Source of the DNA: Candidatus Nanoarchaeia archaeon
GTDB lineage: Archaea; Nanobdellota; Nanobdellia; Woesearchaeales; DSVV01
DNA length: 42,199 nucleotides
Assembly: GCA_048618745.1 (NCBI GenBank)
Contig: JBMCCQ010000003.1
Span: forward strand, 1-42,199
Reading direction: 5' to 3'
In this document: piece after piece, positions 1 through 42,199 of the stretch
How positions within the stretch are numbered: the first letter of the stretch is position 1
Layout of the letters: every line of letters starts with the position of its first letter
Program-made: the position numbers and the translations under genes
The notes under the pieces: model-generated
Told to the model about the DNA's origin: nothing
Seen by the model: the letters and a program-made list of their open reading frames with translations, nothing else
Database searches by the model: none

Positions 1-143
1 GTTGATTTAAGGTAAACATATAGAAACTAAACTAATATTTAAAGTTTTCGGTCTTGCCCAGGTCAATGTGTAACCCTGCCCATATATTAATCAAAATCTT
101 TATATACAACCAATCCCCTAATTATTTAAAAAAGAGTGTTAAA

Positions 144-794
144 ATGGATATCCATATTCATATTGAAAAAAAGCATTTTGTAATTCTAATGGTTGCAATT
201 AGCTTCCTTGGGCTCTTTATGCTAGGTAATGCTGCTGATGTTAATATAAACGACGCCTGGCATCCACTCCAGCAGATTGCAAAGAGTGAGAGTGATACTA
301 CTTCTGTTGATGATAATCAAAATGATATTATTGATGAATCAGATAAATCCTACGGCCTTGATGCAACAAGCGATGTTGATATGAATAACTACCTTATAAG
401 CTCCCTTTCAGATCCAACAAATGCACAGGATGCGGCTACAAAAAATTATGTTGACAGTAACGACCCTGACCCGACTAACGAAATCCAAAATTTAAATAAT
501 GTATTAAGTGAAGGCAACTGGGCTGGCTACCAGCGTATAAGGGGTTTGTCTGACCCGACAAATGGCAGGGATGCGGCGACTAAAGATTATGTGGATAATA
601 ATGAAATAAGGGGATGTACATGGAGTGGTTGGAAGCCTGGTACAATTGAAGGAGTAGGTCCATGTTATAGTTGTGGGTGTGCGGATGAGAATTCTCAAAC
701 CCAATTATATTGCGATGATGGAGAGATTATTGATGTAAGGAATAGAGAATATTGTGCTGAATGCGATTTTTCATGCATTGGTACCCCGGGATAA
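144..794 (+). CDS. Secreted/surface protein with two 'LSDPTNxxDAATKxYVD' stalk-like repeats and a Cys-rich C-terminus
   Basis: Start chosen at ATG 144 (TTTATATA about 40 nt upstream). N-terminal hydrophobic helix; two DAATKxYVD motifs of the kind seen in trimeric adhesin/tail-fibre stalks; several Cys in the last ~60 aa. Confidence 0.6.
   Translation: MDIHIHIEKKHFVILMVAISFLGLFMLGNAADVNINDAWHPLQQIAKSESDTTSVDDNQNDIIDESDKSYGLDATSDVDMNNYLISSLSDPTNAQDAATKNYVDSNDPDPTNEIQNLNNVLSEGNWAGYQRIRGLSDPTNGRDAATKDYVDNNEIRGCTWSGWKPGTIEGVGPCYSCGCADENSQTQLYCDDGEIIDVRNREYCAECDFSCIGTPG
405..596 (+). repeat. Intragenic 17-codon repeat (405-455 and 546-596)
   Basis: LSDPTNAQDAATKNYVD vs LSDPTNGRDAATKDYVD. Confidence 0.85.
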
Positions 795-1174
795 TAGCAG
801 TTGTTGAGTTTAAAAAAGAAGAGTTTGTGGCAGTTATTGGTTTAGAAGAGCATAAAATAGGAGACAGAAATACTTATATTATTAATGAGAAACTTGAAAC
901 AACACCTGATCATCCATTCATGACTGAAGATGGCTGGAAGGTTACTAGTTCCGAAAGATTTGAAACGGCCAAAAAAGTTTCTGATTATTATCAAAACATA
1001 GAAGCAACTGAATTAAAAAAAGGAGATGTTTTAATAACTAAAGATGGAGAAGAAGTTGTTGAAACAATAGAAGAAAACTCTGAAAGGTCTTCTGAAGAAA
1101 CATTTTATACACTTATTCTTGAAAACGGAGAAGGATTTTATGCAGAGGATTATTTAGTTGCTGATGGTGAATAA
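761..1174 (+). pseudogene. N-terminally truncated Hint (intein-like) domain
   Basis: Block B-like 'LETTPDHPFMTEDGWK', 'ELKKGDVLIT' and a C-terminal 'FYTLILENGEGFYAEDYLVAD' resembling blocks F/G. No Cys1 block; terminal HN replaced by AD; overlaps the upstream stop in another frame. Confidence 0.6.
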
Positions 1175-1265
1175 GCAGATAATCGCATGGTTTGAGTTTT
1201 AAAAACAATAACATTTAAAAGGAGCCCTCTTTTCCTGATGGACATTATATTTAGGAGGTTTACAA

Positions 1266-1442
1266 ATGGCGGATAAAAAATACTTATGCTCATCTTGCAA
1301 AAAGGATATAACTAATGATATTGGCTCAACAAGGTTTAATTGCCCTGCATGCGGCAATGTTGAGATTGTAAGGTGCTATGACTGCAGAAAGCTGGGCACA
1401 AGATACAAGTGCCACGAATGCGGCTTTGAAGGTCCAAACTAG
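1266..1442 (+). CDS. Small Zn-ribbon protein (DUF1610/HVO_2753 family), missing from the ORF track
   Basis: Manual translation MADKKYLCSSCKKDITNDIGSTRFNCPACGNVEIVRCYDCRKLGTRYKCHECGFEGPN; four CxxC, C-terminal CGFEGP, AGGAGG upstream, usual position before EF-1beta. Confidence 0.9.
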   Translation: MADKKYLCSSCKKDITNDIGSTRFNCPACGNVEIVRCYDCRKLGTRYKCHECGFEGPN

Positions 1443-1448
1443 AGGTAA

Positions 1449-1733
1449 ATGAAAATGGCAGATGTAATAGTAACATTAAAGATTATGCCGGAGAGCCCGG
1501 AAGTTGATATGGAAAATCTAAAAGACAGCGCAACAGAAAAAATTGAGTCCTATGTGGGTGAGACAGAAACAAAGCATGAGATAGAGCCTGTGGCCTTTGG
1601 CCTTAAAGCCCTGAAGCTTATGTTTGTAATGAATGAGGATAAGGGCTCAACTGAAGAGCTTGAAAAAACAATTTCTGAGATTGAAGGCGTTAATTCTGTT
1701 GAAGTAACTGATGTTCGCAGAACAATTGGTTAA
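1449..1733 (+). CDS. ef1b: Archaeal translation elongation factor 1-beta
   Basis: 'KIMPESPEVD', 'EPVAFGLKAL', 'IEGVNSVEV' signature; the start may be ATG 1455. Confidence 0.95.
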   Translation: MKMADVIVTLKIMPESPEVDMENLKDSATEKIESYVGETETKHEIEPVAFGLKALKLMFVMNEDKGSTEELEKTISEIEGVNSVEVTDVRRTIG

Positions 1734-1829
1734 TTTTTTCTTATATATTTTCTGACTGAGGAGCCAATTCAAAAACTTTAAATATAGTAAAAACTATATT
1801 AATATAATAAAAATAGAACCTGTATAAAA

Positions 1830-3014
1830 ATGATGAACATTCATTTGTTATTCAGCCAATTGAAAAAGGCAGACCTGGAGTTGGACAATCTAAGCAGGAA
1901 AATATCATTTTATGCTATTAACCCCGTCAATACTGCCGAAGAAAAGGAAAAATTCTTTTCTGATGACTCCTACAATCCTCAGTTTTCCTACGCCCCCTAC
2001 ACTGAAGACCTTGAAAAATTAAGGCAGAAAATTGCCAATGTAAAAACCGACAACAGCCCTGTTGGAAAAATACTTGAACACATTAAACAAAACTACATTG
2101 ACAAAACCTATTTGCTTGAATACAGGGGGAATAATGAGCTATTTACCAAATATTCAGAAAGGGTTTATGGAAGTCCTGACCAGGCCTTGGTTTCAAAAGC
2201 ACGAGAGCTTATAAAAACCGAGTCAGAAAATGAAGAAAAGTATTACACCTCAAGAGAAGTTGTTAAGCGCTTCAGGGTGGCGTTTTTCAAATACGGCTTT
2301 CCCTGGGATGTGCGGGAAAAGGTGATGGTTTCAAATGCAGCTGTAAACGTTGCAAAAAAAGAAATCCTTATAAAAAAAGATGCAATGTTTTCAAGAGACT
2401 TTCTAAAAAGGCTCATTGTGCATGAGGTTGGAACACATGTTGCCCGGGCAGACAACGGCGAGAAACAGCCATATCTGTTTTTCAAAAGGGGCCTTCCGGG
2501 CTACTTAAAAATTGAAGAAGGCCTTGCTGTATTAAATGAAGAGCTGAACAACTGCTCCAACAACCACATTCTTAAAGTCTATGCCGGGCGTGTCATTGCA
2601 GTAGAGCTGGCACTAAAATCATCTTTCAGGCAAACCTATAATGAGCTAAAAAAACATTTTCCAGACAACACTGCATTCAGGCTCACATTGAGAGCAAAAC
2701 GCGGCCTTTCTGACACCTCTCTTCCCGGCGCCTGCACAAAGGACATCAACTATCTCAAAGGCTATCTTGAACTAAAGGACTATATTAAGGCAGGAGGAGA
2801 TTTAAGCAAGCTTTATTACGGTAAAATCGGACTTGAGCACATTGAGCTTCTTGATAAGATTCCCGGCCTGATAAACCCGGCATTTCTACCAGCATTCCGT
2901 CACATCAACTACCTTATCCATCATTTCTCATCATTTATGAAAACAATTATCCGCTTTCCCCTAACTCCTCTCAGAACAATTAACTCAGAGCTGTACCGAA
3001 GGCTTATCAGGTAA
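1830..3014 (+). CDS. DUF1704 (QEGLA-motif / MATCAP-like) metallopeptidase
   Basis: HExxxH 'HEVGTH', 'EEGLA', 'RAKRG', 'TKDINYLKG', 'LYYGKI'. Confidence 0.85.
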   Translation: MMNIHLLFSQLKKADLELDNLSRKISFYAINPVNTAEEKEKFFSDDSYNPQFSYAPYTEDLEKLRQKIANVKTDNSPVGKILEHIKQNYIDKTYLLEYRGNNELFTKYSERVYGSPDQALVSKARELIKTESENEEKYYTSREVVKRFRVAFFKYGFPWDVREKVMVSNAAVNVAKKEILIKKDAMFSRDFLKRLIVHEVGTHVARADNGEKQPYLFFKRGLPGYLKIEEGLAVLNEELNNCSNNHILKVYAGRVIAVELALKSSFRQTYNELKKHFPDNTAFRLTLRAKRGLSDTSLPGACTKDINYLKGYLELKDYIKAGGDLSKLYYGKIGLEHIELLDKIPGLINPAFLPAFRHINYLIHHFSSFMKTIIRFPLTPLRTINSELYRRLIR

Positions 3015-3017
3015 TTA

Positions 3018-4040
3018 TTAAGCAATTCCTCCAAAGACAGAGCCAATTATCTTTGAGAGCACAAGATATAATAATTGTGAAGAAACAATATAAAGCGGAA
3101 TATATTTTAATCCGCCCTTAATATTTCCTCTCTCGATTATTGATACAATTAGTGATGCAAAAAACGCAATTATTAAAAGAGAAACATGGGAAAAGGTATC
3201 AAATATTTCCTTATCAAGCTTAATTTCAGTAATATCCATCCCTATAGGGTTATCGCTTGAGCCAAGGGATGTAGCCAAAACATTTACAACACTTTTAATT
3301 ATCTCAAACAATCCTTTTGAAAGAGAAAACAAGGCAGGGGCAATAACCATTACAACAATTGAGATAAATATTACATACCCTAAAACAGAAGCCGAAATTT
3401 CTTCTTTTAGCTCTTTAGTTTTTTCAAAGTTCTCAATAATCTTATCAATTATCGGTGCAACAGAGCCACCCTCCTGGAGCTCGCCTACTAAAAGGTCAAT
3501 TGAGCGCTTAAGCATGGGTGAGTCATATTTATCAGAAAACTCCATTAATGCATTTTCAATATCATGTCCAGTCATTACCTTTTTCGCAGCAATTCCTATC
3601 TCGTTTGCAAGAATCCCAAATTCAGGCTTGATAGCTCCCCACATTGCCTTATCAAAGGGCAGCCCACCTTTAAGGTTTGATGAGAGAACCTCAAAAAAAT
3701 GAGGAAGCACCTCTTCAAGCTGTTTTGTCCGCTGGTATATCTTAATGTCAAGGAAAAAATAAATTGCCAAAACAGTTATACCAACAAGTGCAAAAGTTAA
3801 AAGAACTATTGTGATAAAGGCTACAAGCCCGGAGAGCATGGGTGAGACATCCTGCAGTAGCGGCAGGATATAAACCAGATAGATAAAGAGAGAAAAACCA
3901 AAGCACAGGTAAAACATAAGCCCGAAAAATGAGTATGGCTCATTGTTTATGCCTGCCTTTAACAAATATTTTCTCAGGTTAGGCCTTAGTCTTTTAGGTA
4001 CAAATGCTCTTCCGAATTCGTAAGTGAATGGGATATTCAT
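3018..4040 (-). CDS. Type IV pilus platform membrane protein (T2SSF; TadC/FlaJ-like)
   Basis: Multiple TM helices; 'LPHFFEVLSSNLKGGLPFDKA...PEFGILANE' T2SSF pattern; in an operon with the ATPase. Confidence 0.85.
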   Translation of the reverse strand: MNIPFTYEFGRAFVPKRLRPNLRKYLLKAGINNEPYSFFGLMFYLCFGFSLFIYLVYILPLLQDVSPMLSGLVAFITIVLLTFALVGITVLAIYFFLDIKIYQRTKQLEEVLPHFFEVLSSNLKGGLPFDKAMWGAIKPEFGILANEIGIAAKKVMTGHDIENALMEFSDKYDSPMLKRSIDLLVGELQEGGSVAPIIDKIIENFEKTKELKEEISASVLGYVIFISIVVMVIAPALFSLSKGLFEIIKSVVNVLATSLGSSDNPIGMDITEIKLDKEIFDTFSHVSLLIIAFFASLIVSIIERGNIKGGLKYIPLYIVSSQLLYLVLSKIIGSVFGGIA

Positions 4041-4873
4041 TAAATGTTCACCGCCTTTCTGGAGCTTTTAAACACAGTAATAAAGATAAACTGGATTATA
4101 AACAAAAGTATCCATATACCGTAAAACAAGGCGCTTGCACTGCTTTGATCACTTAACAGCCCTACAAGCGAGCCGATAACCGTAATAATTGCCGCACCCA
4201 GTGAGGGAATTACAATTGCAACCACCATGTAAAATAATGAAAGGGTATTAAGCTTTTTACTGTATCTTTTAATCTCATTTAACTGGTCTTTTGCTATTTC
4301 GTCAAGCTTTCTGTCAAGGGATTGTGTCACATCAACGCCAATTTTAAGCGAGTTATTTATCTGGAACAGGATTTTCTTGAATTTTTCAGACGGAGTGTAC
4401 TTCATTGCGTTTTCAAGGGCCTGCTCAATTGAGCTTCCCATGTTGATTTCATCCACAATTTCCTTAAAGTATTTCCCTGCAACGCCGTATCCTTTTGAAG
4501 CTTCAATAAGGCAATTAAGAAGTGGTTTTCCTGAATAAAGCTTTACCAGAAGAAACCTTCCTGCAAACAACACCTCTTTGTCAAGGTCTCTTTGCCTTTT
4601 TTTTATAGTTGTTAAGGGTGATTTTATTACCACAAAAAATGAGACAAACGATGATATTAATAGTATAGGCAGCAATAATATAAGATTAATTCCGGCCACG
4701 CTGAACATAAAAAAGAAAAACACAGTTATTCCAATGCCAATAAAAAAAGCGCCGTTTAAAGCTTTTTTTACAAACGCTTCGGGCGTGTCTTTTAGATGTG
4801 CAATCCTAAGCTCGGTGGGCAAATTAGGAAATAATTTTGCTGTGGCTCTTATTAAATCAACAATTATTACCAC
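4040..4873 (-). CDS. Second type IV pilus platform protein (T2SSF; TadB/TadC-like)
   Basis: TM helices and 'FKEIVDEINMGSSIEQALE'; adjacent to the ATPase. Confidence 0.85.
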   Translation of the reverse strand: MVIIVDLIRATAKLFPNLPTELRIAHLKDTPEAFVKKALNGAFFIGIGITVFFFFMFSVAGINLILLLPILLISSFVSFFVVIKSPLTTIKKRQRDLDKEVLFAGRFLLVKLYSGKPLLNCLIEASKGYGVAGKYFKEIVDEINMGSSIEQALENAMKYTPSEKFKKILFQINNSLKIGVDVTQSLDRKLDEIAKDQLNEIKRYSKKLNTLSLFYMVVAIVIPSLGAAIITVIGSLVGLLSDQSSASALFYGIWILLFIIQFIFITVFKSSRKAVNI

Positions 4874-4876
4874 CCG

Positions 4877-6376
4877 TCAGGATTTATTATCTTCAAGCTC
4901 AAGGCGCCCCCTGTAAAACTTTGAAAAAATGAGCCCTATTCTTTGAAGGGATTCAATATCATTTTCAACCAGCCACTCAATAATTTTTTTCCTTTTGTCA
5001 ATTTCTTTTTCCAGCTGCTCTTCTGAGATCCCTGCATATAGGTTAAGAAGCTTATTTATAACCTTAAACTCCCCCACTTTTTTTACTTTGCTTTCTGCAA
5101 CATCAAACCTGTACACCGTATTAACATCTCCTTGTGATGTGACTTCGGCAAACTCAAACATTCTTCTTGTGTTATCTTTTCTGTTCCTGTTTTGAACCAG
5201 TATGACATTTAGCGCCCCCAGAAGGTTTTTTGGAAGGTCAATGGGAGGGTTGCTCAGTCTGCTTATTACCTCCTCGGCAGTATTTGCGTGAAATGTCCCG
5301 TATACACTATGGCCTGTATGCATGGCTTCAAATAAAACCTCTGCCTCTTCCTTTCTCCTGATTTCACCCATAATTATCCTGTCTGGCCTCATTCTCAGCG
5401 AATTCATCACGAGGTCAAGCATTGTCACGCCGCCCTTTCCTTCAGGGTTAGGTGAGCGCGTTGCCATGGGCACCCAGTGAAGCTGTGGCGGAAGCTGAAG
5501 CTCTCTTGTATCCTCGATAGAAATAATTCTTTGGTTAGCAGGGATAAAGCCTGAAACAGTGTTTAGCATAGAAGTCTTACCAGAGCCTGTTCCCCCGGCA
5601 ATTATTATTGACAATTCATACTCTATGCACAGCCATAAAAGTGCTGCTGTATAATAATCAACAGTCTTATTCTTAATCATCCTCGTGATATTCCACGGCA
5701 CAGAAGAGAATTTCCTTATTGTTAGCGTGTTGCCTTTAGTTGAAATGGGGGAAAACGTTGCATTAACCCTGTCTCCTGTTAAAAGATGTGCATCCAGAAG
5801 CGGATTGAGGTTTGTAATCTCTTTTGAGACATCCCTTGCAATCATTGTTGAAAAATGCTTAATCCTTCCTTCTGTTGGGACTACAATGTTTGTTTTCATC
5901 CACCCGTGAGTCCTGTGGTAAAGCCAAACCGGCTCCTGAGAATTGTTTACAACAATTTCTTCAACCATGCTGTCTTTTAATAAAATTTCAAGATAACCAA
6001 GGCCAAGGTTTTGCTCAATTACATAATTCATAAGCATTTCATGGGTCTTCTCATCAGCATTAGGAAAATATTTTGTCAAAAGAACCATTATCTCTTTTCT
6101 GAATTCTTCTTTGAGCTGCTCTACCCCACCACCCTCACTAATCTCAATTGCTCCTATTCCAACCTGGCTGATAAACTCCTCTCTTATCTTTTCAAGAATA
6201 ACCTTGGTGGTTTTTGTCATATTTGTAATGTTTACTTCATAAACTGGTACAGGGTCTACTGCCCTGAAAAAAATGTTTACATCAATAAGTGTATTGTTTA
6301 CATTAAGTTTATATGAATCAAGCCATTCATCAGAAATATCTTTTTCTTTAATCTCCACTTTGGATGATTTTTTCAT
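4877..6376 (-). CDS. Type II/IV secretion ATPase (CpaF/TadA/FlaI-like)
   Basis: Walker A GGTGSGKT, Asp box 'SIEDTREL', 'LRMRPDRIIMGEIR', His box 'TGHSVYGTFHA'. Confidence 0.95.
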   Translation of the reverse strand: MKKSSKVEIKEKDISDEWLDSYKLNVNNTLIDVNIFFRAVDPVPVYEVNITNMTKTTKVILEKIREEFISQVGIGAIEISEGGGVEQLKEEFRKEIMVLLTKYFPNADEKTHEMLMNYVIEQNLGLGYLEILLKDSMVEEIVVNNSQEPVWLYHRTHGWMKTNIVVPTEGRIKHFSTMIARDVSKEITNLNPLLDAHLLTGDRVNATFSPISTKGNTLTIRKFSSVPWNITRMIKNKTVDYYTAALLWLCIEYELSIIIAGGTGSGKTSMLNTVSGFIPANQRIISIEDTRELQLPPQLHWVPMATRSPNPEGKGGVTMLDLVMNSLRMRPDRIIMGEIRRKEEAEVLFEAMHTGHSVYGTFHANTAEEVISRLSNPPIDLPKNLLGALNVILVQNRNRKDNTRRMFEFAEVTSQGDVNTVYRFDVAESKVKKVGEFKVINKLLNLYAGISEEQLEKEIDKRKKIIEWLVENDIESLQRIGLIFSKFYRGRLELEDNKS

Positions 6377-6385
6377 ACTCTGCCT

Positions 6386-7801
6386 CTATTCGTTCTTTTT
6401 TAGGAGCTTACTAAAAAGCCCACCTTTTTTTTTCTCCGAAGCCCCCTGATTATTCTCTTCAGATTGCTCTTTTTCAAAATACTCCTGCGCCATTTCCCTG
6501 CCGCTTGAGTTATTGTCTTCTTCCCAATTACTCCCCTGGTTTCCTTCCTCATTTGGAGGAGGAGGCATGCTGTCTTGTCCCTGAGAGTATTGTTCAGAAG
6601 CTGTTTCATATTGCTCTTGTGTTTCCTGATTAATAGACAGGTTTTGCTGCTCATTTTGGTATTGCTCTTCTTGCTCATTAGGCTGGTACTGTTCCCCATT
6701 AGAGTATTGCCCCTCATTTGGTGAGGGCATCTCGTTTTGAGAGTACTGCTCCCCGCTATTTGTGCCAGTACCTTGTGTATATTGCTGGCTCTCCTGCTCA
6801 TTGGGGGGAGGTGACGGCATTTGGCTTTCCTCAAATTGCTGTTGCATATTCTCTTGCGCATTTTCATTTAGGGGTTGTTGCTCCTCTTGATATTGCTGCT
6901 GTGTGTATTGCTCTTGCGTTTCCTGTTCATTGGAGGGAGGTGGTGGCATCTGCCCAGGCAAATCCTGTTGCTGGTTTCCCCACGACATCTGTGGTTGTTG
7001 CTGTGACTGCTCTGAAGCGAGCACCTGGTTTGCATATCCCTGCTGCTGCTCAAGCATTTGCTGAACCAGTGCATTAGTCTCCCCGCTCAATGAAGAGCTT
7101 CTGAAAAGCTTTAATATGTCATTATATAAAATTGCCTTTTCATATATGTGGCCTTCAGGAAGTTGCTGAAAGAGCTTGTTAATTTTTTCATAAGTATCAG
7201 TAGGCAGCTGTCCGTTATGGGTTTTCAGGTGTTGGTAGGCATTGTAAATCTCCTGTAAAATCACATTCTTTTTTTGCCTGAAGTCGTTGTCAGATTGCTG
7301 CTGCAGCCTGGGAAATAATGCAGCCGAAAAACTAAGTAATTCATAATTAATCCTGTTTTTCTCTTCAGAAAATATATCAGACATATTTTTTATGATCTCG
7401 TTAATCTCAATGTAGAGTTTGTATGCTGTCTGGTACTCTCCCTGGTTGAACCTGTTTGTCGCATCACTATGGAGTTTTCTTATCATCTGCTGTCTCTTGT
7501 CAAATTCTCCTCTCTGATTGTCAATTCTTTTAATTATTTCCTGGTTGATTCTTATAAGTTCATTGAAAATATACCTGTTTTCACTAAGCTGCTTTTTGGT
7601 CATGTCAGTGTATCTTGATTTGAGGTAATCAAACTCCTGAAGAGCGCTTGTAAGATTATTTTCTTTTAGCTGTTTTCTTACAGCTTCAAGCTGGTCAAAC
7701 AAATTCTCATTATCATGCTTTTGTGGGGCCTCCTTATCCATTATCTGGGCTTTGCCCCCCATGCTTTTTGCTTCTTTTTCCAAAAATTCATCAATATCCA
7801 T
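6386..7801 (-). CDS. Helical protein with a long Gln/Glu/Pro-rich repetitive tail
   Basis: 471-aa ORF in the pilus operon; repeated MP(P/S)PPxNE units; basic amphipathic C-terminus. Confidence 0.75.
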   Translation of the reverse strand: MDIDEFLEKEAKSMGGKAQIMDKEAPQKHDNENLFDQLEAVRKQLKENNLTSALQEFDYLKSRYTDMTKKQLSENRYIFNELIRINQEIIKRIDNQRGEFDKRQQMIRKLHSDATNRFNQGEYQTAYKLYIEINEIIKNMSDIFSEEKNRINYELLSFSAALFPRLQQQSDNDFRQKKNVILQEIYNAYQHLKTHNGQLPTDTYEKINKLFQQLPEGHIYEKAILYNDILKLFRSSSLSGETNALVQQMLEQQQGYANQVLASEQSQQQPQMSWGNQQQDLPGQMPPPPSNEQETQEQYTQQQYQEEQQPLNENAQENMQQQFEESQMPSPPPNEQESQQYTQGTGTNSGEQYSQNEMPSPNEGQYSNGEQYQPNEQEEQYQNEQQNLSINQETQEQYETASEQYSQGQDSMPPPPNEEGNQGSNWEEDNNSSGREMAQEYFEKEQSEENNQGASEKKKGGLFSKLLKKNE

Positions 7802-7802
7802 T

Positions 7803-8255
7803 TTAGTCCACCTTCAGGCTGTGGTAATATTTTTTCCAAAGCTCCTCAATTTTTTTATCAGACAATCCCCTTTCTTTTGCTTTTTTCTTAAAAACTGATT
7901 TTATCTTATTTTCATTTTTATCCAGATACTTAAGCCAGGCAACCTTTATCTGATGCTCAGGGATCTTTTTTGCCTTCGCCTTTTCATAAAAGCTTTCTTT
8001 AGTCTCAAATTCCGAAAGCTCACTGCTTCCTGAGTCTCCAGTGTTAATGTATACATAAGGTGTTGTGAATTTGTACTCAATCCCAAGAATCTTTTCCTCA
8101 ACAAGGAAATCTGACCAGTCCTCAATAGTTCTTTTTGAAACACCAAGGGACTTTGCAGCCTCCTCAATTGAGACTTTACCCTTCTCCTTTACAAACTCAA
8201 TAAATTCATCTACGTCGGTCTTTAGAATATCCTGCTCCATATACAGATTTTTCAA
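7803..8255 (-). CDS. Hypothetical protein with an N-terminal winged HTH
   Basis: 'TDVDEFIEFVKEKGKVSIEEAAKSLGVSKRTIEDWSDFLVEEKIL' HTH pattern. Confidence 0.7.
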   Translation of the reverse strand: MKNLYMEQDILKTDVDEFIEFVKEKGKVSIEEAAKSLGVSKRTIEDWSDFLVEEKILGIEYKFTTPYVYINTGDSGSSELSEFETKESFYEKAKAKKIPEHQIKVAWLKYLDKNENKIKSVFKKKAKERGLSDKKIEELWKKYYHSLKVD

Positions 8256-8315
8256 TTAACGACATATTTAAATTTTTATTACTAATATAAAGTAAGAACA
8301 CTATGTTTTCCACTT

Positions 8316-9290
8316 TTATTTCGGCTCGCAGTATGGGTCTGGAGGTGGATAATTCCATGTGTCTGACATATTTAAGCCATATATGTTCATGTACTCGCTG
8401 TCAAGCTTAAAGCCTAAAGATTCAGGTTGCTCACTTAACCAGGTGAAATTGTACAATGGGTAATATCCGTTTGTACAGCTTCTCTCCCCGCTCCAGAACA
8501 AATGATCAACCCAGCTTCTCTTTTCATGTGCTGATGTTGTAATCATTGTTGAATTTATCAACGACTCTATTCCGCAGCATGCTGACTCATCATAATTCTC
8601 TTCAATTCTCATAATAAAGCTTGGCGCAAGCTCCACATGCCTGTATGTCCTGTTAATCAGCATATCGTAGGTGGCGCTCATGTTATAATCATAGCGTCTG
8701 CTTGTTTCAATATAATTTGTATAGCCGTATCTCAGGTATAGGGGGTCTTCATATTCAATAATTGCAAATGTTGAATTAACAGTTCTCCTGGAGTCATAGC
8801 TCAGATTCCCCTTTGTGGCATTTATAATAATATCAGCATATGTGGTTATCTCCCATGGGTTGTGTTGCGTAATCCTGGGGTTGACTATTTCAATATCTGC
8901 CTGTATTCCAAGAAACCGAGCCCCTTCATCTTCTATATCATTTGAGAGGGCATTAAGTGTACTCCCCCCCATTTTTGGTGCATCCGACCCATAAATAGTT
9001 GCATGGGTTACAAGCTCCTCAAAAGCATTCTGAGTATCTGAAATATCTCCTCCATTTTCAAGATATTCAAGCATTGCCTCCACTGCATGTACAGACTGCA
9101 TATGCAAAGCATGCTTTGCATAATTTTCCGTGGTGCTTTTATAGAGATGTAGTATTGTGTATTCAGATTCAGCCACATCAAATGCCTTAATGTTTACCAG
9201 TTGATGTGTGCCCGTGAATGCCACTAGCATAAGGGTAATAATACTCATGGCCATTAATGTAAAAAACATGCCCTTTTTAGCTAGCGCCAT
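8316..9290 (-). CDS. Large pilin-like protein with a class III signal peptide
   Basis: Start ATG 9290 gives MALAKKG|MFFTLMA followed by a hydrophobic helix. Confidence 0.7.
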   Translation of the reverse strand: MALAKKGMFFTLMAMSIITLMLVAFTGTHQLVNIKAFDVAESEYTILHLYKSTTENYAKHALHMQSVHAVEAMLEYLENGGDISDTQNAFEELVTHATIYGSDAPKMGGSTLNALSNDIEDEGARFLGIQADIEIVNPRITQHNPWEITTYADIIINATKGNLSYDSRRTVNSTFAIIEYEDPLYLRYGYTNYIETSRRYDYNMSATYDMLINRTYRHVELAPSFIMRIEENYDESACCGIESLINSTMITTSAHEKRSWVDHLFWSGERSCTNGYYPLYNFTWLSEQPESLGFKLDSEYMNIYGLNMSDTWNYPPPDPYCEPK

Positions 9291-9808
9291 GTTCTTACCT
9301 CCACCCTGTAAGGCCCCCATAATTCTGTTTCATTATAAATTCCGCTGATAACTGTTTTAGAAGGTATTAACACTGTTCCCTCGTCCTGGGGTTTGCGGGT
9401 TTCATTGTAAATAAGCTCTTCTTCAATATAAAATGCATAACTATACCCTTGGGCAAGAAAGTCGCCTGAAACATCTGAGAGGCTGTTTCTTATAAGCTGC
9501 TTGCAAAAATAACAACTTTTGTTTTCTGCCCTGTAATAAAACTCTCCCAGCTGAACCAGCAGCCTGTTGTCAATGTTTGTGATGTTTTCATCCTTATGGA
9601 GCTGCCTCTTTGGCCCCAGATATTCACTGTTTATATCCTTTATCCTGTGAGTATACAAAAATTCCATAATGTTGTTTGATAAAAACGAAACCTGTCGTTC
9701 AGGAGTTTCATAGTTGAAAAAAGATAGAGCAAGGACTATTCCCAATACAAGTACAAAAAGTGCAATAACCGCATCCACCACAAAAAAATATCCCTTTTTA
9801 TATCGCAT
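9281..9808 (-). CDS. Minor pilin-like protein with a class III signal peptide
   Basis: MRYKKG|YFFVVDAVIAL plus hydrophobic helix; C-terminal 'WGPYRVEVRTW'. Confidence 0.75.
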   Translation of the reverse strand: MRYKKGYFFVVDAVIALFVLVLGIVLALSFFNYETPERQVSFLSNNIMEFLYTHRIKDINSEYLGPKRQLHKDENITNIDNRLLVQLGEFYYRAENKSCYFCKQLIRNSLSDVSGDFLAQGYSYAFYIEEELIYNETRKPQDEGTVLIPSKTVISGIYNETELWGPYRVEVRTWR

Positions 9809-10149
9809 TATCCGCTCCTTTTCTCCGGAACCGGGCAGTCACCGCAGCCTGCAAATAACTCCTCACCTATCTTTTCAACATTTTCACCGTCTGAAGTAAA
9901 ATAAATGCACGCTGACTTATTTGTGCCTAGTAACTCTTTTAACTCTTCACAATCGAGTGAGCTTAGATAAGCTTCTTCTTGCTCATCAATTTCACCATCT
10001 CCGGTTATGTCTGAAAGTGTTGCATACGAGGTAACAGTATCTGGATTATCAGCCTGGCTGTAAAGGGTAAAAACACCTAATGCCATAACAACAAAAAGCA
10101 CAAAAAGGTCAAAACTAACCTGTATTTTATCTGCCTCTTTTTCCCCCAT
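9808..10149 (-). CDS. Membrane-anchored paralog of the adjacent pilin-like protein
   Basis: TM helix; 'LDCEELKELLG...ACIYF' matches the neighbour's 'MNCTEIKELFE...ICIYF'. Confidence 0.7.
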   Translation of the reverse strand: MGEKEADKIQVSFDLFVLFVVMALGVFTLYSQADNPDTVTSYATLSDITGDGEIDEQEEAYLSSLDCEELKELLGTNKSACIYFTSDGENVEKIGEELFAGCGDCPVPEKRSG

Positions 10150-10157
10150 TCTAACAC

Positions 10158-10565
10158 CTAAATAATAGTTCCGCAGCTTTTATTGCCTATTTCAACTCCT
10201 TCACAGCCTACGCCCAATTTATGAATTGTCCCGTTAGTCAAAGGAACGACATTTCTTTCTGAATCCCTGAAATATATACAAATATCAAGCTTTGACTCAA
10301 ATAGCTCCTTAATCTCGGTACAATTCATTTCAACAAGCCTTGCCTCTTCCTCCTCACTAAGAGAATCGTCTTCAAATATTACATTTTCGCGCAGCCTGTG
10401 CACAAGCACCTCGCTGTTTGCTGTTAGCTCACTTTCTGCCCCCTGCAGGCTTATAAAACTGTAAAATGCAACAACAGTTGTAAGAAACAATCCTATTGCA
10501 AGGTACGAGTCAATTGAAAGGGTCTGTCCCTTATTATGAAAGCCACCTGTTTTAATAATATTCAC
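10158..10565 (-). CDS. Minor pilin-like protein with a class III signal peptide
   Basis: 'NKG|QTLSIDSYLAIGLFL' motif. Confidence 0.75.
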   Translation of the reverse strand: MNIIKTGGFHNKGQTLSIDSYLAIGLFLTTVVAFYSFISLQGAESELTANSEVLVHRLRENVIFEDDSLSEEEEARLVEMNCTEIKELFESKLDICIYFRDSERNVVPLTNGTIHKLGVGCEGVEIGNKSCGTII

Positions 10566-10609
10566 CTCTTTTTAATAGCTCCTGACTTTATATGTATAAA
10601 AAGTTTTCG

Positions 10610-13423
10610 CTATTCCAAAACAATCGCAGGCTTTCCCGGCTGGGCTGAGCCAGCTTTTTTTTCACTGCTTTCTTCAGCATCCAAAAGCTCAATCTCACAG
10701 CCAAACTCATCCTGCAAAAATTCTTTTGCTTCACTTATTGTTGCCTTTTCTTCCTGTTTAACCATGTATTGGGGCACTGAGCCTGCCTTAATTATTTTTG
10801 GGGCTATTTTCATAATCTCCTGACCATGCTCTCTTAAATGCGTCTGCATTATCTCTGATACAGCCTCTTTTGGGTTGTCCTTTTTGCTCTTTGCAAGCAT
10901 ATCATAAAGCTCATATTTCCAGGAATGAGGCATAATTACCTTTATCTTTTTAACCTCATCAATCTTTGCAAGCCTTTTCGCTGTGTTTATATCATTAATC
11001 AACTGCGTAATAAGCCATTCAGTATCCTTTTCAATCTTGCTTTCATCGTACTCCGGCCAGGATGCAACAGATGCGTAACCACCTTTTCCAAGCTTTTCCC
11101 AAACCTCCTCGCATACATGAGGGCAATATGGCTGAAGCATTATTGTCTGTGCAGTAACAAGCTCATCCCAGACCCGTTTATTTGGAACATTTTTAACTCT
11201 TTTCAGATACCACCTTTTATATTTGCTCAACTCAAAAAATATTGCCTGGAAAGCTGTTCTGAATAAAGTCTTGTCCATTGCCTCTGTGGCGTTTTTTATA
11301 ATCTCATGCAGCCTGCTTTCCATCCACGCATCAATCTTATTATATTCTTCCCGCAAATCTTTGTTTTCTGTTGCAAGCTCGTACCAGTTATAGAGTTTAC
11401 CTACCAAATTATTTGCAAAACTTGAATCCCAGTTGGGGTCGTCAAGCTCTTCCCCGCCTGAAAGGATAGTAATCCTTGGGACATCCGGGCCGTAGTCTGT
11501 CACAATCTTTTTGATGGGAATTACATTCCCTCTTGACTTAGACATCTTCTCACCGTCTACTGTTACCCAGCCGTTTACGCCGATTCCTGCCGGCCATTTA
11601 TCTTCAGGAAATATTGCGGTGTGATTGAAAATAAAAAAGGTAAGGTGGTTCTGAATAAGATCTTTTCCGCTGTTTCTAAAGTCCACCGGATACCAGTAAT
11701 TAAATTCCTTTCTCAGTTCATCGGCAAATTTTTTCTCAACTTTTAGCGGAGCTTCTTTTCCTAAAAACACATAATCAAAGAAATTGTCATCAAGCTTTTC
11801 AGCATCAATTTGTGTTATGCGGTGTGCTATCGTATAGTAAGCCATATAAATTGTCGAATCAGAGAGTGACTCGATAAGCCATTTCTCATCCCATGGCAGT
11901 TTGGTGCCCAAACCCTCTTCTCTTGTGCATGCCCACTCATGAAGCCAGTCAATTACATAATTGAACTGCTGCCTGGCTTTTTCCGGGTAAAGGGCCATCT
12001 TGTCAAGGCATTTATGGGCAAGCTTTTTCCACTCAGAATCAGCGTAGTTAAGAAACCATTGGTCTGAAACTATTTTTACTATGCACTCGCTTAAGTTCCT
12101 TGATACAACCCTTCCTGTAAGCTCATAAAAAAGAACTGCCTCCCCGCTTTCCACAAGCTCTTTTTTTATTTTGTCCTTGGCAAATTCGACTTTTTCTCCT
12201 TTGTACTTTCCGGCAAGCATAGTGCCTTCATAAAACCCCTTCTTATATACCTCCTTTTTCGCACGCTCAAGCTTTTCCCGTTCATTTATGCTTTTAATCC
12301 CCAGCTCTTCAGTCATCTTTTTTGCAGCAACGTCCCCTAAATCTGATGAATTTATTATAGGTATTGGCTCAATTTTTGCCATTTCAGCGGAGACTCCGAA
12401 CTTTTGAAGTTCTTCAGGGTTATTTTGTAATTCAATCAGCCCCATGTAATCATCAGGAGCATCGCTTGGAACACTTGTAACAATCCCTGTGCCTTTTTCA
12501 GCTGAGGGGAAACTGGCAGGAAGAACAGGTATTTTATTTTCAACAACCGGGGCCTTTACCTTTTGTCCTATTAATTCTGAGCCCCTAATGTTACCGGTAA
12601 TCTCAACCTTGTTGTCCTGCTCTTCAAGCTTATTTGCACAGTCTTCACTTATTATCCAGTTTTCATCATTAACTCTGGCTTTTACATATTCAATCTCCGG
12701 GTTTACCCAAAGATTAGTCTGCCCGTATACAGTTTCCGGCCTTAAGGTTGCCGCAACAAGCTTATATTCACCCATATCAAACCTTAAAAGAACATACTCC
12801 TGTGGAACTTCACCTTCCCCTTCGACTCTGTCATGGTCACCTACTGCAACATTTTCCTTAGGGTCCCATACTACCGGGAACCTGCCCTTTATTACAAAAT
12901 TTCCTTCCCTTAATTTATTAAACTGCCACTTTATAAACTTATCATAATGAGGATTCAGGCTTGTGGTTATAAACTCGCGCCTCCAGTCCACGCTGGCCCC
13001 CATATCACTCCAGCATTCTCTGAACTTTGGCCTGAAAAATTCAATCCAGTATTCCGGCTCCTCAAATTTTGGAATCTCTTCTTCGGGGATGCCCATGTCC
13101 CTCATCATCTTAATCTGTTTTTCTTCTCTCTCTTTTACTCTCTTGGCAGCACTTATTATTGGTGAACCGGTAACATGCCAGCCTTGCGGAAACAAAACAT
13201 TATAGCCTCTGCTTCTTTTGTATCTTGCAAATGCATCAACTCTTACAAGCGTATATAAATGTCCAATATGTGGGTATGCGTTAATATAAGGGTAAGGGAA
13301 TGTCAGAAAGTACTTTTCCTTCTCTTCATTTACACCTGGCTCAAAGACTTTGTCCTCAGCCCATTTCTTTTGCCACTTACTCTCAACATCGTGAAAAAAT
13401 TGAAGTTCTCTGCTTTTTGTCAT
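10610..13423 (-). CDS. leuS: Leucine--tRNA ligase (archaeal type)
   Basis: 'FPYPYINAYPHIGH', editing-domain 'ATLRPET' and 'GTGIVTSVPSDAPDD', KMSKS, C-terminal 'PGKPAI'. Confidence 0.97.
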   Translation of the reverse strand: MTKSRELQFFHDVESKWQKKWAEDKVFEPGVNEEKEKYFLTFPYPYINAYPHIGHLYTLVRVDAFARYKRSRGYNVLFPQGWHVTGSPIISAAKRVKEREEKQIKMMRDMGIPEEEIPKFEEPEYWIEFFRPKFRECWSDMGASVDWRREFITTSLNPHYDKFIKWQFNKLREGNFVIKGRFPVVWDPKENVAVGDHDRVEGEGEVPQEYVLLRFDMGEYKLVAATLRPETVYGQTNLWVNPEIEYVKARVNDENWIISEDCANKLEEQDNKVEITGNIRGSELIGQKVKAPVVENKIPVLPASFPSAEKGTGIVTSVPSDAPDDYMGLIELQNNPEELQKFGVSAEMAKIEPIPIINSSDLGDVAAKKMTEELGIKSINEREKLERAKKEVYKKGFYEGTMLAGKYKGEKVEFAKDKIKKELVESGEAVLFYELTGRVVSRNLSECIVKIVSDQWFLNYADSEWKKLAHKCLDKMALYPEKARQQFNYVIDWLHEWACTREEGLGTKLPWDEKWLIESLSDSTIYMAYYTIAHRITQIDAEKLDDNFFDYVFLGKEAPLKVEKKFADELRKEFNYWYPVDFRNSGKDLIQNHLTFFIFNHTAIFPEDKWPAGIGVNGWVTVDGEKMSKSRGNVIPIKKIVTDYGPDVPRITILSGGEELDDPNWDSSFANNLVGKLYNWYELATENKDLREEYNKIDAWMESRLHEIIKNATEAMDKTLFRTAFQAIFFELSKYKRWYLKRVKNVPNKRVWDELVTAQTIMLQPYCPHVCEEVWEKLGKGGYASVASWPEYDESKIEKDTEWLITQLINDINTAKRLAKIDEVKKIKVIMPHSWKYELYDMLAKSKKDNPKEAVSEIMQTHLREHGQEIMKIAPKIIKAGSVPQYMVKQEEKATISEAKEFLQDEFGCEIELLDAEESSEKKAGSAQPGKPAIVLE

Positions 13424-13535
13424 CTTATGCTTTAGTTTTTAAGAATAGTATAAAAATTTTGCCTTGAAAATATGAAAATATTTTTGTTTGCGCCTTTTGC
13501 GAAAAACCCAAAGCCAACAATGAAAGTGTAGCTAG

Positions 13536-13551
13536 GGGAAAAGTTATAAAT
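13536..13551 (+). promoter_or_regulatory. Putative BRE/TATA promoter of the ABC-class ATPase
   Basis: GGGAAAAG-TTATAAAT ending about 22 nt before ATG 13574. Confidence 0.5.
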
Positions 13552-13573
13552 CCTTGCCTTAACCATTAAACAG

Positions 13574-15247
13574 ATGCAGGACAGTAATGATTTGCATAGT
13601 ATTTTAAGGCGGATTAACAGAAAAAGCTATAATGCCTATAAAGATATTAAGGGTAGTTATAACCTCAAAAACTGCAGACTTTTTATTGACCATGTGCAGG
13701 GTGACCCCTTTGCAGCCCCAAGCAGGCTTCGCGTCAGGGTCAAAAATACTTTTCCCTTAGAGGCTTTCAAAAATAAAAGCAGGGAAATTGCCTTGAGGGA
13801 TTTTCTCACGAGGGCTTTTTCAAAATCAGCAAAAAAGTATGCAAAGCAAAACAGGGCAAGCGGCAAAAGCGGTCTTATTAAAATAGATACACCCGGCCCG
13901 GAAATACTTGAGAGAACTTCTGTTGTGCTAACTTCGGAATTTGTTGAGGCGAGGTTTGAAGCAGGGCTTCCTGCCTTTGGACGCAAAATTGCGGGAGATG
14001 ATGCAATACAAATGCTTCTTGAAGAAATCCCCATGATAACAAGGAATTCCCTTTTTTTTAGTGCAGTTGATGAGGCTAAGCTTTATGAGCATATCTATGT
14101 TTGTGAAGATGCTCATGCATTAAGAGAAAAACTTTGTGAGCTTGGACTTATTGCATTTATTGCAAATAAAGCTATCCTGCCAAGGGAAAGCGGCATAAGC
14201 CAGAAGCCTCTTAAGGGAGCTGTTCCGTTTGCATCCCCGCGAGACTTTGAGCACACAATAAACCTTCCAAACAGGGTAATCTCAGGTATGGGTATCCCTG
14301 AGGGAATCTCTTTAATTGTTGGCGGTGGTTATCATGGAAAATCAACATTGCTTAATGCAATTGAGCTTGGAATATATAACCACATCCCCTCTGACGGCCG
14401 GGAGTTTGTTGTTGCCAGAAAAAACTGTGTTAAAATCAGAGCGGAGGACGGGAGAAGCGTAAAGGATGCTGATATTTCTCCGTTTATTAATGATTTGCCG
14501 CAGGGCAAGGATACAACAAGGTTCTCTTCAGAAAATGCCTCAGGAAGTACTTCACAGGCTGCAAATATTGTTGAGGCCCTGGAAGCAGGAGCAGGAACCC
14601 TCTTAATTGATGAAGACACCTCTGCAACTAATTTTATGATACGTGATGAGAGAATGCAAAAGCTTGTCCCAAAAGAAAAGGAACCTATTACCCCGTATGT
14701 TGATAAGGCAAAACAGCTCTATAATGAGCATAATGTTTCAACCATATTAGTTATCGGCGGAAGCGGGGCATACTTTGATATTGCTGACACTGTCATTTGC
14801 ATGTTTGAGTATGAGCCTTATGAAGTGACGCAAAAAGCAAAACAAATTGCGCAGCATCATGGTAAAAAGGAAAGGGGAGAAAACGGTTTTGGCCAAATTC
14901 AAAACAGAACTCCTCTAAAGCAAAGCATCAACCCTTACAAAAAGGATAAGTTCAAAGTTTCAGCAACAATTAACTCAATACAGATGGGAGTAGAAAAAAT
15001 TGAGCTTTCCTGCGTAGAGCAGCTTGCTGATGAGAGCCAGACTAGAGCAATCGCTTATGCGCTTGCCTATGCCAAAAAATATATGAATTTACCGCTAAAA
15101 GATATTTTGGAAAAAGTTATGCAGGACATAAATAATAATTCTTTAGATATACTTACCTCTCAGCCAAAGGGGAATCTTGCAGAATTTAGAAAACAGGAGC
15201 TTGCAGCTGCCTTAAACCGCAGCCGCAGCCTGCTAATAAAAAAATAG
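13574..15247 (+). CDS. Stand-alone ABC-class ATPase (ABC_ATPase family)
   Basis: 'DHVQGDPFAAPS', Walker A GGGYHGKST, 'ASGSTSQAAN', Walker B 'LLIDEDTSATNFM'. Confidence 0.85.
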   Translation: MQDSNDLHSILRRINRKSYNAYKDIKGSYNLKNCRLFIDHVQGDPFAAPSRLRVRVKNTFPLEAFKNKSREIALRDFLTRAFSKSAKKYAKQNRASGKSGLIKIDTPGPEILERTSVVLTSEFVEARFEAGLPAFGRKIAGDDAIQMLLEEIPMITRNSLFFSAVDEAKLYEHIYVCEDAHALREKLCELGLIAFIANKAILPRESGISQKPLKGAVPFASPRDFEHTINLPNRVISGMGIPEGISLIVGGGYHGKSTLLNAIELGIYNHIPSDGREFVVARKNCVKIRAEDGRSVKDADISPFINDLPQGKDTTRFSSENASGSTSQAANIVEALEAGAGTLLIDEDTSATNFMIRDERMQKLVPKEKEPITPYVDKAKQLYNEHNVSTILVIGGSGAYFDIADTVICMFEYEPYEVTQKAKQIAQHHGKKERGENGFGQIQNRTPLKQSINPYKKDKFKVSATINSIQMGVEKIELSCVEQLADESQTRAIAYALAYAKKYMNLPLKDILEKVMQDINNNSLDILTSQPKGNLAEFRKQELAAALNRSRSLLIKK

Positions 15248-15374
15248 CATTATTGAAAATCCCGACAGTGATTTGAAGCGGGGTTTGCTACACTGCTAGC
15301 ATCCTCATCACCCGTTTCCAGCTTAAAATAAATTTTAAGTGTATGGCTTGCAACCTATAAATCCAAAATTATTG

Positions 15375-16292
15375 TTATTTTTCAATTAGCTTTTCATCCT
15401 TTACCAAAGTCCCGAAATGCCTGCCACCTTTTTCAAATCTTGTTAAGATCTTATCACCTTCACTCAGTTTTGTTACTGGTTTACTGCCTTCAGATGTCAC
15501 TACCCTTATTGTCTCTGCGTTTTGTAGAATTGCCTTTGCTGTCTGTTTACCTGAATTATTTGATACCTCCACAAGCACAAGGGGGCGAACTTCAAGTTTT
15601 GCCCTTCCTACAATACTGTTTCTTGTTATCCCCTTCCTGTTTACAACCAACACCTCATCGCCTGAAGAAATTTCTTCAAGATACCTTGTCTTTTTGCCTG
15701 TTAATGTATACATTGAAACAGCGCCTGCATTTACCCTGAATGGCCTTGGGGAGACAAAGGGGTTTTTTTCAACTTCAGCCTGCACAAGAATCATCCCCTG
15801 CGAGCTGCTTCCAACAAGCATCCCTTCGCCTTCATCCATCATGTCGCATGTGTCAATACATGCCCTGACACCCATCCCTAATGGTTTTATTTTTTGTACT
15901 TTTGCCTCTGTCAGCTTGTATTCCTTATTGGCAGTGATTAACTCCATTGTTTTTTTTAGTTCAGTTATATCGTTTGTCTCTAACACAACACCGTCTGCAC
16001 CAAGCTCGAGTGCCTCCATTGCAAGTTTGGCCTCATCCGCATTTTTTACCTTAACTAAAAGCTCAGTTTTTCCCTTAAGCTCTGCGACTAAATTTTCAAG
16101 GGGAATAATTTTTTGCCCTGTAAATTCAATAAGCACCCTCTCCCCTGCAGTATTTACAATATTTTGCTCGTCTTCTTTGCTTTTTATTTTAAACTTTTCA
16201 AGCTTACCGGCTTCTTCATAAAGTGTAAGGCCTAAAAGTTTTGCCTCGTTTTTTAGCTCCTTGTCATTTGTTTTTATTATCAGTTTTTTCAT
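15375..16292 (-). CDS. aroB': 3-dehydroquinate synthase II
   Basis: 'IIPLENL', 'RACIDTC', 'GEGMLVGS', 'RPFRVNAGAV', 'ILQNAETIR', 'GRHFG'. Confidence 0.93.
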   Translation of the reverse strand: MKKLIIKTNDKELKNEAKLLGLTLYEEAGKLEKFKIKSKEDEQNIVNTAGERVLIEFTGQKIIPLENLVAELKGKTELLVKVKNADEAKLAMEALELGADGVVLETNDITELKKTMELITANKEYKLTEAKVQKIKPLGMGVRACIDTCDMMDEGEGMLVGSSSQGMILVQAEVEKNPFVSPRPFRVNAGAVSMYTLTGKKTRYLEEISSGDEVLVVNRKGITRNSIVGRAKLEVRPLVLVEVSNNSGKQTAKAILQNAETIRVVTSEGSKPVTKLSEGDKILTRFEKGGRHFGTLVKDEKLIEK

Positions 16293-16299
16293 AATGCCT

Positions 16300-17100
16300 T
16301 CACCTCGTCTTAACCTGCACTTCCATTACTTCTAGTGCCTCTTCAACAGTTTTTTCCTCAACAATAATTTCTCTTAAGGCATTAACTATTCTTTCAGGGC
16401 TCTCATGCTGGAATGCATTCCTTCCTAGTGAAATTCCTGCAGCGCCGCCTTTCATTGCGCCATTTACCATTTCTAAAACATCTTTATCAGTTTCACATTT
16501 TGGTCCGCCCGCAATTACAACCGGGACAGGGCAGCCTTGTGTTACCTTTTTGAAGCTTTCAGGGTCTCCGGTGTAACTTGTTTTTACAATATCTGCTCCA
16601 AGTTCTGCTGCTACTCTTGTAACCATTGCAATATTTTCAGCATCCATTGAATCTTTAATATTGTCCCCCCTCGGGTAGGCCATAGCAAGAAGCGGCATCT
16701 GCATTTTTTCGCAATCTTCTGCAATCTTAGCCATGTCCTTAATCATTTCCGGCTCTGCAATATTTCCACCTATATTCAGGTGGACTGACACGGCATCGGC
16801 ACCAAGCTTTACTGCCTCTTTGACACAACCCACCAACACTTTGCCGTCAGGGTTAGATGAGAATTTCGTGCTTGCAGAAAGATGCATTATAATTCCGCAA
16901 CTGGTTGTTTTTTGTAGGTTCTTAATTATGCCCTTATGAAGCACAACCCCTGTAGCACCCCCTTTATCAATTTTTGGAACTGTTTCATTCATATCCTCGA
17001 TACCCTGCACGGGTCCTTTAGTCGTGCCATGGTCCATTGGAATAATCACGGCCTTGCCATTGTTTGTTATCCTGTTAAGTCTTATATCTTTTCCATTCAT
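16300..17100 (-). CDS. aroA': 2-amino-3,7-dideoxy-D-threo-hept-6-ulosonate (ADH) synthase (DhnA-type aldolase)
   Basis: 'IPMDHG', 'MHLSAST', 'AELGADIVKT', 'IAGGPK'; lies between asd and DHQ synthase II. Confidence 0.88.
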   Translation of the reverse strand: MNGKDIRLNRITNNGKAVIIPMDHGTTKGPVQGIEDMNETVPKIDKGGATGVVLHKGIIKNLQKTTSCGIIMHLSASTKFSSNPDGKVLVGCVKEAVKLGADAVSVHLNIGGNIAEPEMIKDMAKIAEDCEKMQMPLLAMAYPRGDNIKDSMDAENIAMVTRVAAELGADIVKTSYTGDPESFKKVTQGCPVPVVIAGGPKCETDKDVLEMVNGAMKGGAAGISLGRNAFQHESPERIVNALREIIVEEKTVEEALEVMEVQVKTR

Positions 17101-17102
17101 TT

Positions 17103-18125
17103 TTATCCCTCCAGTATTTTTTTTGCAAATAAAAGTTCAGCATTAAGGATGCTGCCTCCGGCAGCCCCCCTTATTGTATTGTGCCCTAACAAGTGGAACC
17201 TAAAATCCAGAATTTTATCCTCTTTAAGCCGGCCCACTACAACACTCATCCCTTTCTCTGTGTTTTTATCAAGCCTTGGCTGCGGCCTTTCTTCATCTTC
17301 AATGTAGTGTATAGGTTTTTTGGGCGCAGACGGAAGTTCAAGCTCCTGCGGCAGACTGCTGTAGTTTCTAAAAGCTTCTATTACTTCGCCTTTTGTTGCT
17401 TTTTTTAAAAGCTTTACACTAATGCATTCCAAATGCCCGTCTGTTACATTTACTCTGTTGCAGCTTGCACTTACTTTAATTTCTGCATTAGTTACTTTGT
17501 TTTTTTCTATTTTTCCCAAAAGTTTCAGGGGCTCGGTTTCCACCTTTTCCTCTTCACCATTTATATGAGGCAGGACATTACCTGCAATATCCATTGAGGA
17601 GACTCCCGGGTAGCCTGCACCTGAGAGAGCCTGCATTGATACAACTGAGACTTTTTCAAGACCGAATTCATCATGAAGGGGCTTTAATGCCAAAACCAGC
17701 TGCGTTGTTGTGCAGTTAGCATTAGTTATAATAAAGCCTTTTTTGCCCTTGACAAGCTCAAGATGCTCAGGATTTACCTCTGGAATAACTAAAGGAACAT
17801 CCTCATCCATCCTGTGTGCGCCTGCGTTACTTGCAACCACTTTGCCTTCATTTACAAGTTTTGTTTCATATTCAGCTGCAGCATCTGAGGGAAGCGCTGA
17901 AAACACAAGCCTGCTTTCAATCCTGTCATTAAGTCCCTTAATCTTCATATTCGCGAACTTCTCTGGAAAATCAAACAGTCTGAATTTGCATGCCTCCTTT
18001 AGGCTCTTTCCCTTGGAGCGCTCGCTTGCAATTATTTCATTTACCTCAAACCAAGGGTGGTTTTGCAAAAGCTGTAGGAATCTTTGCCCGACTGCTCCCG
18101 TTACCCCTGCTATTGCTACTTTCAT
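17103..18125 (-). CDS. asd: Aspartate-semialdehyde dehydrogenase (archaeal type)
   Basis: 'GVTGAVGQRF', catalytic 'NANCTT', 'QALSGAG', 'HNTIRGAAG'. Confidence 0.95.
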   Translation of the reverse strand: MKVAIAGVTGAVGQRFLQLLQNHPWFEVNEIIASERSKGKSLKEACKFRLFDFPEKFANMKIKGLNDRIESRLVFSALPSDAAAEYETKLVNEGKVVASNAGAHRMDEDVPLVIPEVNPEHLELVKGKKGFIITNANCTTTQLVLALKPLHDEFGLEKVSVVSMQALSGAGYPGVSSMDIAGNVLPHINGEEEKVETEPLKLLGKIEKNKVTNAEIKVSASCNRVNVTDGHLECISVKLLKKATKGEVIEAFRNYSSLPQELELPSAPKKPIHYIEDEERPQPRLDKNTEKGMSVVVGRLKEDKILDFRFHLLGHNTIRGAAGGSILNAELLFAKKILEG

Positions 18126-19339
18126 AAAGACACCTCCAAAATTTTTTTTGCTTTTTTTGCAAGAGTACTGTCAACAAGAATATCTGCTTCACAACCGCTT
18201 GTGCTGATATCTGCTATGTTAATCCCGTGCTTTGCAAGTAATGTTCCAATTTTGCCAAGAACTCCTTTTTTAATGGCAAAATCAATGCCTGTTACTGTTA
18301 TAAGTGTAATATCTTTTATTGATGTAACAGCAGTCAGGTTTTTGTTTTTCTCAACAATAGAGTGCAACACATGCAATGCTTTTACCCTGTTTTTTTTGTC
18401 GACATAAAAACAAATTGAGTACTTTGATGCAGACACTGAGTAAATGTTAATCTTGTTTTTTGCCATTTGCTCAGAGAAATGGGCCAACAGCCCCGGCATC
18501 TCATCCATTCTTTTTCCAATCACTGTGACTGCAGATTTATTTTCGCTTAGTTTTACATCAACACACCTATTTAAGGTCCCTGTAACAAGCGTTCCTGATG
18601 TAAGCAAATCACCGTTATCAAAGTTAACTATTCTTACACCAACATCTTCTGGCTTGTAGATTAAAGAGCTTTGGCATAATACCTCGCCGCCCTTAAGGCT
18701 TAAGTTAAGGGCTTCTTCAACTGTTATCTCTTTTAATTTTCTCGCATCTTTAACAGTATTTGGCTCGCCTGATAAAATCCCCGGAACATCTTTTAAAAGA
18801 ATAACTTGTTTTGGCTTTAGGATTTTACCTAAAACAACAGCTGTTGTATCTGAGCCCCCTCTTCCGATAGTTGTTACTTTACCCCCCTTTGTTCTTCCTA
18901 TAAAACCCGGGACAACAGGGATTACTTTGTTTTTTATTAGTGGCAAAAGTTTAGTTTTGGTTTTCTTTTTAGTCTCATCAATCAGGATTTCTGCCTGGCC
19001 ATGCCTGTTATCCGTAATTATTGGGAAATTGTCATTTACCTGCAGCGCTTTTGCCTTCAGACCTGAATTATTAAGCGCGGAAACAAGAATTCTTGCACTC
19101 AACTGCTCTCCTTCACTTAAGATATTGTCAATATGGCCTGGGTCTTTTTTACTGTGGGTATTTTTGGCCACATCCATTAATGAATCTGTCATTCCTTTAA
19201 GGGCAGACACCACCAAAATAGGCAGTAAGCCTTTTTTTCTCACACTCTTTATTTTTTCAACAATTTGCTTTATTGTTTTACCTTCGGCTAAACACGAGCC
19301 ACCTACTTTAATTACTACGACGGAACGGGCAATGCCCAC
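18122..19339 (-). CDS. lysC: Aspartate kinase with C-terminal ACT domains (start uncertain; see findings)
   Basis: 'VIKVGGS', 'VVSALKGMTD', 'TTIGRGGSDTTA', 'KDVPGI', two ACT-like repeats. Confidence 0.92.
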   Translation of the reverse strand: MGIARSVVVIKVGGSCLAEGKTIKQIVEKIKSVRKKGLLPILVVSALKGMTDSLMDVAKNTHSKKDPGHIDNILSEGEQLSARILVSALNNSGLKAKALQVNDNFPIITDNRHGQAEILIDETKKKTKTKLLPLIKNKVIPVVPGFIGRTKGGKVTTIGRGGSDTTAVVLGKILKPKQVILLKDVPGILSGEPNTVKDARKLKEITVEEALNLSLKGGEVLCQSSLIYKPEDVGVRIVNFDNGDLLTSGTLVTGTLNRCVDVKLSENKSAVTVIGKRMDEMPGLLAHFSEQMAKNKINIYSVSASKYSICFYVDKKNRVKALHVLHSIVEKNKNLTAVTSIKDITLITVTGIDFAIKKGVLGKIGTLLAKHGINIADISTSGCEADILVDSTLAKKAKKILEVSL

Positions 19340-19386
19340 GATACGGGCGACCCCCCACGATTTTTGTTATTGTTTTCAACATTTGT

Positions 19387-19521
19387 CTCACCTCGTATAA
19401 GCTATCTTGTTTACCTTGTGCGCCCGGAACAGAATACACAACCAATGTGGTTGTCAGAAGGCCCGGACGCGCTCTCTAAAAATAAAAGCTAAAGTACTGG
19501 TAAAAGAAGCTATAAACTGAG
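19387..19521 (-). promoter_or_regulatory. Putative attenuator RNA structure upstream of the aspartate kinase operon
   Basis: By-eye pairings: GCGUCCGGG (19470-19462) with UCCGGGCGC (19428-19420); ACAACCA/UGGUUGU (19454-19438); leader codons 19521-19499 partly complementary to 19415-19387, which includes the SD GAGGUGA. Confidence 0.55.
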
Positions 19522-19565
19522 CTAGGAAAATCTTTCACACTCCCAATAATTTTGCCTATGCTCAT
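19476..19565 (-). CDS. Putative Phe/Tyr-rich leader peptide (29 aa), missing from the ORF track
   Basis: Manual translation MSIGKIIGSVKDFPSSVYSFFYQYFSFYF*; 9 of the last 12 codons are Phe/Tyr; directly upstream of an aromatic-precursor operon. Confidence 0.7.
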   Translation of the reverse strand: MSIGKIIGSVKDFPSSVYSFFYQYFSFYF

Positions 19566-19591
19566 AATTCTTTTTTGTAGGAAACAACTTA

Positions 19592-19606
19592 TTTTTATAT
19601 TTTTCG
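19592..19606 (-). promoter_or_regulatory. BRE + TATA promoter for the leader/aspartate kinase operon
   Basis: Minus strand CGAAAA-A-TATAAAAA, ending 26 nt before the leader ATG, consistent with a (nearly) leaderless transcript. Confidence 0.7.
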
Positions 19607-19619
19607 ACCGGGACAAATA

Positions 19620-19871
19620 TTATTTTTTGGTGCTTCTTTTCCATACTATTTCTTCTTTCTTTTTTATCATCCTTATCCTGTGGAGAGGAATATTAATAGT
19701 TTCACCTTCAAAATTGTCAAAAACAAGCAAATTGTCTTGAATGTTTGCCTTATTTAGTTTCAGTTCTTCAAGTTTCTTTTCTACACGGTCATAATACATT
19801 AAGGCGTAATCGTCAATGTTTTCTCTTGGATCCCACTTGATTTTGTTCAGGAATTCTTTTTCTGTTAACAT
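19620..19871 (-). CDS. DUF504 / MJ1316-like small protein
   Basis: 'LNKIKWDP...YYDR...IPLHRIRMI...IVWKR'. Confidence 0.85.
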   Translation of the reverse strand: MLTEKEFLNKIKWDPRENIDDYALMYYDRVEKKLEELKLNKANIQDNLLVFDNFEGETINIPLHRIRMIKKKEEIVWKRSTKK

Positions 19872-19961
19872 AATATTCAGAAATATTCGCTAATTTAAAA
19901 AATGTAATTTACTTGATTTTGTAGAAAATTTTTTATAATAAGTAAAAATCAAAGTTTTGCT

Positions 19962-20249
19962 ATGAGCAGAATAAGACATATTGTACTTGATGTATTAAAG
20001 CCGCATGAACCGCCTGTAACTGATATCTGCTCTTCCATAGGTGACCTGGAGGGGGTAGACGGAGTAAATGTTACAGTAATGCAGGTCGACAAAGACGTAG
20101 AGGGCGTCAAAGTTACAATTAAGGGCGAAAATATTGATGTAGGCCAGGTAGAAAAAGTTATTGAGGACAGTGGCTGCGCAATCCATAGTATTGATAAGGT
20201 AAGCTGTGGTGAAGAGATAGTAAAAGACGCTCCAACCCCACAGGATTAA
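19962..20249 (+). CDS. DUF211 family protein
   Basis: 'IVLDVLKPHEP', 'GVDGVN', 'AIHSIDKVSCG'. Confidence 0.9.
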   Translation: MSRIRHIVLDVLKPHEPPVTDICSSIGDLEGVDGVNVTVMQVDKDVEGVKVTIKGENIDVGQVEKVIEDSGCAIHSIDKVSCGEEIVKDAPTPQD

Positions 20250-20250
20250 G

Positions 20251-20760
20251 ATGCTTCGCCTTATAATCAGAGGATTGGTAGATGGGGCATTATCCAGTCT
20301 AGGTGTAGTTATTGGTGCATCTCTATCTAATGATATGGCAATTGTTCTTTCTGCAGGACTTTCAGGAGCGGTTGCAAACGGCTTTTCTAATATAATGGCT
20401 GCTTTTACTGCTGAAAAAACAGGAAGATACGTTGACCTTAATAAGCTTGAAAAAAAGATGATGAAGTCTTTAAAGGGAACGAGACATGAAAGAGCTATTG
20501 AAAAAGAGGTTATGAAGGGAGGAATATATGATGGTGTGGCAAGTTTTTTTGGCGGGGCAATACCTATTTTGCCGTTTTTATTTTTGGATGGAACTGCCGC
20601 ATTGTCTACTGCAATAGGCCTTGTAGGAGTGCTGGCAGTGGTTTTGGGCATAAACACAAGCCTTCATTCAAGAGAGAACATGTTTTTCAGCGTTACTAAG
20701 ATGCTGGTATTTACATTTGCCACAGCAGGAATATGTGTTTCTATACAGTATTTATTTTAG
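20251..20760 (+). CDS. VIT1/CCC1-family membrane protein
   Basis: 'GLVDGALSSLGVVIGA', 'GGAIPILPF'; commonly paired with DUF211. Confidence 0.85.
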   Translation: MLRLIIRGLVDGALSSLGVVIGASLSNDMAIVLSAGLSGAVANGFSNIMAAFTAEKTGRYVDLNKLEKKMMKSLKGTRHERAIEKEVMKGGIYDGVASFFGGAIPILPFLFLDGTAALSTAIGLVGVLAVVLGINTSLHSRENMFFSVTKMLVFTFATAGICVSIQYLF

Positions 20761-20971
20761 TTTTTTCATGATTTAAGTTCTTTTGTAAATGATTAACTTG
20801 TAAAATCAGCAAAAAGGGGAGTTTGTGTTTTAGCACTTGGCAGGTTATTTTTAACAAAGTTTGTGCCCTTATGGTTGCTGTTTTTATGTTGCAGTTCATA
20901 TTATTGTAAATGTAATCTTTTCAGATATCTTGCAGTAATATTTATATAATGCTTAAAGCAGTATAATATAT

Positions 20972-21469
20972 ATGATTAAGATAAGAAAGGCTAAAGTAAG
21001 TGATGCAGAAGGCATTGGAGAGATGAGAAAAGAGGGTTTTAAAAGAAAGGCCTGGCCGTATAGCGGCAGAAAAAGATTTACAAAAAAGGGAATTGATGAA
21101 TTAAGGGATGAGTTATCTTCAAAGTCTACTAGATGTTTTATTGCAATAGATACTAACACAAAAAGAATAGTTGGCTCAGTTAATTGTGATAGTGGAAAGG
21201 GCAGGTTAAGGCATAGAGTTGGTTTAGGCTGGGGAGTGCATCCTGATTATATGGGCCAGGGTATTGGCACTAAATTATTGCAGCGTGCTTTAGATGATGC
21301 TAAAAAAAGAGGCTTTAAGAGAGCTGAAGCAGAGATGGCGGTTAAGAATACTCCCTCCTGGAAGATGGCATTAAACTGCGGGTTTAAGATTGAAGGGCAG
21401 AAGAAAAAAGGGTTTTTAACTGATGACGGCAAGTATATAGATACATATGTTGTGGGTAAGATCTTGTAA
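20972..21469 (+). CDS. GNAT family N-acetyltransferase
   Basis: AcCoA motif 'VHPDYMGQGIGTKLL' and 'CGFKIEG'. Confidence 0.9.
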   Translation: MIKIRKAKVSDAEGIGEMRKEGFKRKAWPYSGRKRFTKKGIDELRDELSSKSTRCFIAIDTNTKRIVGSVNCDSGKGRLRHRVGLGWGVHPDYMGQGIGTKLLQRALDDAKKRGFKRAEAEMAVKNTPSWKMALNCGFKIEGQKKKGFLTDDGKYIDTYVVGKIL

Positions 21470-21506
21470 TAAATCTTATCATATTAATTCTGATTATTTT
21501 TTATTG

Positions 21507-21660
21507 CACAAAATACTTGACTTGCGCCTTAAGGTCAACAATTTCCTCATGCCCCCCGTAAGACAAAAAGGCAGCCCTACGTATACAAAATAATCCTTAA
21601 GAATTCTTAAAGAAAGAATTGGTATGTAGGGCAAATTTTGACGGCGTCAAGTATTTTGTG
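21507..21660. repeat. 154-bp nested inverted-repeat (MITE-like) element
   Basis: Perfect 15-bp terminal IR CACAAAATACTTGAC (21507-21521) / GTCAAGTATTTTGTG (21646-21660); inner arms 21574-21583 and 21623-21632; central palindrome TTAAGAATTCTTAA (21597-21610). Confidence 0.75.
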
Positions 21661-21676
21661 GGTATGCTATTTTGAG

Positions 21677-21928
21677 TCATGAGTTTGCTTTCTTGGATTT
21701 TGATATAAGAATAAAAGTGTAAATCGCTGAGATTATGCATGCAATCGAGAAAAGAAACGTTAAAATGAAAAACACTGGCTCCTGGAAACCAAATATCCAT
21801 GTAATCGCATTATGTAGTATTACGGATAAAAACACTCCAAGTAGTAAAAGCAAGGTGATTCTTGACTGCCTTTTAATTTTTGATTGCATAAATAACAAGA
21901 AAATCTGTTTGAATATAAATTTTTGCAA
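21677..21928 (-). CDS. Small membrane protein
   Basis: Two hydrophobic helices with 'ILHNAI...EPVFFIL'; the start may be the second Met. Confidence 0.55.
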   Translation of the reverse strand: MQKFIFKQIFLLFMQSKIKRQSRITLLLLLGVFLSVILHNAITWIFGFQEPVFFILTFLFSIACIISAIYTFILISKSKKANS

Positions 21929-22018
21929 TACACGTTATATTTTTGTATAATCTTATTGTATTTACATTAACCCAGAAGGTTAGTAATTTTTAAATAATAA
22001 ATATGCTTTCAATTCTAT

Positions 22019-22567
22019 ATGTTTTATGATAAAACATTAACTGAATTTGTAAAGGACCACGGATTGGACTCTGAAGAAACGATTTCTGATGTCTCTACAA
22101 AAGATTTGTATAATTTGAAAAGTCAGGGCTACACTGTTGAAAATATGTTAGATTATTTAAGTTCCCATTTTAACCGCTTGCTGCATGGTTCAAGAACTGA
22201 TATTAGTAACCCTAATCTAAAGCCAAATCAGAAGAACAGGATTTATGCCACCAATTATGGCTCAATTGCAATATTAAAAGCAGTTTTTTCCAACTGGAAC
22301 TTAAAAGGCAATGGTTTGAGATACCCCATATGGATAAATGAACATACACCACTTGAGTTGCGAATAGAAGGTTTAAATAAAGATACAATAGGGGATGGAG
22401 GATTTGTTTATGTAATAAATAGTGCAGAATTTTTTAATCATCCTCCTGGTTCATGGCAGTATATTAATACAGGAAGAGATGTACCTATCCAGGCGAAAAT
22501 TGAAGTTGAGTATGATGATTTTAAGTATCCAGTTATTGATGTAGATAATAAAATAAGAATTAAGTAG
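22019..22567 (+). CDS. Hypothetical protein, possible ADP-ribosyltransferase fold
   Basis: 'LLHGS ... IYAT ... GFVYVI ... WQY' motif order. Confidence 0.55.
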   Translation: MFYDKTLTEFVKDHGLDSEETISDVSTKDLYNLKSQGYTVENMLDYLSSHFNRLLHGSRTDISNPNLKPNQKNRIYATNYGSIAILKAVFSNWNLKGNGLRYPIWINEHTPLELRIEGLNKDTIGDGGFVYVINSAEFFNHPPGSWQYINTGRDVPIQAKIEVEYDDFKYPVIDVDNKIRIK

Positions 22568-22701
22568 AGCTTGTTAACAGTATACTTAATCTTGTTTCAC
22601 AGGCCACAGCATTCATAATCAAATTAATCTTCTTCAAATATGATGCTGATTGATGTCAGACAAAGCAAAAATTTATAAAGATAAAATCCTTTTACTGCAT
22701 T

Positions 22702-22920
22702 ATGACCAGAAAATTTAATGTTCTAATTGAGCAGGATGAAGATGGAACATTTATTGGAAGAGTTCCTGAATTAAAGGGTTGTATTACGCAGGGTGATTCA
22801 TTGGATGAACTTATGAAAAACATGAAAGAAGCCGTTGAATTATACCTTGAAATTGAGGACGGACAGAATAATGAAGAAAAGATAAGATTCTTAGGTGTTC
22901 AGCAAATTGAGGTTGCTTAA
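22702..22920 (+). CDS. hicB: HicB family antitoxin
   Basis: 'VPELKGCITQGDSLDELMKNMKEAVELYLE'. Confidence 0.92.
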   Translation: MTRKFNVLIEQDEDGTFIGRVPELKGCITQGDSLDELMKNMKEAVELYLEIEDGQNNEEKIRFLGVQQIEVA

Positions 22921-23147
22921 TGAAGTTGCCAAGGTTGTCTTCTAAGGAATTATGTAAATTTCTTGAAAAGGAAGGTTTTTGTGCAATAAGGCAAAAAGGG
23001 AGTCATAAATTCTATAGGCATCCTGATGGAAGGACTACTTTGGTTCCTGTTCATTCAAACAAGGAAATCAGCCGGGGGCTTTTAAAAGGTATCCTGGAAG
23101 AAATTGAAATGAAAAGAGAAGAGTTCTTTAAAAGATTTAAAAAATAA
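22920..23147 (+). CDS. hicA: HicA family toxin (mRNA interferase)
   Basis: 'GFCAIRQKGSHKFYRHPDGRTTLVPVH...GLLKGIL'; TAATG overlap with hicB. Confidence 0.92.
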   Translation: MKLPRLSSKELCKFLEKEGFCAIRQKGSHKFYRHPDGRTTLVPVHSNKEISRGLLKGILEEIEMKREEFFKRFKK

Positions 23148-23221
23148 GTTTTGCTTGTGTGGACACAGGCCACTGGCCATTTGGGCATAGCATTATTAAA
23201 GCATTTAATTCTATTTTTGTT

Positions 23222-24007
23222 ATGCTGATAGGAGTCAGAGGCAGCCGGGCACTTAATGATAAACTTATTGCTTTTGCTTTAAATTCCACCCCGACTCTTT
23301 TTATAGATTGTGCCGGCTGCTCTGACATCCATCGCTTTAAGGGATATCCAGTAGAAAATTTCCAGCGGCTTTACATAGTTCCTGCTGAATCACTTTACAG
23401 GTTCCTTCCCACAATAAAAAGCATTCCTGAATTAGCCAGACAAACAGATGCGGAGAAGATATTCATCAGCTCCTTTAATCATCTTTTTGATTACGATGAC
23501 AAAGAGGAGAATTATGATATATTTGTTTATGCATGGCAGCTTTTAAGGAAGCTTGGAAAGGAATTTGATATATTTGCAGGGATTAAAACAGGAAGTGTTC
23601 ATGAGGATTTAGCTCAATGCAAAATTATTGATGAATCTGCATTAGATGCATTAGTAAATGTAAAAAGTGATGTTAATATGGGGCATACTATAAACAGCCA
23701 GAGAAATGAAACTGATGTGTTGATAAATGAATTAAAGCAATTTGGAAAATCTCTCAGTGAAAATGACAGGGAAATTTTTGATGAACTGATAAAATCCTCC
23801 CTAAAACATTTGGGAAGTATTAGCTATACATCATCAGTTAATGTATGGGTGTTTTTTTTGCTTTCAGTAATTATTGAACAAGAGAAAAAGTGGGAGCAGG
23901 AAAAAAACAGGGTGAATAACTCCAAGATCAGTGAAAATAATGTGGCTTCTCGATGCGTATCGGAAAAAGGAGAAAATAGTATTATGGCTCAAGACAGGGA
24001 AGGGTAG
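23222..24007 (+). CDS. PolB2 accessory protein: inactivated RadA/RecA-like domain fused to a small helical PolB2-partner domain
   Basis: Degenerate RecA-like core ('LFIDCAG', no Walker A). From ATG 23678, 'MGHTINSQR...ELKQFGKSLSENDREIFDEL' resembles the arCOG07300-type partner. Start chosen at ATG 23222. Confidence 0.65.
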   Translation: MLIGVRGSRALNDKLIAFALNSTPTLFIDCAGCSDIHRFKGYPVENFQRLYIVPAESLYRFLPTIKSIPELARQTDAEKIFISSFNHLFDYDDKEENYDIFVYAWQLLRKLGKEFDIFAGIKTGSVHEDLAQCKIIDESALDALVNVKSDVNMGHTINSQRNETDVLINELKQFGKSLSENDREIFDELIKSSLKHLGSISYTSSVNVWVFFLLSVIIEQEKKWEQEKNRVNNSKISENNVASRCVSEKGENSIMAQDREG

Positions 24008-26489
24008 TATAAAGATTGAAAAACCGTTTGCTGCAGTTTTTTATGTTGAAAAAAGAGGAAAACACATACTTGATAAATTATGCCTTGACTACCAGTTAGA
24101 AAAAAAGAAAGATTACTTAGGCAAAGTTAGATATGTCTATGAAGTTCCAGTCTTTAACCTTAATAATTTTGAAAATATTGTGAGTAAAATTGAGAAACTG
24201 TCAAGGCATACTCTTACCTTATATAATGCTGATATCACCCCTGAGCAGCAGTTTTTGTTTTATCATAATCTTTACTGCGGCAAATACACTGACATAAAAT
24301 CATTAAAACAGACTGAATCTGAAATCTGCCTTACTCGCTGCTATTTAAGCTATGAAAACAATCTTATTATGAATGATAGGGAGTATCCACTGGAAAAGTT
24401 TGCAGAAGAGTTTGAAAAGCAGGATCCAGATGTAATTTTAATGCAAAATGGTTTTTCCCGCCTTCCAAAACTTTATGAAGACCTCAAAGCAAAGGGAATT
24501 ATCTGCCCCTTTCACCGCTGGGATGCAACCTTTATTAAGTACAAGGGAGGAAAATCTTTTTTTAGCTATGGCAGAGTTATATATCATGATTTTGCAATAC
24601 GCCTGCGGGGAAGGTTTCTCGTCGACACTAATTCAGTTATTGGTGGTGAGTGTGATGTTGAGGGGATAATGGAGTTATGCAGGCTGACAGGCGCACAGTT
24701 CCAGCAGATTGCTTCACGCAGTTTTGGGGCGGCTTTTCAGTTCTCATTAGTAAGACTACTTTATCAGAAAAACTATCTTGTCCCCTACAAGGAAAAACCT
24801 GTTGATATCCCCTTGAGTATGTATGATCTTCTTAAAGGGGACAGGGGCGGGCATACGTTTGATTCAATTACCGGTTTTCATAAAAATGTTGCTGAAATCG
24901 ATTTTACGTCGATGTTTCCTTTTATAATCTATAATAAAAATATTAGCGCTGAAACAATTCTGAATCATGATGAGCCGCGCGAAAAGGTCCCCAATCTGCC
25001 GTTTTCTGTTTCTAAAAAAGAAAAAGGAATAGTTGGGATGGCAATAAAGCCACTTTTAAAAAAAAGGATGGAGTATAAAAAAAATCCAAATCATCTCAAT
25101 AAAAAAAGGGCTGATGCATTAAAGATGGTTCTTGTAACTGCTTATGGATATTTAAGGTTTAGAGAATTTAAACTGGGGATTGCAACTTCACACATGGCCA
25201 TATGCTCATATGCACGCGAAATTATACTTGAAGCTTCAAAGATGGCTGAAAACAGGGGGTTTAAGGTGGTGCATGGAATTATTGACAGTCTTTATATAAA
25301 AAAAACCAATATAACTGAAGAAGAGGTTAAGGATTTCTGTGATGAACTAACACAAAAATTTGGTATACCTGCAGATTTTGAAGGAATGTTCAAATGGATA
25401 GTATTTTTGCCTAGTGTTAATGATATTTCAAGGCCGTTACCTGCGTGTTATTATGGTGCTTTTAATGATAAAACAATTAAGGCCAGGGGAATTGAAGTAA
25501 GAGAGAGAAAAACCCCTAAAGTTGTAAAAATTTTCCAGCAGAAAATACTTGAAGCAATGTCTGAGTGTGGTTCAAAAAAAGAAATCCTGGGGAGAGTAAA
25601 AGAGTTTTGTGTAGTCTTGAGGCAGGTGATACAATATCTGCCTAATGTAAAAAGAGATTTTTTAACGCATAATTTAAGGATTTCAAAAACTGACTATAAG
25701 CATAACACACCGCAAAAACAGATTGTTGAAAAGCTAAAAAAACAAGGAAAGGTTTACCCCGGGCAAAGGATAGAATATATAATAGAAAATAAAGGTCAAA
25801 ACAAAAATGGAAAGGGCTCTGCAGTTTTATTAAATGAGTATTCAGGTAAGTGTGATATAGTTTATTACAAAAAGCTTCTAACAAGGAGTTTGTTTAATAT
25901 TTTGCAGCCCCTTGGCATTAGCTATGAAAAAATTCTTCAGTTGTCTAGTCTGGAGAAGCAGACGCTTATTACTGATTATTACCCCAAAATAAAATTTGTT
26001 TACATTAGGATGAAAAGAAACTACAAATACAACAGGGGTTTAAGTGAGAAGATTATTAAAAAAAGGCTGGAAGGGAATAACTGGATTGTCTGGAGGGGAG
26101 GGTGCATTAATATTTTAAGAAACAATGTATTAAGACACAATGAGGTTTACCCTAATGTTTATAATAAATATTCCAAATTAATTAGTTTGTTGAAAAAATA
26201 TTATCCTGGAATTGTTGAGTATCTGCAATATCTATGCTCAGTTCATCACGGGATGCCTGATTTTTTATGTTTTAGGGACGGGGAGTTTAAGTTTGTCGAG
26301 TGCAAGTTCCGCCATGAGTCTTTAAGCGGGCGGCAGAAAAAGTGCATACAAAGGCTATTGGATATTGGCTTTGTGGTAGAGGTGCATAAACTGGTTGGGC
26401 CTGAGACAAAGACAAGGGAGGCCGTAATTAATATAAGAAATAATGAAAAGAAAATTATTGCAAAGCAAAAGATGCTTAAAGGGTATTAA
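23940..26489 (+). CDS. polB2: Family B DNA polymerase, PolB2 group, with a C-terminal VRR-NUC domain
   Basis: Motif A 'IDFTSMFP', motif B 'ALKMVLVTAYGY', altered motif C 'HGIIDS', 'KARGIE'; C-terminal 'GMPDF...FVECK...LSGRQ'. The start may be GTG 23931. Confidence 0.85.
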   Translation: MWLLDAYRKKEKIVLWLKTGKGSIKIEKPFAAVFYVEKRGKHILDKLCLDYQLEKKKDYLGKVRYVYEVPVFNLNNFENIVSKIEKLSRHTLTLYNADITPEQQFLFYHNLYCGKYTDIKSLKQTESEICLTRCYLSYENNLIMNDREYPLEKFAEEFEKQDPDVILMQNGFSRLPKLYEDLKAKGIICPFHRWDATFIKYKGGKSFFSYGRVIYHDFAIRLRGRFLVDTNSVIGGECDVEGIMELCRLTGAQFQQIASRSFGAAFQFSLVRLLYQKNYLVPYKEKPVDIPLSMYDLLKGDRGGHTFDSITGFHKNVAEIDFTSMFPFIIYNKNISAETILNHDEPREKVPNLPFSVSKKEKGIVGMAIKPLLKKRMEYKKNPNHLNKKRADALKMVLVTAYGYLRFREFKLGIATSHMAICSYAREIILEASKMAENRGFKVVHGIIDSLYIKKTNITEEEVKDFCDELTQKFGIPADFEGMFKWIVFLPSVNDISRPLPACYYGAFNDKTIKARGIEVRERKTPKVVKIFQQKILEAMSECGSKKEILGRVKEFCVVLRQVIQYLPNVKRDFLTHNLRISKTDYKHNTPQKQIVEKLKKQGKVYPGQRIEYIIENKGQNKNGKGSAVLLNEYSGKCDIVYYKKLLTRSLFNILQPLGISYEKILQLSSLEKQTLITDYYPKIKFVYIRMKRNYKYNRGLSEKIIKKRLEGNNWIVWRGGCINILRNNVLRHNEVYPNVYNKYSKLISLLKKYYPGIVEYLQYLCSVHHGMPDFLCFRDGEFKFVECKFRHESLSGRQKKCIQRLLDIGFVVEVHKLVGPETKTREAVINIRNNEKKIIAKQKMLKGY

Positions 26490-26564
26490 GAATACTTCCA
26501 TTTTCTAGCCTCCTATATCAGTACTCCGGATTACATTTTAATAAGATAAAAAAATTGTTCACTT

Positions 26565-27569
26565 ATGGCAGAACACGCGTCTTGTTGTGAAGTTCCTCAG
26601 AAGTTTGGGTTAAGCAGGAATCTGAAAATAGTTGGCAGTATATTTATTGCTGTGTTTGCATTATCTTTTCTGCCGTTTTCATTTTTAGAGCCGCTTAATC
26701 AAAGCATTATTTCATATATCCAGTTAATCTGGTGGGCGGTCCTTTTAGGTCTGGTTATTGGGGGATTGATAGATTATTTTATTCCGGAAGGATTTATATT
26801 TAGGTATTTAGGCCAAAAGAAAAAATCAACGCTGCTTTATGCAGTTTTTGCAGGCTTTCTGCTTTCAGCTTGCTCACATGGAATTTTGGCCATTTCAATG
26901 CAGTTATATAAAAAAGGAGCCGGAATCCCTGCTGTAATTACATTCTTAATGGCCTCCCCCTGGGCAAATTTGCCCATAACAATACTTTTGTTCGGGTTTT
27001 TCGGCTGGAAAGCAATATTTTTTGTTTTAGCTGCCATGATTATTGCATTAATTACTGGCTTTATCTATATGCTTCTTGAAAATTCAGGGATGATAGAAAA
27101 ATCAAAGGATGTAGCAGAAAAACAAAACTACACCTGGGATAAAATAAAAAATTTTGATTTTAAAAAAAGTGTCAGGGGAGTTTCATTTGGAACTGTTAAC
27201 CTCGCCAATATGGTTTTGTGGTGGATATTAATTGGATTTCTGGCAGCCGCTGTAATAAGTGCCTATGTTCCTCAAAATATTTTCACGCAGTATCTTGGCC
27301 CGGATATTACCGGCCTGCTTTTAACTTTGGCCTTTGCAACAATTATTGAAGTCTGCAGCGAAGGCTCTGCGCCGATTGCATTTGAAATATTTAGTAAGGT
27401 AGGTGCATTAGGTAACCCTTTTATTTTTTTAATGGCCGGCGTTGCGACTGATTATACTGAGATTGGCCTGATATGGACAAACATTGGCAAAAGAGCAGCA
27501 ATCTGGCTTCCAGTAGTCACTGTTCCGCAGATAGTTTTTGTTGCATGGTTGTTTAATATGTTTTTGTGA
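26565..27569 (+). CDS. DUF318/ArsP-family permease
   Basis: About 8 TM helices; 'ACSHG', 'FLMASP', 'VCSEGSAP'. Confidence 0.85.
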   Translation: MAEHASCCEVPQKFGLSRNLKIVGSIFIAVFALSFLPFSFLEPLNQSIISYIQLIWWAVLLGLVIGGLIDYFIPEGFIFRYLGQKKKSTLLYAVFAGFLLSACSHGILAISMQLYKKGAGIPAVITFLMASPWANLPITILLFGFFGWKAIFFVLAAMIIALITGFIYMLLENSGMIEKSKDVAEKQNYTWDKIKNFDFKKSVRGVSFGTVNLANMVLWWILIGFLAAAVISAYVPQNIFTQYLGPDITGLLLTLAFATIIEVCSEGSAPIAFEIFSKVGALGNPFIFLMAGVATDYTEIGLIWTNIGKRAAIWLPVVTVPQIVFVAWLFNMFL

Positions 27570-27653
27570 AAGGGTTAATTTTTGTTTAATGCTTTGTTAC
27601 AAAATTCTGAACATCCCTTTTCTAAACAGCAATCTTTCTATTGCTTATATATT

Positions 27654-28040
27654 CTAATCTTTAATTCTAAATACATAGCCCAAGAATAATACAATTCCTC
27701 CAAAAACGAGATACACTACAGATGATGCTAGAGCTCCAGGAAGATTTGTGAAAAAAGGTTGTTTCACTATTGGAGCCCAAATAGATATTACTATTCCTGC
27801 CCAGACACCATCCATTATTGAACTAATTTTTAATGAGGGAAATATCATTTTTAATATTAGTATAAATACAATGAAGTTGCAGAGCCATATTAACCATATT
27901 AGAAAATGAAAAGCATTTGTAATAAATTCGAGACTGTATGTTTGAAATGCAATTAATAGAGCGACACCGCTTCCAAACGAAACAAGTAAATTGTTGAAAT
28001 AGTTATTTCTTTGTCTCATATTTTGGGGGATTCTTATCAA
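27654..28040 (-). CDS. Hypothetical 4-TM membrane protein
   Basis: Hydrophobic ORF with no recognised motif. Confidence 0.6.
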   Translation of the reverse strand: MIRIPQNMRQRNNYFNNLLVSFGSGVALLIAFQTYSLEFITNAFHFLIWLIWLCNFIVFILILKMIFPSLKISSIMDGVWAGIVISIWAPIVKQPFFTNLPGALASSVVYLVFGGIVLFLGYVFRIKD

Positions 28041-28264
28041 ATATAAAAATGTTGATGCCTTAATTTGAATATAGGATTTTTATTTAGGTCCTGCGCTGTT
28101 AATTTCTCATCTGATTTGGAAGTACATGAAAACTGCCTTCGCGAATGTCGGATGAATGGTATTCTAATTAGATGATTGAAAAAAATATGTTCTGTACAAA
28201 AATCCAATTGGTCTCTGGTCATATTTACATAATATATTTAAACTATTTGCACTCCCCTTATTTT

Positions 28265-28822
28265 ATGGAACCAATAAAGCTAAAAGAAGCATCTGTACAT
28301 TTGTTTTATGAGATTGATATGTTAAATATGACTGCGGTTAAAGTAAATAATGCTATAAGGAAAAAAATATTCGCTAAAGATAAGCATAACAAAGAAGGAG
28401 TTTGGAGTGCTCAAATAGAATTAAATTTATCTATAGAGTCTTTTGCAATTCATGCGAGAAATCTAGTAGAATTTTTTAATGGGAAAGTGGTTAAACGAAA
28501 AAATTACATCAGAGCTGAACATTATTTAAATAAAGAAAATACACAAAAATTTAGGGAAATTATGGACAAAAATTCCGCTCTTGTAAAATACATCTTCGAT
28601 AAAGCAAATCACCAAATTGCTCACCTTACTTTTGAAAGGATTGAACCTAGATTTAAAGGAGCTAATAAAGCTTGGGACTTGAAAAAAATTGATGCTTTTA
28701 ATAGTATCATTAAGTCGTTTTTGGATTTAACGTCTGAGAACATCTTAAGTGATAATTTAATTAAATGGAAAAAATTTGAAAATCCTTTTCAATATTACAT
28801 TAGAAGATATTCTGAAAGTTAA
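28265..28822 (+). CDS. Hypothetical helical protein, possibly HEPN-like
   Basis: 'IESFAIHARNLVEFF' and 'ANHQIAHLT'; start chosen at ATG 28265 after a TTTAAA box. Confidence 0.55.
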   Translation: MEPIKLKEASVHLFYEIDMLNMTAVKVNNAIRKKIFAKDKHNKEGVWSAQIELNLSIESFAIHARNLVEFFNGKVVKRKNYIRAEHYLNKENTQKFREIMDKNSALVKYIFDKANHQIAHLTFERIEPRFKGANKAWDLKKIDAFNSIIKSFLDLTSENILSDNLIKWKKFENPFQYYIRRYSES

Positions 28823-29030
28823 TTCCTATTAAATCATTTTTTCATACAAAGTTCTGAAAACGTGTGTCTGCCAAAGTAATTTTTTAAGCGTTACATCAAA
28901 AAGGCAAAAACTGCACATAGAAAACAAGAACCGAGGTGAGAAAATATTTAAAAATTTTTTTTATTCAAGAACAATAAGGCGGATGCTTGTCCAATAAAAG
29001 CCACGAGTAGTATTAAATACTGACCAAAAT

Positions 29031-29231
29031 CTAACCAATATTTGCATACCAAACTAAAATTGGGGATACACTCATTCCATAAATGAAAATATTTACGGCT
29101 ATGGCATTTGCAAAGCAGGTGATTCTTCCAACAAAATTCTTTTCAACCGCATGTCCTACTGCAATCAATGCGATGGGAGTTAGAAAGTTAATAAAATATT
29201 CAGGAATAAGACTCTCAATCCACAATACCAT
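29031..29231 (-). CDS. Short hydrophobic ORF, possibly truncated
   Basis: 66 aa, membrane-like; a hydrophobic reading continues past the stop in another frame. Confidence 0.35.
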   Translation of the reverse strand: MVLWIESLIPEYFINFLTPIALIAVGHAVEKNFVGRITCFANAIAVNIFIYGMSVSPILVWYANIG

Positions 29232-29501
29232 ATGTACAAGACATTTAGAATTATATTAAAAATTTATGAATTTTTTTTCTTGGACATAACAATACATAGG
29301 AGAAACCCTCATCTTTTGTTTATATAATATATAGAGGCGCGTCTATAGGCATTTTTTACAAATGTATGATTTAGTGATTTTAAGGCTGGTTATTGCTGGG
29401 AATTTTAATAGTATTGCTCAACTTCTATTATCCCACTATTTCTTGATTTACTCCACAACATTTTTTAATGCTCTTTGCTTTTTTCAATCTGGTGAATTGT
29501 A

Positions 29502-30716
29502 ATGGACGCTCACAAAAGTGCAATAAAAAAATTAGAGAGCATAAGCCCCTTTGTTGGTGAAGAGCTAATTGAATTATTAAGTCATCCAAAAAGAGCAATT
29601 GAAGTTAATATTCCTTTTAAGGGAAGGATAATTAAAGCTTACAGAGTACACTATAACAATGCTTTAGGTCCGGCCAAAGGAGGCATCAGGTTTCATCCTG
29701 AAGTTAATATGGAAGAGACTAAGGCCCTTGCTTTCTGGATGAGCATAAAAAACTCTCTTCTTGGTTTGCCTTTTGGTGGTGGAAAGGGAGGAATGGCAAT
29801 TAACCCTAAAGAATTAACCAATGAAGAGCTCGAGCAGATTAGCCGCGAATTTGTAAGACAGTTTGCTAAAGATATTGGTCCAAATTTAGACATCCCTGCA
29901 CCTGATGTTTATACAAACGCACAGGTAATGGCCTGGATGATGGATGAATACAACAAGATAACCCAAACACACAGTCCCGGTGTTGTTACAGGCAAACCAA
30001 TAATTTTGGGTGGAAGTAAGGCAAGAGAATACGCAACTTCCCAGGGTGCTTATTATGTTCTGAATGCCGCAATAGAGCAATACGACTTCAGTAGAGCCGG
30101 GCTTCATACCGCAATTCACGGCTTTGGAAATGCCGGACAGCATTTTGCGAAAATCTTAGAAAAAGATGGGCATAAGGTAATTGCAGTCTCAGACAGCAAG
30201 GGGGCTGTATATAACCCAAATGGTTTTGATATTGAAAAATTAATTGAATACAAAAATAAAAACGGCGAATTAAGTGGTTACAGGAATGCAAAAGAAATTT
30301 CACATGAGGAGTTGCTCGCACTTGATGCTGATGTCTTGGGGTTAGCGGCGCTTTCAGGAACCATCACTGAAAATAATGCAGGCAATGTGAAAGCAAAACT
30401 AGTAGTGGAGCTTGCTAACGGCCCTGTCACTTCGGAGGCAGAAAAGATTATGCTTAAAAACAACACAATTATTCTGCCTGATATACTGGCCAATGCAGGA
30501 GGAGTTACTGTTTCCTATTTTGAATGGGTCCAAAATAATACAGGTGAAATATGGGAAGAAAAAAGGGTCTTAGAAGCTCTTTACCAGAAAATGGCGCAGG
30601 CTTTTGTTAATGTGCATAATTATGAAAAAAAATACGACCTTGACTTAAGGACCTCCGCTTATCTTTATGCTGTTGAAAGGCTCAAGGAAGCAGAAAAATT
30701 GAGGGGTAGGTTGTAA
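29502..30716 (+). CDS. gdhA: Glutamate dehydrogenase
   Basis: 'GPAKGGIRFHP', 'PFGGGKGG', 'DIPAPDV', 'GFGNAG', 'ANAGGVTVSYFEW'. Confidence 0.95.
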   Translation: MDAHKSAIKKLESISPFVGEELIELLSHPKRAIEVNIPFKGRIIKAYRVHYNNALGPAKGGIRFHPEVNMEETKALAFWMSIKNSLLGLPFGGGKGGMAINPKELTNEELEQISREFVRQFAKDIGPNLDIPAPDVYTNAQVMAWMMDEYNKITQTHSPGVVTGKPIILGGSKAREYATSQGAYYVLNAAIEQYDFSRAGLHTAIHGFGNAGQHFAKILEKDGHKVIAVSDSKGAVYNPNGFDIEKLIEYKNKNGELSGYRNAKEISHEELLALDADVLGLAALSGTITENNAGNVKAKLVVELANGPVTSEAEKIMLKNNTIILPDILANAGGVTVSYFEWVQNNTGEIWEEKRVLEALYQKMAQAFVNVHNYEKKYDLDLRTSAYLYAVERLKEAEKLRGRL

Positions 30717-30748
30717 AATTTATAAACTCTGATATTTTTCCTTTTTGC

Positions 30749-30952
30749 ATGAAAACAGGCAACTTTTTGGTAATAATTGGGGTGGTTATTCTAGTGTTGG
30801 GAATACTCTGGAATTTTGGAATAAAACCATTTCACCTGCCTGGAGATATAATAATTGATAAAGAAAATGTAAAAATATATATTCCTATTGCAACAATGTT
30901 ACTTCTTAGCCTTCTTTTTAGTCTTGGTTTTGCCTTGTACAGGCTCTTTTGA
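30749..30952 (+). CDS. DUF2905 family membrane protein
   Basis: 'HLPGDI...KIYIPIATMLLLS'. Confidence 0.85.
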   Translation: MKTGNFLVIIGVVILVLGILWNFGIKPFHLPGDIIIDKENVKIYIPIATMLLLSLLFSLGFALYRLF

Positions 30953-31408
30953 CTGCTTATCATGTTGTTTCGTTTTATTAGTCGGCTTATTTTTCGGCTC
31001 TTCCGGAATTACTGCCCAGGCTATTATATAAACTAATACTCCCGGCCAGATTCCTGTAAAAATTGTAATAATAACCCAAAGCAGCCTGACCAGGCTAACA
31101 TCCAGGTCAAGGTGTTGTGCAACTCCTGCACAAACACCACCAAGCATTCTGTCATCAATTTTCCTGAACAATGTTTTATTTTTCGTATTACCCATTTTAA
31201 TCTTCCCCTTCAATAAAAAGTACAATATAGCACCAATAAAATGAAAAAATAAGATTACTATTATCCATATTATCTTTTCTTCTGTGCTTAATCTGGATTT
31301 TATGCAGTCAATTAACGCCCATAGCCATACTACAAAAGAGAGTATAATAAAGCCTAACACAAAGAGCATTGTAAAAGGAAAGGCCAAAGCATTAATTAGT
31401 CTGAACAT
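30899..31408 (-). CDS. PLDc_N + PspC domain membrane protein
   Basis: 'WLWALIDC...KIIWIIVILFFHFIGAILYF' then 'DRMLGGVCAGVAQHLDLD...YIIAWAVIPEE'; start at ATG 31408. Confidence 0.85.
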   Translation of the reverse strand: MFRLINALAFPFTMLFVLGFIILSFVVWLWALIDCIKSRLSTEEKIIWIIVILFFHFIGAILYFLLKGKIKMGNTKNKTLFRKIDDRMLGGVCAGVAQHLDLDVSLVRLLWVIITIFTGIWPGVLVYIIAWAVIPEEPKNKPTNKTKQHDKQSKEPVQGKTKTKKKAKK

Positions 31409-31409
31409 T

Positions 31410-31979
31410 TTAGCAGTCCTCCGGGCAGTTGTTTTTGTTTTCAGGACAGGGACAGCCTTCTCCCATGCACACAACTTCCTGGCATATCCCGTCTCCGCAT
31501 TTATCTACACAGATTTTTTCAAAGCTTTCATTCTTATGGTTAAGCCCTTCAGGCGGGTATTCGAAAAATATCTTTTCATCCGGGGTTATGCATTGTTTTG
31601 GGCATCCCTTACAGTCCGGCTCCAGTACTTCAAAACCAGCATCAACACAGGACTTAAAATCATTTACTGCAACAATCTCTTTAAAGTTATATTGCTTAAT
31701 TCCCGTCTCTGCAACAATTGCCGAGACTTCGGCTATAACCATATCATTCTGGTTTTTTATGGAATATGTAATATTATAGCTTAATGGGAAAATATTACCT
31801 TCGCCATCCTCCCATCTGTTAAGCTCCTCAATTTTTTTAAGCTCCAGGTCCTGCATATTGTATCCTTCGCTTTTTAAGATACTGTCTTCTACCATCCTTT
31901 TGGCCTTTTCCTCATTGAGTGCTGCGCTACAGGAAAAAAGTAACATGCATGACAAACCCAAAGTATATATCTTAAGCAT
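31410..31979 (-). CDS. Cys-rich secreted/lipoprotein
   Basis: Signal/lipobox-like 'LLFSC'; 'DFKSCVDAG...CPKQCITPD' and 'CGDGIC...E...CPEDC' motifs. Confidence 0.7.
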   Translation of the reverse strand: MLKIYTLGLSCMLLFSCSAALNEEKAKRMVEDSILKSEGYNMQDLELKKIEELNRWEDGEGNIFPLSYNITYSIKNQNDMVIAEVSAIVAETGIKQYNFKEIVAVNDFKSCVDAGFEVLEPDCKGCPKQCITPDEKIFFEYPPEGLNHKNESFEKICVDKCGDGICQEVVCMGEGCPCPENKNNCPEDC

Positions 31980-32078
31980 TTCTTTACAAAAATCAATATT
32001 ATTTATAAATGCTTCCATTAAGCATCATCATATTTCAAACCCAAACATTTATCAATGTAGAAAGCATGCCTATTTAAA

Positions 32079-33923
32079 ATGAAGGTTATTCATTCATTTC
32101 ATCATAAACGGGTGGAAAAAGAGGTGGAAACAAACCCGGGCTTCCTGCTTGCAAACAAGGAAGGGGGCTACTTTTCATTGGGTGCAAAAGCCAATCTCAC
32201 AAAATACAATGGTAAAGTTATTCTAGAGGATGAGTATTTTAAAACAATAGAAGCACTGCACTTGCAGGAGCCTCCTGCAAAAATTATGAATCATTTCTAC
32301 AATGTTCAGCGAAAAGGGGCACATGCAAAAGAAAGCTTTTTCTTTTATAAAAATGCACTCATTTATGAGGTAGATAACTATACCGGTCCTCTTGAGCTTC
32401 ATCTGGATTGCAGGAAACTATATGACTTTCATGACATGGGCAGGATATACAATACTTTTACAGAAGATGACTGCATTGTGATTGAATATGTTAAATATAA
32501 AACAGGAGATTTGGCAGAAGAGGATTACAGGCTTTATATCGCTATTGCGGGAGCCTCCTATGAAGAAGCAAATAACTGGTTGCCTGTTGAGTATGAATAT
32601 GATATGCAAAGAGAATATGATTACCAGCCGCGCTTTGTTTACCATGCCCTGAACTTAAATATTAAGGATAAGGCGGAGATTGTGTTTGCTTCCTCCACAA
32701 GCAGGCAGAAGGCCCTGCAGCTTGCAAAAAGCGTTTCTCATAACATTAAATCAATCAAAAAGAGGCTTGAGACTAACACCACCACATTTATTCATCCTGA
32801 ATTTCATTTCACCTCAAAAATAAACGAAGTTGCCTACATGTCAGCCAAAAATTCTCTTTATGATCTTCTAACAACGCTTGACGGCAGTCTGGGAATTTAT
32901 GCAGGCCTTCCATGGTTTCACCAGTTCTGGGCACGGGATGAGGCAATCTCAACAGGCGCGCTTATTAAAGAGGGCATGCATAAGCAGGCCAAAAACATTC
33001 TTCTGAGGCTTCTGGACGGCCTTAAGGAGGATGGAAGAATTGTGAACAGATTTCCTGAAAGCGAGCTTGCAAGCGCCGATTCAACAGGATGGGTTTTTAC
33101 AAGGCTTTTTGAGCTGATAACCTCGCTGGAGGCCAACAATAATCTGGGCGTTATTAAAGAGGAGCTTCCCTTAATAAAAAGAAAGTTAAAATATTCAATC
33201 CAGAACCTACTCAACAACCACACTAAAGACGGCCTTGCATACAACAATCCTAAAGAAACCTGGATGGATACTGACTATGGAAATGATACAAGAGAGGGCT
33301 ACAGGATAGAAATCCAGGCCCTCCGGCTTAATATGTATAAGTTTATGGCTTACTTATGCCATCTTGAAGGAGATTTATATAAAAAAAGAAAATATACTGA
33401 GCTCGAGGAGATTACCAGAAAAAAAGTAAAGGAAACGTTTTATCATGGTTATCTTTATGACGGAAAAGACGACCCTGCCTTAAGGCCTAATCTTTTCCTT
33501 GCGTATTATGTTTACCCTGAGCTACTCTCAACAAAAGAGTGGCAAAAGTGCTTTAATTTTGCAATTAAAAAACTCTGGCTTGATTGGGGCGGGTTTAGCA
33601 CAATTGATAAGGAAAGCCCACTTTTTACCCCGCATTATACAGGAGAAAACAACCAAAGTTATCACAGGGGGGACTCATGGTTCTTCTTAAATAACATCGC
33701 AGCCATTTCTTTACTGAAAGTAAATTCCCGTCGTTATAAAAAGTACATTGAGAAAATCTTTAATGCATCCAGGGAGGATATATTGTTCAAAGGTGTTATT
33801 GGGCATCATTCAGAGCTCAGCTCTGCACAGGAGCAAAAGGCGGAAGGCAGCCTTGTTCAGGCATGGTCTGCTGCAACATTTATGGAGTTTGTTAATTCCT
33901 TAAGAGTTTACAAGCTCATATAA
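32079..33923 (+). CDS. Amylo-alpha-1,6-glucosidase (glycogen debranching enzyme family)
   Basis: 'YAGLPWFHQFWARDEAIS', 'TWMD', 'IEIQAL', 'YHRGDSW', 'QAWSAA'. Confidence 0.9.
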   Translation: MKVIHSFHHKRVEKEVETNPGFLLANKEGGYFSLGAKANLTKYNGKVILEDEYFKTIEALHLQEPPAKIMNHFYNVQRKGAHAKESFFFYKNALIYEVDNYTGPLELHLDCRKLYDFHDMGRIYNTFTEDDCIVIEYVKYKTGDLAEEDYRLYIAIAGASYEEANNWLPVEYEYDMQREYDYQPRFVYHALNLNIKDKAEIVFASSTSRQKALQLAKSVSHNIKSIKKRLETNTTTFIHPEFHFTSKINEVAYMSAKNSLYDLLTTLDGSLGIYAGLPWFHQFWARDEAISTGALIKEGMHKQAKNILLRLLDGLKEDGRIVNRFPESELASADSTGWVFTRLFELITSLEANNNLGVIKEELPLIKRKLKYSIQNLLNNHTKDGLAYNNPKETWMDTDYGNDTREGYRIEIQALRLNMYKFMAYLCHLEGDLYKKRKYTELEEITRKKVKETFYHGYLYDGKDDPALRPNLFLAYYVYPELLSTKEWQKCFNFAIKKLWLDWGGFSTIDKESPLFTPHYTGENNQSYHRGDSWFFLNNIAAISLLKVNSRRYKKYIEKIFNASREDILFKGVIGHHSELSSAQEQKAEGSLVQAWSAATFMEFVNSLRVYKLI

Positions 33924-35651
33924 ATATGAAAAAAATCCGGCAACATAAAATAGGGCGGTTATTAACATAAACAGTGCAAAATAGCTGCCTACAATGTAAG
34001 CATCTTCTGCAAATTTCATGCCAATCAGAGTTGAATAGTATATGAATATATCAATAAAATACAATAGTATGTAATAGGCAAAATAAATCAGCGAAATCAT
34101 AATAACTGAAAAGACAACAAATTTTTTAGCCCTGGTCAGGCATAGAATGTAGGTAATAACTAATACTGCAAGCGAGATTAAAAAAACTGAAGGCATGCTG
34201 AGTTGTGCAGTCTGCAAAAGTGACTGTGTTTTTATATCCACTCCAATAAGCGAGCTGGTGTTTATTCTAGTTATCCTGAATACCGGTGTAAGAATAAGAC
34301 ATAAAAATGAGCCAAAAAATATTGCTGCAGTGATATTTTTCATCCTGTAATGTTTTTGCGTAAAAATTGAGTACCATAATATTGCGGGAAGCAAAAGAAT
34401 AAGAAGAAGGGCGATGACATTTCCCAAATAAATATATGCAGTCATTAACTGCTCTGATACTCCTTGAGTATTTGTGAAGTCCTTTGCCATTAAGCTTTCC
34501 TTTTCCTCGCCAAAAACATCCTCATAGCTAAAAACAGGATTATGGCCTGCCCCAAGTTGCTCAAGATACAGGCTGTCGTGTATCCCTGTAGTATAAGGCA
34601 CCATAAAAATGCCCAGGTCTGTCAGGAGGTGAAGCACAAGCATTCCTGACATTCCAAGCAATATACCCTTCCTTGTTTTTAAAAGATGGACAAAGTTTTG
34701 GTAAAAGTCAGTTCCAAAATTTCCCACTTTATAAATAAAGCTTTCACTATTGAATTTAGTATGGTGCTTTATCCAGAGTAAAAGGTAAAAAAAGAGGGCC
34801 ATAACAATAATCGGTGCATCTATGGATATCGCTAGCCATTCCATAACAAGGTTAAAAATTACTACAAAGAAGAAATTTATCACAAAAAATCCTGCCAGAA
34901 ACCGCAGAATTAAATTTTTGTTTTTCTCTCCCAATAATATATCCATCATGCTTGGTTTTTCAATCTTAATTTTAAAGCTGCAGTAAATGGCTATTATAAT
35001 CACCATAAAAATGCCTGCAAGTATTGAAAAATTATAAGCAGCCTCAGGATTGTCAAGCAGAAAGTTGAGCCACCTGTGAACTGAAAATTTACTCTCAACC
35101 TCAATAAGCTGAGAGCTTACATTATTAGAGAGATTTACAACCATTTCATTGGCAGAGGGAGGTAAAGTAGGCTCTATGCTAAGATGCTCAACCATGCCAT
35201 TTAATTGGTTGCTGATGTCAGTAGAAATCATTATCTGCTCCGACGAGCTTATGTTGGCTGTTTCAATAGGATACTGGATATTAATAACCTGTGCATTTGC
35301 AGGAGCTTTGTCAATTGTAAACAAATTGCCCCAGTAAGAAAACCCTTCTTTTTTTAATGCCTGGATTGTGCTTTCAGCATAGCCAATAAACAGCTTGAAA
35401 CTAAACAGAAAATATGAAACAATAAGTGCCAGGTCAAGTTTCTTGTAGGTTCTCCCGAAAAACACATTTGTCGGGCTTGCCCTGTACAAAAGATAGCCCA
35501 GAGCAGTCCATGAAAGGATTTTTTTTGCATAATCCCAATCAGGGCTCAACATGTCCGCAAAATCAAGAATATTCAAAGCAATTATTCCAATAAGTATGAG
35601 CTCTTCTATGCCTATCCCTATGTATTCTAGAAGCTTTTTTAAGTTGCGCAT
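33900..35651 (-). CDS. Large polytopic membrane protein of unknown function
   Basis: More than 10 hydrophobic segments and one long soluble loop. Confidence 0.75.
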   Translation of the reverse strand: MRNLKKLLEYIGIGIEELILIGIIALNILDFADMLSPDWDYAKKILSWTALGYLLYRASPTNVFFGRTYKKLDLALIVSYFLFSFKLFIGYAESTIQALKKEGFSYWGNLFTIDKAPANAQVINIQYPIETANISSSEQIMISTDISNQLNGMVEHLSIEPTLPPSANEMVVNLSNNVSSQLIEVESKFSVHRWLNFLLDNPEAAYNFSILAGIFMVIIIAIYCSFKIKIEKPSMMDILLGEKNKNLILRFLAGFFVINFFFVVIFNLVMEWLAISIDAPIIVMALFFYLLLWIKHHTKFNSESFIYKVGNFGTDFYQNFVHLLKTRKGILLGMSGMLVLHLLTDLGIFMVPYTTGIHDSLYLEQLGAGHNPVFSYEDVFGEEKESLMAKDFTNTQGVSEQLMTAYIYLGNVIALLLILLLPAILWYSIFTQKHYRMKNITAAIFFGSFLCLILTPVFRITRINTSSLIGVDIKTQSLLQTAQLSMPSVFLISLAVLVITYILCLTRAKKFVVFSVIMISLIYFAYYILLYFIDIFIYYSTLIGMKFAEDAYIVGSYFALFMLITALFYVAGFFSYLYELVNS

Positions 35652-35694
35652 GCAGTAAAGTTTACTGCCCTCCTTAATTTAAATAGTTTGTGCT

Positions 35695-36456
35695 TTACAA
35701 AAGTTCCCCAATTATTTTTGCAGCCGCCCGGCTGGTAATATTGTTAACATCAACTTCCGGACACACTTCAACCACATCTGCTGAGTATATTTTTTTTAAA
35801 AACCTCAATCTCTGGAGAAAATAAAGAAGCTCCCTTAATGAAATGCCTCCCGGCTCAGAATGCACAGTTCCCGGAGCAACTGAAGGGTCAAGAACATCAA
35901 TATCAATGGAAATATAAATCTGGCTCCAGCTTTTGGCCTTTGCCATTACATTGTCTGCAATATTGTGTATTCCGTTTTTATATATTGACTTACAGGTAAA
36001 ATAGTTTATTTTGTTTTGCTGCATGTACTCTTTTTCATGAGGGTGAATGTTTCTAAGCCCCACCAAGATTACATTTCCCGGGTTAACATGACCTTCTTGA
36101 ATAAGTTTTCTAAGGTAATCCTCATGGGTGGGCATGTCTGTGCCTTCCATCAGGTCAGGATGGGCATCAAAAACTATTAATCCTGTGTTTTCATGCTTAA
36201 ACCCTCTGAATGCAGAATAAGTAAGTGAGTGATCCCCGCCTATAAAAATCCCGCTCCCTTTATAATCCTGTATAATTTTATGTGTTTCGCTTAGAGTCTC
36301 TTTTATTTCAATAGTGTCGGTTTCATAACTAATCTCTTTTTCGTTTTCATTAATATAAATTCTTTCAAGCTCTTCAAGTATCTTTTCAGGCGCTTTTTCT
36401 GTGCCTTCAGTTTTTCCAAGCCCGCCCTTTCCGTAAGGGACTTTAACTATTTTCAT
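35695..36456 (-). CDS. Arginase/agmatinase family ureohydrolase
   Basis: GGDHS, DAHPD and 'SIDIDVLDP' metal-binding motifs. Confidence 0.92.
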   Translation of the reverse strand: MKIVKVPYGKGGLGKTEGTEKAPEKILEELERIYINENEKEISYETDTIEIKETLSETHKIIQDYKGSGIFIGGDHSLTYSAFRGFKHENTGLIVFDAHPDLMEGTDMPTHEDYLRKLIQEGHVNPGNVILVGLRNIHPHEKEYMQQNKINYFTCKSIYKNGIHNIADNVMAKAKSWSQIYISIDIDVLDPSVAPGTVHSEPGGISLRELLYFLQRLRFLKKIYSADVVEVCPEVDVNNITSRAAAKIIGELL

Positions 36457-36707
36457 TTTCCGTGTATTCTCTCGTTTTCTTCAAAAATCATCTGGTAAAG
36501 GACTTCAATAAGTTTTGGACTGAGCTTAGAATCCTTTTTTAGTGCCTCAATTCTTTCAGTTTCCCTTTTAGTATCCCTGAGGGGGATATACATCTTTTTC
36601 TTTATTCTCCAAATCTCGCCCACTTTATCCAGTCTCTTTTCTAAAAGCCTGATAATCTCCTTGTCAATCTTATACAATTCCTCCCTTAATGGTTGAATCT
36701 TCTCCAT
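36453..36707 (-). CDS. Stand-alone chorismate mutase (AroQ/CM_2)
   Basis: 'LREELYKIDKEIIRLLEKRL...IWRIKK...PLRDTKRE'. Confidence 0.75.
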   Translation of the reverse strand: MEKIQPLREELYKIDKEIIRLLEKRLDKVGEIWRIKKKMYIPLRDTKRETERIEALKKDSKLSPKLIEVLYQMIFEENERIHGK

Positions 36708-36833
36708 TTAGTTTCAGTAAACAAAAATATTTAAATAACTTATGGAAACCTGCTACTGACGCCTGCACTTTCGCCTGTAGCAAGCGAATTGTGTTGGCTT
36801 AGGTTATCGCCAGACACACTCAGAAAAACTTAT

Positions 36834-37064
36834 GCTGTGGTCGCATTATCTGCAAAGGGTTTCACCCTTTCGAGACTCAGGGTGCGTTTCAGTCGCTTAC
36901 GCTCCTTCAACCCCACAAAAAAAAGCGATTTATTTATGCTGCGGTCGCATAATCTGGTACTGACGCCTACGTTTTGCGCCGTAGGCACGCATGAGGGTTT
37001 CGCTTCGCTTAACCCCACAAAAAAAAGCGATTGATTTATGCTGCGGTCGCATAATCTGGTATTG
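36834..37064 (+). repeat. Tandem degenerate copies of the tRNA-Ser 5' end
   Basis: 36909-36962 vs 37011-37064: 54 bp with 2 mismatches. Third copy GCTGTGGTCGCATTATCTG at 36834-36852. Spacings 104 and 102 bp. Confidence 0.85.
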
Positions 37065-37168
37065 CGCTGGCCTTGAGCGGCGACGTATCAAAGGTTCGTA
37101 AGGCTTTGGCCTTCGCCCAAAACAGCCAGTCCCTTCGGGGATTCCCGGTTCGAATCCGGGCCGCAGCG
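37040..37168 (+). tRNA. tRNA-Ser(UGA) with a 46-nt intron at 37/38 (37078-37123)
   Basis: Acceptor GCTGCGG/CCGCAGC, anticodon stem CTGGC/GCCAG, anticodon TGA 37074-37076, long variable arm, GGTTCGAATCC T-arm, G discriminator, BHB-like splice motif; CCA not encoded. Confidence 0.93.
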
Positions 37169-37169
37169 G

Positions 37170-37177
37170 TTTTTTTT
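37170..37177 (+). terminator. Oligo-T terminator of tRNA-Ser
   Basis: T8 run just after the tRNA 3' end. Confidence 0.6.
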
Positions 37178-37184
37178 CTTGACT

Positions 37185-37239
37185 TAAGTGGGCTTGAGCG
37201 AATGACATGAGCGAAACTTTGTAAATCTTTTTTACAAAG
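37185..37239. repeat. 55-bp direct repeat with a hairpin (copy 1; copy 2 at 42145-42199)
   Basis: Identical copies containing CTTTGTAAA-TCTTT-TTTACAAAG. Confidence 0.9.
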
Positions 37240-37308
37240 CCAGCAAAGCTTAATAGACAGTCTGTTGCTTTGCGTTGTGCACCTCGGTCCCGGTTGCCGA
37301 AAGAAGCG

Positions 37309-37342
37309 GGGCCGCAGCGTCAAACTAAAAGTTCAAATCCGT
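37309..37342. repeat. 34-bp direct repeat starting with the tRNA 3' end (copy 2 at 42086-42119)
   Basis: GGGCCGCAGCGTCAAACTAAAAGTTCAAATCCGT is identical at both sites. Confidence 0.9.
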
Positions 37343-37532
37343 AAAGTAAGGGGGCATAGTTTTTGAATTAGCAAAAGGCTTTAATAAATATCTCTTAGTT
37401 GAGGCTTTGTGTGTTGAAAAATTTTCAAGTTTACTATCTAAAAATATTTAAATCCTATTCTTTGTCATGTAGTGAAACTAATAAGAAATTTTACAGGTCT
37501 CAATTCCAAAAGTAAAAGAATGTTCATAGAAA

Positions 37533-38054
37533 ATGCAAGAAATAACATTTGAGAGGATAGTAAGAGATTTGGCTTACGATGCAACAATTAGAAAAAACTT
37601 GAAGACTCATCCATGGGAGCATACTGAAAGAGTTCTCTCTTATTCAAAAGATATTCTAGAAAATGAATATAATCATCTTTCCATTTACAAAGAGATAACT
37701 GTTGCATCTTTGTTTCATGATGTAGGCAGATTGCGCGACGGAAAAGATATTGAACATGGCTATCGGAGTGCACTGATCCTTGATAATATGCTTCCATGTT
37801 TTCCTTTTTATTTTGATGTAAGTAGCGTAAGATATGCCATCCTAAACCACTCTCGAGAAGAAGGAGATGTGGGTAAGTATCCTATTATTGATAATTTCAA
37901 TACTAGTGTTGATAAAAGAATTGTGGCTTGCCTATGGGATGCTGACCGGCTTGATCTCACAAGACTAAAAGAATTTCCCAATGTGAACAAGTCTTATCTA
38001 AGCACAGAATATGGTAAATGTATCGCTGATTTAATCAATGCAGGAGTTGGATAA
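37533..38054 (+). CDS. HD-domain phosphohydrolase
   Basis: 'HPWEHTERV', 'LFHDVGR', 'EHGYRSA', 'ILNHS', 'WDADRLD'. Confidence 0.9.
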   Translation: MQEITFERIVRDLAYDATIRKNLKTHPWEHTERVLSYSKDILENEYNHLSIYKEITVASLFHDVGRLRDGKDIEHGYRSALILDNMLPCFPFYFDVSSVRYAILNHSREEGDVGKYPIIDNFNTSVDKRIVACLWDADRLDLTRLKEFPNVNKSYLSTEYGKCIADLINAGVG

Positions 38055-38056
38055 TT

Positions 38057-39406
38057 ATGCCAAATATAACTATAAATCAAACAATAGATGATTTTGTTAA
38101 TCATTATGATAATTTAGGGTATAAGCCTGTTAGCAGGTGCTCATTTGAAACACCAATGGGTTCGGGGGCTACATTTCCTTTCTGCTGTGCAATGTTTTAT
38201 GAAGATTTTTACGAAAGTAAGATTAAAGAGGTGGATTCTAAAAAGCAAGTGATAACACAATCATGCATAAGGACAGATAATTATTATAGAGCAGGTTTTT
38301 CAAATAAACATTTATCATACTTCCGAATGCTTGGTCTATTTGATTTCAATTGTAGAGATTCCAATGAAGTAGTTTTTCAAATTTTGGATTATCTTACAGA
38401 AACCATTCAAAACGACAGGTTGTATGTAAATTTGCCAGAAAACTCTTCAATTGGCAAAGATGTAGGGCAGATTTGCAGAATAAAAGGTGTAAGGACTACT
38501 TTTATCCCTAAACAAAAATTACTATGGAATACAAACCTGAATACTGAGAAGTATGGTGTTCGTGTTGAGTTTAATTACCAAAAGGATGACTCAGAGATGG
38601 AGCTATGGAACCTTTCATTTATATATGACCCTGACACCAACCAACGAATAATCGATTCAGGTATATGTGCTGAAAGATTAAATGCGGCTCAAAATGATTT
38701 GAAATCTGTCTTTAGTTGCCCAGATATAAAAAGACAAAAGGAAAATTTATCTAAACTATTTATAGGCAACAAGAATAAGCGATATTTTCTAAATTCCTTT
38801 TGCGAAAATACTGGTAATTCCAAAATAAATCAATATGAACTCAATTTATTGATCGACTTGTCTTTAACTATCAATGCACTTTATGAACAAGGAGTTAAAC
38901 CTGCATCAAAAAAGGATAAGAAAGGTCAACACATGCGTCAGTTAATTAAAAAATTCCTAGCAAATATGTTCGTATTTGGTTATGATTATCATAGGATAGG
39001 TGAAACTATTCCTTACAAGTTTTCTGAAGAAATCCAATACGAAGTCCAATTATTTGACAAAGCATTAAGAATTGATTCAATTGACTCATATTTCCAAATT
39101 GAAAGAGGTATTAAGGAAGGAAAATTATCTAAACTAGACAAAGTTAATAAAGCGAAATCCAAAGAATTAACCTGTGAAAAGTTGGTCTTACAAAGAATTA
39201 ACTCTTATGGTAAAACCTCTCTGGAGGAATTGAAAAAATTATCAAATGGTATGCCTCTAGAAATAATGGTTGATTGGGCAGTTAATTCTGATATTTCAGT
39301 AGATTTGTGTGAAGATATCTCCACAAAAGACGGGCTCAAACAGCTATGCAATAGATACAGAATCAACAAGTCCTTAATTAATAGAATCAAAGGGGATGAA
39401 AAATGA
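38057..39406 (+). CDS. Truncated, divergent alanyl-tRNA synthetase paralog (catalytic + helical region only)
   Basis: 'QSCIRTDN...KHLSYFRMLGLF' (motif 2), 'ELWNLSF', 'IDSGICAERL' (motif 3), 'GVKPA...GQHMRQLIKK'; no editing or C-Ala domain visible. Confidence 0.8.
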   Translation: MPNITINQTIDDFVNHYDNLGYKPVSRCSFETPMGSGATFPFCCAMFYEDFYESKIKEVDSKKQVITQSCIRTDNYYRAGFSNKHLSYFRMLGLFDFNCRDSNEVVFQILDYLTETIQNDRLYVNLPENSSIGKDVGQICRIKGVRTTFIPKQKLLWNTNLNTEKYGVRVEFNYQKDDSEMELWNLSFIYDPDTNQRIIDSGICAERLNAAQNDLKSVFSCPDIKRQKENLSKLFIGNKNKRYFLNSFCENTGNSKINQYELNLLIDLSLTINALYEQGVKPASKKDKKGQHMRQLIKKFLANMFVFGYDYHRIGETIPYKFSEEIQYEVQLFDKALRIDSIDSYFQIERGIKEGKLSKLDKVNKAKSKELTCEKLVLQRINSYGKTSLEELKKLSNGMPLEIMVDWAVNSDISVDLCEDISTKDGLKQLCNRYRINKSLINRIKGDEK

Positions 39407-40482
39407 CTACTAAAAATGGCTTAACTGTTTTGTCTTTTGTTCATAATAATGATTACTTTAGGCTACCGACAATCCAAGCATACAATTTTTCTGAAAAAGC
39501 TTTAGATAATTTTGAACAGAAAGGAAATTATGTTCCCCTAGCCTTGGATATTAACCTTCAAACACCTTGCAATATTAATTGCACATATTGCTATACAAGT
39601 CATGGAAATGAAGATAGGTTTGAGGTTTCTCAGAAAATATCCAAGTTGAACGAATCTGAGTTGGAAGAGGTGTTAAGTCAATTTGGGAATCTAGGAGGGA
39701 CCACAATATTTCTCTGTAGCGAGGGAGAACCATTAATAAATAGAGATTATTTTATGAATTTTGCAAAGGCTACAAAAAGTGCTGGATTAAATCTTTTAAC
39801 TTATACAAACGCTACAATGCTTGACAAAGATTACGCTGAGGAATTGCTAGAAAATGATGTAAATTTAGTTGTTAAACTTGAATCTTTGGAACCCGAAAAA
39901 AATGATCAAATTCTGAGACCTAGGAATTTATATAGATACACAAATCATGATGGAGTTTCAATCCCACAGCAGCTGAAAAATGTCATAGATGTTTATTCAG
40001 ATAACAGGGATAAATTAGCAATTTCAACTATGCTTACGGGCCTAAACTATGAGGATATTATGCCACTTCGAAAGTATGCTTATGAGAAATTGGGTGTGGC
40101 CCATTTCTTGAAACAATTGTATATTTATGGCCAAGCTGATAAAAATTCTGCACTCTTATCGGTAAATTCTAGTGACTTAAGAAAGTTAGAAGAATCATTA
40201 TATGAGTTTGATGAAAGGGCTGGTTTCAGTTATCCTATGGGAGAAGCAGATCAATATTCTTATGATATTAGGAGGTTTCTCAATAATCACTTAAATCCTG
40301 AAGGTTTTCCTGCTCGAATATTTGGCCATCCTCGTGGTGGGGTTTACCATAATTCTGATGCGGTTAATGTAAAATTTGGTTTTCAAGAAGGCCATTTTGT
40401 TAGTATGAGAGATAATACGGAAAAAATAAATATGCCAAGATATTTTAATAAAATATATCGTTTTATTACAAACGGTTACTAA
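39403..40482 (+). CDS. Radical SAM enzyme
   Basis: CNINCTYC (CxxxCxxC), 'EGEPL', 'YTNAT'; no C-terminal SPASM cysteines. Confidence 0.92.
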   Translation: MTTKNGLTVLSFVHNNDYFRLPTIQAYNFSEKALDNFEQKGNYVPLALDINLQTPCNINCTYCYTSHGNEDRFEVSQKISKLNESELEEVLSQFGNLGGTTIFLCSEGEPLINRDYFMNFAKATKSAGLNLLTYTNATMLDKDYAEELLENDVNLVVKLESLEPEKNDQILRPRNLYRYTNHDGVSIPQQLKNVIDVYSDNRDKLAISTMLTGLNYEDIMPLRKYAYEKLGVAHFLKQLYIYGQADKNSALLSVNSSDLRKLEESLYEFDERAGFSYPMGEADQYSYDIRRFLNNHLNPEGFPARIFGHPRGGVYHNSDAVNVKFGFQEGHFVSMRDNTEKINMPRYFNKIYRFITNGY

Positions 40483-40483
40483 G

Positions 40484-41374
40484 ATGTTGAGATACAACAG
40501 ACTTAAAGGCAGCGAATTGTATGTGTCCAATCTTGCTTTAGGACTATGGGGTATAAGTAGTTGGGATCCCAAATGTGGCCAATTATCTCAAAAAGAGTTG
40601 GTAGATTATGCTTTGAAGAATGGAATTAATTTTTTTGATACAGCATTTGTGTATGGAAATGGAAATTCAGAGTGCCAGTTGAATGATGTTTCAAACAAAG
40701 CAGTAATTTCTACAAAAGTCCCTTCACAATCAAAAGATTATCTGAACAAGCAGCCTAAGGATTGTTATCCTCTTGATTTCATGCAAGACTGTATTGATGT
40801 GTCAATTCAAAGGCTAAATAGCAATTGTATTGATATTCTTCATTTGCATAATTGGAATCCGCAATGGACTAACAGTGAGTCTAGATATATTTTTGAATAT
40901 ATTGAGGAACTTAAAAATACTCAGACTATAAAATCATTCGGAATATCTTTACCTAAATTAAATACCTATAGTATTGAGGATTTTTCGATGTTAGCAAGGG
41001 AGAATATGGTTGACTGTTTGCAAGTGCATTATAACCTTATAGATCAAGAGAGTGAGAAATTAATACAATATTTTATAAATAACAAGAAATCTGTATTTAT
41101 AAAAAGCCCTTATAAACATGGACTCATTGGAAAATCACTTTCAGAATTGGATAGTCTAGAAGAATATGACTTTAGAAAAAAAAGATTTACAAAGCAAGAA
41201 TTTAATGATATTAAGGAGGAGTTACTTGAGAAATCTAAAAGATATAATGTTCGGATTAAGGATCTGGACAAAGTGACTTTAAGAGACTGTAATGCAACTG
41301 GTGCCACATGCATTATAGTGGGGATGAGGGACCTAGAAACTATTACTCGGAACTTAGAATCAATTACAGAATAA
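40484..41374 (+). CDS. Aldo/keto reductase
   Basis: 'GINFFDTAFVYGNGNSE', 'ISTKV', 'IDILHLH', 'QVHYNL'. Confidence 0.92.
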   Translation: MLRYNRLKGSELYVSNLALGLWGISSWDPKCGQLSQKELVDYALKNGINFFDTAFVYGNGNSECQLNDVSNKAVISTKVPSQSKDYLNKQPKDCYPLDFMQDCIDVSIQRLNSNCIDILHLHNWNPQWTNSESRYIFEYIEELKNTQTIKSFGISLPKLNTYSIEDFSMLARENMVDCLQVHYNLIDQESEKLIQYFINNKKSVFIKSPYKHGLIGKSLSELDSLEEYDFRKKRFTKQEFNDIKEELLEKSKRYNVRIKDLDKVTLRDCNATGATCIIVGMRDLETITRNLESITE

Positions 41375-41388
41375 TAGGATATGTTAAG

Positions 41389-41985
41389 ATGCCAAAGATG
41401 TTTTGTATTGGAGGAGGGGATTTAAGAAAGGACAATAAAAATATGAAATATATTCATAATGACTTGATAAATTTTTCTGGGATTACTGCTCCAAGAATAC
41501 TTTTTATTCCTACTGCAAGTAATGATTCAGTCTCATATTTTAAAATTCTTTCAACACATTTTAGAGCTGAATTTAATTTGAAGATTGATGTATTGTATCT
41601 GACTGATAATAATTATAAAACTAAGATACACTCAACTGATATAGTATATGTTGGGGGAGGGAATACCAAATTGTTGCTTGACGAATGGGTGCAAAAAGGT
41701 ATTGACAAAATTTTACTTAATGCTGCCAAAAAAGATATAATTATGAGTGGAATTAGCGCAGGAGCCATATGCTGGTTTGAGAAATGTTTAGCGAACTCTG
41801 GACATAAAAAGGAGGTTTTAGAAGGCCTGGGGTTGATAAAAGGATTGGGCGTTCCTCATTATAAAAACGGAACTCTAAGGAATTTTCAAGTTGATAAACC
41901 AATGATTGGAATGAGTGATTATAGTATTTACAAGGTGGATAATGGAAATGTTCACACCTCAGGTAATGTTTCAATTTTTGAATAG
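41389..41985 (+). CDS. Peptidase E (family S51)
   Basis: 'FIPTAS', 'YVGGGNT', nucleophile 'GISAGA', 'GLGLI...VPHY'; start at ATG 41389. Confidence 0.9.
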   Translation: MPKMFCIGGGDLRKDNKNMKYIHNDLINFSGITAPRILFIPTASNDSVSYFKILSTHFRAEFNLKIDVLYLTDNNYKTKIHSTDIVYVGGGNTKLLLDEWVQKGIDKILLNAAKKDIIMSGISAGAICWFEKCLANSGHKKEVLEGLGLIKGLGVPHYKNGTLRNFQVDKPMIGMSDYSIYKVDNGNVHTSGNVSIFE

Positions 41986-42078
41986 ATAAATTTTTTGCCA
42001 TATAATTGAAATCTTGTTGATGTTTACTTTTAGATTACTCAGTAACAATATTTTTTCCAATTGGAATTAAATGTTCCC

Positions 42079-42199
42079 CGAATCCGGGCCGCAGCGTCAA
42101 ACTAAAAGTTCAAATCCGTCTTTTTCTTATTATTTTTCTGCTACTAAGTGGGCTTGAGCGAATGACATGAGCGAAACTTTGTAAATCTTTTTTACAAAG
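42079..42199. repeat. Right-hand att-like composite repeat (tRNA 3' end + 34-bp + 55-bp blocks)
   Basis: Matches 37151-37168, 37309-37342 and 37185-37239; runs off the window edge. Confidence 0.9.

What the first reader, a model, noticed from the sequence alone, without database searches (positions are those of the whole stretch)
19476..19606. Candidate Phe/Tyr-sensing leader peptide upstream of an archaeal aromatic-precursor operon
Seen: an uncalled minus-strand ORF (19565-19476), MSIGKIIGSVKDFPSSVYSFFYQYFSFYF*, with 5 Phe + 4 Tyr in its last 12 codons. It starts 26 nt after a clear BRE/TATA and lies directly upstream of aspartate kinase-asd-aroA'-aroB'. Established: those enzymes make 3-dehydroquinate from aspartate semialdehyde in the archaeal alternative pathway, and cognate-amino-acid-rich leader peptides are the hallmark of bacterial ribosome-mediated attenuation (pheL, pheM, trpL). 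I know of no well-established equivalent for this operon in archaea. Inference: ribosome stalling on Phe/Tyr codons turns the operon on. Caveat: U-rich DNA encodes Phe/Tyr by default.
Basis: partly seen in the sequence, partly recalled or inferred. Interest (0 to 1): 0.92.

Follow-up and report, generated by a model that had tools for sequence, protein, structure and literature searches.

The report
Conserved aromatic-rich leader ORF, archaeal operon
A tiny gene packed with phenylalanine and tyrosine codons sits in front of an archaeal operon that starts aromatic amino-acid synthesis; it is conserved in relatives and may be the first amino-acid-sensing leader peptide seen in archaea, but how it acts is not yet shown.

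Summary
The ORF is real (19565-19476, minus strand; 9 of its last 12 residues are Phe or Tyr). It lies between a TATA box and the aspartate kinase-asd-aroA'-aroB' operon.

- **Not chance:** 0 of 1000 dinucleotide shuffles of the upstream region, and 2 of 20000 shuffles of the 36 bases themselves, reach 9 aromatic residues.
- **Conserved:** the only close orthologous operon (G003, same genus) has the same ORF, again with 9 of 12 aromatic. Its Ser codons differ synonymously, Tyr is swapped for Trp, and its length differs by 3 nt.
- **Distant relative:** a kinase 44% identical, in 61% G+C DNA, carries a similar peptide ending WFGF, written in different codons.
- **Not universal:** four other lineages with the operon show no enrichment.
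- **Downstream parts, all conserved:** a -25 kcal/mol hairpin 5 nt after the stop, an SD-led second small ORF, and a hairpin burying the kinase's GUG start.
- **No bacterial-type attenuator:** no strong terminator or alternative pairing was found, and folding models gave no clear switch.
- **Pathway gap:** the steps from dehydroquinate to chorismate were not found in this genus.

Verdict: a credible aromatic-sensing leader peptide of a new archaeal variety, with the mechanism unresolved.

The parts
19593..19600 (-). TATA-like box ATATAAAA. Its end lies 27 nt upstream of the leader ATG.
   Evidence: Sequence. It aligns with TATAAATA of G003 at similar spacing, and similarity between the two genomes begins here. 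The upstream neighbours differ.
19476..19565 (-). Leader ORF (uORF1): 29 codons plus TAG, probably leaderless.
   Evidence: The ortholog in G003 is MEMKSDSIRFGGDFVSSIYGFFGYWFGFYF. No Pfam or NCBIfam family matches.
19479..19535 (-). Conserved C-terminal block of 19 codons, with 10 aromatic residues in each genome. The last 12 codons (19514-19479) hold 9.
   Evidence: 11 of 19 residues are identical between G000 and G003. There are two synonymous Ser changes and a Tyr-to-Trp change.
19420..19470 (-). Hairpin H1. The outer stem is 19470-19462 paired with 19428-19420 (9 bp). The inner hairpin is 19454-19438, followed by the U-rich GUAUUCUGUU.
   Evidence: -24.9 kcal/mol alone, and -23.8 for the G003 counterpart, whose inner stem has a different sequence. 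A strain variant turns U19467.G19423 into U-A. H1 is unique in the genome. The inner stem plus tail is the one terminator-like site.
19388..19394 (-). Shine-Dalgarno sequence GAGGTGA of the second small ORF.
   Evidence: It lies 5 nt before ATG 19382. GGAGGG plus ATG is present in G003. SD plus in-frame ATG is seen in the loose ends of three further contigs.
19308..19382 (-). uORF2: 24 codons (MLKTITKIVGGRPYRGHCPFRRSN). It overlaps the kinase start in the frame one base behind the kinase's.
   Evidence: Downstream of the kinase GUG, substitutions are synonymous in the kinase frame and change residues in the uORF2 frame. So only its translation, not its C-terminal peptide, seems to be selected.
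19318..19359 (-). Hairpin over the kinase translation start. It contains the G6 run 19356-19351 (SD-like) and the GUG at 19339-19337.
   Evidence: -16.6 kcal/mol in G000 and -14.2 in G003. The block 19361-19308 is nearly identical in G003 and is kept in three further contigs.
15375..19339 (-). Operon: aspartate kinase (19339-18122), asd (18125-17103), aroA' (17100-16300), aroB' (16292-15375).
   Evidence: Pfam. NCBIfam aspartate-kinase models align from residue 7 of the protein to profile position 3, so the GUG start gives a normal N-terminus. The same gene order occurs in G003, L013 and the Terraquivivens loci.

Best explanation
The ORF is a translated, cis-acting leader peptide of the kinase-asd-aroA'-aroB' operon. 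It reports the supply of charged tRNA-Phe, tRNA-Tyr and tRNA-Trp.

Proposed sequence of events:
1. Transcription starts about 25-30 nt after the TATA box, so the ATG is at or near the 5' end and is read as a leaderless start.
2. Nine or ten aromatic codons are packed into the last 12-19 codons. When aromatic aminoacyl-tRNAs are scarce, the ribosome lingers there.
3. The stop codon lies 5 nt before hairpin H1. The position of this ribosome therefore decides whether H1 is folded, and for how long.
4. Downstream, an SD-led second small ORF runs through a hairpin that buries the kinase's SD-like G-run and GUG start. Its translation probably opens that start.
5. I infer that the state of the leader ribosome and H1 is passed on either through access to uORF2 and the kinase start (translational control), or through pausing or termination at the U-rich tail inside H1 (transcriptional control).

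What is shown: the ORF, its non-random aromatic content, its conservation as a frame, and the conserved H1, uORF2 and start hairpin.

What is inferred: translation of the ORF, stalling, the direction of the response, and the output step.
For: - **Composition:** 9 of 12 aromatic; 0 of 1000 regional shuffles and 2 of 20000 local shuffles reach this. Only 2 of 6966 small ORFs genome-wide do.
- **Close ortholog (G003, kinase 73% identical):** the ORF sits at the same place, with 9 of 12 aromatic (0 of 1000 and 13 of 20000 shuffles). 11 of 19 C-terminal residues are identical. AGC/AGT and TCA/TCC are synonymous Ser changes, TAC becomes TGG (Tyr to Trp), and one aromatic residue shifts by a position. 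The ATG-to-TAG length differs by exactly 3 nt and the N-terminal half has diverged.
- **Operon-linked:** similarity between the two genomes starts at the TATA box although the upstream neighbours differ.
- **Distant loci L014/L015 (kinase 44% identical, 61% G+C):** a peptide ending TSSFGTTTWFGF* scores 39 and 38 against the leaders, reached by 0 and 2 of 1000 shuffles. It uses TTC and GGC where G003 has TTT and GGT. A strong hairpin follows at once.
- **H1:** stable in both genomes with different inner-stem sequences. A natural variant converts a G.U wobble into A-U.
- **uORF2:** its SD plus in-frame ATG recur in G003 and in three further contigs.
- **Physiology elsewhere:** in Halobacterium salinarum the homologous pathway genes are induced without aromatic amino acids (passages of PMC4162585). 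Control by these amino acids is therefore physiologically expected.
Against: - **Few genomes:** only two genomes plus one strain variant carry the full arrangement. 2 of 28 family genomes and 1 of 401 order genomes (G000 itself) have the kinase.
- **Other lineages:** L013 (57% identical, same operon) has no similar or enriched ORF (852 of 1000 and 608 of 1000 shuffles reach its scores). L016, L023 and L030 show none. Enrichment in L014/L015 alone is marginal (57-60 of 1000).
- **No bacterial attenuator anatomy:** no strong hairpin-plus-U-run lies before the kinase and no mutually exclusive pairing was found.
- **Folding models:** blocking the aromatic codons, the stop region or the whole 5' strand of H1 leaves the opening energy of SD2/AUG2 and of the kinase start almost unchanged in G000. 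In G003 the SD2 cost changes only from 3.6 to 7.1 kcal/mol.
- **No expression data:** no RNA evidence covers the ORF. The one RNA-library contig lies on uORF2 and the kinase start of a relative, and could be DNA carry-over.
- **Pathway gap:** chorismate synthase, EPSP synthase, type I dehydroquinase and shikimate dehydrogenase were found in 0 of 4 genomes of the genus (68-88% complete).
Confidence: 0.5

Rival explanations
1. RNA-only element. The conserved features are H1, the start hairpin and a U-rich tract that serves as an archaeal oligo-U pause or termination signal, or as a protein or ligand binding site. On this view the open frame is incidental.
For: - H1 and the start hairpin are conserved and stable.
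- The leader ends in T4-A-T5 (G000) or T5-A-T5 (G003). From recall, oligo-T tracts can terminate archaeal RNA polymerase.
- The same operon in Terraquivivens loci is preceded by a clearly structured RNA.
Against: - Local shuffles that keep the U content rarely give 9 aromatic residues in an open frame (2 and 13 of 20000).
- Aromatic codons that are not U-rich are kept or exchanged for each other (TAC, TAT, TGG).
- The G+C-rich relative keeps WFGF in different codons and has no U tract.
- The length difference is in frame.
- Rfam has no match: 0 hits at gathering score, and 8 weak hits with E of 3.6 or more.
Confidence: 0.2
2. A small protein that works in trans, for example a partner of this kinase or a membrane peptide. 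It would be co-transcribed with the operon and would not sense tRNA charging.
For: Residues other than the aromatic ones are also conserved (D, S, S, and the G/S positions), and a motif (SS..G...WFGF) is shared with a distant lineage.
Against: - The N-terminal half is free to vary.
- The aromatic residues shift position rather than being fixed.
- No family matches in Pfam or NCBIfam.
- The profile search of 1.84 billion proteins returned only the L015-type ORF itself. Small ORFs are rarely called, so this is weak evidence.
- In three lineages the stop abuts a strong hairpin, which is typical of cis-acting leaders.
Confidence: 0.15
3. An arrest peptide that senses free aromatic amino acid inside the ribosome tunnel (the TnaC type, recalled). 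Stalling would occur at or near the stop codon and hold H1 open.
For: The conserved C-terminal motif ends at the stop codon, and H1 begins 5 nt later. A ribosome held at the stop would cover about 5 bp of H1's base (geometry).
Against: Nothing distinguishes this from codon-level sensing. There is no similarity to known arrest peptides. The conserved feature is aromatic content rather than fixed positions.
Confidence: 0.1
4. A chance ORF in AT-rich intergenic DNA with no function.
For: The genome is 37.6% G+C, and one unrelated antisense ORF also reaches 9 of 12.
Against: The shuffle tests, conservation of frame and aromatic content in G003, and the significant similarity in L014/L015.
Confidence: 0.05

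Closest known systems
Bacterial leader-peptide transcription attenuators of aromatic amino-acid genes (E. coli pheL-pheA, pheM-pheST, trpL; named from recall, no call)
   Same: A short ORF upstream of a biosynthetic operon. Codons of the end-product amino acids are clustered near its end. The stop codon is close to a stable hairpin. The N-terminal part is poorly conserved.
   Different: - An archaeal TATA promoter, with the ORF probably leaderless.
- No strong hairpin-plus-U-run directly before the first gene, and no 1:2 / 2:3 / 3:4 alternative pairing was found.
- A second SD-led small ORF overlaps the first gene's start, which is itself buried in a hairpin.
- Phe, Tyr and Trp are mixed rather than one amino acid.
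- The operon begins with an aspartate kinase.
Leaderless poly-cysteine short ORFs of mycobacteria that attenuate cysteine operons at the level of translation (bioRxiv 10.1101/834739; abstract and outline read)
   Same: A leaderless short ORF is the first cistron. It holds a cluster of codons for the pathway's amino acid. Its control does not need a terminator: ribosomes stalled in the tract prevent an RNA structure that hides the next ribosome-binding site.
   Different: That system is bacterial and senses cysteine. Here my folding models did not show that the aromatic tract hides SD2, or the kinase start, in G000. A relay through a second small ORF is not part of that system as described in the abstract.
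Protein-based control of archaeal aromatic pathways (Lrp-like regulator proposed in Halobacterium salinarum, passages of PMC4162585; TrpY of methanogens, recalled)
   Same: The same physiological signal, the supply of aromatic amino acids, acting on the same non-canonical entry pathway.
   Different: Those are DNA-binding proteins acting at promoters. Here the conserved elements lie in the transcribed leader. L013, which lacks the leader, has a divergent ACT-domain gene instead.

Membership tests
Classical ribosome-mediated transcription attenuator (trpL/pheL type) | A short ORF in the 5' leader of the regulated operon, on the same transcript. | tested here: inconclusive
   The ORF lies between a conserved TATA box and the operon. 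The transcription start is not mapped, and no RNA reads cover the ORF.
Classical ribosome-mediated transcription attenuator (trpL/pheL type) | A cluster of codons for the pathway's end-product amino acids. | tested here: met
   9 of the last 12 codons are Phe or Tyr. 0 of 1000 regional and 2 of 20000 local shuffles reach this. The link to the end product is weakened by the missing middle of the pathway.
Classical ribosome-mediated transcription attenuator (trpL/pheL type) | The ORF and its regulatory codons are conserved upstream of orthologous operons. | tested here: met
   Present in G003, with a similar peptide in L014, L015, L028 and L029. Absent from L013, L016, L023 and L030.
Classical ribosome-mediated transcription attenuator (trpL/pheL type) | An intrinsic terminator (G+C-rich hairpin followed by a U run) between the leader and the first gene. 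| tested here: not met
   The only terminator-like site is the weak inner stem of H1 (7 bp, 3 G-C) with the tail GTATTCTGTT; 1 was found against 0.5 expected. No U run follows H1 or precedes the kinase.
Classical ribosome-mediated transcription attenuator (trpL/pheL type) | Mutually exclusive antiterminator and terminator pairings governed by ribosome position. | tested here: not met
   None was found by consensus folding, single folds or footprint-constrained ensembles.
Classical ribosome-mediated transcription attenuator (trpL/pheL type) | Operon expression rises on starvation for the cognate amino acid and depends on leader translation. | not testable with these tools
   This needs a reporter or transcriptome experiment.
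Leaderless short-ORF translational attenuator (mycobacterial cysteine type) | The ORF begins at or next to the transcription start. | tested here: inconclusive
   The ATG lies 27 nt after the end of the TATA box in G000, with similar spacing in G003 and L014. No start was mapped.
Leaderless short-ORF translational attenuator (mycobacterial cysteine type) | A ribosome stalled in the codon tract prevents a structure that hides the downstream ribosome-binding site. | tested here: inconclusive
   In G000 the tract pairs with the segment just upstream of SD2 in the minimum-energy fold. However, the opening energy of SD2/AUG2 stays at 6.2-6.7 kcal/mol in all ribosome states. In G003 it rises from 3.6 to 7.1 when the ribosome is at the stop.

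The most novel reading that the evidence does not exclude
This is the first ribosome-mediated amino-acid attenuator in Archaea. A leaderless aromatic-codon leader controls a hairpin, and that hairpin passes the signal through a second small ORF to a structurally masked kinase start.

Related aromatic-codon small ORFs may recur upstream of the archaeal dehydroquinate-entry operon in unrelated lineages. One is the WFGF peptide of L014/L015. Another is the Tyr/Trp-rich ORF threaded through the structured leader of the Terraquivivens loci. If so, ribosome-based sensing of aromatic amino acids would be an overlooked regulatory principle in archaea.
Probability: 0.35. Interest if true: 0.9.

Novelty: new variant of a known kind. 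Interest (0 to 1): 0.74.

Why it matters
Leader-peptide attenuation is a textbook bacterial mechanism. My six literature searches listed no archaeal case, and one review of archaeal transcription-translation coupling contains none of the terms attenuat-, leader peptide or riboswitch.

Archaeal RNA polymerase and its termination differ from the bacterial ones. A working archaeal leader peptide would show how ribosome position is read out without a bacterial terminator. It would also give a compact, testable module of about 260 nt.

The case also points to an odd metabolism. The cell has a small genome and carries the entry steps (to dehydroquinate) and the exit steps (from chorismate) of the aromatic pathway. 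It has no detectable middle steps.

Tried and rejected
- **Rfam:** no family covers the region. At gathering score the window has 1 hit, a tRNA elsewhere. At E up to 10 there are 8 hits, all far below their cut-offs.
- **+1 frameshift idea:** I considered that uORF2's ATG is the true kinase start, joined by a +1 shift at the G6 run. I rejected this as the main reading. NCBIfam kinase models already align from residue 7 of the GUG-started protein to profile position 3. The A-site codon after the G run is not a slow or stop codon. It is not excluded.
- **Extra constraint on the kinase's first codons:** 8 of its first 10 identical-residue codons are the same codon in G000 and G003, against 0.467 overall (941 codons). 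However, 45 of 932 windows do as well, so the signal is weak.
- **Three-element translational switch:** I tested whether the H1 3' strand could pair with CGCCCG just upstream of the kinase GUG when the H1 5' strand is covered. The constrained ensembles do not support it: the cost of opening the GUG is 8.5 versus 9.1 kcal/mol in G000 and 5.7 versus 6.5 in G003.
- **Footprint scan along the leader:** no consistent effect.
- **H1 as a repeat or mobile element:** rejected; it is unique in the genome.
- **Leader upstream of other aromatic genes:**
  - The chorismate mutase gene in the window (36707-36453) has none.
  - aroA'-aroB' of G419 and G420 have none.
  - The aminotransferase-PDH-PDT operon of G000 starts at a contig edge.
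- **More relatives:**
  - Family search: 2 of 28 genomes.
  - Order search: 1 of 401.
  - Relatives of G418: 1 of 61, and of G419: 5 of 61 at E up to 1e-60. All of these are the centre genomes, paralogs or distant kinases.
  - The metagenome scan added only L028 and L029 to the L014 type.
- **Profile search of 1.84 billion proteins with the four leaders:** 1 hit, the L015-type ORF itself.
- **Read laying:** only one strain-level contig (X3 record 3) covers the leader. The three more distant contigs stop aligning at 19365-19368, and their sequences cannot be fetched, so whether they carry the leader is unknown. Parts of the stretch without cover in X5 and X6 say nothing.
- **Supplementary files of papers** were not opened. 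The supplements of PMC4162585 (fold changes) might bear on regulation in haloarchaea.
Full report
**The observation.** On the minus strand an ATG at 19565 opens a 29-codon frame that ends in TAG at 19478-19476: MSIGKIIGSVKDFPSSVYSFFYQYFSFYF. The ORF listing shows it only inside a longer TTG-started frame. The last 12 residues hold 5 Phe and 4 Tyr, as reported. A TATA-like box (ATATAAAA, 19600-19593) ends 27 nt before the ATG, so the ORF would start at or very near the transcript's 5' end.

Upstream lies an 83-aa MJ1316-domain gene (19871-19620). Downstream lie aspartate kinase (19339-18122, GTG start), aspartate-semialdehyde dehydrogenase, a DeoC/LacD aldolase of the aroA' type, and 3-dehydroquinate synthase II. 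That these enzymes lead from aspartate semialdehyde to dehydroquinate in archaea is established knowledge. I saw it in passages of PMC4162585.

**Is it more than chance?** The genome is a 0.89 Mb, 68%-complete assembly with 37.6% G+C.
- Among 6966 ATG ORFs of 15-80 aa, 2 reach 9 aromatic residues in the last 12. One is this ORF. The other lies antisense to a gene end on contig C27 and looks accidental.
- 0 of 1000 dinucleotide shuffles of the 280 nt upstream of the kinase give any ORF with 9 of 12 (the maximum was 6).
Shuffling only the 36 bases of those 12 codons reaches 9 aromatic residues in 2 of 20000 trials. The other two frames of the segment give 3 aromatic residues or contain stops.

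**Conservation in the close relative.** The kinase is rare among relatives. It was found in 2 of 28 genomes of the family and 1 of 401 of the order (G000 itself). In the first search of 41 relatives only G003, of the same genus, has an ortholog, at 73% identity. G003 has the same four-gene operon.

Upstream of it is MEMKSDSIRFGGDFVSSIYGFFGYWFGFYF, again with 9 aromatic residues in the last 12 (0 of 1000 regional and 13 of 20000 local shuffles reach this). In the last 19 codons:
- 11 residues are identical and each genome has 10 aromatic residues.
- Two Ser codons differ synonymously (AGC/AGT, TCA/TCC).
- TAC (Tyr) is replaced by TGG (Trp).
- One aromatic residue has moved by one position (Tyr-Gln against Gly-Tyr).

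The N-terminal halves are unrelated, and the ATG-to-TAG lengths differ by exactly 3 nt. Similarity between the two genomes begins at the TATA box, and the upstream neighbours differ, so the block belongs to the operon. A strain-level contig from another metagenome run has one change in the ORF, Lys5 to Gln, in the variable half.

**More distant loci.** The search for related loci gave 16 genome and 12 metagenome loci.
- **L014, L015, L028 and L029** (kinase 44% identical, monocistronic, 61% G+C). An ORF ends ...ATLTSSFGTTTWFGF*. It is similar to the G003 leader (local score 39 and 38, reached by 0 and 2 of 1000 shuffles). It writes W-F-G-F as TGG TTC GGC TTC where G003 has TGG TTT GGT TTT. Its aromatic enrichment alone is marginal (4 of 12; 57-60 of 1000). 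Its last codons form the base of a -40 kcal/mol structure that ends just before the kinase's SD.
- **L013** (57% identical, full operon). It has no similar or enriched ORF (852 and 608 of 1000). It carries a divergent ACT-domain gene instead.
- **L016, L023 and L030.** These show no enrichment.
- **Terraquivivens loci** (same operon). A 23-25-codon ORF (VRDCLFLT.GYSYYRYSE..ASL) is threaded through a conserved three-stem RNA. Tyr is kept through a synonymous TAT/TAC change that breaks a stem pair, and through a Tyr-to-Trp change in a loop. Enrichment is modest (18-111 of 1000, and the genomes are kin).

The leader is therefore firmly supported in one lineage, probably homologous in a second, suggestive in a third, and absent in others.

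**What lies between the leader and the kinase.**
- **H1.** Five nucleotides after the stop begins H1. Its 9-bp outer stem pairs 19470-19462 with 19428-19420 and encloses an inner hairpin at 19454-19438. H1 folds at -24.9 kcal/mol alone. The G003 counterpart folds at -23.8, with one G-C changed to G.U in the outer stem and an unrelated inner-stem sequence that still pairs. The strain variant changes G19423 to A, turning a U.G pair into U-A. H1 occurs once in the genome.
- **The terminator-like site.** The inner hairpin plus the tail GUAUUCUGUU is the only terminator-like site in the region, and a weak one. G003 also has a U-rich tail there.
- **uORF2.** A perfect SD (GAGGTGA, 19394-19388) and ATG 19382 open a 24-codon ORF. 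It overlaps the kinase GUG (19339) in the frame one base behind the kinase's. G003 has the same arrangement. The loose ends of three more distant contigs, one from an RNA library, show SD plus ATG in frame with the conserved ...IVGG.
- **Selection on uORF2.** Downstream of the GUG, the observed substitutions are synonymous or conservative in the kinase frame and change residues in the uORF2 frame. It is the act of translating uORF2 that appears to be selected, not its C-terminal peptide.
- **The start hairpin.** The kinase's SD-like G6 run and its GUG sit inside a conserved hairpin (19359-19318; -16.6 and -14.2 kcal/mol).
- **The kinase start.** NCBIfam kinase models align from residue 7 to profile position 3, so the GUG start is adequate and a frameshift fusion is unnecessary.

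**How it may work.** The anatomy fits a leader ribosome whose position governs H1. That state would then be relayed to a start site which is masked and opened by uORF2 translation.

I could not demonstrate the relay. Ensembles with a 28-nt footprint placed on the aromatic codons, at the stop, or over the whole 5' strand of H1 leave the cost of opening SD2/AUG2 (6.2-7.1 kcal/mol) and the kinase start (13.1-13.7) essentially unchanged in G000. In G003, SD2 becomes harder to open when the ribosome is at the stop (3.6 to 7.1). That would fit 'completion switches off, stalling switches on', but it is a single genome.

No bacterial-type terminator or alternative pairing was found. A kinetic, co-transcriptional mechanism at the U-rich tail inside H1 remains possible, but these tools cannot test it. 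The direction of regulation is therefore inferred, not shown.

**Physiological context.** In the four genomes of the genus (68-88% complete):

| Pfam family | Genomes with it |
|---|---|
| Chorismate synthase | 0 of 4 |
| EPSP synthase | 0 of 4 |
| Type I dehydroquinase | 0 of 4 |
| Shikimate dehydrogenase N-domain | 0 of 4 |
| Chorismate mutase | 4 of 4 |
| Prephenate dehydratase | 3 of 4 |

The control genomes were detected in each of these searches. G000 also has an aminotransferase, prephenate dehydrogenase and prephenate dehydratase operon. The cell thus holds the entry and exit of the pathway but no detectable middle. This weakens the simple 'end product represses its own pathway' logic, or else points to unknown enzymes or exchange with a partner. 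The runs that hold the sequence are hypersaline-lake and microbial-mat metagenomes.

**Comparison with what is known.** The closest kinds are two.
- The bacterial leader-peptide attenuators of aromatic genes (recalled).
- The leaderless poly-cysteine short ORFs of mycobacteria, which act on translation (abstract of 10.1101/834739).

Two defining features of the classical transcription attenuator, the terminator and the alternative pairings, were tested and not met. I therefore do not file this as a member. It may still work like one, or like the mycobacterial type.

Searches for an archaeal leader-peptide attenuator listed none. The three candidate papers I opened mention archaea only in their reference lists or background. 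A review of archaeal transcription-translation coupling contains none of the terms attenuat-, leader peptide or riboswitch. Subscription-only literature was not searched.

**Verdict.** I put 0.5 on a cis-acting sensor of aromatic aminoacyl-tRNA supply. The rest is spread over an RNA-only element (0.2), a trans-acting small protein (0.15), an arrest peptide (0.1) and chance (0.05). It is a new variant of a known kind, and of high interest because no archaeal example is on record.

Noticed in passing
L017-L022, L031-L034, L037 (about 2860-2950 in each locus), upstream of the kinase-asd-aroA'-aroB' operon of the Terraquivivens records: A conserved structured leader of about 90 nt. It has an outer stem (AGAGAGGCG paired with CGCCTCTCT) and two inner hairpins, at -43 to -50 kcal/mol. 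It is traversed by a 23-25-codon ORF rich in Tyr (GYSYYRYS), followed by T-rich tracts before the kinase SD. It could be a riboswitch-like element, a Tyr-sensing leader, or both.
   Followed up: partly
L023 about 1683-1705 and L030 about 2880-2902: Two thaumarchaeal loci with a kinase-aroA'-aroB' order share an identical 23-nt stretch ([AG]TGAAAGGCGATCTACTTTACTTT), about 100 nt upstream of the kinase. The flanks are otherwise divergent. Its function is unknown.
   Followed up: no
Genomes G000, G001, G002, G003: The entry steps (to dehydroquinate, in 2 of 4 genomes) and the exit steps (chorismate mutase 4 of 4, prephenate dehydratase 3 of 4) of aromatic synthesis are present. Chorismate synthase, EPSP synthase, type I dehydroquinase and shikimate dehydrogenase were found in 0 of 4.
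   Followed up: partly
L013:2045-2734 (minus strand), divergent from the operon: In the relative that lacks the leader, a 229-aa protein with an ACT domain and a weak DUF7523 match is encoded divergently from the operon. It is a candidate amino-acid-binding regulator.
   Followed up: no
window 36909-37064, beside tRNA-Glu 37077-37168: Two 54-nt direct repeats lie 102 nt apart (96% identical). A third similar copy is visible by eye near 36850, between the chorismate mutase gene and a tRNA-Glu. Rfam places the tRNA match at 37040-37168, ARAGORN at 37077-37168. These may be duplicated tRNA 5' parts, or remnants of an integration site.
   Followed up: partly
G419 and G420 (hold L014 and L015): The records are titled as Undinarchaeota, but the assemblies are 3.6-3.8 Mb with about 60% G+C at these loci. 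That is large for that group, so the bins may be mixed or mislabelled. Each holds a second kinase paralog (37-40% identical).
   Followed up: no
G000 contig C27:2926-2873 (minus strand): This is the only other small ORF with 9 of 12 aromatic residues (MSFGKFFCFSYYFFFIF). It starts like the leader (MS.GK) but lies at a gene end, with downstream sequence that I judged by eye to be antisense to another gene (not annotated). I judged it accidental.
   Followed up: partly

What the first reader, a model, noticed from the sequence alone, without database searches (positions are those of the whole stretch)
19387..19521. Leader RNA can fold so that the regulatory codons mask the downstream Shine-Dalgarno (translational attenuation)
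Seen by eye: a GC-rich stem 5 nt after the leader stop (GCGUCCGGG/UCCGGGCGC) capped by a perfect 7-bp hairpin. An outer bulged helix can form between leader codons CUCAGUUUAUAGCUUCUUUUACC (19521-19499) and GGUAAACAAGAUAGCUUAUACGAGGUGAG (19415-19387), which contains the SD GAGGUGA. The 3' arm CGGGCG could alternatively pair with CGCCCG at 19349-19344. No hairpin-plus-U-tract terminator lies between the leader and the gene. Inference: a ribosome stalled on Tyr/Phe codons covers the anti-SD strand and frees the SD, so control would be translational rather than by an intrinsic terminator. Termination at the U-rich leader codons is an alternative mechanism.
Basis: partly seen in the sequence, partly recalled or inferred. 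Interest (0 to 1): 0.8.

Follow-up and report, generated by a model that had tools for sequence, protein, structure and literature searches.

The report
Archaeal aromatic leader peptide with hairpin
A tiny gene packed with phenylalanine and tyrosine codons, followed by a conserved RNA hairpin, sits in front of an archaeal operon that starts aromatic amino-acid synthesis; it looks like the bacterial "leader peptide" supply sensor, but the proposed masking of the ribosome-binding site is only weakly supported.

Summary

**What holds up**
- The GC-rich two-tier hairpin P1 (19470-19420) is real. Its z-score is -4.1, with 0 of 200 shuffles as stable. It is conserved in a 73%-identical relative with a fully different 7-bp cap.
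- A strain variant turns a U.G pair in P1 into U-A.
- The 29-codon leader ORF (19565-19476) has 9 Phe/Tyr among its last 13 residues. It ties for top of 6551 small ORFs in this genome, and leaders recur in 3 other archaeal lineages.
- The leader heads an operon of aspartate kinase (AK), ASD, ADH synthase and DHQ synthase II.

**What is weak**
- The outer helix that masks the SD is borderline.
- Wider flanks show no excess pairing, and codon-permuted leaders mask the SD as well.
- Stalled-ribosome folds open the SD by only 0-2 kcal/mol.

- The masked SD/AUG does not start AK.
- It starts a conserved 24-codon ORF2 that overlaps the AK GTG start in the +1 frame, across a GC-rich hairpin that buries that start.

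**Verdict**
- Best reading: a ribosome-mediated translational attenuator relayed through ORF2.
- I found no report of a leader-peptide attenuator in archaea.
- This scan has noted similar leaders in other archaeal genomes.

The parts
19592..19599 (-). TATA-like box TATAAAAA, 26 nt before the leader ATG. It implies a leaderless or near-leaderless leader mRNA.
   Evidence: Read. G003 has a similar AT-rich box 25 nt before its leader ATG, and L014, L015 and L016 have one 21-29 nt before theirs. No SD precedes any leader ATG. The transcription start is inferred, not shown.
19476..19565 (-). Leader ORF, 29 codons plus TAG: MSIGKIIGSVKDFPSSVYSFFYQYFSFYF
   Evidence: Nine of the last 13 residues are Phe or Tyr. 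It ties for top of 6551 ATG ORFs of 15-60 aa in G000; the other ORF scoring 9 overlaps the end of a metK-like gene. Homologous leaders are seen in G003, L015 and L016, and a Tyr-rich one in L014.
19479..19514 (-). Cluster of regulatory codons: Y18, F20, F21, Y22, Y24, F25, F27, Y28, F29
   Evidence: Translation.
19478..19487 (-). U-rich tract UUUUAUUUUU, made of the last Phe-Tyr-Phe codons plus the U of the stop. It is a possible archaeal-type termination signal.
   Evidence: TTTTATTTTTAG is identical in G003. It is absent in L014, L015 and L016. Tracts with at least 9 T in 10 occur at 0.158/kb in long ORFs against 1.17/kb in the 60 nt after stops.
19499..19521 (-). 5' arm of the proposed outer helix P0 (codons S16 to Q23)
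19420..19470 (-). P1: a two-tier hairpin. The outer stem is 9 bp, GCGUCCGGG/UCCGGGCGC. The cap is the 7-bp hairpin 19454-19438.
   Evidence: Energy -23.0 kcal/mol, z -4.1, 0 of 200 shuffles as stable. G003 has the same outer stem with one G-C changed to G.U, and an unrelated 7-bp cap. Strain variant 19423 changes U.G to U-A. The 9-nt 5'-arm sequence occurs once in the assembled genome.
19387..19415 (-). 3' arm of the proposed outer helix P0. It holds the blocks that G003 also carries (CAAGGU and AUAGCUUA) and SD1.
19388..19394 (-). SD1, GAGGUGA, 5 nt before ATG 19382
   Evidence: GGTGA lies upstream of 32 of 574 long ORFs against a 0.67% background. Its position peaks at -10/-9, the same spacing as here.
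19308..19382 (-). ORF2, 24 codons: MLKTITKIVGGRPYRGHCPFRRSN. It overlaps the AK start in the +1 frame. It has one Tyr codon (19343-19341) and one Phe codon (19325-19323), each after CCG.
   Evidence: G003 has the same arrangement. Two further lineages show an SD plus an ATG in the ORF2 frame at contig loose ends.
19327..19356 (-). GC-rich hairpin GGG.GGU.CGCCCG[UAUCG]UGGGCAUU.GCCC. It holds the G6 run (19356-19351) and buries the AK GTG.
   Evidence: Opening the G-run through the GTG costs 14.0 kcal/mol in the window and 8.0 in G003. The three G003 differences inside it keep the pairs or lie in the loop. Other organisms' contigs match only 19269-19365/8.
18122..19339 (-). Aspartate kinase, with its first in-frame start at GTG 19339
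   Evidence: Pfam AA_kinase plus ACT domains. The AK frame carries stops at 19390-88, 19378-76 and 19369-67.
15375..18125 (-). ASD (17103-18125), DeoC-family aldolase = ADH synthase (16300-17100) and 3-dehydroquinate synthase II (15375-16292)
   Evidence: Pfam. Start and stop codons overlap or lie 2-7 nt apart.

Best explanation
This is a ribosome-mediated attenuator that senses charged Phe/Tyr(/Trp) tRNA and acts on translation, not through a hairpin-plus-U terminator.

**Proposed sequence of events**
1. A probably leaderless mRNA starts at or just before the leader ATG (19565).
2. When aromatic tRNAs are charged, the 29-codon leader is read through to its stop and the ribosome leaves.
3. The pyrimidine-rich Phe/Tyr codons then pair with the purine-rich spacer and SD1 (helix P0). 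P0 is closed and held in register by the stable hairpin P1, which begins 5 nt after the stop. Few ribosomes start at ATG 19382.
4. When a ribosome waits at the aromatic codons, it occupies the 5' strand of P0. SD1 is free and ORF2 is translated.
5. ORF2 translation melts the GC-rich hairpin (19356-19327) that buries the G-run and the GTG start of aspartate kinase. AK can then be made, and by tight coupling the three downstream genes as well.

**Shown**
- The leader ORF, its composition and its conservation.
- P1 and its conservation.
- An optimal SD1.
- The ORF2/AK frame relation in several lineages.
- The predicted burial of the AK start.

**Inferred**
- The transcription start.
- Stalling at the aromatic codons.
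- P0 as the switch.
- The way ORF2 hands over to AK.
For: **Operon**
- AK, ASD, ADH synthase and DHQ synthase II form the operon.
- In G418 the same four genes head an 11-gene cluster that runs on through aroD, aroE, aroK, aroA, aroC, tyrA and an aminotransferase. This AK type therefore serves aromatic synthesis.

**Leader**
- Nine of the last 13 residues are aromatic; it ties for top of 6551 small ORFs.
- G003 has MEMKSDSIRFGGDFVSSIYGFFGYWFGFYF. L015 and L016 have ...TSSFGTTTWFGF. L014 has a 42-aa ORF with 7 Tyr ahead of an operon that includes tyrA.

**P1**
- z is -4.1, -4.5 and -3.4 in three lineages; 0, 0 and 1 of 200 shuffles reach the observed energy.
- It starts about 5, 4 and 0-1 nt after the stop.
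- A variant changes U.G to U-A.

**P0**
- It is the MFE of the isolated segment in the window and in G003, with the SD paired to homologous codons and one A-U to C-G exchange.
- The SD's most frequent partner region in most constructs is the leader's 3' end.
- Stalling lowers the SD opening cost in G003 in both constructs, in the window's long construct, and in L016 (11.3 down to 4.2-8.5).

**SD1 and the AK start**
- SD1 has the genome's preferred motif and spacing.
- The AK start is buried at 14.0 and 8.0 kcal/mol, and its G-run sits 3-4 nt further from the start than the genome's usual spacing.
Against: - P0 is not better than composition allows.
  - 71% (window) and 69% (G003) of 1000 shuffled leaders give as good a duplex with the RBS.
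  - 18-34% of 200 flank shuffles do as well.
  - 42-70% of 60 codon-permuted leaders mask the SD as much in the window and G003.
- The window's short construct shows no opening on stalling: 3.1 against 3.4-5.8 kcal/mol.
- In L015, stalling at W22/F23 raises the cost to 9.5-9.9.
- In the whole free RNA, the CUCA that should cover UGAG is predicted to pair with the leader's own 5' end instead.
- L014 has no P1 at all.
- Only two sequences can be aligned across P0.
- There are no expression data; no RNA run was on record.
- Chorismate synthase, EPSP synthase and DHQ dehydratase were not found in G000 (68% complete) or G003 (86% complete). The pathway the leader would serve is therefore incomplete in what is assembled.
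Confidence: 0.4

Rival explanations
1. **Hungry-codon +1 frameshift.** ORF2 is the true entry to aspartate kinase. Ribosomes start at SD1/ATG 19382. They enter the AK frame only by a +1 shift, either at the G-run (GGG-G) or at CCG-UAU or CCG-UUC when Tyr- or Phe-tRNA is scarce. Otherwise they end at TAA 19310-19308. The first leader and P1 would be a second layer of control, or accessory.
For: - The +1 offset is kept in the window and in G003, and in two more lineages seen as contigs aligned without gaps.
- No insertion or deletion appears at the G6 run in the contigs of 4 runs.
- All 6 proteins at 71-98% identity are 404-413 aa; none carries a longer in-frame extension.
- Relatives at 54-60% identity carry an in-frame N-terminal extension (MVGFGGVAFIVGDVFSKT...). 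It is homologous to the window's AK-frame stretch WGVARIVGIARS, which lies upstream of the GTG. ORF2 and AK were therefore probably once one ORF.
- P0005 (72% identity) has Lys where the others have the GTG start, and the window has TCG where G003 has TTG. No in-frame start codon is shared by all lineages.
- ORF2 has exactly one Tyr and one Phe codon, both inside the overlap and both kept in G003.
- The SD-like GGGGGU lies 3 nt before CCG-UAU. This resembles the spacing in E. coli prfB (spacing recalled, not tested).
- The two G003 differences between the G-run and the GTG are both synonymous if the shift is at UAU (read).
Against: - Five of the 6 close lineages keep a start-capable codon at the GTG position. 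A G-run 10-12 nt upstream can serve as its SD.
- A tRNA-Pro on CCG cannot re-pair on CGU.
- At the G-run the next codon is an ordinary GGU, so nothing slows the A site.
- The Tyr and Phe codons in ORF2 are forced by the AK-frame codons CGU-AUH and CGU-UCN.
- An overlapping upstream ORF that unmasks a buried start is a commoner arrangement.
Confidence: 0.2
2. **Archaeal U-tract termination inside the leader.** The last codons UUU-UAU-UUU plus U form a T4AT5 tract. Transcription ends there, intrinsically or through the cleavage factor aCPSF1/FttA. A ribosome waiting on those same codons covers the tract and lets the polymerase go on.
For: - The tract is identical in the window and G003.
- Such T-rich 10-mers are 7 times commoner after stops than inside long ORFs.
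- The operon's own end carries similar but weaker T-tracts.
- That archaeal polymerases stop at oligo-T without a hairpin is established knowledge (recalled).
Against: - L014, L015 and L016 have no such tract.
- UUU and UAU are simply the default codons in a genome of 38% G+C.
- The deficit of T-runs inside ORFs is mostly compositional.
- It gives P1, SD1 and ORF2 no role.
- Intrinsic termination happens while the ribosome is still some 25 nt behind the polymerase.
Confidence: 0.13
3. **Four-segment switch of the ermC kind acting on the AK start.** A ribosome at the end of the leader melts the 5' arm of P1. The freed 3' arm CGGGCG pairs with CGCCCG (19349-19344). This opens the GC-rich hairpin and exposes the GTG.
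For: - The complementarity exists, and G003 keeps it through a G.U pair.
- The geometry has four segments in the right order.
Against: - It is only 6 bp and cannot be extended, against a local hairpin of about -18 kcal/mol.
- The predicted cost of opening the G-run through the GTG is 13.7-14.0 kcal/mol in every ribosome state in the window. In G003 it rises at the stop, from 8.0 to 11.1.
- The natural variant at 19423 strengthens P1 and puts an A.C mismatch in the middle of the alternative helix, with no compensating change.
Confidence: 0.05
4. **Not a sensor.** The small ORF is an untranslated or incidental frame, or a small hydrophobic protein. P1 is a stabilising or processing hairpin in a 5' untranslated region.
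For: - AT-rich genomes throw up Phe/Tyr-rich frames; one other small ORF in G000 scores as high.
- No expression data exist.
- The L014 ORF could be chance.
- The pathway is incomplete in G000 and G003.
Against: - The ORF, its length, its aromatic tail and the position of its stop next to a hairpin are kept at 73% and at 44% AK identity. The latter genome is G+C-rich, where such codons are not the default.
- The kind of residue matches the operon's product.
- In G418 a Tyr-rich ORF precedes an operon that ends in tyrA.
Confidence: 0.1

Closest known systems
LEU element upstream of leuA in Actinobacteria (Seliverstov et al. 2005, PMC1262725; passages read)
   Same: - An upstream ORF carries a run of codons for the end-product amino acid.
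[quoted passage not shown]
- There is no terminator.
- It is likewise a computational proposal.
   Different: - It is bacterial and senses leucine.
- The enclosed structure is a pseudoknot or an alternative hairpin, not a simple two-tier hairpin.
- Its SD belongs to the enzyme gene itself, not to a relay ORF.
- There is no sequence similarity.
Classical leader-peptide transcription attenuators (trpL, pheL/pheA, hisL, thrL)
   Same: - A short leader ORF is enriched in codons of the pathway's product.
- It lies directly ahead of the biosynthetic operon.
- Its stop codon sits next to a strong hairpin.
   Different: - No competing 1:2 or 3:4 pairings were found here.
- There is no hairpin-plus-U terminator.
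- No Rfam leader family matches.
- The host is an archaeon, whose polymerase does not use hairpin terminators (recalled).
- The operon starts with aspartate kinase, because archaea make dehydroquinate from aspartate semialdehyde.
Translational attenuation of ermC and cat (leader ribosome stalling frees a masked SD); mechanism recalled, with PMC5499644 seen as a search listing and the start of its abstract
   Same: A ribosome stalled in a leader ORF is proposed to free the ribosome-binding site of the next ORF without any change in transcription.
   Different: - In ermC and cat the stall is drug- and peptide-dependent, and the switch is a well-defined four-segment exchange.
- Here the stall would come from uncharged tRNA, and the four-segment version was tested and not supported.
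Leaderless leader peptides of Deinococcus deserti (PMC4007540; passages read)
   Same: The leader ORF begins at the 5' end of the transcript, with no SD. There are 14 predicted cases ahead of amino-acid or tRNA-synthetase genes.
   Different: - The organism is a bacterium.
- The cases are interpreted as transcription attenuators.
- Their transcription starts were mapped. Here the start is only inferred from a TATA-like box.
prfB-type programmed +1 frameshift (recalled)
   Same: - A short zero-frame ORF with a good start ends soon after the overlap.
- The main protein is in the +1 frame.
- An SD-like G-run lies a few nt before a candidate shift codon.
   Different: - There is no in-frame stop at the shift site.
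- The P-site tRNA cannot re-pair at CCG-U.
- A start-capable GTG is available in the +1 frame.

Membership tests
Leader-peptide transcription attenuator (trpL/pheL type) | Short leader ORF enriched in codons of the end-product amino acid, directly upstream of the biosynthetic operon | tested here: met
   Nine of the last 13 residues are Phe or Tyr; it ties for top of 6551 small ORFs. The operon is AK-ASD-ADH synthase-DHQ synthase II.
Leader-peptide transcription attenuator (trpL/pheL type) | Mutually exclusive hairpins (1:2 / 2:3 / 3:4) selected by the position of the ribosome | tested here: not met
   P1 (-23.0 kcal/mol) has no competing partner apart from a 6-bp match. Constrained folds show no exchange.
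Leader-peptide transcription attenuator (trpL/pheL type) | Intrinsic terminator (G+C-rich hairpin followed by a U run) before the first structural gene | tested here: not met
   The only hit is a weak one, the inner hairpin of P1 with a broken U-rich tail: 1 found against 0.4 +/- 0.7 expected.
Leader-peptide transcription attenuator (trpL/pheL type) | Match to a curated leader family in Rfam | tested here: not met
   No relevant hit at E up to 10 in 18000-21000. There were 0 gathering-score hits in L002, L014 and L015.
Translational attenuator with codon:SD base stem (LEU-element type) | Base stem between the regulatory codons and the SD of the next ORF | tested here: inconclusive
It is present in the MFE of the isolated segment in the window and in G003. 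It is no better than codon-permuted leaders.
Translational attenuator with codon:SD base stem (LEU-element type) | Compact conserved structure enclosed by the base stem | tested here: met
   P1, with z of -4.1, -4.5 and -3.4 in three lineages.
Translational attenuator with codon:SD base stem (LEU-element type) | SD more accessible when a ribosome occupies the regulatory codons | tested here: inconclusive
   Window: no gain in the short construct and 0.3-2.1 kcal/mol in the long one. G003: a gain of up to 2-2.7 kcal/mol at the most effective stall positions, in both constructs. L015: mixed. This is computation only.
Programmed +1 ribosomal frameshift | Main protein in the +1 frame of a short, well-initiated ORF, with the offset conserved | tested here: met
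   ATG 19382 against GTG 19339 gives 43 nt = 3n+1. The offset is the same in G003 and in two contig lineages.
Programmed +1 ribosomal frameshift | Shift site where the P-site tRNA can re-pair in +1, next to a slowly decoded A-site codon | tested here: not met
   GGG-G allows re-pairing, but the next codon is GGU. CCG-UAU and CCG-UUC have a possibly hungry A-site codon, but re-pairing on CGU fails (read).
Programmed +1 ribosomal frameshift | No usable start codon for the main protein in its own frame | tested here: inconclusive
   A GTG is present in the window and in 5 of 6 close lineages. It is replaced by Lys in P0005. The GTG is buried in a hairpin.
Programmed +1 ribosomal frameshift | A trans-frame protein product | not testable with these tools
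   This needs the N-terminal sequence of the protein.

The most novel reading that the evidence does not exclude
A two-stage archaeal sensor for aromatic amino acids.
- Stage 1: a leaderless Phe/Tyr leader opens the ribosome-binding site of a relay ORF.
- Stage 2: the relay ORF's own single Tyr and single Phe codon, set behind an SD-like G-run, shift starved ribosomes +1 into the aspartate kinase frame.

The enzyme would then be made only when both checks report shortage. Together with the notes from other windows, this would point to a widespread archaeal way of controlling AK-led aromatic operons by reading-frame choice.
Probability: 0.15. Interest if true: 0.9.

Novelty: new variant of a known kind. 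Interest (0 to 1): 0.72.

Why it matters
- Leader-peptide attenuation is a textbook bacterial mechanism. In four full-text searches I saw no report of it in archaea, whose polymerase does not use hairpin terminators.
- A conserved aromatic leader with a hairpin and a relay ORF, ahead of the archaeal dehydroquinate route that starts from aspartate semialdehyde, would show that archaea sense tRNA charging with the ribosome too. They would do it by translational means.
- It also marks a subfamily of aspartate kinases as dedicated to aromatic synthesis.
- It gives a compact element of about 260 nt that can be tested in a model archaeon.
- The scan has noted similar leaders in Bathyarchaeia and Asgard genomes, so the element may be widespread.

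Tried and rejected
**Searches that gave little or nothing**
- Rfam gave nothing relevant.
- The first genome-contig scan with the single AK protein found no relative.
- The metagenome scan gave one distant locus at 29% identity, which I did not use.
- The close AK was found in 1 of 401 genomes in the order sample.
- The leader/island DNA was found in 2 of 28 genomes of the family.
- The island pattern was found in 1 of 401 genomes of the phylum sample.
- The AK was found in 2 of 17 genomes of the phylum of G419 and in 1 of 39 of the order of G418. Only four lineages with DNA could therefore be compared.
- No RNA holder was listed for the stretch.
- Earlier notes by place and by sequence returned nothing.

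**Analyses that failed or were uninformative**
- RNAalifold on the MAFFT alignment of the window and G003 failed because the 3' arm of P1 was misaligned. I read the pairs from the single folds instead.
- A tRNA scan of G000 found only 11 tRNAs, which is uninformative.

**Ideas considered and dropped**
- Stop-codon read-through. In the window the leader frame runs open through P1 into ORF2 after the single TAG. In G003 the two ORFs are in different frames and a TAA follows soon, so I take the window's arrangement as coincidence.
- A second aromatic small ORF on contig C27. It overlaps the end of a metK-like gene and is antisense to another ORF, so I take it as chance.
- A pseudoknot between the internal loop of P1 and the conserved AAGG after P1. 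I rejected it on geometry, because the linker is only 2 nt.
- P1 as a repeated element. Its 9-nt 5'-arm sequence occurs once in the assembled genome.
- Selection against sense-strand T-runs in ORFs. The deficit is mostly explained by base composition.
Full report
**1. What is at the coordinates**

On the minus strand the region reads, 5' to 3':
- a TATA-like box, TATAAAAA (19599-19592);
- 26 nt later an ATG (19565) with no Shine-Dalgarno before it;
- a 29-codon ORF, MSIGKIIGSVKDFPSSVYSFFYQYFSFYF, ending at TAG 19478-19476;
- 5 nt later a two-tier hairpin, P1 (19470-19420);
- a 25-nt spacer;
- GAGGUGA (19394-19388);
- 5 nt later ATG 19382.

The 9-bp stem GCGUCCGGG/UCCGGGCGC and its perfect 7-bp cap appear in every fold I made.

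**2. Context and organism**

The genes downstream on the same strand are:
- aspartate kinase (AK, 18122-19339);
- aspartate-semialdehyde dehydrogenase (17103-18125);
- a DeoC-family aldolase of the ADH-synthase kind (16300-17100);
- 3-dehydroquinate synthase II (15375-16292).

These are the first steps of the archaeal route to aromatic amino acids, which starts from aspartate semialdehyde (established knowledge; PMC4162585 seen as a listing and the start of its abstract).

The genome (G000) is 0.89 Mb in 73 contigs, 68% complete and 38% G+C. Its neighbours carry archaeal families (MJ1316, DUF211). A 98%-identical AK is labelled "Nanoarchaeota archaeon" by its source. The DNA occurs in contigs from hypersaline-lake and microbial-mat runs.

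GGTGA lies upstream of 32 of 574 long ORFs against 0.67% in random 17-mers. Its position peaks at -10/-9, the spacing of GAGGUGA before ATG 19382. This organism therefore uses SD sequences, and SD1 is an optimal one.

**3. The leader ORF is real and recurs**

Nine of its last 13 residues are Phe or Tyr. Among 6551 ATG ORFs of 15-60 aa in G000 only one other scores as high, and that one overlaps the end of a metK-like gene.

| Lineage | AK identity | Leader | Notes |
|---|---|---|---|
| G003 (same genus) | 73% | MEMKSDSIRFGGDFVSSIYGFFGYWFGFYF | Same 4-gene operon |
| L015 / L016 (G+C-rich genomes, titles say Undinarchaeota) | 44% | MENASLRT[IV]VATLTSSFGTTTWFGF | A hairpin starts at the stop codon |
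| L014 / G418 | 57% | 42-aa ORF with 7 Tyr and 2 Phe | Heads an 11-gene cluster; no P1 |

The G418 cluster is AK-ASD-ADH synthase-DHQ synthase II-aroD-aroE-aroK-aroA-aroC-tyrA-aminotransferase.

The module is rare and patchy:
- 2 of 28 genomes of the family;
- 1 of 401 in the order sample;
- 1 of 39 in the order of G418;
- 2 of 17 in the phylum of G419.

**4. P1 is a conserved structure**

| Lineage | Energy (kcal/mol) | Shuffle mean +/- sd | z | Shuffles reaching it |
|---|---|---|---|---|
| Window | -23.0 | -13.1 +/- 2.4 | -4.1 | 0 of 200 |
| G003 | -21.1 | not recorded | -4.5 | 0 of 200 |
| L015 hairpin | -20.0 | not recorded | -3.4 | 1 of 200 |

- G003 keeps the outer stem with one G-C turned into G.U. 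It replaces the cap with an unrelated perfect 7-bp hairpin.
- A near-identical strain (run X3, record 6) carries a change at 19423 that turns the U.G pair of the stem into U-A.
- The stem starts 5 nt (window), 4 nt (G003) and 0-1 nt (L015) after the stop.
- P1's 9-nt 5'-arm sequence occurs once in the assembled genome.

**5. The SD-masking helix: present, weakly supported**

In favour:
It is reached by 13-32 of 1000 shuffles and by 0.6% of 2000 random genomic 29-mers.
- In G003, arms taken by homology give -11.1 kcal/mol, reached by 5% and 10% of 1000 shuffles. The isolated segment again pairs the SD (there AUGGAGGGA) with the Ser-Ile-Tyr codons. One pair changes on both sides (A-U to C-G) and two change on one side.
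- In partition-function ensembles over four 3' ends, the SD pairs with the last 45 nt of the leader with probability 0.16-0.48 (window), 0.12-0.67 (G003) and 0.65-0.73 (L015).

Against:
- The window's arms were chosen because they pair.
- With 50-nt and 40-nt flanks, 28-34% (window), 18.5% (G003) and 22-27% (L015) of 200 shuffles do as well.
- The best leader:RBS duplex is matched by 71%, 69% and 3% of 1000 shuffled leaders in the window, G003 and L015.
- Of 60 codon-permuted leaders, 55-70% (window), 42-55% (G003) and 12-15% (L015) mask the SD at least as much.
- In the full free RNA, the CUCA that should cover UGAG is predicted to pair with the leader's own 5' end, UGAGC.
- The homologous arms of L015 and L016 are ordinary; 20-51% of shuffles do as well.

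The pairing is largely what any run of UUU/UUC/UAU codons would offer a purine-rich ribosome-binding site.

**6.

I masked a 28-nt ribosome footprint at each codon. I then computed the free energy of opening the stretch from SD1 through the AUG.

| Construct | Free | Ribosome on the leader's 3'-half codons (from about codon 15) | Ribosome at stop |
|---|---|---|---|
| Window, to AUG+30 | 3.1 | 3.4-5.8 | 3.6 |
| Window, to 45 nt past the GTG (about 19565-19292) | 7.0 | 4.9-6.7 | 7.0 |
| G003, both constructs | 4.1-4.2 | 1.4-6.4 | 5.5-7.7 |
| L016 | 11.3 | 4.2-8.5 | 7.0 |
| L015 | 7.7 | 4.4-9.9 | 6.0 |

All values are in kcal/mol.

The direction is mostly as predicted.

**7. What the SD really serves**

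- ATG 19382 is 43 nt (3n+1) before GTG 19339.
- The AK frame has stops at 19390-88, 19378-76 and 19369-67.
- SD1 therefore opens a 24-codon ORF2, MLKTITKIVGGRPYRGHCPFRRSN, which ends at TAA 19310-19308, 30 nt inside AK.
- G003 has the same arrangement and the same G6 run.

Contigs of other organisms in the same habitats match the window only over 19269-19365/8: two records at 85% identity and one at 95%, all without gaps. Their loose ends show GGTGAG or GGAGGTGA followed by an ATG in the ORF2 frame. No insertion or deletion was seen at the G-run in the contigs of 4 runs.

This island folds into GGG.GGU.CGCCCG[UAUCG]UGGGCAUU.GCCC. Opening the G-run through the GTG costs 14.0 kcal/mol in the window and 8.0 in G003, whatever the leader ribosome does. 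The three G003 differences inside it are C-G to U.G, a loop base, and U-A to U.G.

Differences after the GTG (19322 C/U/A, 19319, 19316, 19301) are all synonymous in the AK frame and change the ORF2 peptide. The AK frame is therefore the constrained one there. AK expression must depend on ribosomes that start at SD1.

**8. How ORF2 hands over to AK is open**

The plain reading is unmasking. ORF2 translation melts the hairpin, and a ribosome then starts at the GTG using the G-run as its SD. That G-run sits 3-4 nt further from the start than the genome's usual spacing.

Several observations keep a +1 frameshift alive:
- Relatives at 54-60% identity carry an in-frame extension, MVGFGGVAFIVGDVFSKT.... 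It aligns with the window's AK-frame WGVARIVGIARS upstream of the GTG.
- One 72% relative (P0005) has Lys at the GTG position.
- The window has TCG where G003 and two variants have TTG.
- As a result, no start codon is shared by all lineages.
- ORF2 has exactly one Tyr codon (UAU, in the hairpin loop) and one Phe codon (UUC). Each follows CCG, and GGGGGU lies 3 nt before CCG-UAU.

Against a frameshift:
- Five of the 6 close lineages keep a start-capable codon at the GTG.
- tRNA-Pro cannot re-pair on CGU.
- The two aromatic codons are forced by the AK-frame codons.

**9. Mechanism and rivals**

| Reading | Confidence |
|---|---|
| Translational attenuation: leader codons against spacer/SD1, clamped by P1, relayed by ORF2 | 0.40 |
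| Hungry-codon or G-run +1 frameshift | 0.20 |
| U-tract termination inside the leader | 0.13 |
| Not a sensor | 0.10 |
| ermC-like exchange of P1's 3' arm with CGCCCG | 0.05 |

- On the U-tract rival: the tract is identical in the window and G003 but absent in the other three loci.
- On the ermC-like rival: it is only 6 bp, has no predicted effect, and a natural variant breaks it.
- I hold at about 0.8 that the element is a ribosome-mediated sensor of aromatic tRNA charging of some kind.

**10. Comparison with what is known**

- The nearest described design is the LEU element of Actinobacteria. There a run of Leu codons in a leader ORF pairs with the SD of leuA at the base of a compact structure (PMC1262725, passages).
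- Leaderless leader ORFs are described in Deinococcus deserti (PMC4007540, passages).
- Classical attenuators differ in having competing hairpins and a terminator. Both were tested here and not met.
- Four full-text searches (listings and the starts of abstracts read) showed no archaeal leader-peptide attenuator. Supplementary files were not consulted.

**11. Earlier notes of this scan**

Three AI notes on other genomes describe related things:
- e1-5578980: an aromatic leader overlapping AK in +1 in a Bathyarchaeia genome.
- e1-5716100: aromatic upstream ORFs and repeats ahead of the same four-gene operon in an Asgard genome, read as a frameshift switch.
- e1-5469076: a Thr leader whose stop lies in a hairpin ahead of ask-asd.

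They are leads, not evidence. They made me examine the Tyr and Phe codons of ORF2.

**12. Limits**

- Only two sequences can be aligned across P0 and the island.
- Two further lineages are known only from contig tables.
- All structure results are predictions at 37 C in standard salt, for an organism from brine.
- The transcription start, the stalling and the hand-over to AK are inferred.
- Chorismate synthase, EPSP synthase, type I DHQ dehydratase and homoserine dehydrogenase were not found in G000 (68% complete) or G003 (86% complete).
- G000 does hold an aminotransferase-tyrA-(pheA-like) cluster on contig C4.
- Either the middle of the pathway is unassembled in both genomes, or it is missing.

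Noticed in passing
G000 contig C4:38-2756, and whole-genome searches: G000 and G003 hold the first four steps (to dehydroquinate). G000 also holds an aminotransferase, tyrA and a pheA-like cluster. aroD, aroE, aroK, aroA and aroC were not found in G000 (Pfam and tblastn). In G003 the Pfam families for aroD (type I), aroA and aroC were not found, and aroE and aroK were not searched. Either the assemblies are incomplete or the pathway is really split, perhaps shared with a host.
   Followed up: partly
L014:2440-2475 (G418): After the Tyr-rich ORF's TGA, which overlaps the SD, comes a chain of overlapping ATGA start-stops (ATG CAA TGA, ATG AGA TGA, ATG AAC ...) that leads into AK. The divergent upstream gene encodes an ACT-domain protein with DUF7523, a possible amino-acid-binding regulator.
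   Followed up: no
L015:2254-2530: The AK N-terminal extension (...SWDGSFTTTVVLK) resembles the organism's own leader peptide (...TSSFGTTTWFGF). The leader may have arisen by duplication of the gene's 5' end.
   Followed up: no
window 19316-19351: An imperfect 18-nt direct repeat, GUCGCCCGUAUCGUGGGC / AUUGCCCGUUCCGUCGUA (11 of 18 identical). Each copy carries GCCCGU followed by an aromatic codon in the ORF2 frame (read).
   Followed up: partly
window 19620-19871 (-): An 83-aa protein with the MJ1316 domain (recognition of RNA 2',3'-cyclic phosphate ends) ends 55 nt before the leader ATG. It is not found at this place in G003.
   Followed up: no
window 22702-23147 (+): Two small adjacent ORFs (72 and 75 aa) look like a HicB/HicA toxin-antitoxin pair. 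This is judged from their sequences; no family search was run.
   Followed up: no
window 37077-37168 (+): A tRNA-Glu(UUC) of 92 nt, long enough to hold an intron.
   Followed up: no
L002:3000-3990 (G003, upstream of its leader): About 900 nt with no ORF above 60 aa and with some G+C-rich stretches. There is no Rfam hit at gathering score.
   Followed up: partly
window 4040-6376 (-): T2SSE-type ATPase and T2SSF-type membrane protein genes, followed by several ORFs with no Pfam family (8316-10565). This is probably a pilus or archaellum-like assembly cluster.
   Followed up: no

What the first reader, a model, noticed from the sequence alone, without database searches (positions are those of the whole stretch)
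37533..41985. Five-gene island with an AlaRS paralog, radical SAM, HD hydrolase, aldo-keto reductase and peptidase E: possible aminoacyl-nucleoside biosynthetic/defence cluster
Seen: five co-oriented genes with gaps of 14 nt or less (one pair overlapping), AT-rich, inside tRNA-derived direct repeats. The AlaRS-like protein keeps the class II motif 2/3 Arg residues but has altered substrate-pocket residues (FRMLGLF vs FEMLGNF; DSGIC vs DTGMG) and lacks editing and C-Ala domains. Established: truncated aaRS paralogs act as amide ligases in natural-product and protein modification (AlaRS-like enzymes in ascamycin biosynthesis; EpmA), and peptidases can activate or detoxify aminoacyl-nucleotides. 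Inference: radical SAM + AKR + HD tailor a nucleotide/sugar, the paralog aminoacylates it, and peptidase E provides release or immunity. No exporter is present, so an intracellular antiviral or modification role is equally possible.
Basis: partly seen in the sequence, partly recalled or inferred. Interest (0 to 1): 0.82.

Follow-up and report, generated by a model that had tools for sequence, protein, structure and literature searches.

The report
Mobile cassette with an AlaRS-fragment paralog
A small foreign DNA island next to a tRNA gene in a tiny archaeal genome carries a rare enzyme set built around a shortened, remodelled copy of alanyl-tRNA synthetase, which probably attaches an amino acid to a modified small molecule rather than serving protein synthesis.

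Summary
Five co-oriented genes sit at 37533-41985: HD, a 449-aa AlaRS-like protein, radical SAM, aldo-keto reductase and S51 peptidase. They lie in a 4.7-kb segment flanked by a 40-nt direct repeat derived from the 3' end of tRNA-Ser(UGA). This is the lowest-GC segment of its size in the genome (32.3% against 37.6%).

The AlaRS-like protein is not the housekeeping enzyme or a split half of it.
- 23 of 31 genomes searched (G000 and 30 relatives) carry a full archaeal AlaRS.
- Only this genome among them has the paralog.
- In a 95%-complete genome (G366) a paralog coexists with a normal AlaRS.

Four genes (AlaRS-like, S51, radical SAM, AKR) recur together in two other lineages. In G366 they are bracketed by a 223-nt direct repeat. 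HD is not part of the recurring core.

The paralog models as the AlaRS catalytic fragment, with the aminoacylation and tRNA-recognition domains (Z 28.8). It keeps the adenylate-forming residues, but its amino-acid pocket is remodelled.

My best reading, by inference, is this. The radical SAM enzyme and the reductase tailor a nucleotide- or sugar-like acceptor. The paralog aminoacylates it using ATP. S51 removes the amino acid again. The product is unknown. The nearest precedent is AcmF of ascamycin biosynthesis, which works differently.

The parts
37040..37168 (+). tRNA-Ser(UGA) with a 46-nt intron and a long variable arm; the insertion target region
   Evidence: Rfam RF00005 at 43 bits. ARAGORN -i gives tRNA-Ser(tga) at 37039-37169. 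One search's 'tRNA-Glu 37077-37168' is a miscall made without intron search.
37170..37302 (.). Dispersed ~130-nt repeat ('A-X'). It follows the tRNA and is itself followed by a degenerate copy of the tRNA 3' end.
   Evidence: A second copy lies on contig C10 after tRNA-Thr(CGU), again followed by a duplicate of that tRNA's 3' end. The first 70 nt recur at 42130-42199. Folding z-score is only -2.0.
37302..37342 (.). Left direct repeat: degenerate tRNA-Ser 3' end plus 23 nt
   Evidence: the repeat finder families D3/D4. A 34-nt exact match to 42086-42119. The Logan unitig of the island starts at 37313 (record 7).
37533..38054 (+). HD-domain phosphohydrolase, 173 aa; accessory gene found only in this copy of the cassette
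   Evidence: Pfam HD 21.6 bits against a cut-off of 22. The HD dipeptide is visible in the sequence. No HD gene is adjacent in the other two cassettes.
38057..39406 (+). AlaRS catalytic-fragment paralog, 449 aa: aminoacylation domain plus helical tRNA-recognition domain, no editing or C-Ala domain
   Evidence: AF2 pLDDT 89.4. VIA Z 28.8 over residues 3-436 against residues 1-451 of the A. aeolicus AlaRS fragment. Retains 19 of 50 canonical-invariant columns, including R72, N185, D200, G202 and R207.
39403..40482 (+). Radical SAM enzyme, 359 aa, with a single CxxxCxxC cluster motif and no SPASM or twitch cysteines
   Evidence: Pfam 60.9 bits. C56, C60 and C63 are invariant in 8 sequences. The family is rare, 6 proteins including itself. 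Fold matches are tied between SuiB/SkfB (Z 19-20), viperins (Z 18.4-19.1) and BlsE (Z 18.3).
40484..41374 (+). Aldo-keto reductase, 296 aa
   Evidence: Pfam Aldo_ket_red 97.9 bits. It is 30-31% identical to the AKRs of the other two cassettes.
41389..41985 (+). S51 (peptidase E-like) serine hydrolase, 198 aa; the longest ORF starts at 41308
   Evidence: Pfam 117.5 bits. The Ser of GxSAG and a His are invariant in 21 sequences. The 198-aa form equals public gene call P0159.
42079..42119 (.). Right direct repeat: exact copy of the last 18 nt of tRNA-Ser plus the same 23 nt as on the left
   Evidence: The Logan unitig of the island ends at 42096 (record 7).
42130..42199 (.). Second copy of repeat A; the contig ends inside it
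   Evidence: 91% identical over 70 nt, with the last 55 nt exact. In same-genus genome G002 the order 'tRNA 3' fragment - 23 nt - A - X' is contiguous, with no island in between.

Best explanation
**Shown.** A 4.7-kb, low-GC island lies beside tRNA-Ser. It carries a rare, horizontally moving four-gene core made of two modules: AlaRS-fragment paralog -> S51 hydrolase, and radical SAM -> aldo-keto reductase. In this copy an HD phosphohydrolase gene is added. The paralog is an accessory enzyme, not the cell's AlaRS. It has the fold of the AlaRS catalytic fragment and keeps the residues that canonical AlaRS never varies around the ATP/aminoacyl-adenylate site. The residues lining the amino-acid pocket are replaced in a consistent way.

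**Inferred mechanism.**
1. The single-cluster radical SAM enzyme performs a radical dehydration or rearrangement on a ribose- or sugar-like substrate and leaves a carbonyl.
2. The AKR reduces that carbonyl with NAD(P)H. The net result is deoxygenation, as in the AprD4/AprD3 pair.
3. A phosphatase (HD here, a histidine phosphatase next to the metagenome copy) removes a phosphate.
4. The paralog activates an amino acid with ATP. It is probably not alanine, or not only alanine. The paralog transfers it to the tailored acceptor, which sits where A76 of tRNA would sit.
5. The S51 serine hydrolase removes the aminoacyl group again, for activation, self-protection or recycling.

The product would be an aminoacylated nucleoside- or sugar-like compound. 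Whether it serves antagonism or antiviral defence is open.
For: **Accessory status**
- 23 of 31 genomes searched (G000 and 30 relatives) have a full archaeal AlaRS above the TIGR03683 cut-off, including same-genus G002 at 846 bits.
- The paralog profile hits strongly only G000 among those 31 genomes.
- G366 is 95% complete. It holds a 577-aa AlaRS at 431 bits and also a 394-aa paralog.

**Rarity and patchiness**
- 7 proteins at E <= 1e-30 among 1.84 billion representatives.
- Strong paralog hits in 2 of 401 genomes of the phylum.
- The radical SAM family is found in 1 of 401 genomes of G366's order.

**Recurrence of the core**
- The metagenome locus has AKR (-), radical SAM (-), AlaRS-like (+) and S51 (+).
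- G366 has S51 (-), AlaRS-like (-), radical SAM (+) and AKR (+).

**Mobility**
- Direct repeats of 40 nt here and 223 nt at 99% identity in G366.
- GC lower than all 592 genome windows of equal length.
- G002 has the flanking sequence contiguous, without the island.
- A contig in run X4 follows 37232-37342 and then runs on into unlike sequence (record 28 and table 7).

**Modularity**
- G366 against the metagenome copy: radical SAM 79% and AKR 76% identical, but AlaRS-like 33%, and S51 gives no BLASTP hit at E <= 1e-3.

**Catalytic competence of the paralog**
- R72, H85, W157, E171, E182, W184, N185, D200, G202, E206 and R207 are invariant in 11 family members.
- These residues match columns conserved at 90% or more in 93 canonical-type AlaRS.
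- The canonical 100% Val becomes S/A/G at position 187. The canonical 100% Gly becomes C/S/A at position 204.

**Nucleotide theme**
- Clade members P0013 and P0014 are fusions of the AlaRS-like part with a Pol-beta nucleotidyltransferase domain.
- The metagenome neighbourhood holds a ribazole-phosphatase-like gene, kinases and a weak nucleotidyltransferase match.
- The radical SAM model overlays almost the whole viperin chain at Z about 19.

**Precedents**
- Radical SAM dehydratase plus NADPH reductase giving deoxygenation: passages of PMC5461906.
- A truncated AlaRS-like enzyme working with a de-alanylating hydrolase in an aminoacyl-nucleoside pathway: passages of PMC12945691.
Against: - No acceptor, product or amino acid is shown; steps 1-5 are all inference.
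- The radical SAM fold match is tied between peptide maturases, viperins and BlsE. The NCBIfam viperin score is 47.5 against a cut-off of 180.
- The paralog keeps the whole helical tRNA-recognition domain, with invariant R294 and a Lys/Arg-rich motif. This fits an RNA acceptor at least as well as a small molecule.
- The S51 and AKR genes come from very large families. The three cassettes' S51 genes are not each other's nearest relatives, so their presence could be less specific than it looks.
- There is no exporter, regulator or immunity target copy in any of the three loci.
- Only three independent loci could be inspected. The gene contexts of the other family members (P0005-P0011, P0154-P0158) could not be fetched.
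Confidence: 0.4

Rival explanations
1. **RNA acceptor.** The paralog is a genuine specialised synthetase. It charges a tRNA or another RNA 3' end with a non-alanine or non-canonical amino acid. The radical SAM enzyme and AKR (plus HD) make or tailor that amino acid. S51 acts as a free-standing editing or deacylating factor, or frees the amino acid from a dipeptide.
For: - The model covers both domains of the AlaRS catalytic fragment (Z 28.8, residues 3-436). From recall, that fragment alone aminoacylates tRNA-Ala.
- The adenylation residues are kept.
- The editing domain is missing and a separate hydrolase sits next door.
- Clade members are fused to a Pol-beta nucleotidyltransferase with poly(A)-polymerase-like palm matches.
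- AcmF keeps the same domain because it binds tRNA.
Against: - The Asn that is 90% conserved in canonical enzymes in the P-S-N motif is variable in the paralogs (S/G/Q/K/N/P/A). By recall, this Asn reads G3:U70.
- No tRNA or tRNA-like gene lies inside any cassette.
- The flanking repeats do not fold better than shuffles (z -0.5 to -2.0).
- The radical SAM and AKR genes show no similarity to known amino-acid-tailoring enzymes beyond the superfamily level.
Confidence: 0.25
2. **Antiviral defence cassette.** The radical SAM enzyme works like a prokaryotic viperin and makes a chain-terminating nucleotide. AKR, AlaRS-like and S51 mask and unmask it.
For: - PADLOC pVip models match at E 1.6e-14 here and 9.4e-14 in G366.
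- The viperin fold overlays at Z 18.4-19.1.
- The distribution is patchy, the cassette is flanked by repeats, and it has low GC.
- Modules are shuffled between cassettes.
- A ResIII helicase and RadC lie downstream in the metagenome locus.
Against: - The score is far below the NCBIfam viperin cut-off (47.5 against 180), and other radical SAM families score as well or better.
- No other protein of the cassette matches any PADLOC model.
- No relative was found in viral contigs, phage records or plasmid records. That says nothing either way about defence.
Confidence: 0.12
3. **No joint function.** The genes are individually useful (a dipeptidase, a reductase and so on) and travel together only because they share an island.
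For: - S51 and AKR are common genes in CPR/DPANN genomes.
- HD is not conserved across the cassettes.
- Gene order differs between the loci.
Against: - Two rare families always appear next to each other and next to an S51 and an AKR in all 3 loci examined, despite 27-40% identity and different flanks. The paralog family has 7 proteins at E <= 1e-30. The radical SAM family has 6 proteins.
- Start and stop codons overlap within the modules.
Confidence: 0.08
4. **Housekeeping AlaRS.** The paralog is the cell's AlaRS, or the alpha half of a split one, in a reduced genome.
For: - No canonical AlaRS was found in this 68%-complete genome.
- Split AlaRS exists in Nanoarchaeum (recalled, not checked here).
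Against: - It scores 13 bits on the archaeal AlaRS model and 40 on the bacterial one, against cut-offs of 745 and 457.
- Same-genus G002 has a full AlaRS and no paralog.
- G366 has both.
- The gene lies in a foreign island flanked by repeats.
- The only other hit to the AlaRS model in G000 is 18 bits, in a 634-aa ORF on C44.
Confidence: 0.02

Closest known systems
AcmF (with AcmD and AcmE) of ascamycin biosynthesis, Streptomyces sp. 80H647
   Same: AcmF is a truncated AlaRS-like protein made only of the aminoacylation and tRNA-recognition domains. It sits in a cluster that makes an aminoacyl nucleoside. A separate hydrolase (AcmE) removes the alanyl group (passages of PMC12945691). The protein here has the same two-domain architecture and a hydrolase partner.
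   Different: - AcmF has lost most ATP and alanine activation residues (N219Q, D232E) and takes alanine from Ala-tRNA made by a full AlaRS homologue, AcmD. The family here keeps the matching Asn and Asp and the motif Arg residues, and no AcmD-like gene is in the cassette.
- The hydrolase here is S51, not an alpha/beta hydrolase.
- The host is a small archaeon, not an actinomycete.
- No sulfamate or halogenation genes are present.
- I had no AcmF sequence, so the kinship was not tested.
Canonical AlaRS catalytic fragment (E. coli 1-441, A. aeolicus 1-453)
   Same: The fold matches over both domains (Z 28.6-28.8). 19 of 50 invariant columns are retained, including those around the adenylate site.
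   Different: - 16-18% identity, and Pfam below its cut-off.
- The pocket Val becomes S/A/G and a Gly becomes C/S/A.
- There is a four-residue deletion in the motif 2 loop.
- The acceptor-stem-reading Asn is not conserved.
- It is encoded as a stand-alone accessory gene.
AprD4/AprD3 (radical SAM diol dehydratase plus NADPH reductase, apramycin C3' deoxygenation)
   Same: A radical SAM enzyme is immediately followed by, and overlaps, a reductase gene. AprD4 appears among the fold matches (rank 38). The chemistry is taken from passages of PMC5461906.
   Different: - The reductase here is an AKR. What family AprD3 belongs to was not checked.
- AprD4 is not the best fold match.
- There is no aminoglycoside context.
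Prokaryotic viperins (pVip)
   Same: It is a single-cluster radical SAM enzyme. The model overlays nearly the whole viperin chain at Z 18.4-19.1, rmsd 3.2-3.4. PADLOC pVip matches at E 1e-14.
   Different: 47.5 bits against a cut-off of 180 on NF038283. It has about 40 extra N-terminal residues. No partner kinase is present in this locus.
MccF-type (S66) immunity hydrolases against aminoacyl-adenylate mimics
   Same: The logic is a serine hydrolase that removes an aminoacyl group from a nucleotide (recalled). An S66 gene lies just outside the G366 cassette.
   Different: The conserved hydrolase here is S51, not S66. The S66 gene in G366 is split into two overlapping frames and lies outside the repeat-bounded unit.

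Membership tests
Housekeeping alanyl-tRNA synthetase | Scores above the curated family cut-offs (Pfam PF01411, TIGR00344, TIGR03683) | tested here: not met
   27.5 against 30.3 bits. 40.3 against 457 bits, and 13.2 against 744.7 bits.
Housekeeping alanyl-tRNA synthetase | Editing (tRNA_SAD) and C-terminal domains, in the same protein or in a partner subunit | tested here: not met
   The protein is 449 aa and the model matches only residues 1-451 of the catalytic fragment. The only other match to the AlaRS model in G000 is 18.2 bits, on C44. The genome is only 68% complete.
Housekeeping alanyl-tRNA synthetase | It is the only AlaRS of its genome and is present across relatives | tested here: not met
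   G366 has a 431-bit AlaRS as well as the paralog. The paralog is found in 1 of 31 genomes searched (G000 and 30 relatives), while a full AlaRS is found in 23 of 31.
AlaRS catalytic-fragment fold (class II core plus helical tRNA-recognition domain) | Structural match over both domains | tested here: met
   pLDDT 89.4. Foldseek E 4e-18. VIA Z 28.8, 375 residues aligned, model residues 3-436 against chain residues 1-451.
AlaRS catalytic-fragment fold (class II core plus helical tRNA-recognition domain) | Residues that form the aminoacyl-adenylate site are conserved | tested here: met
   R72, E171, E182, W184, N185, D200, G202, E206 and R207 are invariant in the family and equal to the canonical consensus. 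The roles of these residues are recalled, not tested.
AcmF-like aminoacyl-tRNA-dependent transferases | Only the aminoacylation and tRNA-recognition domains are present | tested here: met
   The description of AcmF comes from passages of PMC12945691.
AcmF-like aminoacyl-tRNA-dependent transferases | Loss of the ATP and alanine activation residues (N219Q, D232E in AcmF) | tested here: not met
   The canonical Asn (N185) and Asp (D200) are invariant here. That these correspond to AcmF positions 219 and 232 is my inference from the motifs. No AcmF sequence was aligned.
AcmF-like aminoacyl-tRNA-dependent transferases | Sequence kinship with AcmF | not tested
Prokaryotic viperin | Score above the NF038283 cut-off | tested here: not met
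   47.5 against 180 bits. W-cofactor maturase, NirJ2 and MoaA models score similarly.
Prokaryotic viperin | Single [4Fe-4S] radical SAM core with a viperin-like fold | tested here: inconclusive
   Z 18.4-19.1 to viperins, but tied with SuiB/SkfB (19.2-19.9) and BlsE (18.3). The only invariant cysteines are C56, C60, C63 and C105.
Peptidase family S51 | Pfam score, plus nucleophile Ser and His | tested here: met
   117.5 against 23.9 bits. S123 in GxSAG and H157 are invariant in 21 sequences. The triad assignment is recalled from PepE.
Aldo-keto reductase | Pfam score | tested here: met
   97.9 against 24 bits, covering profile positions 2-274 of 291.
tRNA-targeted integrative island | Adjacent to a tRNA gene and bounded by direct repeats of its 3' end | tested here: met
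tRNA-targeted integrative island | Own integrase or recombinase | tested here: not met
   None of the five ORFs is a recombinase. The only PF00589 match in the genome is on contig C11.
tRNA-targeted integrative island | Foreign composition and absence from close relatives | tested here: met
   GC is below all 592 genome windows. G002 has the flanks contiguous without the island. There is no paralog in G001-G003, which are 81-88% complete.

The most novel reading that the evidence does not exclude
This would be an archaeal, self-contained route to an aminoacyl-nucleoside translation poison of the puromycin or ascamycin type. A viperin-like radical SAM enzyme and an AKR would deoxygenate a nucleotide. 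An AlaRS catalytic fragment that still makes its own aminoacyl-adenylate would load an amino acid directly onto that free A76 mimic, with no tRNA involved. A dedicated S51 hydrolase would provide immunity or activation. The whole unit would move as a 4-5 kb repeat-flanked cassette among DPANN-type archaea. The amino-acid-specifying pair (synthetase-like enzyme and hydrolase) would be swapped independently of the tailoring pair.
Probability: 0.2. Interest if true: 0.85.

Novelty: new variant of a known kind. Interest (0 to 1): 0.6.

Why it matters
Synthetase paralogs that have left translation are a recurring source of new chemistry. Recalled examples are EpmA and GluQRS; aa:carrier-protein ligases appear in Table 1 of PMC9437257.

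For AlaRS, full-text searches found one described truncated AlaRS-like enzyme, AcmF, which has lost adenylation; a review table also lists aa:carrier-protein ligases under AlaRS. The family here is a separate, rare clade that appears to keep adenylation while its pocket is remodelled. It is always paired with a hydrolase and with a radical SAM/reductase pair.

If the model is right, three things follow:
- It would give a tRNA-independent, ATP-driven AlaRS-derived ligase.
- It would be a first candidate secondary-metabolite or conflict cassette in DPANN-type archaea, whose genomes are usually read as stripped of such functions.
- It would be a natural example of module swapping between the part that specifies the amino acid and the part that tailors the acceptor.

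It also bears on annotation. These genes are labelled 'alanyl-tRNA synthetase' in at least one source, which could hide a missing real AlaRS in completeness estimates.

Tried and rejected
**Complex prediction.** Complex prediction on AlaRS-like (alignment A2) plus S51 (alignment A4) returned 'no answer', score 0.00 in two runs. I draw nothing from it.

**Expression.** No RNA holder was listed for the stretch. I draw nothing from it.

**Coverage in other runs.** In runs X2-X4 the island is covered only by short pieces at depth 2-4, while the left flank is covered at depth 6-11 by a variant about 98% identical. The tool warns that contigs show presence, not absence, and that depth is not copy number. 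I do not use this as evidence that the island is missing there.

**Circular or tandem form.** No joint linking about 42129 back to about 37170 was listed (table 5). The listed joints at 37067-37143 are other tRNA-Ser variants with different introns. The single 'skips 3999' joint has a 23-nt side at depth 2.3.

**Mobile-element collections.** There was no relative of the paralog or of the radical SAM enzyme in IMG/VR viral contigs. The paralog gave no match in PLSDB plasmids. The radical SAM enzyme gave no match in phage records.

**GTDB genome contigs pattern scan.** It returned only two weak ordinary AlaRS matches.

**G563.** The radical SAM profile hit at 2.3e-31 turned out to be a different radical SAM-SPASM gene. 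Its cluster also holds an HD gene, a kinase and a PAPS-reductase gene, and no AlaRS-like gene. It is not counted as a cassette.

**ESM Atlas.** The look-ups for the radical SAM enzyme and the HD protein gave only generic superfamily neighbours. The PDB sequence search for HD gave E 0.41.

**RNA hypotheses for the flanking repeats.** Rfam found nothing beyond the tRNAs. Fold z-scores were -0.47, -1.56 and -2.00. ARAGORN with introns found no hidden tRNA in any cassette or flank.

**Shared att motif.** I looked for one among the three loci. Only short, weak similarities appeared.

**Tree.** The tree is FastTree only. It has several long branches and compositional outliers flagged by the tool. 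I use it only to say that the paralogs form a supported clade (100, local SH-like) apart from the roughly 590-aa and canonical enzymes. I make no claim about a donor or a root. Rows shorter than 300 aa, plus P0002 and P0003 (near-duplicates of P0004), were left out.

**Literature.** These searches returned nothing or nothing on point:
- 'alanyl-tRNA synthetase-like' + 'radical SAM': 0 papers.
- 'tRNA synthetase-like' + 'anti-phage' + 'radical SAM': 0 papers.
- Four AlaRS-like phrasings: 2 papers, of which only PMC12945691 is relevant.

Supplements are closed. The residue lists for AcmF in the primary paper and its supplements were not seen.

Full report
**What is there.** The window is a whole 42,199-bp contig (C3) of a 0.89-Mb, 73-contig genome that is 68% complete. 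The organism is archaeal. Its relatives carry the archaeal-type AlaRS. Many of its tRNA genes have introns: 12 of 21 ARAGORN -i calls in the genome carry an intron mark. The relatives have genomes of 0.5-2.1 Mb, so I read it as a DPANN-type archaeon.

Pfam assigns them as follows:
- HD at 21.6 bits, marginally under its cut-off.
- tRNA-synt_2c at 27.5 bits, under its cut-off, with only residues 13-130 matching.
- Radical_SAM at 60.9 bits.
- Aldo_ket_red at 97.9 bits.
- Peptidase_S51 at 117.5 bits.

Upstream on the opposite strand lie a chorismate mutase, an arginase-family gene and a 583-aa membrane protein with no Pfam family.

**The island and its borders.** The tRNA next door is tRNA-Ser(UGA) with a 46-nt intron at 37040-37168. 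The first intron-blind ARAGORN call of tRNA-Glu is wrong.

The last 18 nt of the tRNA recur exactly at 42079-42096. A 40-nt repeat (tRNA 3' end plus 23 nt; 34 nt exact) brackets the genes at 37303-37342 and 42080-42119.

Between the tRNA and the left repeat lies a dispersed element of about 130 nt (37170-37302). It recurs on contig C10 behind tRNA-Thr, again followed by a duplicated tRNA 3' end. Its first 70 nt recur at the very end of the contig (42130-42199). That is probably why the assembly stops there.

Four results point to a foreign insertion:
- In same-genus genome G002 the order 'tRNA-Ser 3' end ... tRNA-3'-like fragment - 23 nt - dispersed element' is contiguous, with no genes in between.
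- The island is 32.3% GC against 37.6% for the genome. That is lower than every one of 592 genome windows of equal length.
- In the run that holds the window, one Logan unitig spans exactly 37313-42096, from repeat to repeat (record 7).
- In another run, a contig follows 37232-37342 and then continues into unrelated sequence (record 28 and table 7).

The island has no recombinase gene. The genome's only PF00589 match is on C11. So this is a tRNA-associated, repeat-bounded, compositionally foreign insertion whose means of movement is not encoded in it.

**The AlaRS-like protein is not the cell's AlaRS.**
- It scores 40 bits on the bacterial alaS model (cut-off 457) and 13 bits on the archaeal model (cut-off 745).
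- Among the 31 genomes searched (G000 and 30 relatives), 23 have an AlaRS above the archaeal cut-off, including same-genus G002 at 846 bits.
- A profile of the paralog finds a strong match only in G000 among those 31. The other ten matches are weak (E >= 1e-7) hits to ordinary AlaRS ORFs of 591-877 aa.
- G000 itself shows no canonical AlaRS, but it is only 68% complete.
- The decisive case is G366, a 0.6-Mb genome in 4 contigs that is 95% complete. It has a 577-aa AlaRS at 431 bits and, elsewhere, a 394-aa member of the paralog family.

**What the protein is.**
- An AlphaFold model built on 11 family members has pLDDT 89.4.
- It matches the crystallised catalytic fragments of bacterial AlaRS over its whole length. 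VIA gives Z 28.8 with 375 residues aligned, model 3-436 against chain 1-451. Archaeal AlaRS gives Z about 21.5.
- It therefore contains both the class II aminoacylation domain and the helical tRNA-recognition domain, and nothing else.

I compared ten paralogs with 93 canonical-type AlaRS sequences. Of 50 columns conserved at 90% or more in the canonical set, 19 are retained in at least 80% of the paralogs. They include Q68, R72, G80, H85, F89, M91, W157, G167, E171, E182, W184, N185, D200, G202, E206 and R207. By recall, these line the ATP/aminoacyl-adenylate site.

Consistent replacements in the paralogs:
- A 100%-conserved Val becomes S/A/G at position 187.
- A 100%-conserved Gly becomes C/S/A at position 204.
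- Two Asn residues become Leu or other residues (mostly hydrophobic) at positions 94 and 155.
- There is a four-residue deletion in the motif 2 loop.
- The Asn of the P-S-N motif is variable. By recall, this Asn reads the G3:U70 pair.

My reading is that this enzyme still makes an aminoacyl-adenylate, that its amino-acid pocket is changed, and that it probably does not read tRNA-Ala in the canonical way.

**Rarity and relatives.**
- The word-indexed search of 5.8 billion clusters found 3 proteins including the query.
- The exhaustive profile search of 1.84 billion representatives found 498 proteins at E <= 1e-3, but only 7 at E <= 1e-30.
- In a FastTree of 158 sequences, the ten paralogs, P0016 and three proteins of about 655 aa form one clade (support 100). 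It lies next to a second clade of 12 short AlaRS-like proteins (support 97). Both are apart from canonical bacterial-type AlaRS, from the roughly 590-aa AlaRS that many small genomes of this phylum use, and from archaeal AlaRS (see the caveats in Tried and rejected).
- Of the three proteins of about 655 aa, P0013 and P0014 match Pfam NTP_transf_2 in their C-terminal part. All three show an intact G-S ... D-x-D motif there. I read them as fusions of the AlaRS-like part with a Pol-beta-type nucleotidyltransferase domain.

**The cassette recurs.**
- Three metagenome contigs with identical sequence (one lineage) carry AKR (-), radical SAM (-), AlaRS-like (+) and S51 (+) as two divergent bicistrons.
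- G366 carries the mirror arrangement. There it is bracketed by a 223-nt direct repeat at 99% identity, with 216 nt exact.
- The flanking genes differ in all three places. Here they are chorismate mutase and tRNA-Ser. In the metagenome lineage they are a histidine phosphatase on one side and ASCH, RadC and a helicase on the other. In G366 they are NrdD/NrdG, tRNA-Lys, a protease fused to a ProRS anticodon-binding domain, S66, and then RpoB.
- HD occurs only here.
- The radical SAM enzyme belongs to an equally rare family of 6 proteins including the query.
- The cassette is very patchy. Strong paralog hits occur in 2 of 401 genomes sampled from the phylum. The radical SAM family is found in 2 of 401 genomes of the class, apart from an unrelated radical SAM-SPASM hit, and in 1 of 401 genomes of G366's order.

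**Modularity.** Pairwise identities:

| Comparison | AlaRS-like | Radical SAM | AKR | S51 |
|---|---|---|---|---|
| G000 vs metagenome | 38% | 40% | 30% | 34% |
| G366 vs metagenome | 33% | 79% | 76% | no hit at E <= 1e-3 |

The tailoring pair and the synthetase-like/hydrolase pair therefore have different histories. Either they were recombined between cassettes, or the second pair evolves far faster.

The S51 gene here has 792 relatives at E <= 1e-10. Many are in CPR bacteria and Woesearchaeota-labelled genomes, at 39-45% identity. That is closer than the S51 genes of the other cassettes. An S51 hydrolase has thus been associated with the paralog repeatedly or replaced. This argues for a functional need for that class of enzyme, and against a single inherited partner.

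**Mechanism: what is shown and what is inferred.**

Shown:
- The families, folds and conserved residues of the enzymes.
- Their linkage in three loci.
- The accessory, mobile nature of the unit.

Inferred:
- The radical SAM enzyme has only the canonical cluster cysteines. Its model overlays nearly the whole viperin chain (Z 18.4-19.1), tied with SuiB/SkfB and BlsE.
- It is always followed by an overlapping reductase gene. A radical SAM dehydratase with a reductase partner performs sugar deoxygenation in apramycin biosynthesis (passages of PMC5461906).
- Phosphatases sit beside two of the three cassettes: HD here, and a ribazole-phosphatase-like protein at 130 bits in the metagenome lineage.
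- Clade members are fused to a nucleotidyltransferase.

Together these suggest a phosphorylated ribose-type substrate. The paralog would then load an amino acid onto the tailored compound in place of A76, and S51 would take it off. The closest precedent is AcmF with AcmE in ascamycin biosynthesis. AcmF has lost adenylation and depends on Ala-tRNA, so this family would be a mechanistically different, ATP-driven variant.

The main rival keeps RNA as the acceptor, because the whole tRNA-recognition domain and a basic motif with invariant R294 are retained. A defence reading (viperin-like) is a special case that cannot be excluded. I put 0.40 on the small-molecule aminoacylation model, 0.25 on an RNA acceptor, 0.12 on defence, 0.08 on no joint function and 0.02 on a housekeeping role.

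**Verdict.** It is a new variant of a known kind, namely a synthetase paralog recruited to a tailoring pathway. No paper describing this gene combination was found.

Noticed in passing
window 36747-37064; also G000 contig C10 about 6520-6705: Upstream of tRNA-Ser lie tandem units of about 102 nt. Each holds a promoter-like A/T box and the first ~22 nt of the tRNA (copies near 36833, 36938 and the real gene at 37040). The same pattern of repeated 5' tRNA fragments precedes tRNA-Thr on C10. The origin is unexplained. They could be remnants of repeated integration, or promoter duplications.
   Followed up: partly
window 37170-37302 and 42130-42199; G000 C10 6792-6906; many contig ends in G001-G003: A ~130-nt hairpin-rich element sits directly behind tRNA genes and is followed by a duplicate of the tRNA's 3' end, like a miniature insertion with a target-site duplication. 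It is dispersed in the genus and coincides with contig ends.
   Followed up: partly
window 37077-37168: Default ARAGORN calls this tRNA-Glu(UUC). With intron search it is tRNA-Ser(UGA) at 37039-37169 with a 46-nt intron. 12 of the 21 tRNA calls in this genome carry an intron mark.
   Followed up: yes
L027 6515-7501 (G366): A 328-aa protein fuses a DUF2268 HExxH metalloprotease domain to a ProRS-type anticodon-binding domain (70 bits to the C-terminal part of ProRS models). It lies between tRNA-Lys and the cassette. It may be a tRNA-directed hydrolase.
   Followed up: no
L027 7498-8525 (G366): An S66 (LD-carboxypeptidase/MccF-type) gene is split into two overlapping reading frames. It ends 5 nt before the left 223-nt repeat of the cassette.
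   Followed up: no
L003 2074-7658 (metagenome lineage): Next to the cassette is a run of genes: DUF362, two radical SAM-SPASM genes, an AAA_18 kinase, an APH-type kinase, a weak Pol-beta nucleotidyltransferase match, and a ribazole-phosphatase-like histidine phosphatase. A similar set (PAPS reductase-like, HD, radical SAM-SPASM, kinase, second radical SAM) is on G563 contig C33 (L037).
   Followed up: partly
loci L019-L026, L038 and rows for G024, G026, G027, G029: Many small genomes of this phylum have a roughly 570-610-aa AlaRS instead of the ~850-aa archaeal form. It groups with bacterial-type AlaRS in the tree. 55 of 401 sampled genomes matched the paralog profile at 1e-15 to 1e-31 through this form, in ORFs of 567-681 aa.
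   Followed up: partly
proteins P0012-P0014: These ~655-aa proteins combine the AlaRS-like catalytic fragment with a C-terminal minimal nucleotidyltransferase (G-S...D-x-D motif) and a helical tail. Their gene context is unknown.
   Followed up: partly
L004 5847-7157 (-): A 436-aa ORF downstream of the metagenome cassette has a weak, sub-threshold match to class I LysRS (E 0.0014, 18 bits). No NCBIfam or PADLOC family matches.
   Followed up: no
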